Positions 1 to 64,000 of a DNA stretch of 64,000 bases are shown piece by piece. Under the pieces are notes generated by a model. It saw nothing but the letters and a program-made list of their open reading frames with translations, had not been told where the DNA came from and ran no database searches. Each line of letters starts with the position of its first letter. The stretch's first letter is position 1. This stretch comes from Pedosphaera sp. GTDB lineage: Bacteria; Verrucomicrobiota; Verrucomicrobiia; Limisphaerales; AAA164-E04. The stretch lies in the NCBI GenBank assembly GCA_002690655.1, contig NZFL01000034.1:38708-102707 (forward strand), read 5' to 3'. The position numbers and the translations under genes are program-made.

Positions 1-813
1 TTGAGATGGAATGTTACCGCCTGCCTGAGAGCTTCCAGCATGGCCACGGCCGCGTGCATTGCCCTGCTGCTGAGAGCCTGCTGTTTCACGCTCTTTCTGT
101 TTTGCCTTGCGTTTCTGTTCCCGTTCTTTTTTGCGATCTGCCTGTCGAGTCTGTTTGGATGGACCGGATCTTGTAGGGAGCTTGATGAAACCAACCTTCG
201 CACCCAAGCCCGGCTTCGTCTCATCCTTGGTCTCTGGGGGGGCTTCTACCTCATTACTCTGTTCTTCAGTTAATTCAACTGCTTTCTCAGGCTCGCTTTC
301 ATTAGAGGAGGTTTCTGTGGTGTCATTTTCCTCATTTGACTCGCTAATTTCTGTTGCAATTTCGATTGAGTCTTCCAGAGCGGGTTGCTCAGGCTCATTG
401 CCCTCGTTGCCTGACTCTTTTTGCTCCTCGCCTACGGGTTCCTCTATGACCTCTTCTTTTTCCTCCTCCGGTGCATGGATGACCTTGATTGACGGTTCCT
501 CGGTGGGGGGGTGATTTTCTACGGCAGGGACAGCAGTCTCTTCTAATTCTGATTCCGTTTTTTCAACTTTTTCCTTGTCTTCTTTTGCCTGTTCATTGTC
601 GGCCTCAGGCTTTGCATCAGAAAGGTCTGGTGTCGGTGACTCAACTCCATTGCCACCTCCGCCGAGTTCCTTAATCAGGTATTCGGCGGTGATTTTGTCA
701 ATGGAACTAGAGGGGACCTTGGCATTGGCAATCCCCAGTTTCTTGGCGTGGGTAATGACTTCTTTATTTGGTAAACCAAGTCTTTTGGCGATGTCGTATA
801 TACGAACAGGCAT
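1..813 (-). CDS. infB: Translation initiation factor IF-2, N-terminal part (runs off the window edge)
   Basis: The reverse-strand ATG at 813..811 opens a frame with no stop down to position 1 (271 codons). It begins MPVRIYDIAKRLGLPNKEVITHAKKLGIANAKVPSSSIDKITAEYLIKEL (IF2_N-like). An acidic then Lys/Arg/Gly-rich linker typical of IF-2 follows. It lies immediately downstream of nusA on the same strand, which is the conserved nusA-infB order. It is absent from the ORF track only because it has no stop in the window. Confidence 0.8.
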   Translation of the reverse strand, partial: MPVRIYDIAKRLGLPNKEVITHAKKLGIANAKVPSSSIDKITAEYLIKELGGGGNGVESPTPDLSDAKPEADNEQAKEDKEKVEKTESELEETAVPAVENHPPTEEPSIKVIHAPEEEKEEVIEEPVGEEQKESGNEGNEPEQPALEDSIEIATEISESNEENDTTETSSNESEPEKAVELTEEQSNEVEAPPETKDETKPGLGAKVGFIKLPTRSGPSKQTRQADRKKEREQKRKAKQKERETAGSQQQGNARGRGHAGSSQAGGNIPSQ

Positions 814-896
814 AAATTTTTTGAGTAAAGCCACTCCTCGAGGAAGAGGCTTCTGACAAACTTTTTCTTATTTTCGGATTATTTTACAAATGATTT

Positions 897-2189
897 CTAA
901 GAATCACCTTCAGAGGTTGATTCCTCATTCTCCGCAGCGGATATCCGACTTTGCGTTTCGGTTCTAACCGACTCTAGTATGGTTGCGGCATCTTGGGCAA
1001 TCTCAGGTATTTCACTGAGGTCTTCCAACTCTACCTGGAGGAGATCCTCCAATGTATGGAACCCGCTGTTGACAAGGGCGGTTGCCTGTTCTTCTGAGAT
1101 TCCATCAATCGCAGCAAATGAATGGATGGCTTCGGCAACTTTTTCCTCAAAGCCCAGGGTTTTGACTTCCCTCGCTTGAATATCTACATGCCAACCGCAC
1201 AACTTGGAGGTGAGTCTTGCATTCTGTCCACGTTTTCCGATGGCCAGAGATAGTTGTTCCTCATCAACAACCACATTGAGCCTTCGACGGTCTTCATCGA
1301 TGTTGATCGATTCTAACTTTGCCGGATTCAGTGCGTTAGCTACGAAATTTTCAATCTCTGGATCCCAGGGAATGATGTCCACTTTTTCATTGTTCAGCTC
1401 TCGAACAATATTTTTGACTCGTTGGCCTCTCAATCCGACGCAAGCGCCCACTGGATCCACTTTCTCGTCACGGGAATAGACTGCCAGCTTGGTTCTGTAG
1501 CCAGGCTCTCTTGCGATTGCTTTCACCTCTATGGTGCCATCGTTTATCTCTGACACCTCAAGTTTGAAGAGTTTCACTACAAAATCGGGGTCTGCCCTAC
1601 TGAGGATGATCTCAGGTCCGTGTGACCCAGTGTCTACTGCTTTCACGTAACAGCGAACACGCTCTCCAACCTGATATTCCTCGGTTGGGACCCGTTCGCG
1701 GTTTGGCAGTAGTGCTTCGAATTTCCCGAGATCCAGATAAACGTCCGATCGCTCGAACCTCCTCACTGTTCCGCTCACGATATCCCCCGTCCGATCCTTG
1801 AATTCGCTGTAAATCAGTTGCTTCTCTGCCTTGCGTAAATGCTGGAGCAAGGCTTGTTTGGCGTTCTGAGATGCTATACGGCCAAAATTCTCGGGTGTAA
1901 CTTCCATTTCAACCTCTGCACCGAGTTGTGCCTCAGGGTGGAATCGCTTGGCTTCTGCAAGCGAGATATGGTCGTGCTTTGATTCAGGTTTTTCCATGAC
2001 GACCAAAGTCGCATAAGCCCTGATATCCCCGTGCTTGCGGTCTATTTGAACTCTCAGATTTCTTGCGGGGCCCACTGCTTTCTTAGCGGCTGAAATCAAC
2101 GCTTCTTCGACAGCCTCGAGCAAGGTATCTTTGCTGATACCTTTCTCTCGCTCCCAGTATTCCAATATTGCTAATAAATCCGCATTCAT
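897..2189 (-). CDS. nusA: Transcription termination/antitermination factor NusA
   Basis: 430-aa ORF. The N-terminus MNADLLAILEYWEREKGISKDTLLEAVEEALISAAKKA is followed by S1- and KH-like regions (GERVRCYV..., VGACVGLRGQRVKNIVRELNNEKVDII, LAIGKRGQNARLTSKLCGW). infB lies directly downstream. Confidence 0.95.
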   Translation of the reverse strand: MNADLLAILEYWEREKGISKDTLLEAVEEALISAAKKAVGPARNLRVQIDRKHGDIRAYATLVVMEKPESKHDHISLAEAKRFHPEAQLGAEVEMEVTPENFGRIASQNAKQALLQHLRKAEKQLIYSEFKDRTGDIVSGTVRRFERSDVYLDLGKFEALLPNRERVPTEEYQVGERVRCYVKAVDTGSHGPEIILSRADPDFVVKLFKLEVSEINDGTIEVKAIAREPGYRTKLAVYSRDEKVDPVGACVGLRGQRVKNIVRELNNEKVDIIPWDPEIENFVANALNPAKLESINIDEDRRRLNVVVDEEQLSLAIGKRGQNARLTSKLCGWHVDIQAREVKTLGFEEKVAEAIHSFAAIDGISEEQATALVNSGFHTLEDLLQVELEDLSEIPEIAQDAATILESVRTETQSRISAAENEESTSEGDS

Positions 2190-2544
2190 GCGCGATTCCT
2201 TTCCCTTTTTAGAGAATAAAAAGAGCCGGCATATATCGCCGACTCAGGCGTGCCACTTAATGCGGCTTTGAATTGTTGTGCGAAAACTAAATGGATGGGA
2301 GTACACCGTCAAGTTAGATTTATCTACAAACAGTGAACAGTGAAGTCGAACAATCGGCAATTTCAGCCATCAGGATCCTGAAACTTCTCGTCTCGGAGGC
2401 ATAAAACAGCAGCGAGGTCACTTTTAACAACAAAAAGGGTTTCATGACTTGCGTTGACAGCGAATAAGACAAGCCCGATAATAGCTCGGATTTAAACGAG
2501 AGGCGGTTCTCTTGATATCTGAATCCCTGAATCGGTAGAAAGCC

Positions 2545-2847
2545 ATGCAAGAAGTAACCCACAGAGCTCCACGGGAGCAGTTGTCGGCTGAGCTGCAGTC
2601 AATCATCGAGGACGTCGAAGCACTTATCAGCGCGACGGCATCGGAAACAGGTGAAAAAGCCAGCAATGCTCGAGCGAAGGTCAAAGATGCTCTTGAAAAG
2701 GCCAAAACCAGTTACGACGCATTTGAAGGGAAAGCACTTGCACATGCACGAGCAACGGATCAAGTAATCCGCAGGCATCCTTATGAAACTCTAGGCATTG
2801 CCGTGGCGGCAGGCTTATTCATAGGGCTTCTTATCAATCGCCGCTGA
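2545..2847 (+). CDS. ElaB/YqjD/DUF883-family membrane-anchored (ribosome-associated) protein
   Basis: 100 aa. Helical N-part (LSAELQSIIEDVEALISATASETGEKASNARAKVKDALEKAK). The C-terminus ...HPYETLGIAVAAGLFIGLLINRR matches the DUF883 tail-anchor pattern. Confidence 0.8.
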   Translation: MQEVTHRAPREQLSAELQSIIEDVEALISATASETGEKASNARAKVKDALEKAKTSYDAFEGKALAHARATDQVIRRHPYETLGIAVAAGLFIGLLINRR

Positions 2848-2851
2848 CAAC

Positions 2852-3250
2852 ATGGCTGCTGAACCGGAAAATCAATCTCAATCATCCGTTCTGGGCGACA
2901 CAGGTTCCAAATGGATACATGCTTTTTTTGGCGTCTTAAGATCGCGGTTGGAGCTTTTTCTTTTTGAATTGGAAGAGCAAAAGGTTCGTTTTGTCGAGTT
3001 GCTGTTCTGGTTGGTTTGTCTGATCATTTTCGGTCTGATCTTCCTTGGGGTCGCATCTGCAGCCGTTGTTTTTCTGTTGCCAGACGACTGGCGAGGAACG
3101 GGGGCCCTCGTTCTATCAACGATTTACGGTATCATTACTTGCCTCTCAGTATGGAGAATTCGATCTATCGTTTCAAGGGAGTCGCCGTTGTTTGAGGAAT
3201 CCATCGCTCAATTAAAAAAAGATCAGGCATGTTTTTCGGATCAAAAATAA
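2852..3250 (+). CDS. YqjE-like small inner-membrane protein (phage-holin-3_6-type fold)
   Basis: 132 aa with two hydrophobic helices (LLFWLVCLIIFGLIFLGVASAAVVFLL; ALVLSTIYGIITCLSVW). It sits 4 nt after the DUF883 gene, as in the E. coli yqjD-yqjE-yqjK arrangement. Confidence 0.6.
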   Translation: MAAEPENQSQSSVLGDTGSKWIHAFFGVLRSRLELFLFELEEQKVRFVELLFWLVCLIIFGLIFLGVASAAVVFLLPDDWRGTGALVLSTIYGIITCLSVWRIRSIVSRESPLFEESIAQLKKDQACFSDQK

Positions 3251-3555
3251 ATGTGAATGAGCTGCGCAAGCGAATGCTTGCATTGGAATGTGACACTCAC
3301 CGGCTTGAATTGACTGAGAGATGGCGGGACGTCAGTAGAGAGATCGGATTCGGTCCGAACATTGATCATTCCCCAAAAGAAAGCGTTCGTCGATGGGGGC
3401 ACTGGCTGGCACCGTTTGGAGCATTTTTGCTTTCCAGATGGCTTCGGGCAAAATCAAAGCATTCAAACGACAGAGCTGTATCACCCAATCATTGGGGTTT
3501 TTTGGGGCAATTTTTCGACTGGATGGCCAAGCTTAGTCCGCGGGATAAGCATTGA
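3229..3555 (+). CDS. YqjK-like hypothetical protein
   Basis: 108 aa. It overlaps the preceding gene by 22 nt, so coupling is likely. The coiled N-part (ELRKRMLALECDTHRLELTERWRDV) plus one hydrophobic segment fits the third gene of a yqjDEK-type operon. Assignment rests on position and architecture only. Confidence 0.4.
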   Translation: MFFGSKINVNELRKRMLALECDTHRLELTERWRDVSREIGFGPNIDHSPKESVRRWGHWLAPFGAFLLSRWLRAKSKHSNDRAVSPNHWGFLGQFFDWMAKLSPRDKH

Positions 3556-3705
3556 ATTTTTAATTTGATGGAACAGGCTTCCAAAGAAGAAGTGGAAAAG
3601 GTCAAGCCAAGGTCTCTCAGCTCCCTTCTTTGGCCTTTTGACTAATTACGGAAGCTGAGCGAGTCCGATAATCGAAATCTTCTGGTCATTACGACAATCG
3701 GTGTA

Positions 3706-4467
3706 GTGCCGATGGTCATTCTGACGCTTTTTTCGATGCTGATACAGGCGCAGATTGCCTATCTTCTAACTGGTTTATATTTCTCGGTTCTGTGGTCCAT
3801 CCTCTTCTACAATCTGTTTCCCGCTCCTGCGATTCGGGTCAGCACTTCTCTATTTTGTTTTGTTGGTACCGCGCTGGTATCGGTGAGCATCCTTTCCCTG
3901 TTTTTTAAATTGCCCTTCGTAAATTTGCCGCTGGATTTTATTCAATCGCCCAGCCATCTGGAGCGGTTTATGGGCTTCTGGCTTTGGTCAGCGCTTCCCG
4001 AAGAGCTATTGAAAGTGTTCATGTTATACGTACCCTCCAGACGACATGATATAAAGTTTCCGAGCACCTTTGCCTATTACGGAATGATTTATGGCCTTGG
4101 TTTTGGGATTTACGAGGGGATGAATTACCAGATGACAGTTAATTTTGATTTAGCGGATGGTATGGAGGAGTATTTGTTCTTGAATTTATTGCGCCTGACA
4201 ACACTACCTGTGCTTCATGCCGTGTGGACTGGTATAGCCGGGTTTTTTCTGGGATTTGTTTTTTTACATGGTCAAAAGAAATATTATTTCGTCTTGGTAG
4301 GGGTGAGTATTCCATCCGTGCTTCATGCTCTCTTCAATACCTTTAATCACACCGTTGCTAGCCTTGGCTTGGCTATCATGAGTGTCTTGGTTTTCAGTCT
4401 TTACTTTGCCAAAAATGATTCTCTCAACTTTTATTTCCGGCAGCAGAGTAATCGCCATAAGGAGTGA
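3706..4467 (+). CDS. PrsW-family intramembrane metalloprotease-like protein
   Basis: 253 aa, polytopic. It has an E-E-x-x-K motif (SALPEELLKVFMLY) and later H-x-x-x-N (VLHALFNTFNH) plus LHAVWTGIAGFFLG. These are the PrsW (PF13367) signature arrangement. The start codon is uncertain (GTG at 3706). Confidence 0.6.
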   Translation: MPMVILTLFSMLIQAQIAYLLTGLYFSVLWSILFYNLFPAPAIRVSTSLFCFVGTALVSVSILSLFFKLPFVNLPLDFIQSPSHLERFMGFWLWSALPEELLKVFMLYVPSRRHDIKFPSTFAYYGMIYGLGFGIYEGMNYQMTVNFDLADGMEEYLFLNLLRLTTLPVLHAVWTGIAGFFLGFVFLHGQKKYYFVLVGVSIPSVLHALFNTFNHTVASLGLAIMSVLVFSLYFAKNDSLNFYFRQQSNRHKE

Positions 4468-4553
4468 ATCGGTTGTTTGGTAAAATCTAACTTGATTGAT
4501 CGATCACAAATTGACCATAGTCTTCATCTATCCAGTCTGCCGTTTTTTCCGGT

Positions 4554-5537
4554 TTGATTGGAAGTAAAGAGCATCCTTATACTAAATATATTGTGAAAGT
4601 TTTTAGCGGTACGTCCAATCTCCCTTTGGCGAACAAGATTACCGATTACATGGGGATTCCACTCGGACGCTGCAAAGTCAGTGCATTTCCTGATGGCGAG
4701 ACCTTCGTTAAAATTGAAGAGAACGTAAGGGGCCAGGATGTTTTTGTGCTTCAATCTACCTCACCACCTACAAATCATCACCTCATGGAGATGTTCATCA
4801 TGATTGATGCGCTGAGGCGAGCCAGTGCGTCCAGGATCACGGCGGTACTTCCTTTTTATGGGTATGCGCGTCAGGACCGCAAGGATCAGCCCCGTGTTCC
4901 CATCACGGCCAAACTGGTAGCCAATCTCATCGTTGGAGCCGGAGCACATCGAGCTTTGACCATGGATCTGCATGCACAACAAATCCAAGGCTTCTTTGAT
5001 ATTCCCGTGGATCACCTGTACGCGGCGCCCGTGATGTATGAATATCTTCGCAAGAAGAATATAGAAGATTTAGTGGTGGTGAGTCCTGACGCAGGCGGCA
5101 TTAAGATGGCTCATGCTTATTCGGAGGTGCTCGGCTGCGGTCTGGCAATTGTTGCCAAGCGAAGAAAAAGCGCTACCGAAATCGAGAGTATGACACTCAT
5201 TGGTGAGGTTGACGGCAAGTCTGTTCTCCTTGTGGATGACTTAACAGAGACCGCGGGAACTTTGACCGAGGCCGCTCGTTTGTTGAAGGCCCAGGGCGCC
5301 AAGTCCATTTTTGCCTGTGTTTCGCACACTCTCCTGAACGATCTTGGAATTGAAAGATTGCGAAAATCAGATATTGACGAGTTGATCACAACTGATACAG
5401 TCCACCGCTCTGCCGTCGAAGGCGTCAATATCACCACATTATCAGTGGCTGAACTATTGGGCGAAGCGATCAAGCGAATTCACAACAATTCGTCGGTCAA
5501 TTCGCTCTTTGAATTTAATGGCGCTCGAACGAGCTAG
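4554..5537 (+). CDS. prs: Ribose-phosphate pyrophosphokinase (PRPP synthetase)
   Basis: 327 aa: KVFSGTSNLPLANKITDYMGIPLGRCKVSAFPDGETFVKIEENVRGQDVFVLQS, YGYARQDRK, VVSPDAGG, LVDDLTETAGTL. Full set of PRPP synthetase motifs. The TTG start is inferred. Confidence 0.95.
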   Translation: MIGSKEHPYTKYIVKVFSGTSNLPLANKITDYMGIPLGRCKVSAFPDGETFVKIEENVRGQDVFVLQSTSPPTNHHLMEMFIMIDALRRASASRITAVLPFYGYARQDRKDQPRVPITAKLVANLIVGAGAHRALTMDLHAQQIQGFFDIPVDHLYAAPVMYEYLRKKNIEDLVVVSPDAGGIKMAHAYSEVLGCGLAIVAKRRKSATEIESMTLIGEVDGKSVLLVDDLTETAGTLTEAARLLKAQGAKSIFACVSHTLLNDLGIERLRKSDIDELITTDTVHRSAVEGVNITTLSVAELLGEAIKRIHNNSSVNSLFEFNGARTS

Positions 5538-5586
5538 GTGGAGACAGCATTTTCAACAGTGCAATTAAATTTAATCTATTAATTAA

Positions 5587-6207
5587 ATGGAAGCGGTAGC
5601 TTTAAACGCCCAATCACGCAGTGAGCTAAGACGGACTCGAGTCAAAAAAATTCGAGCATCCGGTCTTTTGCCAGGAGTTCTTTACGGATGTCAGAAGGAT
5701 CCCAAGCCCCTTACGGTTTGCGCCAAAGATTTTGAAAGAATGGTAAAACATTCTGCATCGGAAAATCTTTTGGTCAAGTTGGCCGTTGAAGGAGACGGCG
5801 GGCACCTAGCACTGGTGCAGGAGGTGCAGCGGCATCCTCTGTCAGGTCTCCCTTTGCATGTAGATTTTCGAGCAGTGGTCGAGGACCAGCCTGTTATCTT
5901 ATCCATACCCATTGAGCCTCGCGGTGAGGCCCACGGTGTGAAAAATGAGGGTGGAAATCTGGAACACGTACTCTTCAGCGTAAAAATCAAAGCATTGCCT
6001 AAAGATTTACCAGAAGTGATTCTGGTTGATGTTACCGAGCTTCGCTCTGGACAGACCTTGCATCTGGGAGAATTACCATTGCCTGAAAATGTTGAGGTCA
6101 TTGGAGAAACAGGGATTCCAGCATTCTCTGTATCTATTGGTCGAACTGCCCGCTCTGAAGCATCGAAAGAATCGGCTGCCGAGGGAGAAGAAGATGCTAA
6201 AAAGTAA
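5587..6207 (+). CDS. rplY: 50S ribosomal protein L25 / general stress protein Ctc
   Basis: 206 aa: RTRVKKIRASGLLPGVLYG..., LVQEVQRHPL, with an acidic/Lys C-tail. prs-ctc-pth is a conserved order. Confidence 0.9.
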   Translation: MEAVALNAQSRSELRRTRVKKIRASGLLPGVLYGCQKDPKPLTVCAKDFERMVKHSASENLLVKLAVEGDGGHLALVQEVQRHPLSGLPLHVDFRAVVEDQPVILSIPIEPRGEAHGVKNEGGNLEHVLFSVKIKALPKDLPEVILVDVTELRSGQTLHLGELPLPENVEVIGETGIPAFSVSIGRTARSEASKESAAEGEEDAKK

Positions 6208-6277
6208 ATCTAATTGCGTTTTGACAGGCTGCGTTTAAGCGGTCCGATCAATTTGGATCCCTTGCTCCGTTTGTTTT

Positions 6278-6874
6278 ATGAGTTATCGGATGCTCGTCGG
6301 TCTGGGGAATCCAGGCAAGGGATACGAAAAAAACAGGCACAATGTCGGTTATATGTTCCTTGACAGATTGGCTCTCGTTTGGCGATGTTCGCTTACGGTT
6401 GAGAGTAAATTTCGAGCAGAGACAGGCAAAGTGGCCATGGGAGGTCATCAATGGTTGATGGTCAAGCCATTGACTTTCATGAACGCCAGCGGCGAATCAG
6501 TTTCGAGAATAGCACGTTACTATAAAGTTGATTCCAGTGATGTTCTAGTCATCTATGATGATTTGGACCTCCCCTTGGGAGCCCTGCGATTGAAACCAGA
6601 AGGCAGTTCAGGTGGACACAACGGTATCAAATCAGTTGAATCTTGCTTGGGAACAAAAGCGTTTCCGAGATTGAGAGTCGGGATTGGAAGAGATCAAAGA
6701 GGACACGAGGAAACTGTGCGTCATGTGCTCTCCGATTTTCCATCATCTGAAATGAATTTAATGGATCAAGTGCTTGATCGTGCTCTGGAGCAAGTGCAAG
6801 AGTGGAGCAGGTCGTCACTTGAAAAGGCAATGAGTCTTTACAATGGTCGAATCAATGGTCATGATTCGACCTAA
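6278..6874 (+). CDS. pth: Peptidyl-tRNA hydrolase
   Basis: 198 aa: LVGLGNPGKGYEKNRHNVGYMFLDRLA, MKPLTFMNASGESV, VIYDDLDLPLGALRLKPEGSSGGHNGIKS. Confidence 0.95.
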   Translation: MSYRMLVGLGNPGKGYEKNRHNVGYMFLDRLALVWRCSLTVESKFRAETGKVAMGGHQWLMVKPLTFMNASGESVSRIARYYKVDSSDVLVIYDDLDLPLGALRLKPEGSSGGHNGIKSVESCLGTKAFPRLRVGIGRDQRGHEETVRHVLSDFPSSEMNLMDQVLDRALEQVQEWSRSSLEKAMSLYNGRINGHDST

Positions 6875-6914
6875 ATACTACAAAATTAACAACGATTTAA
6901 ATTACTTAGCGGTT

Positions 6915-7199
6915 GTGAAACAATATCAGGGATTATTTATCCTCAATACAGCAGGAAAAGTCGAAGGCGCGGATGACGTGCTCTCTCAAGTGACTGAAGT
7001 CATCAATGGCGCTGGCGGAAAAGTTGGCGAAATTGAAAAAATTGACAATCGTCCCTTTATGCGTGTCGCCGACAAAAAACACACCTCAGGCTTCTATGCC
7101 AAGGTTCCTTTTGAATTTGAACACTCAGAACTGGCCTCTCTTCAGGCACAATTGAATGATCGTGATGACGTTTTTCGCGTCATGGTCACACATGCTTGA
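6915..7199 (+). CDS. rpsF: 30S ribosomal protein S6
   Basis: The ORF is open from 6843, but the S6-like sequence starts at the in-frame GTG at 6915 (VKQYQGLFILNTAG..., compare M-x-x-Y-E-x-x-F-I). Starting at 6843 would overlap pth by 32 nt. The start is uncertain; the stop at 7199 is firm. Confidence 0.85.
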   Translation: MKQYQGLFILNTAGKVEGADDVLSQVTEVINGAGGKVGEIEKIDNRPFMRVADKKHTSGFYAKVPFEFEHSELASLQAQLNDRDDVFRVMVTHA

Positions 7200-7230
7200 T
7201 TGTCACTGCTGACTTTTTGATCTATTTCCA

Positions 7231-7710
7231 ATGCCATCATTCAATAAAGTCATACTCGTCGGGAATTTGACTCGGGATCCTGAACTTAGGTATACGCCCA
7301 GTGGCAAAGCGATTGCCAAGCTAGGCTTAGCCGTTAACCGTTCATGGAAAACTGAATCCGGTGAAACCCGAGATGAAACGACCTTTGTAGATGTCGATGC
7401 TTTCGGCCGTCAGGCAGAGGTATTGGGGCAATACCTTCGCAAGGGACGCCCAGTGATGGTTGAAGGGCGACTCAAGCTGGACCAATGGGATGACAAACAA
7501 ACTGGGCAGAAAAGATCACGCCTTGGTGTTATTCTAGAGTCTTTTCAGTTTCTTGATTCAGGTGGGGGACGAGGCGAAGGAGGCGGAGAGAATTATGCTG
7601 GTGGAGGAGCTCAGGCAGCACCACAGCCTAATCCTAACCCGGCTCCGCACACCAGAAGACCCGCTCCGGACGGCGCTCCGCCGATGGACGATGATGACGT
7701 CCCATTTTGA
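7231..7710 (+). CDS. ssb: Single-stranded DNA-binding protein
   Basis: 159 aa: FNKVILVGNLTRDPELRYTPSGKAIAKLGLAVNRSWK (OB fold), a Gly/Pro-rich linker, and the canonical acidic tip DDDVPF. Confidence 0.95.
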   Translation: MPSFNKVILVGNLTRDPELRYTPSGKAIAKLGLAVNRSWKTESGETRDETTFVDVDAFGRQAEVLGQYLRKGRPVMVEGRLKLDQWDDKQTGQKRSRLGVILESFQFLDSGGGRGEGGGENYAGGGAQAAPQPNPNPAPHTRRPAPDGAPPMDDDDVPF

Positions 7711-7783
7711 AAATGAGTCAATTCACAGGACTCACCTCTATCCTTTATCAACAACAAAAATACTAGTTAAGAATTAAATCAAT

Positions 7784-8263
7784 ATGGCAAAGACAGATGT
7801 AATCCTCATCAAAAAAGTAGATGGTTTGGGTGGCGAAGCAGATCAAGCAACAGTAGCTGCTGGTTATGCTCGCAATTACCTCATACCCCAAGGATACGCC
7901 ATTCCATTGACCAATGCGAACAAGCGTCGTGTTGACAGCCTTCGAGATCGTCGTCAGAAACGTGAGACAGAAGAGTTGAACCACGCCAAAGAACTGCAGG
8001 GCAGTTTGGGGAAATTGATTCTCAATATCCGGATGAAAACAGGAGAAGACGGCAAGATGTTTGGTTCTGTCACGTCCCAGGTGATTGCTGAAGAGTTGAT
8101 GAGCCAGTTCGAACTGGAATTGGAGCGTCGTAAGATCCTGCTTCCAGAGCCGATTAAATTTGCAGGCGAGCATTTAATTGAAATTCGACTGCACACTGAT
8201 GTCACTGCCAATCTCAAGGTAGTCATCGAAGGGAGCGCTCCTATTCTGACTGCTGCTGAGTAG
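7784..8263 (+). CDS. rplI: 50S ribosomal protein L9
   Basis: 159 aa: VILIKKVDGLGGEADQATVAAGYARNYLIPQGYAIPLT. Confidence 0.95.
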   Translation: MAKTDVILIKKVDGLGGEADQATVAAGYARNYLIPQGYAIPLTNANKRRVDSLRDRRQKRETEELNHAKELQGSLGKLILNIRMKTGEDGKMFGSVTSQVIAEELMSQFELELERRKILLPEPIKFAGEHLIEIRLHTDVTANLKVVIEGSAPILTAAE

Positions 8264-8296
8264 TTCCTTTTCCTTGCTCAATATATATTTCGTAAA

Positions 8297-8330
8297 GCCT
8301 CGCTTCATATGAAGCGGGGCTTTTGTCTTT
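8297..8330 (+). terminator. Rho-independent terminator after rplI
   Basis: 10-bp stem gcctcgcttc / gaagcggggc (8297-8306 with 8311-8320, one G-U pair), loop atat, followed by ttttgtcttt. Confidence 0.6.
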
Positions 8331-8447
8331 ATTATTTTTAATTCCATGAATTCTGACTCCTTTTCAGCAAATCGTAATATGACAAGGGCCTGATTCAGGA
8401 TTCATCAAAAGCTTGACCATACTTCTTCAATCAAGGTCAATGAACCC

Positions 8448-10166
8448 ATGGTCAACATCAATCGACGGAAGTTTGCAAAACAAAGTGTTCAAAGCGCTTT
8501 GATGTTCGGGGTGGATCATTCCGTGTGGTGCTCGTATTTAAGAGCTGACTCAAAACAATCAGGATTTAAGACTGATGTTGCGATTATTGGTGGCAGTTTA
8601 GGTGGTTGTTCGGCAGCGTTTGCCGCCTTGCGGAATGGGCATCAAGTGGTTTTGACTGAAGAGGCGGAGTGGATTGGTGGGCAACTGACATCACAGGGAG
8701 TGCCCCCAGATGAGCATCGTTGGATTGAGTCATTTGGCTCCAACGCATCCTACCGTGAACTGCGACGGCGGATTCGAAACTACTATCGAACAAACTATCC
8801 GCTAAAACATGCTCAGCGGCAGAAATGGAAGTTGAATCCTGGTAATGGCTCTGTTTCACGACTCTGTCATGAGCCAAGAGTTGCGCTCGCTGTGCTTTTG
8901 GATTGGTTGGCTCCATATCTCAGTTCAGGTCAGCTTATTATATTGAATCAATGTAGACCTGTTGGCGCAGAGGTGAATGATGGTCGGATTCAATCTGTTG
9001 AAGTGTTCAGTGAAAAATCAGGAAAAAAAAGTGTCTTAGAAGCGCCTGTCTTTATTGATGCAACCGAGCTTGGTGATTTACTGCCGCTCGCAAAAGTCGA
9101 ATATGCCGTTGGAACGGAATCCAAAACGCAAACGGGTGAAATGCATGCCAGCGAATCCGCCCGACCTGATAACCACCAAGCCTTTACCATGTGTTTTGCC
9201 ATGGATCATATGGACGGTGAAAATCACGTTATTACGAAGCCTGAACGCTATGGTTTCTGGCGCAATTTCATGCCTGACCTGAGCCCTGCTTGGCCAGGTC
9301 GTCTGTTGGATTGGACATACACTCACCCCCGCAGTTCGGAATCAAGGCTACTTGGTTTTAACCCTGGTTCTGGCGCTTACAAGGGGATCATTAATCTATG
9401 GAATTATCGCCGAATATTAGCCCAGTCCAACTTTGAAACTGGCAGTTTCAAAAGCGATATTAGTTTGGTGAATTGGCCGCAAAACGATTATTTCCTTGGG
9501 TCGATTATCGATGTTAAGCGAGAGGATTTTCTTAAACACGTGTGGGAGGCAAAGCAATTAAGTTTGTCCTTATTGCATTGGATGCAGACGGAAGCACCTC
9601 GGCATGATGATGGACAGGGGTATCCAGGCTTGAGACTTCGGCCCGATATCATGGGGACCGAAGATGGTTTGGCAATGTATCCGTATGTCAGAGAGTCACG
9701 AAGGATTCAGGCAGAGTATACGGTAACGGAACAAGATTGTGGTCTTGAGCAACGCATGGCCTCAACCGGCATGGGTAGGGCTGATGTCCGCGCCGAATCC
9801 TATCCAGATGCAATTGGAATTGGAAGTTACCCGATTGATTTACATCCCTCAACAGGTGGTGACAACTACATCGATTTTGAAACCTTGCCTTTCCAAATCC
9901 CTTTAGGAGCGTTGATTCCCAAGCGCATCGAAAATTTAATCCCTGCCTGCAAGAATATAGGAACAACTCACGTGACCAACGGTTGTTACAGATTGCATCC
10001 AGTGGAGTGGGGGATTGGTGAAATAGCGGGTCTTCTGGCTCATGAAGCTTTGAAATCCGGTCAGCCCATTCGATCCATCAGGAACCAGAAAAAACATCTA
10101 AATAATTTTCAGGCAACTATCAAAAAACAAGGCGTGGAATCCGAATGGCCAGATATGGCTTTTTAA
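8448..10166 (+). CDS. FAD-dependent oxidoreductase (PF12831-like), probable Tat/secretory leader
   Basis: 572 aa. N-terminus MVNINRRKFAKQS. Dinucleotide-binding motif DVAIIGGSLGGCSAAFAALRNGHQVVLTEEAEWIGGQLTSQG. Confidence 0.8.
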   Translation: MVNINRRKFAKQSVQSALMFGVDHSVWCSYLRADSKQSGFKTDVAIIGGSLGGCSAAFAALRNGHQVVLTEEAEWIGGQLTSQGVPPDEHRWIESFGSNASYRELRRRIRNYYRTNYPLKHAQRQKWKLNPGNGSVSRLCHEPRVALAVLLDWLAPYLSSGQLIILNQCRPVGAEVNDGRIQSVEVFSEKSGKKSVLEAPVFIDATELGDLLPLAKVEYAVGTESKTQTGEMHASESARPDNHQAFTMCFAMDHMDGENHVITKPERYGFWRNFMPDLSPAWPGRLLDWTYTHPRSSESRLLGFNPGSGAYKGIINLWNYRRILAQSNFETGSFKSDISLVNWPQNDYFLGSIIDVKREDFLKHVWEAKQLSLSLLHWMQTEAPRHDDGQGYPGLRLRPDIMGTEDGLAMYPYVRESRRIQAEYTVTEQDCGLEQRMASTGMGRADVRAESYPDAIGIGSYPIDLHPSTGGDNYIDFETLPFQIPLGALIPKRIENLIPACKNIGTTHVTNGCYRLHPVEWGIGEIAGLLAHEALKSGQPIRSIRNQKKHLNNFQATIKKQGVESEWPDMAF

Positions 10167-10426
10167 CTCTATGACTATCAGTATCTTCTTTTCACAATCG
10201 ATGAGTGGGCCTCATTTATTCTCCATAACGGCCGCTCCTCTTTGAGTGTTCCCTTTTTCGTTAATAATATGCCAGGGCTGAATCAATAAAAAAATTTTGA
10301 AAACTATTAAAAAATCAAGTAATCTTTCCTTTCAATCCTGACCTTGAGGAAACAAAAGCTATAGCTTGATTATAGCAATGTATGCGTCTTCATAAACTCG
10401 ATGAGAGCTAAATATATTCTGGTTGT

Positions 10427-11215
10427 GTGCTGCTCTTCAGTATGAATCTGTGCCTTGCCATGGGCCTAGTCACGCAGAAGTCAAGATCTCCCTCCAGGCT
10501 TCCTGACCAAGCCCCTCCGATGGAACAATCAAAGGTGAAGTCTCCTGATGAGTTTTCGATAAAGGAAATCAGTCCGGGTGCTTTAGAATTAGGCAGCGTT
10601 CGGCTGAATCAAGCGCAGCGATCGATCGCTTTTTCAGCGAAGGTGCAACATGCACGAAGGCCCTATCAAATACCTTTTAGTGACATATCCCATGGTAAAG
10701 TGAATGAAAGTGTGTTCAAGATGGATGCCTTGCCCGTTCATATTCATGTCTGTGCGATTCTGCTTGGCGCTAAAGGTGCTGACTATGAGTTTTTGAAAAA
10801 ACGCTTTTCACAGTTGAAGGAGAATGAGATCGTTGCCCCTGACGAATTGGAACAAATGGTTAGGCAAGATCTTTTTGGCTTGTCTACAGAAATGAATATC
10901 AGTTGAGAGAATGGTGGCAAAATAGATCAACATGCCACCGAAACTTTTTTCCTCAGTAATGAGAATCAAAAAACAATACTGGGAGGTCAGTGGTTTTATA
11001 TGGGATCAAGGGTTGTTAATGGCCATTTTCAGTACCGGTCAAAGCGGTGATGCTTTTACCGTGACAGATGACTACGGATCCATGGTAAACTACACAGGCC
11101 CAGTATTTAAAAATGATGAGTCATGGGAAGTCAAATATTCGATTATTCACCCATCAATCATCCGGTGGAAGCAACTTTTATTTTTAGCGATCAGGAGGGG
11201 GAAATATCAAACTGA
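10427..11215 (+). pseudogene. Decayed gene for a secreted PVC-type protein (YdjY-domain-like, tentative), with several frameshifts and an in-frame TGA
   Basis: The homologous-looking reading hops frames. Frame A reads ...IAFSAKV. The conserved-looking NMHEGPIKYLLVT is only readable in the +1 frame (10637-10680). Frame A then resumes with HGKVNESVFKMDALPVHIHVCAILLGAKG. Frame A hits TGA at 10904-10906, yet continues in frame as ENGGKIDQHATETFF...GGQWFYMGSRVVNGHFQ. The next block (SGDAFTVTDDYGSMVNYTGPVFKNDESWEV) and the tail (INHPVEATFIFSDQEGEISN*) are each in yet another frame. The track splits this into two ORFs (10427..10906 and 10932..11258). Confidence 0.5.
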
Positions 11216-11238
11216 GCCCAGTTTTGGATTCAATAATT

Positions 11239-12399
11239 ATGAGTGTAAACCAACTTAAACGATGGACCGCGCTGATCCTCTATGTAGCGAGTATTCTTTC
11301 GCTCAATGTTTCCGCGGTGGAGTCAGATGAAATCAGATCGCAGGTTTCCAAGTTAATTCAGCGTGGTACGAAATGGCTGGAATCTTCTCAAAACCAAGCA
11401 GGATGGTGGTCCACAGCGGATCACCCGGCTGTTACGGGCTTGGCTCTGGTGGCAATGAAGGGAGATCCTTCGGGTTTTTTTGAATCCAACGAACATCCTG
11501 CTATTAAAAATGCCCTGAAGTATATTGACTCTTGTTACCACGAAGATGGAGGTATCTACCGAATTAATCTGATTACCTACAACACTGCTATATGTCTGAT
11601 GTCAATGGTCGCGGCAGGAGATCCCTCCTTAGATGAACGCATTTTGAAATCACGAGAATACTTGATTGCTATGCAAAGTGATTTTGGGGATAAGGGAGTA
11701 ATGGACCATCCAATGGATGGAGGCATAGGCTATGGTTCTAAGTATGACCATTCTGATATGGGAAACACGCTTCAGGCATTGGAAGCATTGCATTACAGCC
11801 AGCACCTTGCGCAAGACCAGTCTTCTGCCAAAAATCAGAAGCTCGATTTTGCAGCAGCGATTCAATTCCTTCAAAATTGCCAAAACCTGACATCCGTCAA
11901 TAAACAGGACTGGGTCTCGGATGATGAGACCAACAAGGGTGGTTTTATTTACTATCCAGGTCTCAGTAAAGCAGGGGAGTACAAAGATCCCGTGACAGGT
12001 CGAGTTGCTTTGAGATCCTATGGGAGTATCAGCTATGGAGGCATGTTAGGTTATGCCTACGCCAAATTAGACAAGGAATCTCCGCAGGTTCAAGCGGTCC
12101 TGAGTTGGTTGAAAGCAAATTATACCCTTGATGAAAATCCTGCGATGGGGCTGCAGGGTTTGTTTTACTACTATCATACCATGGCCAAGGCACTAACAGT
12201 ATATGGCGTGGACACCCTCCAACTCAAAAACGGAGAAACGGTAGATTGGCGAAAAAAATTAGTGAACAGGCTGGCATCCCTCCAAAATGAGGATGGCTCA
12301 TGGATTAATGAGAATGGGCGTTGGTGGGAGCGAGATCCTGCTTTGGTCACAAGTTATGCCCTACTGGCGCTTGAAAAGATTTATTACAGCCTGGACTGA
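11239..12399 (+). CDS. Prenyltransferase/squalene-oxidase repeat (terpenoid cyclase-fold) protein, secreted
   Basis: Signal peptide MSVNQLKRWTALILYVASILSLNVSAVES (the ATG at 11239 is preferred over the TTG at 11224). Repeats of the type SQNQAGWWS...HPAVTGLALVAM and LQNEDGSWINENGRWWERDPALVTSYALLALE. Confidence 0.75.
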   Translation: MSVNQLKRWTALILYVASILSLNVSAVESDEIRSQVSKLIQRGTKWLESSQNQAGWWSTADHPAVTGLALVAMKGDPSGFFESNEHPAIKNALKYIDSCYHEDGGIYRINLITYNTAICLMSMVAAGDPSLDERILKSREYLIAMQSDFGDKGVMDHPMDGGIGYGSKYDHSDMGNTLQALEALHYSQHLAQDQSSAKNQKLDFAAAIQFLQNCQNLTSVNKQDWVSDDETNKGGFIYYPGLSKAGEYKDPVTGRVALRSYGSISYGGMLGYAYAKLDKESPQVQAVLSWLKANYTLDENPAMGLQGLFYYYHTMAKALTVYGVDTLQLKNGETVDWRKKLVNRLASLQNEDGSWINENGRWWERDPALVTSYALLALEKIYYSLD

Positions 12400-13174
12400 A
12401 TAGATTCTCTGCACTCTAGTGTAAGATCCTGAACATATCGTTCTTAAAGTTCATTAGGTATAAAAGGTTTTTCTAACAGGTTTCTGTCAGACACATTCGT
12501 CTGCTCCTCTGAAGAGGAGTAAAGTAAATATCAAATGAGTGTCAGGTAAAGCACGCTTTATGGTTGATTCTCACTGTTCTGGTGGTGGGATTGAATCTGA
12601 TTAGTCAACCGAAAACCCGTAACCACCCTTGTCAGGTATCCCAGACCCACCAACGACAAGTGGCACACTTTCCTTGCTTGCATCCTTAAGGATGGTAATC
12701 GATCAATAAATCGCTGTTGTCTGAGATCAGTAGTTCAAGCGTCTGGCTCCGCGATTCGCCGCCGCGGATCCCCTTATAACCATGAAGTTGATTACAAATG
12801 AATTGAAGAATGGGAATCACAGCAAGAAATCACTCCATTTGTTTACTCATGCACTTGGTAAAGCATACGCTGAGAAGAATCCCAAAGTGATAGGTGATTT
12901 TTGATATTTTTGTTTCCTGATGTTTTATTGCACGATGCTCAAGCAGTGCGTTTTCGATGGGCGGAGAGGGCGTAACTCTTTGCTTGACTCAGTTTCCTGA
13001 CGATAGTGGCTTGATACTGGATCAAGCGCTCTGCCCAGTGGGGTATTGCTGGTCCAAATTTGATTTTGATACCACTAAATCCTGGGTGAAAAGTTCAGAG
13101 CAAGTGATGTTGAAAGAAAATTCTAATCAGCCATATGAACCTGAAATTCCTGATAAGCAGCAGCCATCTGAGCC

Positions 13175-15058
13175 TTAAGACCTGGAGCTGATTCCCTGAC
13201 GTTTTGCCATATTGGCGAAGACACCTCCTTTTTGAATAAGGCTGTCAAAAGAGCCATCTTCTACAATGGCTCCTTCTGCAAGGACAATGATGCGGTCCAT
13301 CTGCTGCAGCGTGGAAAGTCGGTGGGCAATGCAGATCACCGTTCGGTCTTTTGCTAATTCATCGATGGCATTTTGCACCTCACCTTCCGATGCTGAATCC
13401 AATGCAGCTGTCGCTTCGTCCAAAACCAGAATGGGCGCATCTCTGACGAAAGCTCGTGCGATGGAAATGCGTTGACGTTGGCCACCCGACAAAGAAGTGC
13501 CGCGCTCTCCCAGGATTGTCTCATAACCTTTGGGAAGGTTCTGAATGAATCCGTCTGCATGTGCACTCATGGCAGCTGATTGGATGGCTTCGTTGGAGCT
13601 TCCCTCCTTACCGCACCCAATGTTGTCAAAAACGGTTTGATCGAATACGACCACATCTTGGCTTACCAAGGCCATCAGCTGGCGCAGTTCTTTTTGGCTG
13701 TAATCTCGAAAATCAATATCATCCAGTTTGATCGTCCCTTCTGTGGGATCAAAAAAGCGAAAGAACAGATTGATCAGCGTGCTTTTGCCGGATCCACTCT
13801 CACCTGCAATACCCAATTTTTGACCGCGTGGAATGTCAAGGTTAAGGCGATCGATCACTTTGGTTTGATCGTAAGAAAAGGAAACATTTTCAAAATGAAT
13901 AGAGTGCTTGAATTGGCTCAATGCAACCGCCGATTCGCATTCGGTGACACTTGGTTTTTCGTCGAGCACTTTCATAAGTCGATCCACTCCGATGCTCGTT
14001 TTCTCAATCAGGACATGGAGGTTAGCCAGTTTCTTTACCGGTGAATAGAAGGTGGCCAAAGCGCCAAAGAAGACGACCATGTCGGACATAGAGCGCTCTG
14101 TAGCAACCACGAAAAGAATCAATCCTCCCATAGCCGAAACCCCCATGAATTCAACCAAAGGGCCCACCTTTTCCTGAGATCGGATAGTTTTCATGGTATG
14201 ACCGAATAGGCGCCTTGAGAGAATGCCGAAGCGGCTTGTTTGCAGAGATTCAAGGCCGTAGGCTTTGACGATTCGGATAGATTGCAGCATCTCAACGATC
14301 AAACTGGATTGAGTGACATTGGTTTCCACTGCCTTGCGACTGGCTTTCCTTGCTTTTTTTCCGAATACAAGAATCGCAATGAGCACAAATGGTAGGATGA
14401 GAAAAAGCGACATCGTCAATTGCCAGTCGAGAAAAAGCATCAAACAGAAAACCGAAATTACGGTCATGGGAGAAGTAATACTATTGCGAACACCCGAACT
14501 GAGGCAAACTTGAAGCATTGCCGTGTCTCCATTGATGCGCGTCAGCATATCTCCCATTTTGGATCGATTGAAATAATCCATTGATAAGCCGCTTAATTTG
14601 CCGAATACCCGGATGCGTAGATCATTAACGACGCGTTCTCCCACCCAGCTGATCCCATATTTTGAGATAAATTCCGTTCCCCCTCGAAAACCTGCTACGA
14701 GGGGAACGAGCAAACACGCTCCAAGGATTTGCCGCAGGGTAATTTCCTCTCCATAACCAGGAAGCCATTCATTGGATAATGTCTCAGAATATTGCTGCAA
14801 AGTTTCTTTCTTTGCCATCGCTGCATCGATCCATTCGCTGGCAAAGCCCGCGTTTTGCGACAATGGTTTGATGTTGGATTCGACAACAATCTGAGTTTTT
14901 GGTGGTTCTAGTCGATGGAGTACTGCTTTGATGGTCCAAAGTACAAATGCATTTGAAACTCCAAAGCACACAGCAGCGAAAACGGAAATCCAAAGACGCA
15001 TTTTGTAGGGCCGAATAAAGGGCCAACTGAATCGCAATATCGCAAGAGCTTTATCCAC
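13175..15058 (-). CDS. ABC transporter, fused permease/ATPase (MsbA-like lipid/multidrug exporter type)
   Basis: 627 aa. Six-TM N-domain, Walker A GESGSGKSTL, signature LSGGQRQRISIARA, Walker B ILVLDEATAALD, H-loop IAHRLST. Confidence 0.9.
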   Translation of the reverse strand: MDKALAILRFSWPFIRPYKMRLWISVFAAVCFGVSNAFVLWTIKAVLHRLEPPKTQIVVESNIKPLSQNAGFASEWIDAAMAKKETLQQYSETLSNEWLPGYGEEITLRQILGACLLVPLVAGFRGGTEFISKYGISWVGERVVNDLRIRVFGKLSGLSMDYFNRSKMGDMLTRINGDTAMLQVCLSSGVRNSITSPMTVISVFCLMLFLDWQLTMSLFLILPFVLIAILVFGKKARKASRKAVETNVTQSSLIVEMLQSIRIVKAYGLESLQTSRFGILSRRLFGHTMKTIRSQEKVGPLVEFMGVSAMGGLILFVVATERSMSDMVVFFGALATFYSPVKKLANLHVLIEKTSIGVDRLMKVLDEKPSVTECESAVALSQFKHSIHFENVSFSYDQTKVIDRLNLDIPRGQKLGIAGESGSGKSTLINLFFRFFDPTEGTIKLDDIDFRDYSQKELRQLMALVSQDVVVFDQTVFDNIGCGKEGSSNEAIQSAAMSAHADGFIQNLPKGYETILGERGTSLSGGQRQRISIARAFVRDAPILVLDEATAALDSASEGEVQNAIDELAKDRTVICIAHRLSTLQQMDRIIVLAEGAIVEDGSFDSLIQKGGVFANMAKRQGISSRS

Positions 15059-15214
15059 GTTTGTTATGCATTGAGTTTTGTCTGATTGATACTGGAGGGT
15101 CGATTTTGTTGAGCAAGGACATCATTACGTTCCTTGCTCCTCTAACGGCCAGCCATTTCATAAGCAGGCATCAGAACCAAACTTGAGGCGAAAAGCAACA
15201 AGCGTTTTGTTCCT

Positions 15215-15683
15215 TTAGTGATCAGAAGCTTGGATCGGGCCAATGTATTCCGCAGCCACGACGATTTGATCAAAACAAACTCGGTTGAGGTGCCCCTCTG
15301 GAGCCTTGGTGATATACAAGTATGACCAGAGGTAGTTGATGTTTAATTCTGGGATCGATCACCAGGCGAAACCTTCGAATGATTCCTGGCTTGTGGAATC
15401 AGCGCTCCACCAATCTCCTTTCCATTTCCCTCTGGGAAATTCAGGCCCAATGTGACTGATGATCAAGCCTTCATGTCTTAATAATTTACCATCGTTCCAG
15501 CAACACATCCAAATCGTTTTCTGAAAAATATTCAGCGAAAAGCACTGATGGATCAGCCGCTGTGCCTTTGTCGTTTGGGTACTTTGAAACAACACCGGCG
15601 TTTTCTTCAGGAAGGGAAGCGCCGAATGCCTGGATGGTAAAAAAACAGGCTGGGATCAGTAGCAGAGTAGAGAAAGGATTCAC
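15215..15683 (-). pseudogene. Remnant of a secreted jelly-roll (polysaccharide-lyase-like, tentative) gene
   Basis: The signal peptide ORF (MNPFSTLLLIPACFFTIQAFG...VLFAEYFSENDLDVLLERW*) shifts frame into ...WNDGKLLRHEGLII...GDWWSADSTSQESFEGFAW. An in-frame TGA follows at 15359-15361. The same frame then continues for 46 codons: SIPELNINYLWSYLYITKAPEGHLNRVCFDQIVVAAEYIGPIQASDH*. A ...FD..VVA..YIGP ending is typical of secreted lectin/lyase-like proteins. The total length is too short for an intact member. Confidence 0.4.
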
Positions 15684-15731
15684 ATTTGTGGGTTCTTTGA
15701 GATGATTGTGTCTGATGCAAACCGGGACAGC

Positions 15732-16268
15732 CTACTGCTTAATCTCTGTATATGTGAGCGCTTTCAGTTTTTTCTCCAATGCTTCAAATTTCACAAGACC
15801 CTGAAATTGAGTATGAATGCGCCCTTCATCATCAATAATGAATGTTTGAGGGACGGCGGAGAAATTTCCCAGCTCGTCCACAAGTTTTCCGTTCCCCATG
15901 AGAACGGGGTAATTCAACTTCTGAGTGCGCACGAACCGTTTGACAGGACCCAATCCTGAATCAAGAGATATTCCCAGAACGACAACATCCTTGTCCTTGT
16001 AGTCATCGTGGAGCTTCATGAAGTCGGGTATCTCTGCACGGCAGGGAGGGCACCATGTGGCCCAGAAGTTCAAGACCACAATCTTTCCCTCATACTTGGA
16101 TGATGAGACACTCTTTCCATCCAATCCAACGAGTTCCCATGTGGGTGCTTTTTTGCCAATTTGAGTCTGAACTTCCGATGCTTTTGATGACCTCAGGCAA
16201 AGGCACAAGGATAACCCAACAAGGCTCATCCAAAAGATTTCATTCCAGCGATGATTTGATTGTTTCAT
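15732..16268 (-). CDS. TlpA/ResA-like periplasmic thiol:disulfide oxidoreductase (redoxin)
   Basis: 178 aa. N-terminal membrane anchor, then VVLNFWATWCPPCRAEIP (CxxC thioredoxin motif). Confidence 0.9.
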   Translation of the reverse strand: MKQSNHRWNEIFWMSLVGLSLCLCLRSSKASEVQTQIGKKAPTWELVGLDGKSVSSSKYEGKIVVLNFWATWCPPCRAEIPDFMKLHDDYKDKDVVVLGISLDSGLGPVKRFVRTQKLNYPVLMGNGKLVDELGNFSAVPQTFIIDDEGRIHTQFQGLVKFEALEKKLKALTYTEIKQ

Positions 16269-16576
16269 ATATCAATGCCCTACAGTTTTGATCATGCCAA
16301 CTACTCTGCATCCTATCATGGAACTGGATTCTAACCAGTTAATTATAATCGACAGCAGTGGCATGCGATGAGTTTTTTTGGATGAGATTCAAAGTCAAAG
16401 GGTCATAAATCCAAGATTCCATCAACATTATCCGGGGGAGGTAGATCGGATCGTCTCGATCCGTGTTGCGTGCTAGGAAAAGGGAATGGAGATGCGTCAG
16501 TTCTCCAAGCCTTCATTGGTGCGGGAGCCGGAGGTATTTAAGCCACGATGATCTTGTTAGGGAAGCGTCCCCGTTG

Positions 16577-18139
16577 CTACACCTGCTGCGGTTTTTGAAA
16601 CGGCGTGCTGCCAGCCTCGCTGGTCCCCCAAAGCCATCCCAGAAGTAGAAAATATGGCCATGCGATTGCCGGTATGTACAAGCCGAATTCAATGAAATTT
16701 TGCAACGCAAGCGCCACCAAACCCAACCAGATGACCTCGCGCATGGGATGGTCTCCCAGTTTCTTCGGGCGTAACCAGTAAAGTGAACCAAACATCCACA
16801 CCGCGTAGAAGATCGCGGAAGGCCACCCGGCATCGGATGCTTGCTGGAGATAATCGTTATGGGGCAGTCGCGTCATCTCTGCTCCATCCGTTTTTATTTT
16901 GGAAAATGCACGCATGAATGTACCCGGACCTGTGCCAAGGACAGGGTGATCGAGACTGGTTTCCCACGCAGCCCTCCAATACTCAAAACGCGCTCCAACG
17001 CTTGTGGCTCCTTTTTGGAAATAGTCCTGATACTTCCAGGAAAAAAGTCCGCCTCCGCCCATCAGCATGACGAAAACCAGCCCCACCTTTAAGGTCCTCG
17101 GGACTTTTGCAAAGAGAAATGCCAGGCACATGACGATCATTGCAACCAGCCAGCCGCCTTTTGAGCCAGACCAGTAAATGCAGGCGATCGCCCAGAGGGC
17201 AAAGCAAGCCAGGATAAGTAAGCGCGATGGCGTTTGTAATCGCGATGTAGCATTCCACAGGCAGAATAGCGAAAATGGCGACAGGAGGAGAATGGCGGCT
17301 GCAAAGGCGTTTGGGTAAAAAAGCGTTCCAAAAACCCGGTCTTTTCCGATTTTTTCAAGAAACGCCAAGTCTCTTTCCAAGGGTGAACCCTCCTCACCTG
17401 CATACTCCAGTCTGGAACTGAATCCATATTCGGCGGCCGCATTTTTCAGTAGATTCGGATCACTGCGCACAGTTTGGAGCCACTGTTGATCTGTCATGGC
17501 TTTTTTGAGGAAAGCTTCGGGGTAGGATGTCTGCCAATAGCTCTGTTGGTAGATCATTTGGCGTGTCGCTTCCAGTCCACCAAACTTCTGTTCGGTACCT
17601 GACCACATGGTGATGACCAAGCCAATGGTTGCCATGATGGAGATTCCATGAAGACTGTCGCATCTGGACAATAAAAAATACCCCCCGTAGAACAATCCAA
17701 TCAGTACGATGAAATGTGCAAGTACGGTTTGAGTTAACGATTTGTCCACCGTGAATAAACCTGATAGAAACTGCCAGCCTAACCAGATCAGAGGTAGCCA
17801 AAGGAATTTTGGAAGCGTCGACTTACGGAAGGGAAGGGCACGTATCCCTATCAGAACCCACGCAGCAAACAAGGCGTAAGCAGTTTCCATGGGCCATGCG
17901 AAAAAGATCCATTCAATCCATTCCTTTGGAGTCTGTAATTGATCTTGCAGTATGATCGGATTGCCAAACTTGAGGATCCCCAGCATTACAAGAAGACCGG
18001 AGATCCAGGTGAAAGCACAGATGCGAAATGATTTCAGCTGATCGTCTGGATCTTTGGTTTTTGAGCTGGATATCAAGGATGTAGGATTCCTATCCGAAGC
18101 CTTGCTGCTGTTTTTTGAATTTCTGGGGGATTTTTGCAT
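16577..18139 (-). CDS. O-antigen ligase/polymerase (Wzy_C) family membrane protein
   Basis: 520 aa, more than 10 TM helices. It has a loop with ...LPHNDYLQQASDAGWPSAIFY..., typical of the O-antigen ligase domain. Confidence 0.75.
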   Translation of the reverse strand: MQKSPRNSKNSSKASDRNPTSLISSSKTKDPDDQLKSFRICAFTWISGLLVMLGILKFGNPIILQDQLQTPKEWIEWIFFAWPMETAYALFAAWVLIGIRALPFRKSTLPKFLWLPLIWLGWQFLSGLFTVDKSLTQTVLAHFIVLIGLFYGGYFLLSRCDSLHGISIMATIGLVITMWSGTEQKFGGLEATRQMIYQQSYWQTSYPEAFLKKAMTDQQWLQTVRSDPNLLKNAAAEYGFSSRLEYAGEEGSPLERDLAFLEKIGKDRVFGTLFYPNAFAAAILLLSPFSLFCLWNATSRLQTPSRLLILACFALWAIACIYWSGSKGGWLVAMIVMCLAFLFAKVPRTLKVGLVFVMLMGGGGLFSWKYQDYFQKGATSVGARFEYWRAAWETSLDHPVLGTGPGTFMRAFSKIKTDGAEMTRLPHNDYLQQASDAGWPSAIFYAVWMFGSLYWLRPKKLGDHPMREVIWLGLVALALQNFIEFGLYIPAIAWPYFLLLGWLWGTSEAGSTPFQKPQQV

Positions 18140-18160
18140 GAAGATGGAATCGGCTTGAGG

Positions 18161-19201
18161 TCAAAGATTCAACTTGAGCAAATGAACCTCGAGAGCAAGG
18201 GTTTCCTGCACGTTGGTGTGAAGGACACGCTGAAGCTTTTCAATAAGGCGAATATTATCCAGCAGCTTCCCTGCATCCGTTCGTGTTGCCAGCTCATGAG
18301 AGGCTGGTGCGAGGTCGGGAAAGGTCAAAGTGGAGATCTCGGCTTGCAGGGACAGCAACCATGCATCCCGCAGCCACCACTCAAGTGCGTTGAACACATC
18401 CGTGCGTCGTCGTCGGTATTGCCCTTCGATTGCAGCCTTGAGTTCCTTGTCTCGTTTTTCACGGATTTTAGGTTCGACATCATTGGGTAAATCACCCAGA
18501 AAGCGGTCCTTCAAGCCATCTTCAATTTGATGCCTTGCCTCAGCAAGTTTCTCCATCAGGGTGTCCAATGCCTTGTATCGATCCAGCATCCCGGAATCTT
18601 TCGCCGCCAGTTGTCGTGCAAAAACTTCCAGCCATGATTGATGTTCGCTCTTCATGGTCGACGAGGAGTCGCCGGGGAAATTCAAGCGGAGACATCGGCT
18701 TTGAATCGTTTCAAGCAGTCGGTCTGGTTGGGTTGAGAGCAGGATCATCAACGAGTTTTCGGGAGGTTCCTCCAGTGTTTTCAGAAATGCATTCGCCGAT
18801 TGCTGGTTCATTCTGTCTGCATCTGCAATCATCCAGACCTTGGTTCGTGCATCATTTGCCTTCAGATGCAGGGTCTCCATTAACTGACGTATTTGCGGCA
18901 GGGTGATCAGTCTCGACTTTGATTCAGGGCGGATCCATTGCACATCACCGTGGTGGTCGGCGCTGATCTGTTCACATGTCGTGCAATGATCGCAATACTC
19001 GGCAACATTACTGGGCGAGGGCTCACTGGCATGGGTTGCCTGGGTACAATTCACTGATTTGGCGAAGGCCACGGCGGCTCGGTCAAGTGTCTCTCTGTCT
19101 GCGCCGGTGAACAGATAAGCGTGCCCAATGCGTGCGCTCTCAATGCTCTTTTTTAAAATGCCCAAGGTTGGGATCTCCGATATGAGTTCTGCAAAAGCCA
19201 T
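18161..19201 (-). CDS. holB: DNA polymerase III delta-prime subunit
   Basis: 346 aa: IGHAYLFTGADRETLDRAAVAFAKSVNC, Cys cluster CDHCTTCEQI, NAFLKTLEEPP, LETIQSRC. Confidence 0.85.
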   Translation of the reverse strand: MAFAELISEIPTLGILKKSIESARIGHAYLFTGADRETLDRAAVAFAKSVNCTQATHASEPSPSNVAEYCDHCTTCEQISADHHGDVQWIRPESKSRLITLPQIRQLMETLHLKANDARTKVWMIADADRMNQQSANAFLKTLEEPPENSLMILLSTQPDRLLETIQSRCLRLNFPGDSSSTMKSEHQSWLEVFARQLAAKDSGMLDRYKALDTLMEKLAEARHQIEDGLKDRFLGDLPNDVEPKIREKRDKELKAAIEGQYRRRRTDVFNALEWWLRDAWLLSLQAEISTLTFPDLAPASHELATRTDAGKLLDNIRLIEKLQRVLHTNVQETLALEVHLLKLNL

Positions 19202-19220
19202 GACTTGAGCCGTGCTGCAA

Positions 19221-20039
19221 TCAGTGGATGGGAATGGCTTTGAGATGAGACATTTCCATCCAGCCCAGTTCTCCCTTGGTGTTGCGGATTTGCCGCCATT
19301 GGTTCTTTTCTGCCAGCAGTTGAACCTCTTCGCCGGTTTTCATTTCGCTCAGATTCTTTGAGTCAGAAAAAGGGCTCGAATGAAGTGGAGCTCGGTCAGT
19401 AATGACCACTCCTACTCGCTGCCCTGAAATCGTCCAAGCAATGATTGCCAATAAACAAGCGCCAGGGCCGATCATCCACCCGAATGCGGATCTCATCCCC
19501 TTCCATTTTGCTGAAGCCGTTAGTAATTGAGCGGTTTTTAAAACGCAATATCCCCAGAAGGGTAATGATGTCAGAATGAACCAGGTGTTCAGTGGAAGGG
19601 TGCGTATCCATTGACGCCAGGCAGAAGAGATGCCTCCTGAAGGTAAGCCCGCCGTATCTCTTGTGAATTTCAGGTTGGCTTGCACATCCGCATCGAGTGG
19701 GTCTAGCGTTTGAGCCATCAAATAATGGTATATGGCCATTCCCGTTTTGTTTTGGCGAAAGTAAGCATTTCCCATATTGAAATGAACGGCGGGAGTTTGG
19801 ATTCCTGACTCGATCAGGCTGTTGTATTCAACTATTGCGGTCTCAAATTCACCTTGTTCAAATAATCTGTTGGCTTGATCGAATCTCGATTCATTTCCTT
19901 TCACGCTCAACGCGATCATTGCGATCGCAAACATCAGCATAAGACGTCTTAGGGAAACAGAGAGATGAATGCAGGCATTCCCTTCAGCGCAATAATCCTG
20001 TTTCAGGGTTTTGAAATTATGGGGTGAAGGATTAACCAT
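19221..20039 (-). CDS. TPR-repeat / bacterial SH3-domain membrane protein (BatE-like)
   Basis: 272 aa. TPR region (ANRLFEQGEFETAIVEYNSLI...HFNMGNAYFRQNKTGMAIYHYLMAQTLDP), central TM helices, and a C-terminal SH3b-like segment (TGEEVQLLAEKNQWRQIRNTKGELGWMEMSHLKAI). Confidence 0.65.
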   Translation of the reverse strand: MVNPSPHNFKTLKQDYCAEGNACIHLSVSLRRLMLMFAIAMIALSVKGNESRFDQANRLFEQGEFETAIVEYNSLIESGIQTPAVHFNMGNAYFRQNKTGMAIYHYLMAQTLDPLDADVQANLKFTRDTAGLPSGGISSAWRQWIRTLPLNTWFILTSLPFWGYCVLKTAQLLTASAKWKGMRSAFGWMIGPGACLLAIIAWTISGQRVGVVITDRAPLHSSPFSDSKNLSEMKTGEEVQLLAEKNQWRQIRNTKGELGWMEMSHLKAIPIH

Positions 20040-20064
20040 TTTCTACACGAACAATCTGAAAAAT

Positions 20065-20862
20065 TTATCTTTGCCTGAAATACGGATCAAAGTATTTATC
20101 CTCGAAACGTCCCTTTTGGGCTTGAAGCACCTTTTCATTTTTCCAGCTTTCTATATGGCCATCAACAAACCCCATATTTATCCGCCCATTGTGTGTGATA
20201 AAAGCGCCTCTCGAAGCGGTTCCTCCTGGAGTGAAACTGGCATTGCGCATGGTTGCAGGGTCTTCGTTAATGAGTAATAATTTTTCCGAAGGGGTGGCCA
20301 CCGCACCTGCCTTGACTCCTTTTGGGCCTGTATTGCGACCTTGAGCGAGCGACTCGTCTCTGTCGATTTTTGAGTTCATGCTGAAATTAACCCTCAAAGC
20401 TCTTCCATGGGCTTTCGTACTTGGGCAGCGGTAAACATCGTAAACATTGGTGTGGCGCTCACTGTATGGTAACTGAGCCTGGCCGGTTACGTAAGGAAAG
20501 ACGGATCCTGATTCGGCATGAAAACCGAAGCTTCGGGATTTCCACCTGTTGGGAGTATCGGCATAGGTGTCAGATTGCCCTCCATGCACCCAATCGGGCT
20601 TTAAATTGCGATCTACCCCCCCAGACCAAGGCAGAAAGTCGTTGTTGTCATCGACATACATCAACATGCCCAATGTGATCTGGCGCATATTACTCTTGCA
20701 AACGGTGCTTCTGGCGCCTTCCTTTGCTTTGGAAAGAGCCGGTAATAACATACCAGCGAGAATGGCTATGATGGCAATTACCACCAGTAACTCAATTAGG
20801 GTGAAAGCAGTAATTCGTTGCTGATTCCAATGCATTTGTTTGCTGGATGAGTCACTTCTCAT
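20065..20862 (-). CDS. Prepilin-type N-terminal cleavage/methylation domain protein (PVC H-X9-DG-like family)
   Basis: [30 protein letters not shown] near the N-terminus, and [13 protein letters not shown] near the C-terminus. Confidence 0.85.
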
Positions 20863-21024
20863 GTTGGATCATTAGACTGTTAAAGCGGTCTATAAGACAA
20901 GAATAAAAGACTCAACGCCGGGACTCATTCGGCACTCCCCGATTCTTTGCCGAGCGATTCAATCCTACTTGAAATTTTCCGACTTGAATGTAGTCTTAGC
21001 ATTACGTCTTTAACTCCTCGCAGC

Positions 21025-21813
21025 ATGAATGTTTTTACCAGAAAAGTAATTTTGGCTTGGCGATGGCCATTGACTTTGCTTGTTCTCGGAGGAATGGCGA
21101 TGCTCATGGTGCTTCTATGTTTTGTATTTGCCGGATCCTTGTTGAATCAGAATTTCCAAAACGGTCTCAAAACTTCACAAAAGGCCCTGCAAGACCTGAG
21201 CCAGCTTCTAGGGGGAGGCACACGTGTTTCATTGAAAGAATCGTTTCTGGCAGGTATTCCGGAGATCAGTGATGCCGGGGGAGGGCGTTTGGAATTAGCC
21301 AAGGTGGACCGTGTTGAGATCCTGAAATCCGAAGATCGCATGTCTTTGTTCTGGGATCATTTTTCTCTGGGGACTTCCATTGCTGAAATTCGAGTGCCCG
21401 TGACTTACCGCTACTATGTCAATTTGGACGGTCCGTGGGAAATTGAAGCCCAGGGAAATGTTTGTTATGTTCGAGCTCCTCGTCTGAGGGCGATGCTTCC
21501 TCCTGCGATTCATTTGAACCGCATGGAAAAGCGAAGCCAGAATGGTTGGGCTCGCTTTGGCGCTGAGGACCAGCTTGATTCGCTTGAAAAGGATATGTTG
21601 CCAACGCTGGCCCAATACGCGGAGAACGAAACCGTCATGATTCTAGTGCGCGATCAAGCGCGGAAATCAATGACACGATTCATCAGTAACTGGTTCTTGA
21701 ATCAGTTTCCAGACGCCTATGAAGAAATTAAGCTGGTAGAAGTGACATTTACAGATGAGCCTCCGACTGATTCTGGTTCAGGATCTCAGCCACTGATAAT
21801 GCCCCATGAGTGA
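21025..21813 (+). CDS. Hypothetical N-terminally anchored protein (DUF4230-like architecture, tentative)
   Basis: The ORF is open from the TTG at 20947. The ATG at 21025 gives MNVFTRKVILAWRWPLTLLVLGGMAMLMVLLCF (TM anchor) followed by a roughly 230-aa soluble domain. No catalytic motif was recognised. Confidence 0.5.
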   Translation: MNVFTRKVILAWRWPLTLLVLGGMAMLMVLLCFVFAGSLLNQNFQNGLKTSQKALQDLSQLLGGGTRVSLKESFLAGIPEISDAGGGRLELAKVDRVEILKSEDRMSLFWDHFSLGTSIAEIRVPVTYRYYVNLDGPWEIEAQGNVCYVRAPRLRAMLPPAIHLNRMEKRSQNGWARFGAEDQLDSLEKDMLPTLAQYAENETVMILVRDQARKSMTRFISNWFLNQFPDAYEEIKLVEVTFTDEPPTDSGSGSQPLIMPHE

Positions 21814-22330
21814 GTTGTTCATCATGCGGCATGGTAAGGCGGAGGATGCGAGCCTTCACACTGGGTATGCTGACCGACCTCGCCGATTGACCTCTGAAGG
21901 AATTGCAAACATTCAGGCAATGATGCCAGCACTTCGACAATTTGATCTGATTCCAGGTCAAATTGTCTCCAGTCCCTTCCCCCGAGCTGCAGAGACAGCA
22001 CGCATCATGCATCAGGGACTCAAAGTCATTCATAGTGTGCAATACATGGATGCCTTGGGAGCGGACAAATCCATTTTTGCTTTTTTTGAGAACAATCTGG
22101 CTTCTTTGTTGGAAAGTGAGCAGCGTTTAATGATTGTAGGTCACGAACCTTGTTTGAGCGGATTGGCAAGTCTCCTTATTTCCGGGCGCATCGACTCCCG
22201 TATTCAATTGAAAAAGGCAGGCATGATTCACCTCGAATGCTTCACCACAGAAGGCAAATGCCGTGGTATTCTCAAAGGTCACTGGACCTCGAAGTTTCTG
22301 CGGTCGTTTCGCTTTTCCTGTTCGGGGTAA
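21806..22330 (+). CDS. sixA: Phosphohistidine phosphatase SixA-like (histidine phosphatase superfamily)
   Basis: 174 aa. It has LFIMRHGKAE (RHG motif), RRLTSEG and MIVGHEP. It overlaps the upstream gene by 8 nt. Confidence 0.7.
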   Translation: MSELFIMRHGKAEDASLHTGYADRPRRLTSEGIANIQAMMPALRQFDLIPGQIVSSPFPRAAETARIMHQGLKVIHSVQYMDALGADKSIFAFFENNLASLLESEQRLMIVGHEPCLSGLASLLISGRIDSRIQLKKAGMIHLECFTTEGKCRGILKGHWTSKFLRSFRFSCSG

Positions 22331-22335
22331 TTAGA

Positions 22336-23235
22336 TCAGTTTTCTCCTGCGGGTCTTATTGGTGATTCGCGCTCTGCCGCATGTGCTTGAAGCCATTTGA
22401 GGTCTGGATTACCTTCTGATGTCACAAAATGCAGGATGGTTTTGTTGGTGATCGTTCTTTGATCCTTCCATTTCAATGTTTCGACATGGCCGTCGACAAA
22501 GGCAGCCGCTCCCCGACCGTTGTGGTAAGCGCCCGGGATGTGGAAAAATTGCTCGCTTGTTCCCATTTTTGTAATAAATCCCGAATAGCATATGCTGTCT
22601 GAATTGACATCGATGAATGTGAATACATCACTTGCCTTGATTCCCGCCAATTGAGACGGCTTGGAATAAGCGTGATAGCCAGCCCCATAATTCACTGCAC
22701 CGGGAAATACCCACCCAAAGAAAGCATTCAAAGAATAACTCCTTACCCCGCGATAGTTTACACCCTGGAAAAAAGTGGGCCTGCGATCTGCCGGGCATTT
22801 GTAGGTATTGGCTGAGCTCACATAGCCCCCCTGAGCGAAAGCCGAGTAGGAAGGGTTTGTCAGCAATTGTGAGTTGGTGTGCATGAATCGTTCCACATGG
22901 GTGCCACCTGATACCCATGGGCGTTGGAGGCCAAGTGTGGCACTTTCAACATAGCCATTTGGCACCATTTTTCCGTGATCTTCTGCATACAGCAGCCATG
23001 CAATATTGAGCTGCCGCTGATTATTGATGCAGTAGGCCTTATGTGCTGCTCCTTTTGCTTTTGAGAGTGCCGGTAGCAGCATGCTTGCAAGAATAGCAAT
23101 GACACTGATGACAACAAGCAATTCTATCAAGGTGAAACCTCGGGAAAGGTTTCGCCTCACTGCCGCGAATGCGATGAATATCGATTGAATGTATGAGCTT
23201 CTTAACATGTGTGATCCTGATCCACCCCTTGGCAT
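22336..23235 (-). CDS. Prepilin-type N-terminal cleavage/methylation domain protein
   Basis: [30 protein letters not shown] ... [13 protein letters not shown]. Confidence 0.85.
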
Positions 23236-23344
23236 GCCGGACTAAGAAAACGATTAACAGTTACAATCCAGCATGTTTTGTTCCATGTCAAAAACTGGTT
23301 TTGATTTTGATTGTTTTTCGGGGTGGTTCAATTTGAATATATGG

Positions 23345-24901
23345 ATGATGTTATCCAACCCAATTGCCAACCGATCCCTTTCATTGGGTTGGAATTTTTT
23401 AATCGTCCTTCTCCTGACATTGGGAATCAATGGAATCATCCTGGCGAAAGCCAAACCGAATATTGTGTTGATCATGTGCGACGACATGGGCTGGTCCGAT
23501 ATAGGTTGCTACGGGGGAGAGGTGCGAACACCTCATCTGGATCGACTAGCCTCCGAAGGTTTGAGGTTTACCCAATTTTATAATAGTGCGAAGTGTACGA
23601 CCACTCGTGCTGCACTTTTGACCGGACTGTATCCCCGCCAGAAAAAGGGACCTTTGCTCAAGGGATCAATGGTGACACTTGGTGAGTCATTGCAGTTGGG
23701 TGGCTATCAGACTTCGATGAGTGGAAAGTGGCATCTGGGGTCAACCAAGCCCAGACGCCCTGTCGATCGTGGGTTTCAAGAATATTATGGATTAATGGAT
23801 GGAGGTTGTCATTATTTCAACCCAGTAAAACCTGATCCTGATTTCAAAAAGAATCGCATACGCGTCTTCGGTCAGAATGAGACAATTATTACAGAATTTC
23901 CAAAGGATTTTTACACAACGGATGCTTTCACTGATCACGCAGTAATCAACATTCAGAGGATGGCCAAAAGCGATGCCCCTTATTTCATGCATGTTTGCTA
24001 TACGGCACCGCACTACCCACTGCATGCGCCCGAAGAAGACGTTCAAAAGTATCTGGGTAAATACAAGGAAGGATGGGAAAAATTAAGGGGCGTTCGTCAC
24101 AAAAAGCTGGTCCGGTTGGGGCTCATTGATGCGGGGTGGAAGTTGCCGTCGGCTGATCCTGAAGCTGGTAACTGGGAAGATCAAAAAGACAAGGATTGGC
24201 AGGATCGAAGAATGGCGGTTTATGCCGCTATGATCGATCGAATGGACCAGGGTATTGGCCGAATATTGGATGCCATCGAGGAATCCGGAGAAACAGACAA
24301 TACCATGATTCTTTTCCTTTCTGATAACGGGGGCTGCGCTGAAACATATTCACAAGATCGCTCTGAGAACATTCCGGGCAGCTCTGAACATTACATGACC
24401 TGTGGCCCAGGTTGGGCATCTGCTCAAAACACACCGTTTCGACGTTTTAAAAGCTGGATGCATGAAGGCGGTATTTCGACTCCGCTCATCGTTCGTTGGC
24501 CTGATGTCATTCAACCCAATACCGTGACACATCAAGTGGGGCACATCATCGATTTCATGCCTACTTTTCTTGAAGCGGCTCAGACGGATTATCCCAATGT
24601 TTTTAAAGGTAATTCCATCATCCCGTTAGAAGGCAAAAGCCTGATTCCCATCTTCATGGGGCAACAGCGGGAAGGACACGGAATTCTATGGTGGGAATTT
24701 ACTGGCAATCGCGCCGTGAGGGAAGGGAATTGGAAATTGGTCTGGGATCGCAAAATTCAAAATTGGGAGCTTTATCACATGCGCCATGACCGCACCGAAA
24801 TGGTAGATCTGGCATTGCAGTATCCTGATAAGGTCAGAAAAATGGCATCTTCCTGGAGCAGCTGGGCCATCAATACGGGCGCTTTCTCTGGCCAGAAATG
24901 A
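23345..24901 (+). CDS. Arylsulfatase-family (S1 sulfatase) enzyme, secreted
   Basis: PNIVLIMCDDMGWSDIGCYGGE, sulfatase signature region YNSAKCTTTRAALLTGLYP, GKWHLG, LFLSDNGG. The ATG at 23345 (MMLSNP..., signal peptide) is preferred over 23273. Confidence 0.9.
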   Translation: MMLSNPIANRSLSLGWNFLIVLLLTLGINGIILAKAKPNIVLIMCDDMGWSDIGCYGGEVRTPHLDRLASEGLRFTQFYNSAKCTTTRAALLTGLYPRQKKGPLLKGSMVTLGESLQLGGYQTSMSGKWHLGSTKPRRPVDRGFQEYYGLMDGGCHYFNPVKPDPDFKKNRIRVFGQNETIITEFPKDFYTTDAFTDHAVINIQRMAKSDAPYFMHVCYTAPHYPLHAPEEDVQKYLGKYKEGWEKLRGVRHKKLVRLGLIDAGWKLPSADPEAGNWEDQKDKDWQDRRMAVYAAMIDRMDQGIGRILDAIEESGETDNTMILFLSDNGGCAETYSQDRSENIPGSSEHYMTCGPGWASAQNTPFRRFKSWMHEGGISTPLIVRWPDVIQPNTVTHQVGHIIDFMPTFLEAAQTDYPNVFKGNSIIPLEGKSLIPIFMGQQREGHGILWWEFTGNRAVREGNWKLVWDRKIQNWELYHMRHDRTEMVDLALQYPDKVRKMASSWSSWAINTGAFSGQK

Positions 24902-26085
24902 TCGCTTTATTTCGATCATCACGAACTGGAGAAAACCAGGCATTTGTTTATCTGTTCGTTAACTTTCTACTTTTTGGCGGAATTGCAACCACGGTAGGTG
25001 CCACCTTACCTTTGGTCATCCGCGAATTCGGCTGGAATTACCTTGCTGCAGGTTGGATTTTTGCTGGCAGTGCCGCAGGTTTCTTTGTGTCCACCTTTGT
25101 CACAGGCATGATACTGCCGAGTTGGGGGGGGCGCAACGTGATGTTGGTGGGCCTGATTCTTCAAGGACTTGGAATTGGGCTTTTTGGATGTTTTGACTCC
25201 CTGGCTGCGAACTTGATCATTTTCATCGTACTTGGTTTGGGACAGGGGGCGGTGGAAGTCACAACCAATGTTTCCGTGGTCAATATTGAAGCTCCAGGCA
25301 AAAGCCGCTTGATGAACCTTGTTCATTCAGCTTTCACTGTAGGAGCCATGATTGCTCCTTTCCTTGCAGGCTTTCTCGTCTGGTGGGATGTCTCATGGCG
25401 TGTTGTCTATATCGTCATGGGCTTTCTCTGCCTGTGCATGTTGGCTTGGACTTGGCAGGCTCGCTGGCTTCACGAGGCGAGCGAATCTTCCAGTGTATCC
25501 AATGAAGCTAACAAGAGAAAATTGTTTTGTGATCCTCTCCTGCTTTTATTGTCAGGAACGATATTTTTCTATGTGGGAGCCGAAATTGGGATTTCAAATT
25601 GGATCGCAGAGTATTTTGTTGAAATACATCAATCTTCAGCTTCGTTCGGTGCATTGATGGTTTCAGTTCTGTGGTTCGGCGTTTTTCTGGGGAGAATTGG
25701 TATTAGCGTTGGATACCGGGGCAATCAATTAGTCAAGTTGCTGGTCATCTGCTCTCTAGCGTCCTTTTTATTTCTTGGCTTGGCTGTCTGGAGTGTCAGC
25801 ATATGGTGGGCCGGCCTATTTTTCTTTCTTACGGGGATGGGTTTCTCAATCATTTACCCCTGTGTGATGTCGATTATTGGTCTCAAGTTTAAAAAAGGCC
25901 AAAGCGCGGCAATAGGTCTCGTATCCACCAGTGGCGGTGTTGGAGTCTGCATCTTTCCTTTTGTCATGTCGGCGGTTTCTGAACAATCAGGTCTGATTAC
26001 CGGATTTTTGTTTTATTGGATGCTGACAGCCTTGATGTGTATCTGTGCCTGTTTGGTGATCATGCTTTTTAAGCGTGAGGTCTAG
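24898..26085 (+). CDS. MFS transporter (sugar/FHS-like)
   Basis: 395 aa, about 12 TM helices. Its start overlaps the sulfatase stop (ATGA), which suggests co-translation with the sulfatase. Confidence 0.85.
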   Translation: MIALFRSSRTGENQAFVYLFVNFLLFGGIATTVGATLPLVIREFGWNYLAAGWIFAGSAAGFFVSTFVTGMILPSWGGRNVMLVGLILQGLGIGLFGCFDSLAANLIIFIVLGLGQGAVEVTTNVSVVNIEAPGKSRLMNLVHSAFTVGAMIAPFLAGFLVWWDVSWRVVYIVMGFLCLCMLAWTWQARWLHEASESSSVSNEANKRKLFCDPLLLLLSGTIFFYVGAEIGISNWIAEYFVEIHQSSASFGALMVSVLWFGVFLGRIGISVGYRGNQLVKLLVICSLASFLFLGLAVWSVSIWWAGLFFFLTGMGFSIIYPCVMSIIGLKFKKGQSAAIGLVSTSGGVGVCIFPFVMSAVSEQSGLITGFLFYWMLTALMCICACLVIMLFKREV

Positions 26086-26117
26086 TGATTGATGCGCAGA
26101 CTCCGCTCATGTCATCC

Positions 26118-28130
26118 TCACCCTTGAATGCGTCCGAATTTTTTTTCCAGCTCGTTGAAGCTCATCTCCATGAGAGTAGGTCTGCCGTGTGGGCAGGTGT
26201 AAGGCATATCGCAAATCTTCAAATCATCGAGTAATTTTTCAAGTTCCGGTCCACGCAGCATGTCGTTGGCCTTTACCGCGTGCCGACATACAGTCTTGGC
26301 AATGACGTCTTCGCCCAAACGCAGCTTATTGACATCGCCGGATTCTTTCAATGTGTCGATGACATCGAGAATGAACTGCCGCATGTTTTTTGTTTTCACG
26401 AAAGGGGGTAAGGCATCAAGGATGAAGGTCTGGTCGCCAAATTCTCTCAGTTCCACGCCTAGATTCTGAAATTTGCTTATTACTTTATGAACAAATTGAG
26501 TGTCTCTTGGGTTGAGTTCAATTGTTTCAGCCAGCAGCAATCGCTGGGAAGGTGCTTCTCCATGCTCCAATTCCTTGAGCATTTTTTCAAACAGGATCCG
26601 CTCATGAGCCGCATGCTGATCGAGCAGCACAAGGCCACGATCAGATTCCAGCAGGACATATAACTTACCCAACACACCAATGATCCGCATGGGAACCGCC
26701 AGCAAGGGGGTCGGAGCTCCAATGTTCGATAAAATTGGGGGAGTCTCTGTCGCTGTCGAGGGTGATGGTATTTCGATGCTCGCATCCTGATGTGTGCGAG
26801 GTTCCCAATCAGATGCTGTTTGGTTATTCGGCTGAGATTTAGGTTGATTCAATGACCTGGATGGATCTTTTGGAGAACTCTTGGGGGGTATGCCTTCGAA
26901 GGAAGGAAGAGAGATGACGTCCGATTTGGGTATCATGGGGCTCGACGGAGACGTCGACTCAGTGCCCTGATGAATGTCTTTGCTTTGTTCAGTCGATGTT
27001 GATTCTGCGACATCCCTTTCCTGTTGTTCGTTGCTTCCCCGTGCTGTGGGCGAAGGCCCCATGGCAAAGTGCAACAAAGTTCGCTTTACAGCCCTCACTG
27101 CACATTGTTTCACCGCATACTCATTATGAAATCGAATCTCTTTTTTAGCTGGATGGACGTTCACGTCGACAAATGCAGGCGAAAGCTCGAAAAACAGACA
27201 GCATACTGGAAATTTACCTTTCATTAGAGAGGTATGATAAGCCTCCTTGAGAGCAAAATTCAGGGCCCGGTTTTCTATGGGGCGCTGATTGACAAAAAGG
27301 TGTTGGTCCGCACGACTAGATCTGGAGACGCCTGGTGCGCCAATGAATCCCCAGATGCGAACAGGATGTTCTTCGAAATATTCCTTTTCCTCGTCCCGCA
27401 CTTTCGTCTGGATGGCATCTGTGAATTCAGCAGGCAGAAGGCGAACCTCATCTGCATACAGGAATGTCAAACGTTCCTTGAGAGCCTGCATCCTCGATTC
27501 CACGGTATCTTCCATGGCAATGGGATTGAGTTGCCATACGGTGCGTTTGTCTTGAATGAACTTGAATCCAATTTGCGGGTGCGCCAGCATTGCGAGAGTC
27601 AAGTAATGTTGAATGTGGCTTTTTTCTGTTTCTTTTGTTCTTAGAAATTTGCGTCGTGCTGGCATGTTGAAGAACAACTGCCTGACTTCAATGCACGTTC
27701 CCACAGGGCTTGACGCAGCCTCAACATGAACCATTTTACCACCTTGTACCACAATACGCGTCGCTTCACCATTTTCATTTTCACGTTCTCTGGTGGTCAG
27801 GGTAAATCGACTGACACTGGCAATGCTGGGCAGGGCTTCACCTCGGAAACCCATGGTTTGTATCTCTGTCAGATCGTTTGCCTCTCTGATCTTACTGGTG
27901 GCATGTCGCTCAAGACACATGAGCGCGTCATCGCGCTGCATGCCTGCTCCATCATCGGTAATGCGAATAAGACTGCGTCCTCCCGCATCGATCTCCACCG
28001 TGATGCGCTTGGCTTGAGCATCGATGGCGTTTTCAACCAGTTCCTTGACAACACTGGCAGGCCTTTCAACCACCTCGCCGGCAGCGATCTGATTGGCAAC
28101 ATGGTCAGGCAGCATTCGAATGCGATTCAT
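26118..28130 (-). CDS. mutL: DNA mismatch repair protein MutL (endonuclease-type)
   Basis: IRMLPDHVANQIAAGEVVERPASVVKELVENAIDA (GHKL ATPase), Pro/Ser-rich linker. The C-terminal domain carries DQHAAHERILFE (DQHAxxExxxxE) and CPHGRPT, the MutH-independent nicking motifs. Confidence 0.95.
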   Translation of the reverse strand: MNRIRMLPDHVANQIAAGEVVERPASVVKELVENAIDAQAKRITVEIDAGGRSLIRITDDGAGMQRDDALMCLERHATSKIREANDLTEIQTMGFRGEALPSIASVSRFTLTTRERENENGEATRIVVQGGKMVHVEAASSPVGTCIEVRQLFFNMPARRKFLRTKETEKSHIQHYLTLAMLAHPQIGFKFIQDKRTVWQLNPIAMEDTVESRMQALKERLTFLYADEVRLLPAEFTDAIQTKVRDEEKEYFEEHPVRIWGFIGAPGVSRSSRADQHLFVNQRPIENRALNFALKEAYHTSLMKGKFPVCCLFFELSPAFVDVNVHPAKKEIRFHNEYAVKQCAVRAVKRTLLHFAMGPSPTARGSNEQQERDVAESTSTEQSKDIHQGTESTSPSSPMIPKSDVISLPSFEGIPPKSSPKDPSRSLNQPKSQPNNQTASDWEPRTHQDASIEIPSPSTATETPPILSNIGAPTPLLAVPMRIIGVLGKLYVLLESDRGLVLLDQHAAHERILFEKMLKELEHGEAPSQRLLLAETIELNPRDTQFVHKVISKFQNLGVELREFGDQTFILDALPPFVKTKNMRQFILDVIDTLKESGDVNKLRLGEDVIAKTVCRHAVKANDMLRGPELEKLLDDLKICDMPYTCPHGRPTLMEMSFNELEKKFGRIQG

Positions 28131-28279
28131 GCCAACACTCTAAATACTCCGAGCCGCGGTGGGCAATCACCCTTTTGCATGGAATTGAGAGGGCGCTTAT
28201 TCCAACTGTCTTTCTCTATTGTATGAAAAACCACAATAGGTATCTTCATTGAAAGGTTCATGAGGGCTTGTGCTAGATT

Positions 28280-30520
28280 ATGGATGATAAAATTTTAAAA
28301 TTGTTAGGACGTCGTGACTATGTCCCGGCCAACATTCCCGAGCTTTTACGCGGGCTTCGCCTGAGCGCCAATCAACAGCAAAAATTGCAGAAGGACCTGC
28401 GCATTCTGGAACGTTCTGGGCAGGTTGCGAGAATCAAGGGGAATCGCTACATCTTACCTGCGGAAGCTGATTTGATCTCCGGGCGCATTCAGATTACACG
28501 TCAAGGCAGAGGTTTCCTCACGCCGGATGACCCCAGTATAAGTGAGATTTCCATCCCTGCCAACAGCACCTCCACCGCCATGCATGAAGATCTTGTACTG
28601 GTGCGGCGCGATATTCGAGTCAAGCACGGCAGCATTTCCCGCGAAGCTCCCTGCACTGGGACTGTGGTGCGTGTTTTGGAACGACGGCGCAAGAATATTG
28701 TTGGTACCCTGAAACGCGGCAAGCAGTTCCTTTATGTCATTCCTGACGATACTCGGATGCCTCAGGACATCTATGTGCCGCCTCCCAAAGATGTGGGACG
28801 TTCGGCCAGGGAAGGGGACAAGGTCGTGGTTGAATTGTTACACTGGGAATCCCGGCATACCAATCCTGAAGGTCAAATCACAGAAGTGCTCGGGCCACCT
28901 ACAGCCGAAGGTGTGGATATGCTGGGTGTGCTGCGACAATATGAACTCCCATTAAAATTTCCCCGCAAGGTCCTTCAGGAAGTGCGGCATTTCGGTAATG
29001 AAGTCGCTCCTTCAGAGTTTGCGGATCGTGTGGATTGCAGGAAACATCAGGTCATCACGATAGATCCTCATGATGCCCGTGATTTCGATGATGCTTTCTT
29101 TCTTAAAAAAATAGAAACCGGCTGGAAACTTTGGGTCCACATCGCTGATGTATCGCATTATGTGAAACCTGGCTCTGCCTTGGATGTTGAAGCTCGAAAG
29201 CGTGGGAATTCAACGTATCTGGTTGATCGCGTGATTCCCATGCTTCCAGAGGCTCTGAGCAATGAACTCTGCTCACTCAAACCTGAGGTTGATCGTTTAA
29301 CGAAATGTGTAGAGTTTCAGCTCAATCAGCAAGGTCACGTCAAGCGCTTCAAGTGTTATGCTGCCATCATTCATTCCAAAAGACGATACGCCTATGAGCA
29401 AGCACTGTCTATCATTCGGGCCAAGCCAAAGGATTCCATTGAACGAATGCTGCATGACGCACACAAGCTGGCCCAAAAAGTGCGGCAGCTGCGCTTCAAA
29501 GCTGGTGCCTTGGAGTTGGATTTCCCAGAGACAAAGATCCGACTGAATGACAAGGGATTTGTCCAGGATATTGAACTCAGCAGGAGTGATGAGTCACATC
29601 AATTGATTGAGGAATTCATGCTTCTGGCGAACGAGGCTGTTGCGTTGCGATCCAGTAAACTAAGACGGACAACCATTCATCGTGTTCATGAAAAGCCGGA
29701 CCCAATTCGTCTGCAGGAATATCGTGAGAATGTGCTGGCACATGACGTTCCTTGCGGCAATCTGACGAAACCGGTAGAGGTTCAGAAACTCCTGAAACGG
29801 CTGGGTAAATTGAGCATTGGTCCAGCCTTGAAGATCGGATTCCTGAAATCATTGATGCGGGCCTGTTACTCCGTGGAGTCTTTGGGGCATTACGGACTGG
29901 CCAAATCCAACTACACTCATTTCACCTCTCCAATTCGGCGCTATGCGGATCTGGTGGTGCACCGGACTTTATTCGACTATTCCAAGACTCCTCTCACAGC
30001 TCTGAAGCAAACTGCTGAGCACCTTTCGGTCACAGAGCGCAATTCTTCGGATGCTGAGCGCGACAGTAAAAGTGTGAAACTTTTCGCTTACCTGACTTCC
30101 CAGCTCGCGTCGGGTAAACCGGTGCATTATGATGCGATGGTTACCGAGATTCGTAATTTCGGGTTTTTTGTGGAGGTTCCAAATCTTGGGATGTCAGGTC
30201 TTGTCCCGCTCTCGATCCTTGATGATGATTTTTATGAAATAGATCAGCGAGGGACCCAGATTACCGGGCGCCGTAACCGAAGGACCATAAGGCTTGGGCA
30301 GGATATCAAGGTCGTGATTGCCAAAGTTGATCCATTCAAAAAACAGGTGGATTTCCGACTGCTTCAGTCCGGCAAAAAGAGTTCAGGAAAAAGGAGATTG
30401 TCTGGCAATCAGCCCAAAAAGGTGAAAAAGAAATCCAGCTCTCAAAATCGTAGGCGAACCGGTCCTGATAAAAAAACTCTGACAAAGAGGAAAAGTAAAA
30501 GTCGTAAGTCATCATCCTAG
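28280..30520 (+). CDS. rnr: Ribonuclease R
   Basis: 746 aa. RNB domain (ITIDPHDARDFDDAF, NSTYLVDRVIPMLPE, HYGLAKSNYTHFTSPIRRYADLVVHR), S1 domain (GFFVEVPNLGMSGLV), Lys-rich tail. Confidence 0.95.
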   Translation: MDDKILKLLGRRDYVPANIPELLRGLRLSANQQQKLQKDLRILERSGQVARIKGNRYILPAEADLISGRIQITRQGRGFLTPDDPSISEISIPANSTSTAMHEDLVLVRRDIRVKHGSISREAPCTGTVVRVLERRRKNIVGTLKRGKQFLYVIPDDTRMPQDIYVPPPKDVGRSAREGDKVVVELLHWESRHTNPEGQITEVLGPPTAEGVDMLGVLRQYELPLKFPRKVLQEVRHFGNEVAPSEFADRVDCRKHQVITIDPHDARDFDDAFFLKKIETGWKLWVHIADVSHYVKPGSALDVEARKRGNSTYLVDRVIPMLPEALSNELCSLKPEVDRLTKCVEFQLNQQGHVKRFKCYAAIIHSKRRYAYEQALSIIRAKPKDSIERMLHDAHKLAQKVRQLRFKAGALELDFPETKIRLNDKGFVQDIELSRSDESHQLIEEFMLLANEAVALRSSKLRRTTIHRVHEKPDPIRLQEYRENVLAHDVPCGNLTKPVEVQKLLKRLGKLSIGPALKIGFLKSLMRACYSVESLGHYGLAKSNYTHFTSPIRRYADLVVHRTLFDYSKTPLTALKQTAEHLSVTERNSSDAERDSKSVKLFAYLTSQLASGKPVHYDAMVTEIRNFGFFVEVPNLGMSGLVPLSILDDDFYEIDQRGTQITGRRNRRTIRLGQDIKVVIAKVDPFKKQVDFRLLQSGKKSSGKRRLSGNQPKKVKKKSSSQNRRRTGPDKKTLTKRKSKSRKSSS

Positions 30521-30627
30521 CGTGGCAAGGGGAGTAAATGCATTTCTTTTGAATGAGTGTAATTTTGTGATTTCAACAATGGTTGGATTAGGTAGATTAA
30601 CACCATATTTACCCAAGAAATCGTATC

Positions 30628-32022
30628 ATGAAATCCTTTGAAGCCTCAATAAATTCGGTTGCTAACTCATGGCCTGCTCGGTCGGCCTTACGTTACTTAT
30701 TAGTCATTCTCCTTTATTCGATCTGCCATGTGGATACACTTTATGCCCAGCAGGTCCCCAGCCAATCCAAACTGGACGCTCAGGTTATCTTGGGTGTTGA
30801 GGATCCCATCACTCTATCATTGGGCAACTTACCACCATTCCTAGAAGCGGACAGTGCTTTAGGTATGCTGCGGCACTCTTCTGTTCAAGGACAAGTCCTG
30901 CATGTCGCTCCCTCGGATGTCAGGGGGCTATTCGAAACGCGAGCTGTGAGGACTCCCAAAGGGGATTTAATGGCGATGTTTCCGGTGGGCAATCACTACG
31001 CAGCTGGTGCAGGGAAAGTCAATAGCATGATCATGTATCGCTCTCAAGATGATGGTAAATCATGGGAAGGGCCAGCTGTTGCTTTTGATATTGAATACAG
31101 TCAACATGGATTCATTCCTCTCATTCCTAAAGGGAGCAAACGCATATACGCATTCGGGACACAACCTATCCCGAGTCAATACAGCCGAGAAAAAGGAAAG
31201 TTTGAAAATGCACCGATTGGTTTTCGGTGGTCTGATGATGATGGTTATACGTGGAGTCGGGCTTCACTCATTCAACCTGTGAATGATCCGGGTTTTCTCG
31301 GGATGTCTGTGACCCGCATGTGTGAAACTGCCAGCGGCGCTTGGTTGTTAGGATCCCATGCTGCTGACTGGTCGAAAAAACCATTGGAGACGCAACAATA
31401 TATCCTGCGGAGTGAGGATCAGGGCGAAACCTGGCATCTCCTGCCAGGGGCTCGCAAAGTTGGGTGGTCTGTACCGGAGTATAACCGCATGGATGAAGGG
31501 CGCCCCATCTGGCTGCAGGGCAGTGAAGTGTTTTTCATGGCTCGCACGCCCGCTGGGCAGATCTGGACGTCGCGAAGTCATGATGATGGGCGATCATGGT
31601 CTGATCCGAAACCTTCCTCACTAGTCCATCCCGATGCACCTCCCATGGTATTTCATTCAAGTGATCGGAAAACGCTCATCAACTTTTTTCACAATCGCCA
31701 CACTGGAACCCAGTACACGGGTTTGTCAGGAACGATGGACGGGATGAAAGACCGATCTGAGATTTGGGTGACCCTTTCAAGCGATGGTGGTCGAAATTGG
31801 TCAGAGCCACGTTTTCTCTTCGCTAATGCTACTCAGATGAACCCTGAAAAAAATGGATGGTTCAATCATCAAGTGTCTTACCTCGACGCAGTCATAGACA
31901 AGGGAACGATTCATATTTTCTGTCCGCATCTTTGGAACCGAGCAGTCTACCTGACCCTGCAGGAGTCTGATCTTCAAAAATTACCAACCAAAGAGATGCT
32001 GCAAAATACTTTGCCACGGTGA
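30628..32022 (+). CDS. BNR/Asp-box repeat glycosidase (sialidase-like), secreted
   Basis: Signal peptide plus five Asp-boxes: SQDDGKSW, SDDDGYTW, SEDQGETW, SHDDGRSW, SSDGGRNW. Confidence 0.7.
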   Translation: MKSFEASINSVANSWPARSALRYLLVILLYSICHVDTLYAQQVPSQSKLDAQVILGVEDPITLSLGNLPPFLEADSALGMLRHSSVQGQVLHVAPSDVRGLFETRAVRTPKGDLMAMFPVGNHYAAGAGKVNSMIMYRSQDDGKSWEGPAVAFDIEYSQHGFIPLIPKGSKRIYAFGTQPIPSQYSREKGKFENAPIGFRWSDDDGYTWSRASLIQPVNDPGFLGMSVTRMCETASGAWLLGSHAADWSKKPLETQQYILRSEDQGETWHLLPGARKVGWSVPEYNRMDEGRPIWLQGSEVFFMARTPAGQIWTSRSHDDGRSWSDPKPSSLVHPDAPPMVFHSSDRKTLINFFHNRHTGTQYTGLSGTMDGMKDRSEIWVTLSSDGGRNWSEPRFLFANATQMNPEKNGWFNHQVSYLDAVIDKGTIHIFCPHLWNRAVYLTLQESDLQKLPTKEMLQNTLPR

Positions 32023-32138
32023 AATGCTTTGGGTATTGATAAGCCGCAATCAGATGGGACAGCCGACGGGGTTTGAGGTTTGTAAAAATGGCTTCATTCA
32101 GGCTTGATCGACACTCAATATATTTGCAATATTGTCCC

Positions 32139-34340
32139 ATGCATCCAGACTCCGCTCAGAAACAAATTGGCCTGCTCATTCGGGCCTTTCATTACTTCTG
32201 CTGGGTTAATGTTTTTGTTTCTTTTGCATGTTTTGGAGAATCGAAGGAATGGCCTTTTTATCCGCCTCAAGTTGTTGAGCCGCCTCAGGTTCAATCCAGT
32301 GATCGAGTTCAAAATGGCATTGATGCATTTCTTCTCGCCAAACTCGAAGATCAGGAACTGAGTTACTCGCCCAAAGCACCCAGAGAGACACTGATTCGCA
32401 GACTCTATTTTGATTTGATAGGATTACCCCCTTCGCCAGATAAAATAGAATCTTTTGTAAATAATGGCGATCCCGATGCCTACAAGGCCCTGGTTGATTC
32501 GCTTCTTGATGACCCTCGTCATGGTGAGCGCTGGGCCAAGTTCTGGCTTGATCTAGCTCGTTACGCCGATACTGCAGGCTACGAGGGAGATCCTGATTTG
32601 CCTCATGCCTGGCGATACCGTGACTATGTGATTGACTCTATCAACCGCGACAAACCCTACGATCAATTCATCAAAGAGCAAATCGCAGGCGATGAGTTCA
32701 ATGCTGTCATGGGGGCAGGTGAGCTTCCTCAACCCAAGCCCGAACATATGGTTGCCATGACTTTTTTGCGGCTTGCTCCTTTTACCGAACCTCGTGGAGA
32801 TGAGACCCGCCACGAAATGCTCAGCGAGATGACTTCCACTGTGGGATCCGTTTTTCTGGGGCTGACTGTGGGGTGTGCGAAATGTCACGATCATAAATAC
32901 GACAGAATTCCTACCAGAGACTTCTATCGAATGAAGGCTTTTTTCAATACGGTTCAGTTGATGCCTCCCGAGCGCGGAGATGCCTTTCAGATCGGTGGAT
33001 CACTTCCAGCAGCCTTCTATCGTAAAGGTGAGTCCGAATGGGCAGAGGCCAAGCGTAAAGAGATTCGATCCGACACGGAGAGATTTGAAGCTCTCAAAAC
33101 GCGCCTTGAACTGCGTGCTTCAGCTCAAAGCGATCAAGATGAGAATGTATCAGAGGCTTCCGACGATGAGTTTGATTTTGAATCCTGGATCCTTTCTTCG
33201 ACCAATAGGTCCATTACCCCAGAAGAGCGCCTTCAATATGTCAGGCTGAAGCACAAAAAAGATTTTGCCGGTCAACAACTCAAGCGCCTGAATCCACAGG
33301 CCATGTCCCTGCGTCATTCCTTTGGCCCTCCTTACGAACCCGGGGTGCCTGTTTCTCGAGTGATGATACGCGGTGAACATGATAGCCCAGGCGAAGTCGT
33401 TCTGGCAGGGTTTCCTTCTTGTATCACCGGACATCAAAAGCCTGCTGAGATTCGTTTGGACCCCTTTAAACGCTGGCCAACTCGAAGTCGAAGGATGACT
33501 CTGGCTAACTGGATTGCCTCTGACAAAAACCCCATGACTGCGCGCGTTATCGTGAATCGTCTGTGGATGCATCATTTTGGAAGGGGGTTGGTCGAAACAC
33601 CCAGTGATTTCGGTGCTCTGAGTGGTGGGGTTTCACACCAGAGATTACTGGACTGGCTTGCCCTTAAATTGGTGAAGGAGAATTGGAGCTTGAAAGCGAT
33701 TCACCGTCTCATTGTCCACTCATCCGCCTATCAACAAAGCTCAACACAATTTACCTCACGCTGTCTGGAACTGGATCCGGATAACCGTCTTCTGGGGCGA
33801 TTTTCGCGTCGTCGATTGGAAGCCGAAGCCATTCGGGATTCTATTCTTCACGTGAGTGGAAGACTCAACCCTGAAATGTATGGGCTGCCCATATTTCCTG
33901 CCTTGCCTGATGGGATAGAGGACAGTGTCAAGTATTCCAGGAGTAAATGGGCAACGACCTACGGGGCTGAAAGTCGCAAGCGAAGTATTTACATTTATCA
34001 GCAACGCACCCTTACCATGCCATTCATGCAGAATTTTGACAGCTTGGTGTGTGAAGACACGGTGCCCAAACGGCAACTGTCTGTTACTCCATTGCAGGCA
34101 CTGGCAATGTATAACGGAATCCTGGTCAACGAGGAGTCAGAACATTTTGCCAGAAGGATTGCAAAGGAGGCCAAAACTGATCCAGAGGCTCGTGTTGTCA
34201 TGGCTTATCAGCTGGCGCTCGGTCGTTTACCTGATGATCAGGAACTTGGCTCGCTCAGCGGATTCGCCAATTCGATAGAGGGACTCACCCGCATGACCCG
34301 CATTTTATTCAACACAAGCGAATTTATTTATGTCGACTAA
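32139..34340 (+). CDS. DUF1549 (PSCyt2) / DUF1553 (PSD1) domain protein
   Basis: NGIDAFLLAKLEDQELSYSPKAPRETLIRRLYFDLIGLPPSP, HGERWAKFWLDLARYADT, VGCAKCHDHKYDRIP, VIVNRLWMHHFGRGLV, C-terminus NTSEFIYVD. The ORF is open from 32073; the ATG at 32139 is preferred. Confidence 0.9.
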   Translation: MHPDSAQKQIGLLIRAFHYFCWVNVFVSFACFGESKEWPFYPPQVVEPPQVQSSDRVQNGIDAFLLAKLEDQELSYSPKAPRETLIRRLYFDLIGLPPSPDKIESFVNNGDPDAYKALVDSLLDDPRHGERWAKFWLDLARYADTAGYEGDPDLPHAWRYRDYVIDSINRDKPYDQFIKEQIAGDEFNAVMGAGELPQPKPEHMVAMTFLRLAPFTEPRGDETRHEMLSEMTSTVGSVFLGLTVGCAKCHDHKYDRIPTRDFYRMKAFFNTVQLMPPERGDAFQIGGSLPAAFYRKGESEWAEAKRKEIRSDTERFEALKTRLELRASAQSDQDENVSEASDDEFDFESWILSSTNRSITPEERLQYVRLKHKKDFAGQQLKRLNPQAMSLRHSFGPPYEPGVPVSRVMIRGEHDSPGEVVLAGFPSCITGHQKPAEIRLDPFKRWPTRSRRMTLANWIASDKNPMTARVIVNRLWMHHFGRGLVETPSDFGALSGGVSHQRLLDWLALKLVKENWSLKAIHRLIVHSSAYQQSSTQFTSRCLELDPDNRLLGRFSRRRLEAEAIRDSILHVSGRLNPEMYGLPIFPALPDGIEDSVKYSRSKWATTYGAESRKRSIYIYQQRTLTMPFMQNFDSLVCEDTVPKRQLSVTPLQALAMYNGILVNEESEHFARRIAKEAKTDPEARVVMAYQLALGRLPDDQELGSLSGFANSIEGLTRMTRILFNTSEFIYVD

Positions 34341-35793
34341 CGTCCATCCCGGTTCTCTCATTCCAAGGAGGCAATTTTTAACAAACGCCTGGAATGGCAT
34401 AGGAGCATTCGGTTTGGCAGGTTTGCTGGGCGAAGATCTTCTGGCAGGCCCGGTGACGCCCGCCAACGGTCCGCTCACGCCCCAAAAACCACATTTTCCT
34501 CGCAAAGCAAAGCATTGTATCTTTTTGTTTATGCAGGGGGGCGTTTCCCAAATGGATGCTTTTGAAAACAAGCCCTTGTTGCGAGAGTTGCATGGAAAAC
34601 CTATTTCAGGAAATACTTCAGTCAAAGGCGAATTACAGGGGCGACTTTCATTTCCGCACGTGTGTGTAGGCAGTCCATTTGATTTCAAGCAATACGGGGA
34701 TTCTGCTAGATGGATGTCCGAACTCTTCCCGAATATGGCGCGTCGTGTGGATGACATGGCTTTCGTTCATGGTATCAAGACAGATAACCAGAATCACGGT
34801 CCTTCGACCTATCACGTGAACACCGGAAGCCAATTTCCCGGTAGTCCCTCAGTTGGATCCTGGATTCAATATGGACTCGGAACGCTCAACCAGAACATGC
34901 CAGGGTATATCGTCATTCAAGATCCCCGAGGTGCTCCCTGCAATGGTGCTGCGGTCTGGGCCAATGGCTACTTGCCAGCGGTGCATCAGGGAACTTTGTT
35001 GCGCGATCATGGAAACCCAATCCTTAACCTTCATTCGCCTGCAAACTTAAGCACTTCCCAACAGCGAGTAGAGTTTGATCTTATCCGGGAACTCAACGAA
35101 GGCCACCTGACTCATCGCCCATGGGACTCGGAGCTTGAGTCTCGTATTGCCGCTTATGAGTTGGCGTTCCGCATGCAAACGGCTGCTCCTGAGGCCGTTG
35201 ATTTATCGGGTGAACCGGAATCGATTCGCAAACTTTACGGCCTTGATAAAGAGCATACCCGGGGATTCGGTAGGCAATGTCTGCTGGCAAGACGCATGGT
35301 GGAGCGTGGGGTACGCTATTCGCTATTGATCCACGGTGTTCAGATTGGTTCTCACAGCTGGGATGATCATGGCAATGTGGAAGGCGGGATGAGGAAACAC
35401 AGCAGAGAGGTTGATCAGCCGGTCGCGGCTTTGCTCGAAGATCTGGACAACCGAGGCTTGCTGGAGGAGACGCTGGTCGTCTGGGCATCAGAGATGGGAA
35501 GAACGCCTTTTGTCAACAGTCTCGAAATGCCCAAGAATCCAGGACGGGAGCATAACTCCTATGGGCTTTGCATGTGGATGGCTGGAGGAGATGTCAAAAG
35601 AGGCTCCACTGTTGGGGAAACTGATGCATTCAGTTTGCGCTCTGTTGGAAAGCCCATCCACATCCGTGACGTGCACGCGACCATTTTAGATTTAATGGGC
35701 TTGCATGACGAGGACCTTACCTTTCGTCATGCCGGTAGAATCCGTAAGCTCACCGATATTGGTGGCCATGTGCTGCATGATGTGATTGGTTGA
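34330..35793 (+). CDS. DUF1501 (sulfatase-fold) protein with Tat-type leader
   Basis: RRQFLTNAW..., CIFLFMQGGVSQMDAFE, WDDHGN, VWASEMGRTP, GREHN. It overlaps the upstream DUF1553 gene by 11 nt. Confidence 0.9.
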   Translation: MSTNVHPGSLIPRRQFLTNAWNGIGAFGLAGLLGEDLLAGPVTPANGPLTPQKPHFPRKAKHCIFLFMQGGVSQMDAFENKPLLRELHGKPISGNTSVKGELQGRLSFPHVCVGSPFDFKQYGDSARWMSELFPNMARRVDDMAFVHGIKTDNQNHGPSTYHVNTGSQFPGSPSVGSWIQYGLGTLNQNMPGYIVIQDPRGAPCNGAAVWANGYLPAVHQGTLLRDHGNPILNLHSPANLSTSQQRVEFDLIRELNEGHLTHRPWDSELESRIAAYELAFRMQTAAPEAVDLSGEPESIRKLYGLDKEHTRGFGRQCLLARRMVERGVRYSLLIHGVQIGSHSWDDHGNVEGGMRKHSREVDQPVAALLEDLDNRGLLEETLVVWASEMGRTPFVNSLEMPKNPGREHNSYGLCMWMAGGDVKRGSTVGETDAFSLRSVGKPIHIRDVHATILDLMGLHDEDLTFRHAGRIRKLTDIGGHVLHDVIG

Positions 35794-35828
35794 GCATCAT
35801 CCGAACTCATGTGCTCCTTTCAGAAGCC

Positions 35829-37271
35829 TCATGCCAGTATTTTGTGAGCCACGTAGCCTGACACATCTGTGAGGCGAAACTCTCTGCCCAGATGCTTGTA
35901 AGTAAGTCGTTCGTGATCCAGTCCCATAAGATGAAGCAAGGTTGCATGCAGGTCGTGGATGGTGCATCGGTCCTGCACCGCGTGATACCCGAAATCATCC
36001 GTTGCTCCATATCGCATGCCACCCTTGACTCCGCCCCCGGCCATCCACATGGAAAATCCGTCTGGATGATGATCACGGCCTACAGGCCCATCGCCCGCTT
36101 GGACCGATGGGGTTCGGCCAAACTCTCCCCCCCATAGCACAAGAGTATCATTCAGCATTCCACGTGATTTTAGATCCATGATTAAACCAGTGATAGGTTT
36201 GTCAATTTGTCTTACGTTGACGGAGTGCCCCTTCTCCAGATGTGAATGCTGATCCCACTGTTCGTTATTAAAGGGAAGACTATGTGCATGACTTACTTGA
36301 ATAAAGCGCACCCCTCGCTCAGCGAGACGCCGCGCAAGGAGGCATTGATGGCCGAAATTTTCCGTCTCCGGCTCATTCAACCCATAGAGCTTTCGAGTTG
36401 ATTGGGATTCGCCACTGATGTCCGTCGCCTCTTTTGCTTCGGTTTGCATGCGGAATGCCAGCTCGAAGGATTTGAGGCGTGTCTCAAGTTCTCTTTTTCC
36501 CTCCAATTGCATTGTCTTTTGCGTCTGAAGCTGATTCAACAATCTCAACTGCAGTTCTTGAACGGACCGATCTTTTGGGGAATTCGCCTCGACGTAATGA
36601 AAGCGGGCATTTTTGGCCAAAGTATTTGGATAACCTTGTGTCCCAAGAGCCACTCCTTGATGCTCTCCGGGAAGAAAGGCTGCTCCAAAATTATCCACCC
36701 CCCCATGCAGGGAGGTAGGGCAAATAGTCACAAAGGAGGGGAGATTTCGGTTTTCAGTGCCTAATCCATAACTCACCCAGGAACCCAGGCTGGGCCTCAA
36801 CAGGGATTCATTTCCCGTGTGCAATTTCATGCATGCGCCTCCGTGGGCGACATTAGTCTCACAAAGTGAGTTGAGCATGCAGATGTCATCAGCCACCTTG
36901 GGAAGGTGCTGCCAAAGCTCCGACATCCAATGGCCAGATTGCCCCACTTTCCGAAAGGACCAGGGCGATTGCATGAGATTGCCACGCTTTGCAAATTGCA
37001 CTTTGCGCTCGGGAAATGGCAGTGCTTGACCGTTATACTTCTCCAGATTTGGTTTGTAATCGAAAAGATCTACATGGGAAGGCCCCCCATGCATGAAAAG
37101 GAAAATGACTCTTTTGGCCCGCGGAGGGAAATGCCAGGGAGCGGTGCCAGCCTGTGCTTTTGATTCATGGAATAACATGGCATTGAGGGCCAGACCTCCA
37201 AAACCAACGCACAAGCGATCCAATGCTTCTCTGCGTGAGAGCGATGATAATTGAAACGGGCTATTGGACAT
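35829..37271 (-). CDS. DUF1501 protein with Tat-type leader
   Basis: SRREALDRL..., VIFLFMHGGPSHVDLFD, WDQHSH, LWGGEFGRTP, GRDHH. It overlaps the upstream (minus-strand) DUF1553 gene by 11 nt. Confidence 0.9.
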   Translation of the reverse strand: MSNSPFQLSSLSRREALDRLCVGFGGLALNAMLFHESKAQAGTAPWHFPPRAKRVIFLFMHGGPSHVDLFDYKPNLEKYNGQALPFPERKVQFAKRGNLMQSPWSFRKVGQSGHWMSELWQHLPKVADDICMLNSLCETNVAHGGACMKLHTGNESLLRPSLGSWVSYGLGTENRNLPSFVTICPTSLHGGVDNFGAAFLPGEHQGVALGTQGYPNTLAKNARFHYVEANSPKDRSVQELQLRLLNQLQTQKTMQLEGKRELETRLKSFELAFRMQTEAKEATDISGESQSTRKLYGLNEPETENFGHQCLLARRLAERGVRFIQVSHAHSLPFNNEQWDQHSHLEKGHSVNVRQIDKPITGLIMDLKSRGMLNDTLVLWGGEFGRTPSVQAGDGPVGRDHHPDGFSMWMAGGGVKGGMRYGATDDFGYHAVQDRCTIHDLHATLLHLMGLDHERLTYKHLGREFRLTDVSGYVAHKILA

Positions 37272-39633
37272 AAATAAAGTCGTTGGAAATCATCAATACA
37301 TGACAGAGCGTTTCCCAGGCTTCTGCTTCCTCCAGTAGCTCGGAAGTTTTGCTCACCAGCTCAAGGCATGCCGTCATTTCTTTCTCGGAGGGATGTCGGC
37401 TGAAAAGGATACGATATAGTTCATCCAATCTACTTGCATTTGCTTTGCTTGAATGAAGTACGCGACGGTTCGTCTGTTTGGCCATCTCCTTGACGAACGG
37501 ACTATTGAACATCATCAGGGCTTGAGTAGGCACAGTTGTAAGGGAACGTTTACCGATGGGAGCTGTGGCATTGGGGAAATCGAGAAGCGCAAGCAAATCG
37601 TAGATATGAGAACGCACGACCGGAAGGTAAACCGTTCTATGTGGAAAAGATTCATAGGCAATCCTGTTCTTATCCAGATCTTCTGATGATGGATCCTGTG
37701 CTTTGACGTAAATTGGTTTCTTCAGGTGAGCATTGGCGTTCAGCGAGCCTGACACAGCAAGCAATGCATCCCGAAAGGTCTCGGCATCCATGCGTCGCAT
37801 ATTTTTTTTCCAATACAAACGATTGGAGGGATCTTTTTTTTCGGCCGCTTGATTGAGGGACATAGACGATAATTGGTATACGCTAGAGAGGAGTATTCGG
37901 CGATGCAGATGCTTTATTGACCATCCATGTCTGATGAAATCTGTGGTCAGCCAGTCCAGCAACTCAGGGTGGGAGGGAGCTTGTCCGGTGGTTCCAAAAT
38001 TATCGGGAGTGTCGACCAGACCACGGTCGAAATGCCAATGCCAGACACGGTTGACAAAGACTCTTGCGGTTAACGGGTGATGACGTGATGAAATCCATTT
38101 GGCAAGCTCGAGGCGACCACTTGAATCGGCATCGACAATGGGGTGTTTGAATTTTCCTATCTCCAAAGGGAAGCGTCGCTGAATTTCTTCACCCAGCTGA
38201 TGCGGGTTTCCACGGATGTTCAAGCGCACGTTTTGTATAGAGCCATCAGAAACCCCCATAACCTTAGGTTGTTCAGGTTGATTCGACGCCAGCGTTTCGC
38301 GTTCTTTTGTGAACCTTTTAATTTGCTCGATGCTCGCAAGGGCTTCTTTCGGGTTGCTCACAGAAATCAAGCGAATGCGATCAATATGGGACATGAGCGG
38401 TTTGGATTCGATCCGAAGGACGTGCTCCCCTGATTTCAGCTCCAGTATACCTTCGATAATCCATTTTTGATTCTCCGGAAACCAGCCTCCTGTGGTCGCT
38501 GAAACTGCGTTCTCAAAAATAGGGTTACCGTCCAGAAGGATCTTGCCGGGGCGAGCTGTTTTTGCAGCATACCTTAATTCCAATATTGAAATATTCTCGT
38601 CTTTGACCGACAGATCATATTCGACAAAATTGTCCTGAGCCCCAGGGTCGCCGATAATGCCGATTTCTTTGCCATACTGCTCACGATCAACAATGACATT
38701 ACCCCGATCGAAATCCTCAGCCTGCCACTCGCGTGTTTGCCCGATATTGCCATAGTTTGACAACTGGATTTCGGCTTTTGAAATGCGTTGATCCAAGTCC
38801 TTTATTTTCCTTTGCCAGATGCTTTTCTGAAGCACGCCCTTGGGTGTCTTGACTTCACGATCTTCGATATCTGTGCTGTAGAATATGCCGGCCAAAGCAT
38901 AATAATCTTTCTCTGAAATGGGATCGAATTTGTGATCGTGGCATCTTGCGCAGCCGATGCTCAGTCCCATGAAGGCGCGGCCAAGAGTGTCTAATTGTTC
39001 ATCGATAATGTCCGCACGTTTTTTTACCGGATCTTGTTCAGCAAGGATTTTGGTTCCTATTGCCAGGAAACCGGTGCCTGCCAAAGTGTGTTCATCACCC
39101 CAGGATACCAAATCGCCCGCCAGTTGTGCCTGCACGAATTGATCGTAGGCCATGTCCTGATTGAAGGCATCAATGATCCAATTCCGATACCTAAATGCAT
39201 GAGGGTAAGGGTGGTTCTCATCACCCCCGTTTGAATCGCCATACCTCGAGACATCCAGCCAATGGCGGCCCCACTTTTCACCATAATGCGGGGAAGCGAG
39301 CAACGCGTCGATCATACGTAAATAAGCCTGCTCGCTTGTATCCTGTAAAAATGCGGTCAGTGCTTGTTGTGAAGGGGGGATTCCCAAAAGGTCCAGCCAG
39401 ACACGCCGCAGTAGCGTTGCTTTATCAGCACGTGCCGAGGGCGACAACTCAAGGGCTTCCAGCCTTTTCAATATGAAAAGATCTGTCGGTTGTTTTGCCC
39501 AGGATGCATCCTTGACGGCTGGGAGTGATGGAGTTTCGGGTGCTTCGAAAGACCAGTGTTGGTCATCTGCTATTGTCACATGCGAGATGGCGATTGCACA
39601 CCAAACGATGATGTTGGAACACAATAATCTCAT
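37261..39633 (-). CDS. DUF1549 / CBM6-like insert / DUF1553 domain protein
   Basis: LLRRVWLDLLGIPPS, HYGEKWGRHWLDVSRYGDS, IGCARCHDHKFDPIS, VFVNRVWHWHFDRGLV, C-terminus NDFIYVQ. An extra roughly 125-aa module (aa ~301-426) reads EWQAEDFDRGN...LELRYAAKTARPGKILLDGN...TTGGWFPENQKW...LKSGEHVLRIES. Confidence 0.9.
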   Translation of the reverse strand: MRLLCSNIIVWCAIAISHVTIADDQHWSFEAPETPSLPAVKDASWAKQPTDLFILKRLEALELSPSARADKATLLRRVWLDLLGIPPSQQALTAFLQDTSEQAYLRMIDALLASPHYGEKWGRHWLDVSRYGDSNGGDENHPYPHAFRYRNWIIDAFNQDMAYDQFVQAQLAGDLVSWGDEHTLAGTGFLAIGTKILAEQDPVKKRADIIDEQLDTLGRAFMGLSIGCARCHDHKFDPISEKDYYALAGIFYSTDIEDREVKTPKGVLQKSIWQRKIKDLDQRISKAEIQLSNYGNIGQTREWQAEDFDRGNVIVDREQYGKEIGIIGDPGAQDNFVEYDLSVKDENISILELRYAAKTARPGKILLDGNPIFENAVSATTGGWFPENQKWIIEGILELKSGEHVLRIESKPLMSHIDRIRLISVSNPKEALASIEQIKRFTKERETLASNQPEQPKVMGVSDGSIQNVRLNIRGNPHQLGEEIQRRFPLEIGKFKHPIVDADSSGRLELAKWISSRHHPLTARVFVNRVWHWHFDRGLVDTPDNFGTTGQAPSHPELLDWLTTDFIRHGWSIKHLHRRILLSSVYQLSSMSLNQAAEKKDPSNRLYWKKNMRRMDAETFRDALLAVSGSLNANAHLKKPIYVKAQDPSSEDLDKNRIAYESFPHRTVYLPVVRSHIYDLLALLDFPNATAPIGKRSLTTVPTQALMMFNSPFVKEMAKQTNRRVLHSSKANASRLDELYRILFSRHPSEKEMTACLELVSKTSELLEEAEAWETLCHVLMISNDFIYVQ

Positions 39634-39770
39634 ACGCTTCCCTCAACTCTCTAAAGCCGCATCACCCGTTGTGCAAGTAAAAATAGGAATCGCATTCCTT
39701 ACCTATTCTTCTTGAATATGGTCTACGGCAAAATTACTGTTGTGCTATCCCATCTAATTACCATGTTGTT

Positions 39771-41699
39771 ATGAACCACATCAGGACCAAACGTGATATT
39801 TCTTCAAGGAAGACTGCTCGTCAGAGGTGGATACCTTTTGCAATAAGCATATTGCTTCTGAGTTCTTTCTGGTGCTCCCATGCGGCATCTCAGCATCCAG
39901 ATAAAACTCAGGATACTGAAAGTGTTGAGTGGTGGTCGCTTCAACCGATTCGGCAGGTTGAATTACCTCCTTCAACTGAGAAAGCTCGAAATCCGATTGA
40001 TTATTTTGTCCACCAGCGATTGCGCCAACATGGACTTCAGTCTTCCATTGAGGCGGATCGATGGACTCTCATACGTAGATTGTATTTCGACTTATTGGGC
40101 CTTCCTCCCTCGCCCGTTGATATTGATGCCTTTATAATGGACGATTCTCAGAGAGCTTATGAAAACCTCGTGGACCGTCTTTTGGCATCACCCCACTACG
40201 GGGAGCGCTGGGGACGTCACTGGCTTGATGCCGTTCATTTTGGGGAGAGTAACGGATTTGAATACAATCAACCGCGCAATCACGCGTGGCATTATCGTAA
40301 CTGGGTCATTGATGCCTTCAATCAGGACATGGCCTACGACAGGTTTGTCCGCCTGCAGATAGCGGGTGACATTATAGCCCCAGAAAAAGAAGGGATTGTA
40401 GCTACTGGATTTCTCGTCACCGGGCCCCATAACACCACAAAACCCTCAAACGATGTGATGCGTTTAACCATGCGTCAGGACGAGATGGAGGACATGGTGG
40501 CATTAGTTGGGCAAACTTTTCTCGGACTCACGATTAATTGTGCACGTTGTCATGACCATAAATTTGATCCAATTTCGATGAAGGATTATTATGGCATAGC
40601 TTCTGCGCTGGCAGGAGTTGAATTCGGGGACCAAACTATCAACATGCCTGCTTCGGGAGTAGTCGAAGGGAATGCATCCAAGAGTGACGAGGGTGATTCA
40701 CTCAAGGTGTGGGCAGTCACTCCCATCGATCCCGGGAAGACGCATCTGCTCAAGCGGGGTAATGTTGAAAACAAGGGCGAGCTTGTCCCCCCTCGTGGCA
40801 TTGCTGCTTTACGCATGCTGGACAGCGACTTCGGCTTGAATCCTGATTCAGACGGACGTCTTCGAAGGTTCAAGCTGGCTGAATGGATCAGCGGCGTGGA
40901 AAACCCTTTACTTGCTCGTGTTATGGTCAATCGAGTATGGAAGCATCATTTTGGACAGGGAATCGTTCTTACTCCCAACGATTTTGGTTACAGTGGTGGA
41001 CGTCCCAGCCACCCGGATCTGTTGGAATGGTTGTCGGACTACCTTAAAAAACATGATTGGCGTCTCAAACAGTTGCATCGCTTGATTGTTACCTCAGCGA
41101 CTTATCGCCAGAAATCATCCCCGAACGCTCATGCTGCTGCGGTTGATGCAGGGAACCGGTATCTCTGGCGTAAAAGCCCTTCTCGTCTCGAAGGTGAGAT
41201 ACTGCGTGATACACTATTGGTGTTATCAGGAAAGTTGGATCCTAAATTTGGTGGGCGAGGTTATCGCGATATGCGTGAGTATAAGTTCAAGGGGTCGCAC
41301 TTTTATGATGTTATTTCTCAGGACCATCCGGAGCAATTCCGGCGGACAATCTATCGCTTCAGCCCCCGGGGTGCCATGCGCACTCTTCTGGATACCTTTG
41401 ACTGCCCGGACCCATCTGCCATTACCCCTCAGCGAGCTGTCACTACGACCCCCCTGCAGTCTTTGGCGCTGATGAATAACGATTTCGTGGTCAATATGTC
41501 TCAAGCATTTGCCGGGCGCCTTGAAAGCCAAGCTGGGTTGAATGCTCAGCAGCAGGTATCTCTCGCATATCGGCTTGCTTATGGGCGCGGTGCGGAGGAG
41601 CAGGCCATGAAGATATCAGTGCCATTTATTCAAAAACACGGTCTTGCGGCCTGGTGCCGAGTCATCTTCAACAGCAATGAATTGCTTTATGTCAGATAG
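39771..41699 (+). CDS. DUF1549 / DUF1553 domain protein
   Basis: LIRRLYFDLLGLPPSP, HYGERWGRHWLDAVHFGES, INCARCHDHKFDPIS, VMVNRVWKHHFGQGIV, C-terminus NSNELLYVR. Confidence 0.9.
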   Translation: MNHIRTKRDISSRKTARQRWIPFAISILLLSSFWCSHAASQHPDKTQDTESVEWWSLQPIRQVELPPSTEKARNPIDYFVHQRLRQHGLQSSIEADRWTLIRRLYFDLLGLPPSPVDIDAFIMDDSQRAYENLVDRLLASPHYGERWGRHWLDAVHFGESNGFEYNQPRNHAWHYRNWVIDAFNQDMAYDRFVRLQIAGDIIAPEKEGIVATGFLVTGPHNTTKPSNDVMRLTMRQDEMEDMVALVGQTFLGLTINCARCHDHKFDPISMKDYYGIASALAGVEFGDQTINMPASGVVEGNASKSDEGDSLKVWAVTPIDPGKTHLLKRGNVENKGELVPPRGIAALRMLDSDFGLNPDSDGRLRRFKLAEWISGVENPLLARVMVNRVWKHHFGQGIVLTPNDFGYSGGRPSHPDLLEWLSDYLKKHDWRLKQLHRLIVTSATYRQKSSPNAHAAAVDAGNRYLWRKSPSRLEGEILRDTLLVLSGKLDPKFGGRGYRDMREYKFKGSHFYDVISQDHPEQFRRTIYRFSPRGAMRTLLDTFDCPDPSAITPQRAVTTTPLQSLALMNNDFVVNMSQAFAGRLESQAGLNAQQQVSLAYRLAYGRGAEEQAMKISVPFIQKHGLAAWCRVIFNSNELLYVR

Positions 41700-43113
41700 G
41701 AATCAATTGTCTCGCCGTGAATGGTTGAGCTGGGCAACACATGGATTGGCTGGTGCGGCCTTGACGGATCTTTTCGCTGCTGATCGCCCGGTTTCAGCAG
41801 GAGGGGGAGTTGGGCTTCATCACCTTCCTCGTTCCAAACGTGTGATCCACATCTGCCTGATGGGGGGATTGAGTCACCTCGATTCCTTTGATTTCAAACC
41901 AGAGATTGCCAGATTTCACAATCAGTCGCTCCAGTATGATGAACGCCCTGCCACTTTCTTCAATCGCATAGGTTTGATTCGGAAAAACGATTGGGAATTC
42001 CAGCAACGCGGCAGAAGTGGTTTATGGATTTCAAATTTGTTTCCTCATATCGCTGGGATTGCGGATGAGTTGACGGTCATAAGGTCCATGGTTACTGATT
42101 CGGCCAACCACACTCCTGCGACCTTTCAGCAGAATTCTGGATTTCAATTAAACGGTTTTCCGGTCATGGGTTCCTGGATATCCTATGGTCTGGGCATGGA
42201 TACTGAAAATCTGCCGGCTTATGTAGTGCTCCCGGATGCCAGAGGCTATCCCGCTGGCGGCACGATTAATTGGTCAAACGGGTTCCTGCCCTCGCTCCAT
42301 CAGGGAGTGGCTTTTAATACCAAGGGAACGCCGATTCCTGATTTGTTTCCTCCATCGGGAATTTCACCTGAAACGGATGCGGCGTCCCGTCAACTGTTGA
42401 GGCAGCTCAATGACCAGGATATTAATCGTCATGGCCGGGAAGACGCCGTCATGGCCCGCGTGCGGAGTCATGAATTGGCTGCTCGCATGCAGTTGACTAT
42501 TCCAGAAGTCACTGCCATCGACGGTGAATCTGAATCCACCCGGGAGATGTACGGATTGAACCAGGAACCAACAAGAGACTTTGGGAGAAATTGCCTGCTC
42601 TCACGCCGTTTGCTCGAAAGAGGTGTTCGTTTCATTCAACTTATATCGGGTGGTTCCTTTGGCTCACCTCGCATCAACTGGGATGGTCACGAGGATATGA
42701 AGAAAAATCATTCCCGTGAAGCGCAACGAATTGATCAGCCCGTTGCAGCGTTGATCCGGGACCTTCGCCAACGGGGTATGTTGGACGATACTCTGGTTTT
42801 GTTTACCACGGAGTTTGGGAGAACTCCCTATACGCAATCGAATGATGATGAACTGGGGGCGGGAAGGGATCACAATATGTATGGTTTTTCACTCTGGATG
42901 GCCGGAGGTGGCCTGAAACCGGGCCTTGCGTACGGTTCCACAGATGAAATCGGATGGAAGACTGCAGAGAAACCAGTTTATTGGCATGACTTTCATGCGA
43001 CAGTCTTGCATTTACTGGGCCTTGATCATGAAAAGTTGACCTTTTATCATAATGGTATCGAACGTCGTCTCACTAATGTGCACGGTGAGGTCCTGCGCGA
43101 GATCATCGCTTGA
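41689..43113 (+). CDS. DUF1501 protein with Tat-type leader
   Basis: MSDRNQLSRREWLSWATHG..., VIHICLMGGLSHLDSFD, WDGHED, LFTTEFGRTP, GRDHN. The ATG at 41689 (in frame with the track ORF 41644) gives the same 11-nt overlap with the upstream gene as the two other pairs. Confidence 0.9.
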   Translation: MSDRNQLSRREWLSWATHGLAGAALTDLFAADRPVSAGGGVGLHHLPRSKRVIHICLMGGLSHLDSFDFKPEIARFHNQSLQYDERPATFFNRIGLIRKNDWEFQQRGRSGLWISNLFPHIAGIADELTVIRSMVTDSANHTPATFQQNSGFQLNGFPVMGSWISYGLGMDTENLPAYVVLPDARGYPAGGTINWSNGFLPSLHQGVAFNTKGTPIPDLFPPSGISPETDAASRQLLRQLNDQDINRHGREDAVMARVRSHELAARMQLTIPEVTAIDGESESTREMYGLNQEPTRDFGRNCLLSRRLLERGVRFIQLISGGSFGSPRINWDGHEDMKKNHSREAQRIDQPVAALIRDLRQRGMLDDTLVLFTTEFGRTPYTQSNDDELGAGRDHNMYGFSLWMAGGGLKPGLAYGSTDEIGWKTAEKPVYWHDFHATVLHLLGLDHEKLTFYHNGIERRLTNVHGEVLREIIA

Positions 43114-43958
43114 ACCGTTTTCGCGAGTCCTTTTCAAAATTGAGTTCATACATGTTCACGGGACAAGAAAAGCTAAATGGTATGAGCATCGATAATCTGG
43201 CCCTGCGTCAACTGGAAGATTATGATCTGGGCAGACCGGGAACACTTTTTGCAGGAGGGATTGAATTAAGTGTTGATCAGGCTTACGCATTACAATCAGC
43301 TGTTGTCAACTTGAGATGCAAAAGGGGCGAAAAGGTTATTGGTTATAAGGTGGGCTGCACATCCCCTGCGATCCGTTCTCAACTGGGTATCGATCATTGT
43401 ATCATGGGAAGGTTGTTCGATACGGAACAGTGTGCTTCTGGTACACGCGTTTCCGGTAAGGCCTATGCAGGGTTGGCTTGCGAAGGCGAGCTGGCCATTG
43501 AATTATCCCGTCCACCCACTCCAAGGGATTTTCAAACGAAAGGTCTTCCTGATTGTGTCTCGCGTGTCTTTCCCGTCATTGAATTGCATCAATATGTGAT
43601 TCGGTCTCAAAAACCCGATGCAGCTGAGTTAATCGCAAACAATGCCTTGCATGCAGGGGTGGTTGCAGGGCGTGGGATAAAGGCTCTGGATCACGGAATC
43701 CCATCGCTTTCGATATACAAGGACGGCATATTGCTTGAAACATGTTCCAGCATGACATTGACTGCAACCATTGCTTCCTCGTTGCGATGGTTGGTGCATC
43801 ACTTGAATGTCATTGGCATTGAGATGCGAGCTGGGCAAATGATTTTGACAGGTTCAGTTTTGGGATTGTTTCCGATAAAGGAAACTTGTTCCCTTCGCAT
43901 TAAATCTGAACCCTTTGGTGAGGTTGAGGCTTTCATTGAATATGAGGACGTTGTCTGA
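43110..43958 (+). CDS. 2-keto-4-pentenoate hydratase / MhpD-like (FAH-fold hydratase-decarboxylase family)
   Basis: LSVDQAYALQSAVVNLRCKRGEKVIGYKVGCTSPAIRSQLGIDHCIMGRLFD and GELAIEL..., ILTGSV. The start is uncertain (TTG at 43110 overlapping the DUF1501 stop, or ATG at 43152). Confidence 0.7.
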   Translation: MNRFRESFSKLSSYMFTGQEKLNGMSIDNLALRQLEDYDLGRPGTLFAGGIELSVDQAYALQSAVVNLRCKRGEKVIGYKVGCTSPAIRSQLGIDHCIMGRLFDTEQCASGTRVSGKAYAGLACEGELAIELSRPPTPRDFQTKGLPDCVSRVFPVIELHQYVIRSQKPDAAELIANNALHAGVVAGRGIKALDHGIPSLSIYKDGILLETCSSMTLTATIASSLRWLVHHLNVIGIEMRAGQMILTGSVLGLFPIKETCSLRIKSEPFGEVEAFIEYEDVV

Positions 43959-44072
43959 ATTGGGAGCAGGGGATGTTTGTTCACTTCTAGTGCTGCGATT
44001 GTTGAGTTTTGTTGAAAAAGTCCTGAGTTTGATTTATTTTATGAAGATTGGTGACCATATTTTAGTATTACA

Positions 44073-45338
44073 ATGAACTTGAAAGTCGATCGCAGGAAGT
44101 TTTTGAGAGGAGCTGGAATTGGGTTGGCCCTTCCCTTGTTGGAGTCTTTTGAGACATCAGCGATGAATGCCTCTTCCTCGGTTGAGCCTGTCAAGCGGCT
44201 CGTATGCATAGGCACTTACCTTGGCTTTCATCAGGCCGACTTTTTCCCAAAGCGTATTGGCAAATCCTACGAGATGCCTTTTGTTCTGGAGCCACTGACA
44301 CAGTTCAGAAATCAGTTCTCAATCTTTTCCGGTCTGGATCATCGAGGTCGAAATGGGCATGAAGGCTGGAAGGCCTGGATGAGTGGTTCTGCAACAGGTG
44401 CTGTCTCCATGGATCAATTGGTTGCGGGCCACGTTGGGCATCAAACACGATATGCATCCTTGCAACTCACCTGTGGTACGCCTCCTGATGCAGCGCGATT
44501 GAGTTTTACCAGGGAGGGTGTGGCTTTACCAATGATCGGTCGTCCAAGCGTGCTCTATCAAACACTTTTTCGTTCTGATAGCGACAAGTCCAGAATGGAA
44601 TATGTATTGAGAGGCAATGGTAGCGTATTGGATGACTTGAAGGAAGAGGCCAAATCAGTTCACCGACAAATTTCACGGCGTGATCAACAGAAATTGGATG
44701 AATATTTGTCGTCTCTGAGGCAGGTGGAGAAAATTCTTCAAAAACAGGAGACCTGGTTGGATAAGCCATTTCCTGAAACAGATTATGCATTGCCTCCTTT
44801 TGACCCGGTATCTCCTGATCAGTCTTTGGAATGCGAGTCAATAATGTATGATCTCATGGCCTTGGCCTTGAGCACGGATTCGACGCGTGTAATGACTTTT
44901 CTGGTGCCGGGATGGAGTCAGGTTTTTGAAATTGAGGGGCAGCGACTGAGCGCAGGGTATCACGGTCTTTCACATCACGGAAATGAAACAAGGAAAATTG
45001 CCGAATATAATCTTGTAGGCAGGGAGCACGTGCGGCGTTTTGCACGATTCATTGAAACATTGGGGAACTGCAAAGATCACCAAGATCGATCCCTACTCGA
45101 TTCCACAACCCTTGTTTACGGAAGCGGTATGGGGGATTCGAATACACATGATAATAGCAATTTACCGACACTTATCGCCGGGGGTGATTTCTCTCACGGC
45201 AATCACTGGGCCATCGACCGCACCTCGTCCAAGTCAAGGCTTCTAGGCGATTTAATGCTGACTCTGATGCAGAGGATGGGAATGGGAATTGAGGCGTTTG
45301 CTGGCGCGCGCCACAATATGAACGAGTGCTTAGTTTAG
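44073..45338 (+). CDS. DUF1552 domain protein with Tat-type leader
   Basis: MNLKVDRRKFLRGAGIGLALPLLESF..., GLSHHGN..., typical partner of DUF1592-family proteins. Confidence 0.85.
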   Translation: MNLKVDRRKFLRGAGIGLALPLLESFETSAMNASSSVEPVKRLVCIGTYLGFHQADFFPKRIGKSYEMPFVLEPLTQFRNQFSIFSGLDHRGRNGHEGWKAWMSGSATGAVSMDQLVAGHVGHQTRYASLQLTCGTPPDAARLSFTREGVALPMIGRPSVLYQTLFRSDSDKSRMEYVLRGNGSVLDDLKEEAKSVHRQISRRDQQKLDEYLSSLRQVEKILQKQETWLDKPFPETDYALPPFDPVSPDQSLECESIMYDLMALALSTDSTRVMTFLVPGWSQVFEIEGQRLSAGYHGLSHHGNETRKIAEYNLVGREHVRRFARFIETLGNCKDHQDRSLLDSTTLVYGSGMGDSNTHDNSNLPTLIAGGDFSHGNHWAIDRTSSKSRLLGDLMLTLMQRMGMGIEAFAGARHNMNECLV

Positions 45339-45342
45339 GCTT

Positions 45343-48003
45343 TTGATGAAAATTTTCCATTGGTGCCACTCGATTTGGTTGTCTGCCATTGTTCTTTCGG
45401 CTGATACGTTGCCTCGTTCAGCATCGACTTTCATCGAACAGCATTGTTTCGAGTGCCATGAGGGAAGTGATGATTCCCTGAAAGGTGATGTGAATCTTGG
45501 GCAGGCTTCCTTTGATTGGTCCTCCCCTGAAATCGTGGATTTGTGGACCACGATTCATGACGTCGTGGGTTCGAGCGACATGCCCCCAAGTGATGCTGGA
45601 TCTTTCCCTGGAACACAGGAGCGCGATGAATTTTTGGCGTGGTTGAAAGAAAAGCTTACTCGGCATGCGCCCGTCGGCGGGACTTTGCCAAGACGACTCA
45701 ATCGGGTGGAATATGAAAATACCATCCGCGATTTGTTTGGTTACCCGGAATTTGAAGTGCCTCCCTCATTTCCCTCTGACACTTCCAAACACGGATTCGA
45801 TAATGTGGCGTCGGGGATGCTCCTGTCCCCCCCATTATTGGCTCAGTATCTTGAGATTGCGACTGCCATTGCGGACGAATTTCTGCCACAACCTATTTCC
45901 CTGCCCAAAGCGGAGCCTCGTGATTATTCCATTCCCATGTCTGAATTGAGTACAGATGCAGGGGGCGGAGGTAGTCAAAGGGGTAGTGTTTTCCGACTTG
46001 TTTCTTCCCGGAATATGGCGAGTGGAGCGGGCTGGACTTCTTCGTTTGAAGCGCCGGTGAGTGGCGTTTATCGTGTTCAGATTGACGCCAATACCTTCCA
46101 AAGTGACCGCATGTTTTATGATCAGAGAAAGGTGCCTTTCAAATTGGCAGTCTATGCAAGGCAGAACGGGGAACAAAAATATGCACGGTTTTCTGATCTA
46201 AGAAAAATCGGAGAATTTAAAGTTTCGGCGGAATCCTCGGAAGGAGGCTTTGGAATTCTGGAAGCAGAACTTTTTCAGGGTGAGGTGTTGGGTTTTCGAT
46301 GGGCGGATGGTCCGGTTTTTTCTGATCCCGGAAGAATTGATCTTTCCCATGATTTTATCGATGACCGTTTGTTGAATGATCGACCCTTTTACGCCGCAGC
46401 AATTCAATTGAACGGAGGAAAGCGAGGATCCTCACAGGCGGAGTTTTACGAAGCCATTCGTGATCTTATTGAAAGCGGTCAACTTGACTTAAGCAATCCT
46501 GATTTGGATAAGGCTCCAGCTATTTATGGTGGCGGGTTATTCAATGGTCCACACAATTGGTGTCAGTCTTATGCTCATGAAGAGATGTATCGCTTTGGTC
46601 CAGCATTGGATATTGTGCGAGTTTCCGTTAGTGGCCCGAGTCGCACCGTCAGTAGCCAAAGAGAGCGTGCCAGGATGGTCAGATCGAAAGCATTTTTGAA
46701 CAGGCGGTCAGATGAAGTATCGGATCTGGTATTTACTGAAAGGTTTCTCAGAGGTTTTCTCTCAAAAGCATTCAGGCGACCTGTAAGCTCATTACAGCTG
46801 GACAAATATTTAGATCTTGTCCGGGCACATCGGGAATCTTTTCCGGACAAGCGTATTGAAGATGCACTCCACCTCGCTATCAGGAAAGCCCTTCTATCGT
46901 CGCGTTTCCTGTTTCGTGAGCTTGGATCGGGTAGTTTGGATGGTTTTGAATTAGCGAGCCGATTAAGCTATTTCCTAACAAGCGCTCCTCCTGATGATCG
47001 ACTAATCTCCTTGGCGGTAAAAGGTAAATTGTCGGACCCCATGACCTTGAAAAACGAAGCGTACCGTTTGTTGCGCCTGCCCCAGCGTAGAGCTTTCGTC
47101 CGTCACTTTACTGGTCAGTGGTTGGGCACAAGAAAGCTCATGGATATCATGCCTGATCCTCGATTACTAAAGTTTTATGGCCCTGACCGTCAAGCTATGA
47201 TCAACGAAACCGAACTCTTCTTTGAGGAGATGTTGGTTGAGAATCACAGTCTGGAACATTTTATTGATCCGGGATTCAGTTTTCGAAACCAAAACCTCAA
47301 CAAGATTTACGGAGGAGAGATCACCGGAAACAAGATGCAACGTGTGACTTTTCCGAAGGGAGGGAAGCAAGGTGGGTTACTTGGTCTGGCTTCCATTATG
47401 ATGGCGACTGCAAACGGTGTGGATACGCACCCAGTGCATCGAGGGGTATGGTTGCTGGAAAATGTCCTTGGTCAACCGACGCCGCCCCCGCCAGCTGATG
47501 TTCCTTCCGTGGCTCCGGATACAAGCGGTACGATAACGATGCGTGAAAAAATGTTGGCACATCAAGCCGATGCTTCCTGTGCTCGCTGTCATACAAAAAT
47601 TGATCCGCTTGGTTTCGTGATGGAGCATTATGACCCAGTTGGACGCTGGCGTGAGTATTATCCGGTTTACACCGAGTTAGCCTCCGCGCCGTTGAAAGAA
47701 GAATTCTATGCGAGTCAGGGGGAGGGAACCCAGAAGGGAAGGCATATCGATACGATGGCAGTGATGCCTGATGGAACGGTTTTAAAAGATGTCACGGATC
47801 TCAAAGCCTATCTGGTCACCAATATTGATTTATTTGTGGAATGTCTGGCTGAAAAGTTATTGATATACGGAACCGGTCGTCCGCTGAGCTTCGGTGACCA
47901 ACGAATCGTCCATGCATTGTCGCAACAGATTACAGGCAATAAACTCGGGTTTCAGGACATGATTGTTTCCGTGATACTGAGTGATTCATTTCTTTCTCGT
48001 TAG
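45343..48003 (+). CDS. DUF1587/DUF1592/DUF1595/DUF1588/DUF1585 multi-domain protein (PSCyt3-type, CxxCH)
   Basis: FIEQHCFECHEG (CxxCH at 45445-45459), LPRRLNRVEYENTIRDLFG, HPVHRGVWLLENVLGQPTPPPPADVP, CARCHTKIDPLGF. It starts 4 nt after the DUF1552 gene. Confidence 0.85.
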   Translation: MMKIFHWCHSIWLSAIVLSADTLPRSASTFIEQHCFECHEGSDDSLKGDVNLGQASFDWSSPEIVDLWTTIHDVVGSSDMPPSDAGSFPGTQERDEFLAWLKEKLTRHAPVGGTLPRRLNRVEYENTIRDLFGYPEFEVPPSFPSDTSKHGFDNVASGMLLSPPLLAQYLEIATAIADEFLPQPISLPKAEPRDYSIPMSELSTDAGGGGSQRGSVFRLVSSRNMASGAGWTSSFEAPVSGVYRVQIDANTFQSDRMFYDQRKVPFKLAVYARQNGEQKYARFSDLRKIGEFKVSAESSEGGFGILEAELFQGEVLGFRWADGPVFSDPGRIDLSHDFIDDRLLNDRPFYAAAIQLNGGKRGSSQAEFYEAIRDLIESGQLDLSNPDLDKAPAIYGGGLFNGPHNWCQSYAHEEMYRFGPALDIVRVSVSGPSRTVSSQRERARMVRSKAFLNRRSDEVSDLVFTERFLRGFLSKAFRRPVSSLQLDKYLDLVRAHRESFPDKRIEDALHLAIRKALLSSRFLFRELGSGSLDGFELASRLSYFLTSAPPDDRLISLAVKGKLSDPMTLKNEAYRLLRLPQRRAFVRHFTGQWLGTRKLMDIMPDPRLLKFYGPDRQAMINETELFFEEMLVENHSLEHFIDPGFSFRNQNLNKIYGGEITGNKMQRVTFPKGGKQGGLLGLASIMMATANGVDTHPVHRGVWLLENVLGQPTPPPPADVPSVAPDTSGTITMREKMLAHQADASCARCHTKIDPLGFVMEHYDPVGRWREYYPVYTELASAPLKEEFYASQGEGTQKGRHIDTMAVMPDGTVLKDVTDLKAYLVTNIDLFVECLAEKLLIYGTGRPLSFGDQRIVHALSQQITGNKLGFQDMIVSVILSDSFLSR

Positions 48004-48176
48004 TATCATCCACTCTATTGCAGGTGAGGATAGGTGCTAAATCCATTTACCAAATAGATCACTTCATTGAAAAAGTCTGGATCGAGACTTCAGAACAAAT
48101 TGTCTGGTCAGGTTTTCGTGCGATAATACGTTTTTTATTTGTGGTCTGTTCATTAATCAAGAAATTTTCAATAAGG

Positions 48177-51100
48177 ATGAAACTCCTCGTTTTGAGCTTG
48201 GCATCAGGAGTGGTTTTTTTCTTCGTCGCACCCAAAAGTCTGGAGGCTCAGGATTACTCAGAAAAGAGTGAGCCCTCCATGATGAAGCATCATCAGATAG
48301 GGCACCCTGATTTTTTGAGCCCACATGCTCGCCCTATCTTGCTGCATGACGGTAACGTATTTGTGGTTAATACCCGGGAGGATACGGTTGATGTGATTCA
48401 AGTGGGCAATTTTGGCATTGTCGCACGGATTCATGTGGGGGTTGATCCTGTCGGGTTGGCCCTGAAACCGAATGGGAAGGAAATCTGGGTATCTAATCAC
48501 ATATCCGACTCGGTGAGTGTGATCGACACCGACCCGATCAGTCCTTTTTATTTGAACGTTCTGGCAACGATTCAGGATATCGATCCCAGAACAAAAGCAA
48601 CCCGTTTTGATGAGCCTGTCGGCATAGCTTTTGCCAGCAATGAAAAGGCATATGTCGCTTTGTCCGCCGAGAATCAAATTGCCGTGGTCAATGTGCTTAC
48701 CCGGCAGGTGGAGAAAAAGTTAACTATCCATGCGCAGGATCCTCGCGCCATCATGGTCCGTGAAGACCGTCTTTACGTCGTTCCTTTTGAATCAAATAAC
48801 CAGACACAGATCTCTGGTGGCACTGGTGAGCTGGATGGCAAATTGTCCACCTTTGACGCTCGAGAACATGTCCTCGATAATAACAACGTGCTTTCTATTG
48901 GAGCCGTCGTGGATATCGTGAAGCATTCCCAAATTCCTGATCGAGATTTGTTTGTTTTCGATACATCGACTGATGAACTTATTGAAACTGTGGATTCTCT
49001 TGGGACCTTGCTCTACGGAATGACCGTCAATTCCCGCGGGACTGTTTTCATCGCCCAGACCGATGCACGGAATGCGGTCAATGGTCAATCTGGCACCGCT
49101 CATCATGGTTTGGCTGAACTGGAAAACCGTGCTTTTTTGAATCAAATTACACAGATCGATTTCAAGGGCGACGCGTTCCATGCTTCCAGGTTTATCGACC
49201 TTGAACCGCTCCCCCCTGAGCATCCCGGGCCAGGGATGGCCCTCGCGACACCGTTTGCCATTCAAGTCAGCGATGATGACTCGACCTTGGTGGTTTCCGC
49301 TGCCGGATCAGACAAGGTTTTTACCCTCAATGCCTCATCGGGTGAAGTGCTTGGTCGCGTAAGCGTGGACCACGTGCCACGGGGGATTGCCCTCGATTGT
49401 TTGAAAGATGGCTCGCTCTCGGCAGCCTGGGTTCTCAATGCCGTTGCAAACACGGTATCTTATCTGGATCTCTCCGACCCCCGACACCCCAGAAATATTC
49501 GCACTGTAACATTGGAAGATTCAACAGATTCTGAATTGAAACAGGGACGGATTGCCTTCAACGACGCGGATGCGTCCAGCACGGCGACTTTCTCTTGCGA
49601 AAGCTGTCATCCTGATGGACATACAGACCAGTTACTTTGGGTTCTGGAGACTCCCATCTCAACGGGAGGGAATCAGATCGTACCCCGCACTACCATGCCT
49701 GCTCGGGGTCTTCGCGATACGGCCCCTTACCATTGGGATGGAATCCCTGGCGATCCCTATGGTGGAATCAATACCGCCAGTACCAGGAATGCTGTTGAAG
49801 CCAACAGCAACAGGAATGATCCTGCGAGCAGTACGCGTCATTTGGTTGATGGTGCCCTGGCTTCCACGATGAAAAGAGTGGGCGAAGAAATCTTGAACAA
49901 TGAAGGCAATGCGGGTGCTTTGAATGCTGACCAACGTGATGCGTTGGCAGCGTTTCTATTGACAGTTCCCTATCCACCGGCTCAGAGACGCGCCTATGAC
50001 AACATGCTTTCGTCAAAAGCTCGAAACGGATTTAGAATGTTTCATGTTGTCGGTGATAAACAGGGGAACCCAGATGTGAATGTATGCGGGAATTGCCATC
50101 GAATGCCATTCTGGGTCAGTACTAATACGAGAGGGTCAGGGATGGATGCACCGACTTGGAGAGGCGCATATGATCGCTGGATGATTCTACCTCAGGGGCG
50201 TCTGAATCTGATCGACTTTGATTTCTATGCCTCGATGGCTGACCGCGGGGTTCCTGAGCGATCCCTGTGGCGTCTTTCCTGGGGGAGTCGGCGGGAATTT
50301 GATAACGTGTGGGATATGGTGCTGGAAGGCAGTACCGGGTTTTCCGGCGCGTTTGCCCGACAGGTCACTTTGAATGAAATGGCCGTAAACGATCCAGTGT
50401 CTCTGGATTTGTTGAGAGCTCTTGAGCAGTCCTCTCGTGAGGGTGGGGTGGTTTTGCAGGGTGAAGGAGTTTGGATGCATGATGGGAATCCTGTGTCCGC
50501 TGCACTGGAATTTGACGGGCAGCATTATGCAGATAGAAACCATCCCGGGAGGAACTATGAACTCCAGCAATTAGTATCACTTGCGGCTGAGGGTGAATTC
50601 ATTGGAACCTTTACCGGACGCTTGGGACAGAATGTCGGTTTGAATTATGCGCAACCGGCGATCTGGACTTCAGGTAGGATTGAAAGGCAGCGAGGGCCTC
50701 AAGTTTTCCCTACTTTGACTCTCGATAAACTTTCGATGACGATGAGCGGACGCCATATCCTGGAAGATGCCCATGTGATCATTAACGGACGCAAAGTGCC
50801 CGGTAAGCTTCGTCTGGAGAAGGCGGAGCACAGGGGCGCCGCCAGCTTTGATCAAAAGGTGACTGTTACTTTACAATCTCTTCCTCTAGGGAAACTCGAA
50901 ACCAAACTGGTCAGTGCGGGGGTGGCAGCCCATGGGCTCGTTCCAAAAGACGGAAGTCTGGGAACAGAATGGCGTCAATTAGGTTTTGATGACTCCGATT
51001 GGTTTTTTGGGCATACAGGCTTTGGTTATGAGAAAGGAGAAGGATATGGCGACATGATTGAGACAGATCTGGAAGATGCGATGCAAGATAATACCAGTGT

Positions 51101-51521
51101 CTTCATTCGTATTCCTTTTGTCGTTGAAAATCCCTCCAGTTACGACGGCCTCGAATTCAGGATTCAGGCTGATGACGGGTTCTCCGCCTACATCAATGGT
51201 AAGCGGATAGCATCGAGGAACAGGCCTCGTCGATTGAGCTGGGACTCTCAAGCAACAGACTCAAGTGCTGAGGTTCTGGCTGATCGATTTGAAACCTATG
51301 ACTTGAGCCACCTTCTGGATTCATTGAAGCCTGGAGAGAATGTATTGGCTATTCATGGGCTGAATCGAGGTGGAATCAGTAGCGATTTTCTCATTCGCCC
51401 TGAACTGGTTGCTTCACGGCCGGCCAAAAAAAGCAATGAGGCTGGAACTGGAATGCACTTGGTTCAGCTTCAAAACCCCGATGGGCTCTTCAGTAATGAT
51501 TTCATTTTTTATGTCGAGTAG
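48177..51521 (+). CDS. Large secreted beta-propeller (YVTN-like) protein with two CxxCH motifs (cytochrome c peroxidase-like core) and a C-terminal jelly-roll-like domain
   Basis: The ATG at 48177 (aagg-a spacer; signal peptide MKLLVLSLASGVVFFFVAPKSLEAQ) is preferred over the track start 48018. Repeats of the type VDPVGLALKPNGKEIWVSNHISDSVSVIDT. FSCESCHPDGHTDQLLW...TAPYHWDG (49596-49610) and CGNCHRMPFW (50085-50099). The C-terminal roughly 200 aa read GFDDSDWFFGHTGFGY...FSAYINGKRI. Confidence 0.7.
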   Translation: MKLLVLSLASGVVFFFVAPKSLEAQDYSEKSEPSMMKHHQIGHPDFLSPHARPILLHDGNVFVVNTREDTVDVIQVGNFGIVARIHVGVDPVGLALKPNGKEIWVSNHISDSVSVIDTDPISPFYLNVLATIQDIDPRTKATRFDEPVGIAFASNEKAYVALSAENQIAVVNVLTRQVEKKLTIHAQDPRAIMVREDRLYVVPFESNNQTQISGGTGELDGKLSTFDAREHVLDNNNVLSIGAVVDIVKHSQIPDRDLFVFDTSTDELIETVDSLGTLLYGMTVNSRGTVFIAQTDARNAVNGQSGTAHHGLAELENRAFLNQITQIDFKGDAFHASRFIDLEPLPPEHPGPGMALATPFAIQVSDDDSTLVVSAAGSDKVFTLNASSGEVLGRVSVDHVPRGIALDCLKDGSLSAAWVLNAVANTVSYLDLSDPRHPRNIRTVTLEDSTDSELKQGRIAFNDADASSTATFSCESCHPDGHTDQLLWVLETPISTGGNQIVPRTTMPARGLRDTAPYHWDGIPGDPYGGINTASTRNAVEANSNRNDPASSTRHLVDGALASTMKRVGEEILNNEGNAGALNADQRDALAAFLLTVPYPPAQRRAYDNMLSSKARNGFRMFHVVGDKQGNPDVNVCGNCHRMPFWVSTNTRGSGMDAPTWRGAYDRWMILPQGRLNLIDFDFYASMADRGVPERSLWRLSWGSRREFDNVWDMVLEGSTGFSGAFARQVTLNEMAVNDPVSLDLLRALEQSSREGGVVLQGEGVWMHDGNPVSAALEFDGQHYADRNHPGRNYELQQLVSLAAEGEFIGTFTGRLGQNVGLNYAQPAIWTSGRIERQRGPQVFPTLTLDKLSMTMSGRHILEDAHVIINGRKVPGKLRLEKAEHRGAASFDQKVTVTLQSLPLGKLETKLVSAGVAAHGLVPKDGSLGTEWRQLGFDDSDWFFGHTGFGYEKGEGYGDMIETDLEDAMQDNTSVFIRIPFVVENPSSYDGLEFRIQADDGFSAYINGKRIASRNRPRRLSWDSQATDSSAEVLADRFETYDLSHLLDSLKPGENVLAIHGLNRGGISSDFLIRPELVASRPAKKSNEAGTGMHLVQLQNPDGLFSNDFIFYVE

Positions 51522-51628
51522 ACCGGGGCCTCACAGCTGTATTTGCGAACCTGCCGCTCTCAGTAACAAAGATGCTCAGATCCAAAGCAAGACCATCTGA
51601 GCGGAGGCAACCTCTTTTTTGAATTGAC

Positions 51629-52378
51629 TCAACGACGCGAGCGATTTTCGTCCTGTGATAATTCGTAGGTATAGAGGTATTTCTCTCTCTTAACCCATTT
51701 GGCGCTCCCGTCGCACATCTGGAAGTTCGTGCCATCTTCGCCGTGATTGTCGTTGGGATCTGGGTAATTATTTTGTGCTCCTGTTCCCTGACCGTCACCA
51801 TCAAATATCAAATAAATATCTGACGGACCAACCACTTGTCCCCTTAATCCCTGAGCAGAGCTCTTGTGTACCCAGCTCAGGACCGTTCGTTCAGTTTTTC
51901 TTGTTGTGTAATTCATGAACGCGTTGATCTCATAGCTAACTCCACGTAAATCTGCCTGTCGGGTTCGAGTGCCGCGCATGCGTTTATATGGAGCCTGGCG
52001 GCGTAAATCCTCCAGTATTTTTCTGCCTCGCACCGTGACTGTATTTGTAGCGATAAAGTTTTGAGTGGATGGACATACAAATATCGATTGGGCATTGGCG
52101 CTTGGGATGTAAGTTGGATGCAACCAGGACAGATCGTCACTATTGTCGTCTGGAGTGCCTGATAACCATCCTTTTTCATTGTCCTGACCATACATCATGG
52201 AGCCTAACCCCATCTGCTTGAGGTTGTTGAGGCAACTGATGCGGCGGACCTTTTCCTTGGCCTTGGAAAGCGCGGGTAAGAGCATGCCTGCCAGAATGGC
52301 GATGATAGCAATCACCACGAGTAATTCAATCAGTGTGAACGCTCCTGCGCATGCCTGGTGTTTCTTCGATAGTCTCAT
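51629..52378 (-). CDS. Prepilin-type N-terminal cleavage/methylation domain protein
   Basis: The ATG at 52378 gives [43 protein letters not shown]. The C-terminus reads [12 protein letters not shown]. The track ORF extends to 52525, but that extra N-terminus has no support. Confidence 0.85.
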
Positions 52379-52820
52379 GATCAGTTGAAGATTGTTCAAA
52401 ATGATGGAGCGCGTCCATAAATTTCTAAAGTTTGGAACTCCCGGGAGCGGCGTCTTCATGAGTGTCAAAAGCATTTTTTTAGCCATGCGTTTCCAGTCTG
52501 GGTTCTGCCAAGTGACAGCACGCAAATCACACGATTAGATATTCATCTTGGAGTATGTCATTTGCCGCCCGCTGACGTTGCAGCATATGGAACGACCCTA
52601 TCAACGATTACTTTTATCATATCCAGATCAAGGGAGTTATTATTGGAACCAGCTGCCTTGACGGTGGTGACGAAGATCTTTTTTCGAATCCAAAAGGATA
52701 ATTGATAATGCTTGATTATTTGCTCGGTTCATCCACACATGCTTTCTTCGCGCTCATAGTCCTTGAAATCTTGAGTTGATTTCTTTTCAGTGTCGTGAAC
52801 GTTCGAGTGTGTTTGTTTGA

Positions 52821-55454
52821 ATGGAGCAAGTTATGCAAAAAGAGATTGCATCGTCGTTATGGAAAAAATGGGGCCCTTACCTGAGTGAGCGTCAGTGGGG
52901 CACTGTGCGAGAGGATTATAGCTCCACGGGAGAAGCATGGGACTACCTCAGCCATGACTTGGCGCGCAGTAGGGCCTACAGATGGGGTGAGGATGGAATC
53001 GCTGGTTTCAGTGATGATCGACAATCGTTGTGTCTGGGGGTTGGTTTGTGGAATCACAAGGATCCAATACTCAAAGAACGCATGTTTGGCCTGACTGGTG
53101 TCGAAGGCAATCACAGTGAAGATGTCAAAGAGGTGTATTATTATCTTGATGCCACTCCATCGCATGATTACCTCAAGATGCTTTATAAATATCCTCAGAC
53201 TGCTTTTCCCTATCAACAGCTCGTGGATGGTAATCGAACTGGCAAAGAAAGCCCCGAGTATGAGTTGGTGGATACCGGGGTCTTCAAAGAGGATCGATAC
53301 TTTGACGTTTTTATCGAATATGCTCGACCCCGGCCTGATGATACTTTGATTGAAGCAACGATTGTCAATCATGGGCCCGAGCCTGCTGCTCTGACATTTC
53401 TTCAGCAGCTTTGGTTCCGTAATACATGGTCCTGGGGGAACAATGATCAAGCCAAACCCCGCATGCAAGGAGTGGATTCCATCGGTCTTGAGATTCATCA
53501 TGAAGCGCTCGGTCATCTTTATTTCCATGCTGAAAATCCAGATGACCTAATCTTCACGGACAATGAATCACGTCCAGAACACAGATTGGGTTCGAAGCCT
53601 CAAGGTTATTGGAAGGATGCGTTTCACGAATACCTTGTTCACGGTAACTCCAAGGCGATCAATCCCAATGGGCAGGGTACTAAATGCGCCGCGCTGCATC
53701 GTTTGAAGTTAGAAGCTGGAGAAACCAGAAAATTAAGGTTTCGTCTGACCTCACAAAAAGCGATCAAGCCATTTGAAGGATTTGATGAAACATTTCAGCA
53801 GATCAGGAATTCGGCGGATCGTTTTTACGGCCACCTTCAAGAAAATATCGAAAGCCCTGATGAACGGTTAATCCAGAGGCAAGCTTTTGCAGGTTTGATC
53901 TGGAGTAAACAGTTTTATTATTACGACGTTGAAAAGTGGATTGCTGGGGATCCGGGGCAGCCAGCTCCCTCAGCTTCACGACACCATGGACGCAATCATG
54001 AATGGCTTCATTTAAAAAATGCCGACATCATTTCCATGCCGGATAAGTGGGAATATCCCTGGTATGCCGCCTGGGATTTAGCTTTCCATTGTGTTCCTTT
54101 CGCTCTGATCGATACCGAATTTGCCAAGGAGCAAATGCTATTAATGCTTCAGGAATCATACCTCCATCCTAATGGGCAAATTCCCGCCTACGAGTGGTCT
54201 TTTGGAGATGTAAATCCGCCTGTTCATGCTTGGGGTGCATGGCGTGTCTACCAGATGGACCGTAAACGCAACGGATTTGCAGACCGTTGTTTTCTCGAAC
54301 AAGTCTTTCATAAACTGCTCCTGAATTTTACATGGTGGGTGAACCGCAAGGACGTGGACAATCGAAATGTCTTTCAGGGTGGTTTTCTTGGACTGGATAA
54401 CATTGGGGTCTTTGATCGAAGCATTCCAGTTCCCGGAGGTGGGCAGTTGGATCAGGCAGATGGTACTGCGTGGATGGCGATGTATTCACTCAATATGATG
54501 CGCATAGCACTGGAGCTTTCACTGCAGAATCCGGTCTATCAAGAAATCGCCATCAAGTTTTTAAATCACTTCCTGGCCATCGCAAAAGCCATGACCAATA
54601 TTGGTGAGTCGGGCATTAGTTTGTGGGATGAAGAGGATAAGTTCTTCTATGATGTTTTACACTTTCCTGAAGAAAAACCGATTCACGTCAAAGTACGTTC
54701 CATTGTGGGACTGATTCCCATATTCGCGGTGGAAGTGCTCGAACCGGAATTGCTTGAAAGGGTGCCGAGGTTCAACGAACACCTTGACTGGATACTTGAG
54801 AACCGACCGGAATTGGCCTCGCTTGTTTCGCGTTGGAACGAACCTGGCAGAGGACATCGTCATTTGTTTTCCCTCTTACGTGGAAGTCGGCTCAAATGTT
54901 TATTGCGGCGGATGCTGGACGAAGATGAGTTCCTTTCCTCATACGGTATCAGGTCAATGTCCAAAATACATGAGAAACATCCATATGTCTTGCACTGTGA
55001 GGGGAAAACGAAGCATTGCAATGGTTCTTCAAAAGTGGATTATCAACCGGCTGAATCCAATACCCATATGTTTGGCGGTAATTCAAATTGGCGTGGTCCC
55101 ATCTGGTTTCCTGTCAATTTCCTGCTTATTGAATCTCTCCAACGCTTTCACCACTATTACGGAAGCGATTTTAAAGTCGAATCGCCTTTTACCTCGGGTC
55201 AAAAACTCACTCTTGAAGATGTTGCTGAGGATATTTCCAATCGTCTCGGAGATCTTTTCCGCAGGGACGATCAAGGGCATCGTCCTATTTACAAGCATCA
55301 TCCCGATATTCAGTTGAATCCACAATTCAAAGATTGCATCTGGTTTTATGAATACTTTCACGGTGACAGCGGGCGTGGCGTAGGAGCATGTCATCAAACG
55401 GGTTGGACAGCGCTTATTGCCAAATTGCTCCACCCCAGAGTCAAAGAGAACTGA
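52821..55454 (+). CDS. GH63-like (alpha/alpha)6-barrel glycoside hydrolase (glucosidase / MGH1-like)
   Basis: 877 aa, cytoplasmic (no signal peptide). Motifs: YRWGEDGIAGFSD, KWEYPWYAAWDLAFH, GQIPAYEWSFGDVNPPVHAW, WRGPIWFPVNFLLIESL, YFHGDSGRGVGACHQTGWT. Family assignment is by motif memory. Confidence 0.65.
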   Translation: MEQVMQKEIASSLWKKWGPYLSERQWGTVREDYSSTGEAWDYLSHDLARSRAYRWGEDGIAGFSDDRQSLCLGVGLWNHKDPILKERMFGLTGVEGNHSEDVKEVYYYLDATPSHDYLKMLYKYPQTAFPYQQLVDGNRTGKESPEYELVDTGVFKEDRYFDVFIEYARPRPDDTLIEATIVNHGPEPAALTFLQQLWFRNTWSWGNNDQAKPRMQGVDSIGLEIHHEALGHLYFHAENPDDLIFTDNESRPEHRLGSKPQGYWKDAFHEYLVHGNSKAINPNGQGTKCAALHRLKLEAGETRKLRFRLTSQKAIKPFEGFDETFQQIRNSADRFYGHLQENIESPDERLIQRQAFAGLIWSKQFYYYDVEKWIAGDPGQPAPSASRHHGRNHEWLHLKNADIISMPDKWEYPWYAAWDLAFHCVPFALIDTEFAKEQMLLMLQESYLHPNGQIPAYEWSFGDVNPPVHAWGAWRVYQMDRKRNGFADRCFLEQVFHKLLLNFTWWVNRKDVDNRNVFQGGFLGLDNIGVFDRSIPVPGGGQLDQADGTAWMAMYSLNMMRIALELSLQNPVYQEIAIKFLNHFLAIAKAMTNIGESGISLWDEEDKFFYDVLHFPEEKPIHVKVRSIVGLIPIFAVEVLEPELLERVPRFNEHLDWILENRPELASLVSRWNEPGRGHRHLFSLLRGSRLKCLLRRMLDEDEFLSSYGIRSMSKIHEKHPYVLHCEGKTKHCNGSSKVDYQPAESNTHMFGGNSNWRGPIWFPVNFLLIESLQRFHHYYGSDFKVESPFTSGQKLTLEDVAEDISNRLGDLFRRDDQGHRPIYKHHPDIQLNPQFKDCIWFYEYFHGDSGRGVGACHQTGWTALIAKLLHPRVKEN

Positions 55455-55749
55455 CTTGAAATGGGCTTTTGGAGTTTTCCCTGCGGACTATTTCTAACAT
55501 TGAAATGATCTGGACAGAGCTGGCACGTAATCCTCCAAAAATTGAATGTCCTTAGGTGTTTATCCAGTTCACTAACGATTGCTGTTGGGTGTGGAATTAT
55601 CATTAATCATGCACCTAAAGCGCTTTCCGCGGTGCTTCTATATCCATATTGCTTTGTAATACTGACTTTGCTTTTTGTATGAAGCCGTCTATGATCGATA
55701 TCATGTTGAGCAGGGATTCCTGCGGTATATTGGGCTTCTCGAAAGTAGT

Positions 55750-56829
55750 ATGAAAATTAGACTCCAGATGATACTGATTGTTGCGCTGCTACACGCGTGT
55801 GCCTGCACCTGTATTATGTCTGGTTCCCGACCGTCATTGCAGGATCCTGACGGTCAATCGACTGATATGACGAAGCCGGTCAAGGTTTATATCCTGATGG
55901 GGCAATCCAATATGTTGGGTTCCGGTCGTATTGAACCGGGCCGAAAAGGGCCCGAAGGCTCCTTGTCTCACGCGGTAAGGGAAAAGGGGCTGTATTCTTA
56001 CCTCATTGATGAAGATGGAGCTTGGACAGTGCGCAATGACGTTCGCAATGTGCGAGTCATGGGAAGTGGGCTCCGCGAGATGCAGGTTTTTGTCAATGAC
56101 TGGTTGACCATTGGTCAAAGCAATATTGGACCGGAAATTGGCATAGGCCATTACCTGGGCCAAGCAATCAATGAACCTGTTCTGCTGCTCAAGAGCTGTA
56201 TTGGCAATCGAGCTCTGGGTTGGGATCTGTTGCCTCCGGGCAGCGAAGGATATGAGTTCACCGATTCCAAGGGTGTGACCTGGGTGCATCCGGGTTACGA
56301 AGGTTCACCCGAACGTTGGCAAAAAGGCACCGATCCCAAGAAGATCACTTGGTATGCAGGTATGCAATATGATGGGGACATTGCGAGAGTCAAAGAAGTA
56401 TTGAGTGAACTCGATACGTATTATCCCGGCGCAGAGAAATACGACATTGCCGGTTTCTTCTGGTGGCAGGGGGATCGTGACAGTCGAAGCCAAGCGCTCT
56501 CCGCTCATTACAAAACAAATCTTGTCCATCTCATCAAACAATTGCGTAAGGATTTCAACGCGCCCGAAGCAAAATTCGTCTGTGCTTCCCTGGGGCAAAC
56601 GAGCAAGGACGAGACAGGCAATGGAAGGAAAATACTGGATGCCATGTTAGCCGTGGATAGCCGCTCCTCCAGTTATCCTGAGTTCAAAGGCAACGTAGCG
56701 GCAGTCTACAGCCATCCATTGTCCAAAGGCGGTAGTTCTGGTGGCCATTACAACGGCAATGCTGAAACCTACATGAACATCGGGGAAGCCATGGGGCTTG
56801 CCATGGTTGATCTGCTCACTAATTGGTAA
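55750..56829 (+). CDS. SASA-domain (sialate O-acetylesterase-like, CE6-type) lipoprotein
   Basis: The ATG at 55750 gives MKIRLQMILIVALLHACAC (lipobox-like). VYILMGQSNMLGSG (GQSN nucleophile motif), FFWWQGDRDS, GGHYNGN. Confidence 0.75.
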   Translation: MKIRLQMILIVALLHACACTCIMSGSRPSLQDPDGQSTDMTKPVKVYILMGQSNMLGSGRIEPGRKGPEGSLSHAVREKGLYSYLIDEDGAWTVRNDVRNVRVMGSGLREMQVFVNDWLTIGQSNIGPEIGIGHYLGQAINEPVLLLKSCIGNRALGWDLLPPGSEGYEFTDSKGVTWVHPGYEGSPERWQKGTDPKKITWYAGMQYDGDIARVKEVLSELDTYYPGAEKYDIAGFFWWQGDRDSRSQALSAHYKTNLVHLIKQLRKDFNAPEAKFVCASLGQTSKDETGNGRKILDAMLAVDSRSSSYPEFKGNVAAVYSHPLSKGGSSGGHYNGNAETYMNIGEAMGLAMVDLLTNW

Positions 56830-56946
56830 AAATGCTCCCTCAAAACTGATATTGGCAAGTGAACCCAAATGTGCCCACTTGGTCTGATACTTGCTCCCAA
56901 TCATTGCTGGAAGGGATTTTAGAAAACAAATGGAAAGGCGACGCTG

Positions 56947-57219
56947 ATGTCAAAAGCAATCATGGATCCGGAAGAAGTTCGACGCTTCGCGAAGGAGTTG
57001 AAGCACTTTAATGCAGGCCTTCAGCAGGGAATGACTTTGCTGGATGCGCGGTTCAAGGCGCTTGGCGACACTTGGCAGGATCAGGAACACCAACGGTTTT
57101 CAGAGGAATTCAGCCAGACCATGCGGGCTTTGAAGAAATTTGTTGAAGTGTCGAACGAACATACCCCCTTCTTGCTTCGCAAAGCGCAGCGGATCGAGGA
57201 TTATCTGGAGCAGCGATAG
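56947..57219 (+). CDS. WXG100 (EsxA/ESAT-6)-like small helical-hairpin protein, W-x-D variant
   Basis: 90 aa with a central Trp (W43, 57073-57075). The pattern IMDPEEVRRFAKEL...LGDTWQDQEHQRFSEEFSQTMRALKKFVEV mirrors the WXG100 consensus (...PEE(I/L)R...W.G.A...F...F......KF...). It is the first gene of a coupled four-gene cassette ending in an EssC-like ATPase. Confidence 0.7.
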   Translation: MSKAIMDPEEVRRFAKELKHFNAGLQQGMTLLDARFKALGDTWQDQEHQRFSEEFSQTMRALKKFVEVSNEHTPFLLRKAQRIEDYLEQR

Positions 57220-57221
57220 CC

Positions 57222-57806
57222 ATGCCCTCAAAGGCTCAGATACATTCGGTGGACGCTTTGGAATTGTTCAGGGTGAAGCTAGTCCAGTACCTCGAAAAGT
57301 CGATCACGACCATGGATGAAGTCGGCAGCGATCTCAAGCGAACGCTGATCTGGCTTGAAGAACAGCAAAAACCTTTTTGGGAACATCAAGTGCGTCTCAA
57401 GCGTCGTGCTTTGGAGGAGACGCGAAATGAAATCTTTGGAGCCAAGCTCTCACAGATGCGTCATTCCAGCGATGCACAGCAAGTAGCCCTTCAACGCGCC
57501 AAGCAAGCCTTTGAGGAAGCCGAAGAAAAGCTTCATCGAGTAAAAAAGTGGTGTCGTCGATATCAAAGCGATGTGGAACCGCTGGGGCGTGAAGTGGAAA
57601 AACTCCAAGCAGTCATGTTTCAGGACCTGAAACAAGGCGCCGCTCTCCTTGATCGAATCATTCGTACTTTGGAGGATTATGCGGATCGACGTAAATCGCT
57701 TGATTCGGATCGATCGGACATGGTTGAGGTTTTAGAGGGGGGAACTGGTTTGCCGGATCAGCGGGGTATCGAAGTCAACAAGGATTTGGGAGAGTCGGAA
57801 TCATGA
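57222..57806 (+). CDS. All-helical 194-aa protein of unknown function (cassette gene 2)
   Basis: It starts 2 nt after the gene 1 stop. Heptad-rich sequence with W-containing turn candidates (TLIWLEEQQKPFWEHQV). It has an R-T-L-E-D-Y-A-D-R-R motif like the C-terminus of gene 1, then an acidic/Gly tail. Confidence 0.6.
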   Translation: MPSKAQIHSVDALELFRVKLVQYLEKSITTMDEVGSDLKRTLIWLEEQQKPFWEHQVRLKRRALEETRNEIFGAKLSQMRHSSDAQQVALQRAKQAFEEAEEKLHRVKKWCRRYQSDVEPLGREVEKLQAVMFQDLKQGAALLDRIIRTLEDYADRRKSLDSDRSDMVEVLEGGTGLPDQRGIEVNKDLGESES

Positions 57807-58012
57807 GTTTGCACGCACGCAATCAATTAATGGCATTGACCAAAGATCTCCTTCGAACATGGGAACGAACGCGATCGGTTTGGAAAGATGGCAAGGCGGA
57901 CGCATTCGAACGCGACTACATCAAGGAACTCGAATCAAGCGTGAATCGAGCCGTTCATGGGATGGAAAAGCTGGATGTTATCTTGAAGAAAGTGAGGAAA
58001 GATTGTGGCTAA
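57803..58012 (+). CDS. Short WXG100-like helical protein (69 aa; W-K-D-G turn)
   Basis: ATGA overlap with gene 2. SVWKDGKADAFERDYIKELESSVNRAVHGMEKLDVILKKV resembles the W-x-G turn plus second helix of WXG100 proteins, with a shortened first helix. Confidence 0.55.
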   Translation: MSLHARNQLMALTKDLLRTWERTRSVWKDGKADAFERDYIKELESSVNRAVHGMEKLDVILKKVRKDCG

Positions 58013-61000
58013 AATACTCACAGCAGGTCAATCGATCTCGACCTTGGAAAAGCTCCGCCAGACCATGGAGGAGCTGGGGGGGCGCGAGAAGGCGTTGATC
58101 GCATCACGCGATCGAGAATTGAAGTCCATCCAGCAAAAATATGCCCTGGAAAATGCGCGCTTCAAACGACAGGCTGAAGCTGAAACACAAAAGGCGATGG
58201 AAGCTCTGAATGAAGAGCGAATTCGACTCGAATCCCACTTTGCCTTGCGTAAGGTTCGTATTGATCATGCTTATGAGAATGCGCAGAAGGCATTGAATGA
58301 GGCTGCCGAGCAAACGCGCAGTCAACAGAAGTATGAAAATCAAAAAGAACTTTTGCAGGCTAATCGCGCGCATGACGCTGACCTTCAATCCGTGGATCAT
58401 GTCAGGAAATCTTTTTCGGCTGAATTATCAAATGAGACCCAGCGTCTTGAGAATAGTGGTGGGCTTGGTTGGAGGGTTTTCAAAGGTTATGGTAATTTCA
58501 GGAGGTGGCTTCGAGATGGAGGGCAACCCTCTCCTGGCGAAGTAAGCTTCCAAGATGAGAATGCACTGCTTGAGTCATTGAAATCCCAGCTGACCGAGCT
58601 CGAATCGTCTCTCTCTTTTTCCGTTCACAACGCTCTGGCCCGCCTCTTCTCCTTCGTCTCCATCTGGCTGATCCTGTGTTGCCTTGGCATTGGTGGAGCG
58701 ATTGTATTCCTGATGCCGCAGGTATCCGATGCCATTGGTGCAACTCAGAACCGGATCTTGATAGGGTTCGGGGGTATGGGGGGGCTGGTAATGATTGTAT
58801 ACGCGATGGGCTACATACTGGCCCGAGGTGCCGCACGCTCCTTCGTGAATTCATTCGCAAATTGCACCGGCTTGATCGAACAATGCCAACTTGCCGCCAA
58901 TCGAAGTCGTGAGGATGCTACGGCCTCTGCACGTGAAGTTCTTCAGACCATTGAAAGCCGTCTTGAAGCCGCATGGCTTGATGCCGATGTTTCGGCGACA
59001 GAACAATGTGAACGCGGACTCAACAAGCTGTTACCCCAGCGAAACCGTTTGATGGCGCGGCATGAATCGATGCTTGCCACTGCGCTGAAACGCTTGAGTG
59101 AAAGCAGGCCCTCAGGATTGGATAATGGAAATTTTGCATTCCACGAGAAGGATGAAAAAGGTGAAACGGATCAACAGGCCCTGCAAACCGAGGTCATACG
59201 TCGTTTTGATCAAGAAATTGGAGACGTCTGTTCTGATTGGAATCGATTGATTCCTGCGTGGTGTTCAGACCTCAACACAAGTCGGGAAGCCGTTCGGCAG
59301 ATGGAACAGACGTGGAATACCGCATCCACGCAAGGGTGGGAAGTTCCGCTTTCAGGGGAACCGGCTGGCTGCTTTGCTCAAATCACAATCGATTGGAAAG
59401 AGTTTGCCCCATCGGTTCCTACTGATTCGAGCATGCACTTGCCAAAAGGCGCATGTTTGCAAGTGCCCATGGTCTTCAAGATGCCCTTGGGAGAATCGGT
59501 TTTGTTTGAATCAGAAGGACCTGCTCCTGAGCAAATTATCGAGGCCATCAATCATACCGCGTTGGAACTCCTGTTGACCGCTCCTGCAGGGCGGATGAGG
59601 TTTACCCTGATCGATCCGGTCGGTCTGGGTAAAAACTTTGCAGGGTTGATGCACCTTGCCGATTATGACGACCAGTTGATCAATCGACGTATCTGGACCC
59701 AACCGAATCAAATTGAACAGTGCCTGTTCGATTTGACGGAACACATGGAGAAGGTGACACAAATGTATCTCCGCAACGAATACGACACTCTGGCCGAATA
59801 CAATCAAGTCGCAGGCAATATCGCGGAAAAATATCATGTGCTGGTCGTTTCCGATTTTCCTACGGGATTCAGTGAATCTGCCTTGCGTAGATTACATAAT
59901 ATCGCCGTCAGTGGGGCCCGCTGCGGGGTGTTCTTGCTTTTGCATCGTGACCGTCGTCAGGCAATGTCCGAAGACGCTGTGGTCCACGACCTGCGCGAAC
60001 ACTGTGTTTGGATTCAATCACAAAAGAACGGATATCGATTGGGTGCGCATGCATGGACGGGCGTTCATTTGAATTGGATTGATCGAGTCAAACTTCAGGA
60101 CACGGTTCATCTCATCCATCAGATAGGTCAAGCCAATGTCGATTCGAATCGCGTGCAGGTTCCGTTCTCGCAAATCACTCCCAAGCCTGATGCATGCTGG
60201 ACTCAAGATACCAGCGCTTCATTGAAGGTTCCCATTGGGCGGACAGGTGCTTCGAAATTGCAGTATCTGACGCTCGGTAAAGGTACTCAGCAGCATGCCC
60301 TTATTGCAGGGAAAACCGGTTCAGGTAAGTCGACTTTATTTCATGTCATCGTCAGCAATCTTGCGCTTTGGTGTAGTCCGGATCAGGTCGAGTTCTATCT
60401 TATCGATTTCAAGAAAGGCGTTGAATTCAAGTGTTATGCTGCGCATAAAATGCCTCATGCCCGCGTGGTTGCGATTGAGAGCGATCGTGAATTCGGCCTC
60501 AGCGTTTTGGAGCGAGTGGATCAGGAACTCCGTCGGCGTGGAGACTTGTTCCGTGAAAAAGGGGTCCAGGATCTAGCGAGGTATCGTTCCGCTGAGGATA
60601 CACAGCCCCTGCCTCGCACACTCCTGATGATTGACGAATTTCAGGAATATTTTGTCGAAGATGATCACGTGGCTCAAAACGCAGCAGTTTTGCTGGATCG
60701 TATTGTTCGCCAAGGGCGCGCGTTCGGGATTCATGTGATTCTGGGATCGCAGACGCTGGGGGGCGCCTACACCCTGGCTCGCACTACTTTTGCCCAGATG
60801 GCGGTTCGCATTGCACTTCAATGTGATGAGGCGGACTCTTATCTGATCATGGATGAGAACAATGCTGCACCCAGACTTCTCTCCCGTCCCGGTGAAGGAA
60901 TATACAACAACAGAAACGGCGCAGTGGAAGGGAACAGTCCGTTCCAGACGGTCTGGCTGAATGACGACGAGCGAGATACATACCTGCAACAGGTGAGCAC

Positions 61001-61937
61001 CTTGGCTCAAAACCATGCTTCGAAGGAAACGGGCCCCGTGGTCTTTGAGGGGAACGCCCCTGCCGATATCAGGGATAACCATGAGCTTGTCGCCGCCCTT
61101 GGGATCGAACCTTCCGGCGATCCAGAAGAGACCTGCGCCTGGCTCGGGGCCCCCAATTCCATCAAGGGTCCGACAGGCGCTGCCTTTGGTGTGCAAAGCA
61201 GCAGTAACCTTCTGATCATCGGTCAGAATGAAGAGATGGCCTTTTCAATGATCATCAGTAGTTTGATTTCGCTTGCGGCACAACAATCCTCAGATCGGGC
61301 CGAGTTCATTGTTCTGGATGCCTTTCCAGATCATTCTGCCAAGCGTGAGATGATGGATCAGGTCATCGCCATGCTGCCGCATCGAGTCAGGTCATTGAAG
61401 CATGAGCGACTTGAGGACATCATGGAGCGACTTGAAACCCATATGGATCGGCGTGCCGAGCATGGAGCCGTTCATGGCGAAATATACTTCATCGTGATTG
61501 GACTTCAGTTGTTCAAGAAGCTAAGGCCCGAGGACGAATTCAGTTTTTCCGCAAATGAGGAAGAAGGTGATTCAAAGCCTGGTGCCGTATTGGATCGAAT
61601 CATTCGTGAAGGATCCAGCCTTGGAGTTCGGGTTTTGGCGACGATGGATTCCTACAACAGTAGCCAACGATTTCTAAACCGAAAAGCACTTTCGGAATTT
61701 GAGATGCGTGTCCTTTTCCAGATGAGTGCGAACGATTCAGCGGCGTTGATCGATCATACCAAGGCCAGTCAATTGGGCCTTCATCGGGCTCTTTTCTACA
61801 ACGAACGACGTGGATATACAGAGGTCTTTCGCCCCTACGCCATGCCTGATGGATCCTGGCTATCTGATGTGCGAGACCATTTCGAAAAACGTTCACCACG
61901 CCTAAGTAAAAGCTCCGGAGATACCTGCACTTCCTAG
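58005..61937 (+). CDS. EssC/EccC-like membrane-anchored FtsK/SpoIIIE-family ATPase with three tandem P-loop-type folds (only the middle one canonical)
   Basis: 1310 aa. A roughly 210-aa coiled-coil N-terminus, then a TM hairpin (aa 211-237 and 250-273; 58635-58823). FtsK-like fold 1 (aa ~495-700) has ...RFTLIDPVGLGKNFAGLMHLADY...HVLVVSDFP and no Walker A. Fold 2 (aa ~745-985) has Walker A GKTGSGKST (60309-60335), EFYLIDFKKGVEF and Walker B LLMIDEFQEY (60621-60650). Fold 3 (aa ~1045-1280) has IIGQNEEMAFS and YFIVIGLQLF at the Walker positions. The GTG start at 58005 overlaps the gene 3 stop by 8 nt; ATG at 58065 is the alternative. Confidence 0.8.
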   Translation: MAKILTAGQSISTLEKLRQTMEELGGREKALIASRDRELKSIQQKYALENARFKRQAEAETQKAMEALNEERIRLESHFALRKVRIDHAYENAQKALNEAAEQTRSQQKYENQKELLQANRAHDADLQSVDHVRKSFSAELSNETQRLENSGGLGWRVFKGYGNFRRWLRDGGQPSPGEVSFQDENALLESLKSQLTELESSLSFSVHNALARLFSFVSIWLILCCLGIGGAIVFLMPQVSDAIGATQNRILIGFGGMGGLVMIVYAMGYILARGAARSFVNSFANCTGLIEQCQLAANRSREDATASAREVLQTIESRLEAAWLDADVSATEQCERGLNKLLPQRNRLMARHESMLATALKRLSESRPSGLDNGNFAFHEKDEKGETDQQALQTEVIRRFDQEIGDVCSDWNRLIPAWCSDLNTSREAVRQMEQTWNTASTQGWEVPLSGEPAGCFAQITIDWKEFAPSVPTDSSMHLPKGACLQVPMVFKMPLGESVLFESEGPAPEQIIEAINHTALELLLTAPAGRMRFTLIDPVGLGKNFAGLMHLADYDDQLINRRIWTQPNQIEQCLFDLTEHMEKVTQMYLRNEYDTLAEYNQVAGNIAEKYHVLVVSDFPTGFSESALRRLHNIAVSGARCGVFLLLHRDRRQAMSEDAVVHDLREHCVWIQSQKNGYRLGAHAWTGVHLNWIDRVKLQDTVHLIHQIGQANVDSNRVQVPFSQITPKPDACWTQDTSASLKVPIGRTGASKLQYLTLGKGTQQHALIAGKTGSGKSTLFHVIVSNLALWCSPDQVEFYLIDFKKGVEFKCYAAHKMPHARVVAIESDREFGLSVLERVDQELRRRGDLFREKGVQDLARYRSAEDTQPLPRTLLMIDEFQEYFVEDDHVAQNAAVLLDRIVRQGRAFGIHVILGSQTLGGAYTLARTTFAQMAVRIALQCDEADSYLIMDENNAAPRLLSRPGEGIYNNRNGAVEGNSPFQTVWLNDDERDTYLQQVSTLAQNHASKETGPVVFEGNAPADIRDNHELVAALGIEPSGDPEETCAWLGAPNSIKGPTGAAFGVQSSSNLLIIGQNEEMAFSMIISSLISLAAQQSSDRAEFIVLDAFPDHSAKREMMDQVIAMLPHRVRSLKHERLEDIMERLETHMDRRAEHGAVHGEIYFIVIGLQLFKKLRPEDEFSFSANEEEGDSKPGAVLDRIIREGSSLGVRVLATMDSYNSSQRFLNRKALSEFEMRVLFQMSANDSAALIDHTKASQLGLHRALFYNERRGYTEVFRPYAMPDGSWLSDVRDHFEKRSPRLSKSSGDTCTS

Positions 61938-62168
61938 TTCTGTGGCTTTCCACATGGCTTGCTCCCAACTCATGAACGTGGGAGGTGAAAAGACTTCGCT
62001 CAAGAGAGTGCATGAAAACGGTTCACCTATTTGTAATTGAATGGCCACGAGCTGCGAGAAGAGAAATGGATTCTCTGATTCAGGCATAAACCTTGAGTTT
62101 TCATTGGGTTCCAAAATGTATACTCGCCTTTGATTTACATTTGGATTAAAGTGGATCCTATTGAGAGT

Positions 62169-63659
62169 ATGAAACAGATTAGCACTTCCTCAGCAAGTTT
62201 CGCATCAGCGAAAAAAACACGACGGCATTTCTTAAAGGACGGCTTGGCAACGCTCGCCACCATCAGCATCTTACCCAGCCATGTCATTCGCGGGCAGTCC
62301 GAGCTCAGGGATAAGGACGGGAAACTTGTTCGTGCTCGCTCAGTTGTTCCCAGTGAACGCGTGCGACTGGCATGCTGTGGAATTGGTAATCAAGGCGGCA
62401 GCGACCTGCGTGCGATGCACCAGACAGGTTTGGCCGACATTGTTGCTCTTTGTGATGTGGATATGGGGGGGGCTCATACACTCAAAAGCCTCAAGGCATT
62501 TCCAGATCTTCCCAAGTTTCAGGATTTTAGGGGAATGTTCGATCAGATGGGGGATTCCATCGATGCCGTCACGGTTGGGACGCCTGACTTCTCACACTTT
62601 CCAATCGCGATGCTTGCGATGTCCATGGGAAAACATGTTTACGTGGAAAAGCCGCTCACGCGCACTTTTCAGGAGTCAGAACTTTTGATGCGTGGTGCCA
62701 AAAAATACGGTGTTGTCACACAGATGGGCAATCAGGGGCACTGTCAGGATAACTATTATCAGTTCAAGACATGGGTGGAAAAGGGGATCATTCAGGATGT
62801 GCGTGAAATAACCGCGCACATGAACGGAGGGCGTCGTTGGCACGGATGGGACACATCCATGACTGCTTTTCCAAAGGGGCAAACGATTCCGGATACGCTG
62901 GATTGGGATACCTGGCTGATGACCGCCCAACATCACGATTACCATCGGGATTTTGTCCGTGGTCAATGGCGTTGCTGGTATGATTTCGGCATGGGAGCCC
63001 TCGGAGATTGGGGAGCGCATATCATGGATGGCTTCCATCAATTTCTGGATCTTGGTTTACCTGAAGAAGTCACTCCCATCAGGATTGATGGACATAACCC
63101 ATTGATCTTCCCGCAAGCTTCCACACTTGAATTTAAATTCCCAGCTCGAGGCAAAATGCCAGCGACAAAAGTCACTTGGTATGATGGAAAAGAAAACCAC
63201 CCTATGGTTCCTGAAGGTTATGGTGACATTAAGATCAACCGCGATGTCAATCCCGTAAATGGACGTGTGATGCCTGCACAGGAATTACCTGCTGGAAAGG
63301 AAATCTACGGCAAGGATCTTATATTCAAGGGGCATTCACATGGGAGCACCTTGTCGGTCATCCCCAAAGAAAAAGCAGCCGATCTCTCGACTGATTTGCT
63401 CAGTTATCCGAGAAATACAACTAATCATTACGAAAACTTCCTGAAGGCATGCCAAGGCCTCGAAACCACCCTGTCCCCGTTTGAAGTTTCCGCGCCATTG
63501 AGCCAGGTCTTCTGTCTAGGTGTGATTGCTCAAAAATTTAACACCCGACTCAAATTTGATCGGCACAATAAGCAGATAACTAATCATGCGCTTGCGAACC
63601 ACTGGCTAAAAGGAGCTAGCCCCAGAAAAGAATGGGAAGAGTTTTATCGCCTTGCTTGA
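62169..63659 (+). CDS. Gfo/Idh/MocA-family oxidoreductase with Tat leader (GH109-like architecture)
   Basis: MKQISTSSASFASAKKTRRHFLKDGLATLATISILPS (twin-arginine), Rossmann CCGIGNQGG, VYVEKPLT (EKP motif). The ATG at 62169 is preferred over the track start 62130. Confidence 0.85.
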   Translation: MKQISTSSASFASAKKTRRHFLKDGLATLATISILPSHVIRGQSELRDKDGKLVRARSVVPSERVRLACCGIGNQGGSDLRAMHQTGLADIVALCDVDMGGAHTLKSLKAFPDLPKFQDFRGMFDQMGDSIDAVTVGTPDFSHFPIAMLAMSMGKHVYVEKPLTRTFQESELLMRGAKKYGVVTQMGNQGHCQDNYYQFKTWVEKGIIQDVREITAHMNGGRRWHGWDTSMTAFPKGQTIPDTLDWDTWLMTAQHHDYHRDFVRGQWRCWYDFGMGALGDWGAHIMDGFHQFLDLGLPEEVTPIRIDGHNPLIFPQASTLEFKFPARGKMPATKVTWYDGKENHPMVPEGYGDIKINRDVNPVNGRVMPAQELPAGKEIYGKDLIFKGHSHGSTLSVIPKEKAADLSTDLLSYPRNTTNHYENFLKACQGLETTLSPFEVSAPLSQVFCLGVIAQKFNTRLKFDRHNKQITNHALANHWLKGASPRKEWEEFYRLA

Positions 63660-63769
63660 GCTTGGTGCGACCTCATCCCATATTTCCTCAGGCTATACTG
63701 CTTATCAATAAATGTTGAACGCGGAAAGCCTTTGGCTCCCGATTGATTGCTGACATGCTTTTCATGAGG

Positions 63770-64000
63770 TCAACATTGAAAGGTTCCTGACCCCCTGAGG
63801 GAAACGAGGTATCGAGACCTAGTCCGTTTTTTTCTGTCAATAGGGATTTTTAAGTGTGCCCTCACCAGTGGATCATTGGCCAGCTTGCTGCGGTGGTATT
63901 GACGGATCCGTTGTCGAAAAGATTCGATGACTCCACTGTTCGAAGCCAAATAATAGTCATCCAGCCGAATGACAATGGAAGAAAGAACACCGTCAAGTAA
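63770..64000 (-). CDS. 3' end of an unidentified CDS entering from beyond the window
   Basis: The reverse frame is open for 76 codons from the window edge to TGA (63772-63770): LLDGVLSSIVIRLDDYYLASNSGVIESFRQRIRQYHRSKLANDPLVRAHLKIPIDRKKRTRSRYLVSLRGSGTFQC*. No family was recognised, and it could be non-coding. Confidence 0.3.
   Translation of the reverse strand, partial: LLDGVLSSIVIRLDDYYLASNSGVIESFRQRIRQYHRSKLANDPLVRAHLKIPIDRKKRTRSRYLVSLRGSGTFQC

What the first reader, a model, noticed from the sequence alone, without database searches (positions are those of the whole stretch)
56947..61937. Minimal type VII secretion-like cassette (WXG100-like proteins + EssC/EccC-like triple FtsK ATPase) in a PVC-type, presumably diderm genome
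Four co-directional genes are packed with a 2-nt gap, a 4-nt ATGA overlap and an 8-nt overlap, so they should form one translationally coupled operon.

- Gene 1 (90 aa) has the length, central Trp and flanking helix pattern of WXG100/EsxA proteins.
- Gene 3 (69 aa) carries a W-K-D-G turn.
- Gene 4 is a 1310-aa protein with a TM hairpin followed by three FtsK/SpoIIIE-like folds. That is the defining architecture of the T7SS motor EssC/EccC.

Characterised T7SS (ESX in Actinobacteria, Ess/Yuk in Firmicutes) need further membrane components: EccB/D/E and MycP, or EssA/EssB/EsaA. Nothing resembling these is visible on either flank. The flanks are a SASA esterase and a Gfo/Idh/MocA oxidoreductase. 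The host context (prepilin-like proteins, DUF1501/DUF1553, O-antigen ligase, MsbA-like exporter) implies an outer membrane, and no known T7SS explains how that would be crossed.

The locus is therefore a candidate for a stripped-down, functionally uncharacterised WXG/FtsK export or assembly system.
Basis: partly seen in the sequence, partly recalled or inferred. Interest (0 to 1): 0.85.

Follow-up and report, generated by a model that had tools for sequence, protein, structure and literature searches.

The report
Verrucomicrobial WXG100 plus EssC-like ATPase cassette
This is a real four-gene operon in a Verrucomicrobiota genome, with three small helical proteins (one a clear ESAT-6/WXG100 relative) and a membrane-anchored relative of the type VII secretion motor; this kind of cassette in Gram-negative phyla has already been described from sequence, but nobody has shown what it does.

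Summary
Four co-directional ORFs (90, 194, 69 and 1310 aa) have a 2-nt gap, an ATGA overlap and an 8-nt overlap.

- **Gene 1** passes the Pfam WXG100 threshold. Its closest solved relative is H. pylori HP0062, and its turn reads W-Q-D, not W-x-G.
- **Gene 4** has one TM hairpin and three tandem FtsK-like folds. Only the middle fold keeps Walker A/B. Its fold matches EccC best; FtsK matches over one domain only.
- **Gene 2** is a long two-helix hairpin from no known family.
- **Gene 3** is only weakly WXG-like.

The cassette is present in the same order in 68 of 72 verrucomicrobial species loci. No flanking gene is conserved, and the ATPase tree follows taxonomy.

The novelty claim is overstated. 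Zhang et al. 2012 noted solo WXG plus a three-domain, middle-active YueA-like ATPase in verrucomicrobia. Bell et al. 2024 described the same four-part module, and HP0062/HP0066 has been called a minimal T7SS. The closest ATPase relatives sit on plasmids and lack the TM hairpin; one sits beside a nuclease toxin and its immunity gene.

Best reading: a chromosomal, membrane-anchored member of that known but uncharacterised family, probably exporting its helical-hairpin partners across the inner membrane. Secretion is unproven.

The parts
56947..57219 (+). Gene 1: 90-aa WXG100-family helical-hairpin protein. The turn motif is T-W-Q-D-Q-E-H and there is no signal peptide.
   Evidence: - Pfam PF06013 scores 41.3 bits, above its cut-off of 27.3.
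- The best PDB relative is H. pylori HP0062 (3fx7/2gts, E 9e-7), followed by EsxA/EsxB.
- It is 90 aa in all 22 aligned orthologues, with 78% mean column identity and invariant W43 and D45.
- Orthologues sit next to related ATPases on Caballeronia, Helicobacter and Rhodococcus plasmids.
57222..57806 (+). Gene 2: 194-aa soluble protein. It is a long antiparallel two-helix hairpin (residues 10-78 and 84-172) followed by a variable tail that scores low confidence in the model.
   Evidence: - AlphaFold2 with 44 sequences gives mean pLDDT 86.6.
- Only generic coiled-coil fold matches, all at E >= 0.01.
- No Pfam or PDB family.
- The family comprises 1740 clusters at E <= 1e-10 in the 50%-identity library.
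- Invariant residues include F16, L20, W44, E54, W110, P120 and Y153.
- hhalign matches its N-terminal 153 residues to the N-terminus of a 314-aa Rhodococcus plasmid protein next to a related ATPase, at E 9.6e-5 and probability 58%.
57803..58012 (+). Gene 3: 69-aa soluble protein translationally coupled to the ATPase gene. It carries a W-[RKQ]-D turn-like motif and an invariant C-terminal Cys. It may be a second, shorter WXG100-like hairpin.
   Evidence: - Homologues are 60-81 aa, nearly all 68-70, with invariant W20, W27, D29, F35 and C68.
- hhalign against gene 1 aligns the W-x-D turns, but only at E 0.014.
- 2 of 25 homologues hit PF06013 weakly.
- A 73-77-aa gene holds the same position in the plasmid relatives.
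- Bell et al. report a second WXG100-like protein without WxG in the homologous module.
- No structure was predicted here.
58005..61937 (+). Gene 4: 1310-aa membrane-anchored EssC/EccC-like ATPase of the FtsK/HerA superfamily.
   Evidence: - PF01580 scores 105 bits.
- NCBIfam gives EccCa 121, EccCb 100 and EssC 98 bits, against FtsK 28 bits.
- PDB sequence hits are EccC, EccC5 and YukB.
- The best Foldseek match is EccC.
- Full-length homologues occur in at least 559 genome loci.
58005..58619 (+). Gene 4 residues 1-205: charged, helix-prone N-terminal region, a presumed cytoplasmic coiled coil.
   Evidence: - The composition is rich in E, K, R, Q, L and A.
- There are weak matches to SMC-type coiled coils, JetC and LmuB.
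- Bell et al. describe an N-terminal coiled coil of more than 200 residues in the homologous ATPases.
- No structure or formal coiled-coil prediction was made here.
58629..58823 (+). Gene 4 residues about 209-273: TM hairpin, with two hydrophobic helices joined by a loop of about 10 residues.
   Evidence: - Kyte-Doolittle peaks reach 2.5 and 1.9.
- Both segments are kept in at least 73 of 81 full-length homologues.
- The hairpin is absent from the plasmid-borne relatives.
59364..60170 (+). Gene 4 residues about 454-722: first P-loop-like fold, degenerate. It carries D-P-V-G-L-G-[QRE]-N-F where Walker A would be.
   Evidence: - The AF2 model shows an alpha/beta fold.
- The motif is conserved but lacks GK[ST].
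- Residues 589-730 align with the part of the EccCa profile that lies N-terminal of the stretch matching the active domain.
60222..60950 (+). Gene 4 residues about 740-982: second P-loop fold, the only catalytic one. Walker A G-K-T-G-S-G-K-S-T is at 769-777 (nt 60309-60335). Walker B L-L-M-I-D-E is at 873-878 (nt 60621-60638).
   Evidence: - Walker A G769-S776 (K770 in 80 of 81) and the D-E of Walker B are invariant in 81 of 81 sequences.
- It is most similar to EccC D1: 70.8 bits to EccC5 D1 against 28.4 to D2.
60948..61895 (+). Gene 4 residues about 982-1297: third P-loop-like fold, degenerate (G-Q-x-E-E, no lysine). It is a candidate substrate-receptor domain.
   Evidence: - AF2 model.
- Motif census.
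- The EccCb profile (D2+D3) aligns through residue 1151.
- Foldseek aligns the whole three-domain region with EccC D1-D3.
- The receptor role is inferred by analogy with EccC D3 and was not tested.

Best explanation
The locus is the chromosomal, membrane-anchored form, inherited mostly vertically within Verrucomicrobiota, of a gene module already recognised from sequence. That module is a 'solo' WXG100 protein plus a distinct three-domain EssC/YueA-like ATPase in which only the middle domain is active.

**Shown here**
- The four genes form one tightly coupled, conserved unit.
- Gene 4 has a TM hairpin and three FtsK-like folds, with one catalytic site.
- Gene 1 is a WXG100 protein.
- Gene 2 is a long helical hairpin.
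- None of the small proteins has a hydrophobic segment that could act as a signal peptide.

**Inferred**
- Gene 4 assembles, like other FtsK/HerA/EccC ATPases, into a hexameric ring held at the cytoplasmic membrane by 12 TM helices and long coiled coils.
- ATP hydrolysis in the middle domain drives the work.
- The degenerate C-terminal domain docks the helical-hairpin proteins.
- Genes 1, 3 and 2 form helical bundles. Gene 1 may form a homodimer as HP0062 does, or pair with gene 3. Gene 2 would be a long stalk comparable to the coiled-coil or LXG-type carrier domains of T7SS toxins, but with no toxin attached.
- These bundles are the clients or adaptors that are moved, folded, across the inner membrane into the periplasm.
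- No outer-membrane step is encoded at the locus, so export probably ends in the periplasm or envelope.
For: **Homology to the two universal T7SS parts**
- WXG100 passes its Pfam threshold.
- The ATPase is closest to EccC/EssC by profile, sequence and fold.

**Membership of the three-domain, middle-active family**
- Motif census of 81 sequences and the AF2 model.
- tblastn to plasmid three-domain ATPases reaches E 9e-99 over all three domains. Canonical EccCa matches a single domain at about 1e-13.
- Each of the three plasmid relatives inspected sits beside a gene 1 orthologue, at E 2e-26, 2e-16 and 7e-10.

**Literature description of the same module**
-.

**One functional unit**
- Overlapping or abutting genes.
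- 68 of 72 loci keep all four genes in order.
- No conserved neighbours.

**Membrane anchoring specific to this clade**
- The TM hairpin is conserved in at least 73 of 81 sequences.

**Pointers towards export for the family**
- In the Helicobacter plasmid relative, the middle gene is a coiled-coil protein ending in a WHH/colicin-type DNase, followed by a SUKH immunity gene. That is the hallmark of delivered polymorphic toxins.
- The small proteins are soluble helical hairpins without signal peptides, the class of cargo that T7SS moves.

**Vertical inheritance**
- The ATPase tree groups by verrucomicrobial taxonomy.
Against: - No secretion has been shown for any Gram-negative WXG100/FtsK pair.
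- The closest ATPase relatives lack TM helices. For these, Bell et al. suggest 'a different mechanism'.
- Gene 1 is more conserved (78% column identity) than the motor (41-56% identity in the best segment), which suits a structural or regulatory subunit at least as well as a cargo.
- The W-x-G glycine and the YxxxD/E export motif are absent.
- The periplasmic loop is only about 10 residues, and no further membrane or outer-membrane component is linked.
- Two more distant TM-bearing homologues (35-36% identity) have no WXG100 gene nearby.
- The gene 3 fold, the gene 1/2/3 complexes and hexamer formation were not tested.
Confidence: 0.5

Rival explanations
1. It is a non-secretory module working at the cytoplasmic face of the membrane. 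The ATPase ring, regulated or loaded by the WXG100-like hairpins, would remodel or sense something inside the cell (a stress, conflict or defence function). This would match its TM-less relatives embedded in TerY-P/CoCoNuT-type conflict islands. In Verrucomicrobiota the effector domain of gene 2 would have been lost and the module re-used.
For: - The nearest three-domain ATPases lack a TM hairpin.
- The inspected relatives sit in varied conflict- or stress-type settings. On the Caballeronia plasmid the neighbours are VWA/TerY, PP2C, a Ser/Thr kinase, CARF and AAA genes. On the Helicobacter plasmid they are a nuclease and its immunity gene. On the Rhodococcus plasmid they include TerD genes.
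- Bell et al. consider a mechanism other than membrane secretion for such ATPases.
- Gene 1 is very strongly conserved.
- Gene 2 has no effector domain.
Against: - In this clade a TM hairpin is conserved in at least 73 of 81 sequences.
- No defence or conflict genes flank the cassette in about 80 loci.
- PADLOC gives only generic FtsK/HerA-domain hits.
- Inheritance follows taxonomy and shows no sign of island-like turnover.
Confidence: 0.27
2. It is the core of a complete, envelope-spanning type VII-like secretion system. The remaining membrane and outer-membrane parts would be encoded elsewhere in the genome.
For: - The two universal T7SS components are present and coupled.
- The host is diderm, so a secreted product would need an outer-membrane route.
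- Only 64 kb of the genome could be inspected.
Against: - No EccB/D/E, MycP, EssA/B or EsaA-like gene, and no other conserved gene, accompanies the cassette in the window or within about 6 kb in about 80 species loci.
- The ATPase scores far below every T7SS equivalog cut-off, and it has one catalytic domain and one P-loop fold fewer than EccC/EssC as I recall their architecture.
- No such system is reported for any diderm-LPS bacterium in the reviews read.
Confidence: 0.1
3. Gene 4 is a DNA translocase or conjugative coupling protein (FtsK, TraB or TcpA-like) belonging to a mobile element.
For: - It belongs to the FtsK/HerA superfamily.
- Relatives occur on plasmids.
- Earlier authors called the WXG100/FtsK operon a likely mobile element.
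Against: - FtsK scores 28 bits against a cut-off of 1566, and no FtsK gamma or alpha domain is detected.
- FtsK and TcpA match only one domain, at about 1e-10, against 1.7e-30 for EccC across three domains.
- The window has no tRNA gene, and the flanking genes examined in the window and the recurrent flanking families in about 80 loci include no recognised integrase, relaxase or replication gene.
- The flanks are ordinary metabolic genes.
- The tree follows taxonomy.
- Linkage to a WXG100 gene is invariant.
Confidence: 0.04

Closest known systems
Solo WXG100 plus three-domain, middle-active YueA/EssC-like ATPase module (Zhang et al. 2012, Biol Direct, Table 1 note 6; Anantharaman et al. 2012 as cited by Bell et al.; Bell et al. 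2024, eLife, type III-A CoCoNuT extension)
   Same: - A WXG100 gene.
- A coiled-coil protein.
- A second small helical protein without WxG.
- An EssC-like ATPase with three FtsK/HerA folds, only the central one active, and a long N-terminal coiled-coil region.
- Verrucomicrobia are explicitly listed as carriers.
- The gene 1 orthologue is shared at E 2e-26, and the ATPases at E 9e-99 and 4e-64.
   Different: - Here the ATPase carries a conserved TM hairpin inside the coiled-coil region. The plasmid and CoCoNuT forms have none.
- Gene 2 has no nuclease or other effector domain.
- There are no VWA/TerY, kinase/phosphatase, CARF or McrBC neighbours.
- Inheritance looks vertical, not mobile.
Helicobacter pylori HP0062 (WXG100-like, PDB 3FX7/2GTS) with the HP0066 FtsK/SpoIIIE protein
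   Same: - HP0062 is the closest solved relative of gene 1 (E 9e-7, aligned end to end). It has W-R-D where gene 1 has W-Q-D.
- It is a dimeric helical hairpin, is clustered with an FtsK/SpoIIIE protein in a diderm bacterium, and has been called a minimal T7SS set.
   Different: - The H. pylori island also holds a DnaK homologue and an HNH/EndoVII nuclease.
- The related Helicobacter plasmid ATPase is 823 aa and has no TM hairpin.
- The function of the H. pylori pair is also unknown.
Type VII secretion systems: T7SSa (ESX: EccC plus EsxA/EsxB) and T7SSb (Ess/Yuk: EssC/YukB plus EsxA/YukE)
   Same: - A membrane-anchored FtsK/SpoIIIE-family motor with tandem P-loop domains, plus a WXG100 hairpin protein encoded beside it.
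- Best profile, sequence and fold matches of gene 4 are EccC, EssC and YukB.
   Different: - Three P-loop folds, not the DUF plus D1-D3 that I recall for EccC/EssC, and a single catalytic site.
- No FHA domains, with coiled coils in their place.
- No EccB/D/E/MycP or EssA/EssB/EsaA/EsaB partners nearby.
- No W-x-G glycine and no YxxxD/E tail.
- The host is a diderm with an LPS-type outer membrane.
- Scores are far below the family cut-offs (121 against 509, 100 against 347, 98 against 778).
LXG toxin / Lap targeting-factor pre-secretion complexes of T7SSb
   Same: This is a likeness in how it may work, not membership. One long helical-hairpin protein (gene 2) is encoded together with two small helical-hairpin proteins (genes 1 and 3) next to the motor. 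In the Helicobacter plasmid relative the long protein carries a C-terminal nuclease with an immunity gene.
   Different: - No sequence or profile similarity to LXG, DUF3130 or DUF3958 was found.
- Gene 2 has no toxin domain.
- Complex formation was not tested.
FtsK/SpoIIIE DNA translocases and TcpA/TraB-type conjugation ATPases
   Same: They share the RecA-like FtsK/HerA motor fold in the middle domain.
   Different: - Those proteins have a single motor domain.
- The gamma/KOPS domain is absent here.
- The FtsK model scores 28 bits against a cut-off of 1566.
- No mobile-element context.

Membership tests
Type VII secretion system (ESX / Ess-Yuk) | A WXG100-family protein is encoded next to the motor. 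| tested here: met
   Gene 1 scores 41.3 bits on PF06013, above the 27.3 cut-off. It scores 30.1 on TIGR03930, below that model's cut-off of 44.85.
Type VII secretion system (ESX / Ess-Yuk) | W-x-G turn motif and a C-terminal YxxxD/E export motif on the substrate. | tested here: not met
   The turn reads W43-Q-D45, with W and D invariant and no G. The C-terminus reads Y86-L-x-Q-[RHK] in the 22 orthologues, so there is no acidic residue at +4.
Type VII secretion system (ESX / Ess-Yuk) | A membrane-bound FtsK/SpoIIIE-family ATPase with two TM helices. | tested here: met
   PF01580 scores 105 bits. The TM hairpin lies at about 209-273 and is conserved in at least 73 of 81 sequences.
Type VII secretion system (ESX / Ess-Yuk) | EccC/EssC domain plan: a DUF (degenerate) domain plus three nucleotide-binding domains D1-D3, scoring as an EccC/EssC equivalog. 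The plan is stated from my own recollection of the literature. | tested here: not met
   There are three P-loop folds in all, and Walker A/B survive only in the middle one. TIGR03924 scores 121 against 509, TIGR03925 scores 99.6 against 346.55, and TIGR03928 scores 98.5 against 778.4.
Type VII secretion system (ESX / Ess-Yuk) | Accessory membrane components (EccB/D/E and MycP, or EssA/EssB/EsaA/EsaB). | tested here: not met
   None lies in the flanks of the window. No gene family is shared by more than 5 of about 80 loci within about 6 kb. The rest of the genome could not be examined.
Type VII secretion system (ESX / Ess-Yuk) | ATPase-dependent export of the WXG100 protein. | not testable with these tools
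   This needs fractionation or secretion assays. A 2023 review states that Gram-negative WXG100/FtsK pairs are functionally unconfirmed.
Solo-WXG100 / three-domain middle-active EssC(YueA)-like ATPase module | Three tandem FtsK/HerA folds, with only the central one catalytically intact. | tested here: met
   AF2 model and Foldseek. GKTGSGKST and DE are invariant only in domain 2. Domain 1 reads DPVGLG[QRE]NF and domain 3 reads GQxEE.
Solo-WXG100 / three-domain middle-active EssC(YueA)-like ATPase module | An adjacent stand-alone WXG100 gene orthologous to those of the described modules. | tested here: met
   The gene 1 HMM hits the WXG100 genes next to the Caballeronia, Helicobacter and Rhodococcus plasmid ATPases at E 2e-26, 2e-16 and 7e-10. 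hhalign probabilities are 99.5, 98.2 and 90.7%.
Solo-WXG100 / three-domain middle-active EssC(YueA)-like ATPase module | A second small WXG100-like protein without WxG, encoded just upstream of the ATPase. | tested here: inconclusive
   Position and size match: 69 aa here against 73-77 aa in the plasmid loci. Profile evidence is weak, at E 0.014 against gene 1 and E 0.0056 against the Rhodococcus 73-aa protein. No structure was predicted.
Solo-WXG100 / three-domain middle-active EssC(YueA)-like ATPase module | A coiled-coil protein between the WXG100 gene and the ATPase, often fused to a nuclease. | tested here: met
   Gene 2 is a long two-helix hairpin. Its N-terminal domain aligns with that of the Rhodococcus 314-aa protein at E 9.6e-5. 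No nuclease domain is present here. The Helicobacter counterpart carries a WHH/colicin DNase. Similarity to the Helicobacter and Caballeronia middle proteins is not significant.
Solo-WXG100 / three-domain middle-active EssC(YueA)-like ATPase module | A soluble ATPase (no TM helices), mobile and embedded in conflict islands, as described for the CoCoNuT/TerY-P form. | tested here: not met
   The TM hairpin is conserved, there are no conflict-gene neighbours, and the tree follows taxonomy. This marks a distinct, stand-alone, membrane-anchored branch of the family. Zhang et al. list verrucomicrobia among carriers without these restrictions.
FtsK/SpoIIIE DNA translocase | A single alpha/beta motor plus a gamma (KOPS-binding) domain, scoring as an FtsK equivalog. 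| tested here: not met
   NF007615 scores 28.1 bits against a cut-off of 1566. No FtsK gamma or alpha Pfam hits. Foldseek matches to FtsK cover one domain only.

The most novel reading that the evidence does not exclude
The cassette is a self-sufficient, minimal protein-export or envelope-assembly machine: one EssC-like hexamer whose own 12 TM helices form the channel, plus three helical-hairpin partners. It would have been inherited vertically since early Verrucomicrobiota and would serve a housekeeping envelope function in a diderm phylum. That would make it a functional 'type VII-like' inner-membrane pathway outside Actinomycetota and Bacillota that needs none of the known accessory subunits.
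Probability: 0.3. Interest if true: 0.75.

Novelty: new member of a known kind. Interest (0 to 1): 0.45.

Why it matters
Whether WXG100/FtsK pairs in Gram-negative phyla secrete anything has been an open question since they were first noticed. The form described here is a good place to test it, for four reasons:
- It is membrane-anchored.
- It is reduced to four genes.
- It carries no toxin or defence genes that could confuse the phenotype.
- It is present in many verrucomicrobial lineages, including record titles for cultured or culturable groups (Luteolibacter sp. LG18, Prosthecobacter, Spartobacteria bacterium LR76).

If it exports its hairpin proteins, it would define the minimal requirement for T7SS-type transport and add an export route to diderm bacteria. 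If it does not, it would show that the WXG100/EssC pair has a non-secretory ancestral or derived role. That would affect how such genes are annotated across thousands of genomes, where they are currently labelled 'FtsK/SpoIIIE domain-containing protein' or 'DNA segregation ATPase'.

Tried and rejected
- **Flanking ATPase domains against PDB.** Single-sequence PDB searches with gene 4 residues 459-732 and 994-1310 found nothing. Their P-loop nature rests on the AF2 model, Foldseek and the extent of the profile alignments.
- **Gene 2 family.** Pfam, NCBIfam, PADLOC and PDB profile searches, and Foldseek, gave only coiled-coil noise. One homologue hit YscO at 7.5e-5. I did not build on it.
- **Gene 3 as WXG100.** Profile-profile, PDB-profile and per-member Pfam scans stayed below significance.
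- **Essentiality in Verrucomicrobium spinosum.** The Tn-seq paper discusses only the true FtsK, and its supplements hold no WXG100, SpoIIIE or type VII entry.
- **Anantharaman et al. 2012.** The paper is not held, so it is cited only through Bell et al.
- **Mobile-element and defence readings for this clade.** Rejected on the absence of tRNA genes, recognised mobility genes and conflict-gene neighbours, on flank clustering, and on only generic PADLOC hits.
- **Terminator and promoter scans.** Uninformative, at chance level.
- **Literature search.** A search for type VII secretion together with Verrucomicrobiota or Planctomycetota returned no functional study.

Full report
**1.

The ORF listing gives four + strand ORFs: 56947-57219 (90 aa), 57222-57806 (194 aa), 57803-58012 (69 aa) and 58005-61937 (1310 aa, GTG start). 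The junctions, read from the sequence, are TAG-CC-ATG (2-nt gap), ATGA (4-nt overlap) and GTGGCTAA (8-nt overlap). Purine-rich ribosome-binding-like stretches lie before genes 1 and 4. Terminator-like sites in the scanned stretch do not exceed chance.

The flanks are a SASA esterase and a Gfo/Idh/MocA oxidoreductase. The wider window is typical of the PVC superphylum: DUF1501, DUF1549/1553, DUF1552 and a DUF1559 prepilin-like protein. NCBI labels near-identical copies of gene 4 'FtsK/SpoIIIE domain-containing protein [Verrucomicrobiota bacterium]'. The window holds no tRNA gene and no second copy of any of the four genes.

**2. What the four proteins are**

*Gene 1*
- It passes the Pfam WXG100 gathering threshold (41.3 against 27.3 bits).
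- Its closest solved relative is H. pylori HP0062, a dimeric helical hairpin (E 9e-7, aligned over the whole length). EsxA and EsxB follow.
- Like HP0062 (W-R-D), it has W-Q-D in place of W-x-G.
- In 22 orthologues the protein is always 90 aa, with 78% mean column identity. W43 and D45 are invariant, and the tail reads L-L-R-K-A-x-R-I-E-x-Y-L-x-Q-[RHK]. There is no YxxxD/E motif.

*Gene 2*
- It has no Pfam, NCBIfam, PADLOC or PDB relative.
- AlphaFold2 with 44 homologues (pLDDT 86.6) gives two long helices, 10-78 and 84-172, forming an antiparallel hairpin. A low-confidence tail follows, and it is variable in length and sequence across homologues.
- Foldseek finds only generic coiled coils, all at E >= 0.01.
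- The family is large: 1740 clusters at E <= 1e-10 in the 50%-identity library, with listed lengths of about 120-245 aa, mostly 170-200.

*Gene 3*
- It belongs to a family of mostly 68-70-aa proteins with invariant W20, W27, D29, F35 and a C-terminal D-C-E.
- Its W-x-D aligns with the turn of gene 1, but only at hhalign E 0.014 and probability 3%.
- Two of 25 members touch PF06013 weakly. Whether it is a WXG100-like hairpin is therefore undecided here.

*Gene 4*
- Residues 1-205 are charged and helix-prone.
- Residues about 209-241 and 250-273 form a TM hairpin with a loop of about 10 residues.
- Residues 295-440 form a second charged, helix-prone stretch.
- Three alpha/beta P-loop-like folds follow, at about 454-722, 740-982 and 982-1297 (AF2 of residues 443-1310, pLDDT 76).
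- Foldseek's best match is the three-ATPase cytoplasmic region of T. curvata EccC (E 1.7e-30, 905 aligned columns), then the EccC and EssC D2-D3 structures. FtsK and the TcpA coupling protein match a single domain at about 1e-10.
- NCBIfam ranks EccCa (121 bits), EccCb (100) and EssC (98) far above FtsK (28). All are far below the family cut-offs.
- In 81 full-length sequences the Walker A (G-K-T-G-S-G-K-S-T) and Walker B (D-E) of the middle domain are invariant. The first domain has D-P-V-G-L-G-[QRE]-N-F and the third has G-Q-x-E-E at the equivalent places. The TM hairpin is kept in at least 73 of 81.
- By sequence, the active domain resembles EccC D1 most, and the stretch just before it aligns with the preceding part of the EccCa profile. 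So the protein looks like DUF-like plus D1-like plus one degenerate C-terminal domain. By my recollection of the EccC/EssC architecture, that is one P-loop fold fewer.

**3. Conservation and context elsewhere**

- Close homologues at 58-72% identity carry the same four genes in the same order, with different flanks.
The best 80 are nearly all titled as Verrucomicrobiota, including Chthoniobacterales/Spartobacteria, Limisphaerales/Pedosphaera, Methylacidiphilales, Akkermansiaceae, Prosthecobacter, Luteolibacter and Haloferula.
- With iterated HMMs, 68 of the 72 loci that hold at least 1300 nt upstream have genes 1, 2 and 3 in order. The 8-nt gene3/gene4 overlap is the commonest junction.
- The four exceptions contain no N runs and really lack gene 1 nearby.
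- Clustering all other ORFs of at least 100 aa within about 6 kb found no family in more than 5 loci. The unit is exactly these four genes, and no outer-membrane or other partner travels with it.
- A neighbour-joining tree of the ATPase groups sequences by verrucomicrobial taxon, which points to mainly vertical descent.
- Two more distant TM-bearing homologues (35-36% identity) have no WXG100 gene nearby.

**4. The nearest relatives outside the phylum change the picture**

tblastn against plasmids shows that the best matches over all three domains are not canonical EccC, which matches one domain at E about 1e-13. They are three-domain ATPases on plasmids of Rhodococcus (E 9e-99), Deinococcus, Caballeronia and Helicobacter. 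Their loci read as follows.

| Plasmid host | Gene order |
|---|---|
| Helicobacter sp. | WXG100 (89 aa), 340-aa helical protein ending in a WHH/colicin-type DNase, SUKH immunity protein, 77-aa protein, ATPase (823 aa) |
| Caballeronia | VWA, WXG100, 436 aa, 113 aa, 76 aa, ATPase (927 aa), CARF, VWA, PP2C, Ser/Thr kinase, AAA |
| Rhodococcus | ATPase, 314 aa, 73 aa (with L-W-R-D), WXG100 (87 aa), with TerD genes nearby |

- The gene 1 HMM recognises those WXG100 proteins at E 2e-26, 2e-16 and 7e-10.
- The gene 2 profile aligns with the N-terminal 136 residues of the Rhodococcus 314-aa protein at E 9.6e-5. It does not align significantly with the Helicobacter or Caballeronia middle proteins.
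- None of these plasmid ATPases has a TM hairpin.

**5. Prior knowledge**

- Zhang et al. [quoted passage not shown]
- Bell et al. 2024 (PMC11090510) describe, inside type III-A CoCoNuT/TerY-P loci, an EssC-like ATPase with three domains of which only the central one is active. It has an N-terminal coiled coil and no TM helices. With it come two WXG100 proteins (one without WxG) and a coiled-coil-nuclease fusion. They cite Anantharaman et al. [quoted passage not shown]
- HP0062 is reported to cluster with a protein that has an FtsK/SpoIIIE domain. [quoted passage not shown] 2017.
- A search for functional work linking T7SS with Verrucomicrobiota or Planctomycetota found none.

**6. Interpretation**

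Family assignment is secure. The locus belongs to the solo-WXG100 / three-domain middle-active EssC-like family, which is homologous to the T7SS core. It is not a member of T7SSa or T7SSb, because several defining features were tested and not met.

Four things distinguish this verrucomicrobial branch:
- a conserved TM hairpin in the ATPase;
- a gene 2 reduced to the helical carrier-like domain, with no effector;
- no conflict-system neighbours;
- inheritance that follows taxonomy.

The mechanism I consider most likely (about 0.5) is an inner-membrane, ATP-driven translocase for its own helical-hairpin partners. The arguments for it are the membrane anchor, the homology, the tight operon coupling and the toxin-immunity pair in a relative.

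The main rival (about 0.27) is a non-secretory role at the cytoplasmic face. Its arguments are the TM-less relatives, the very high conservation of gene 1, the missing export motifs and the lack of any outer-membrane component. A complete envelope-spanning T7SS (about 0.1) and a DNA translocase (about 0.04) are less likely.

**7. Verdict**

The claims of 'defining EssC/EccC architecture' and of an unexplained new system are overstated, because this cassette type is already described for this phylum from sequence analysis.

This analysis adds four things:
- the census of the four-gene unit across the phylum;
- the fold of gene 2;
- the clade-specific TM hairpin;
- the contrast between vertical inheritance here and the mobile, effector-bearing relatives elsewhere.

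The function remains untested.

**Caveats**
- About ten of the 80 genome loci carry record titles that are non-verrucomicrobial or name no phylum (for example 'Klebsiella', 'Bifidobacterium', acidobacterial names). I take these as mislabelled MAGs but did not check.
- The prevalence of the cassette within the phylum was not measured.
- The tree is a simple p-distance NJ tree.
- Coiled-coil status of the gene 4 N-terminus rests on composition and on the literature.

Noticed in passing
L003 3893-7924 and L004 5867-9829: Two more distant full-length homologues of the ATPase (35-36% identity, with TM hairpin and the same three-domain plan) stand alone. No WXG100, gene 2-like or gene 3-like ORF lies in the DNA available around them. 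The L004 context (FliW, a BMC shell protein, a prenyltransferase-like gene) suggests a different lineage.
   Followed up: partly
L085 (Helicobacter sp. NHP19-012 plasmid) 4749-9151: A related cassette reads WXG100 (89 aa, with a true W-G-D turn), a 340-aa helical protein ending in a WHH/colicin-type DNase, a SUKH-1 immunity protein, a 77-aa protein and a TM-less three-domain ATPase. This is a polymorphic-toxin layout in a Gram-negative.
   Followed up: partly
L086 (Caballeronia sp. SBC2 plasmid pSBC2-5) 3528-15344: The same module is embedded between VWA (TerY-like) genes and followed by a CARF protein, a PP2C phosphatase, a Ser/Thr kinase and an AAA protein. This is the TerY-P/CoCoNuT-type conflict island described by Bell et al. 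2024. Its WXG100 protein is strikingly close to gene 1 (E 2e-26).
   Followed up: partly
L087 (Rhodococcus sp. AH-ZY2 conjugative plasmid) 5489-10919: An actinobacterial version has the gene order reversed (ATPase, 314 aa, 73 aa with L-W-R-D, WXG100 87 aa) and sits next to TerD-family and DUF475 genes. The ATPase is 1322 aa but lacks a clear TM hairpin.
   Followed up: partly
L008, L035, L049, L082: Four verrucomicrobial loci have the ATPase but lack gene 1. Three of them also lack gene 2, and L035 lacks all three small genes. There are no assembly gaps. This could be loss, relocation or local misassembly.
   Followed up: partly
window 57803-58012 and alignment A2: Gene 3 homologues end in an invariant Cys within a D-C-E/G terminus. 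A conserved lone cysteine at the extreme C-terminus of a 70-aa cytoplasmic helical protein is unexplained.
   Followed up: no
window 35829-48003: Clustered PVC-signature genes: DUF1501 (35829-37271), two DUF1549/DUF1553 PSCyt/PSD proteins (37261-39633 and 39771-41699), DUF1552 (44073-45338), and a DUF1585/1587/1588/1592/1595 protein (45343-48003).
   Followed up: no
window 52821-55454: An 877-aa MGH1-like / GH63-family glycoside hydrolase lies upstream of the SASA esterase. Together with the DUF1559 prepilin-like gene at 51629-52525 (- strand), this is ordinary verrucomicrobial carbohydrate and envelope context, unrelated to the cassette.
   Followed up: no
L005, L028, L031, L032, L034, L045, L046, L048, L052, L058, L065: Some genome records holding the cassette carry titles that are non-verrucomicrobial or name no phylum (Klebsiella, Bifidobacterium, acidobacterial candidates, Bacteroidetes, Omnitrophota, Victivallales, 'bacterium'). 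Their ATPases are as similar to the query as those from records titled as verrucomicrobial, and the one included in the tree (L045) nests among them. Mislabelled or contaminated MAGs seem more likely than transfer.
   Followed up: no
window 60573-61196 (- strand): A 207-aa antisense ORF lies wholly inside gene 4. Given the strong conservation of gene 4 on the + strand, it is most likely a spurious ORF.
   Followed up: no
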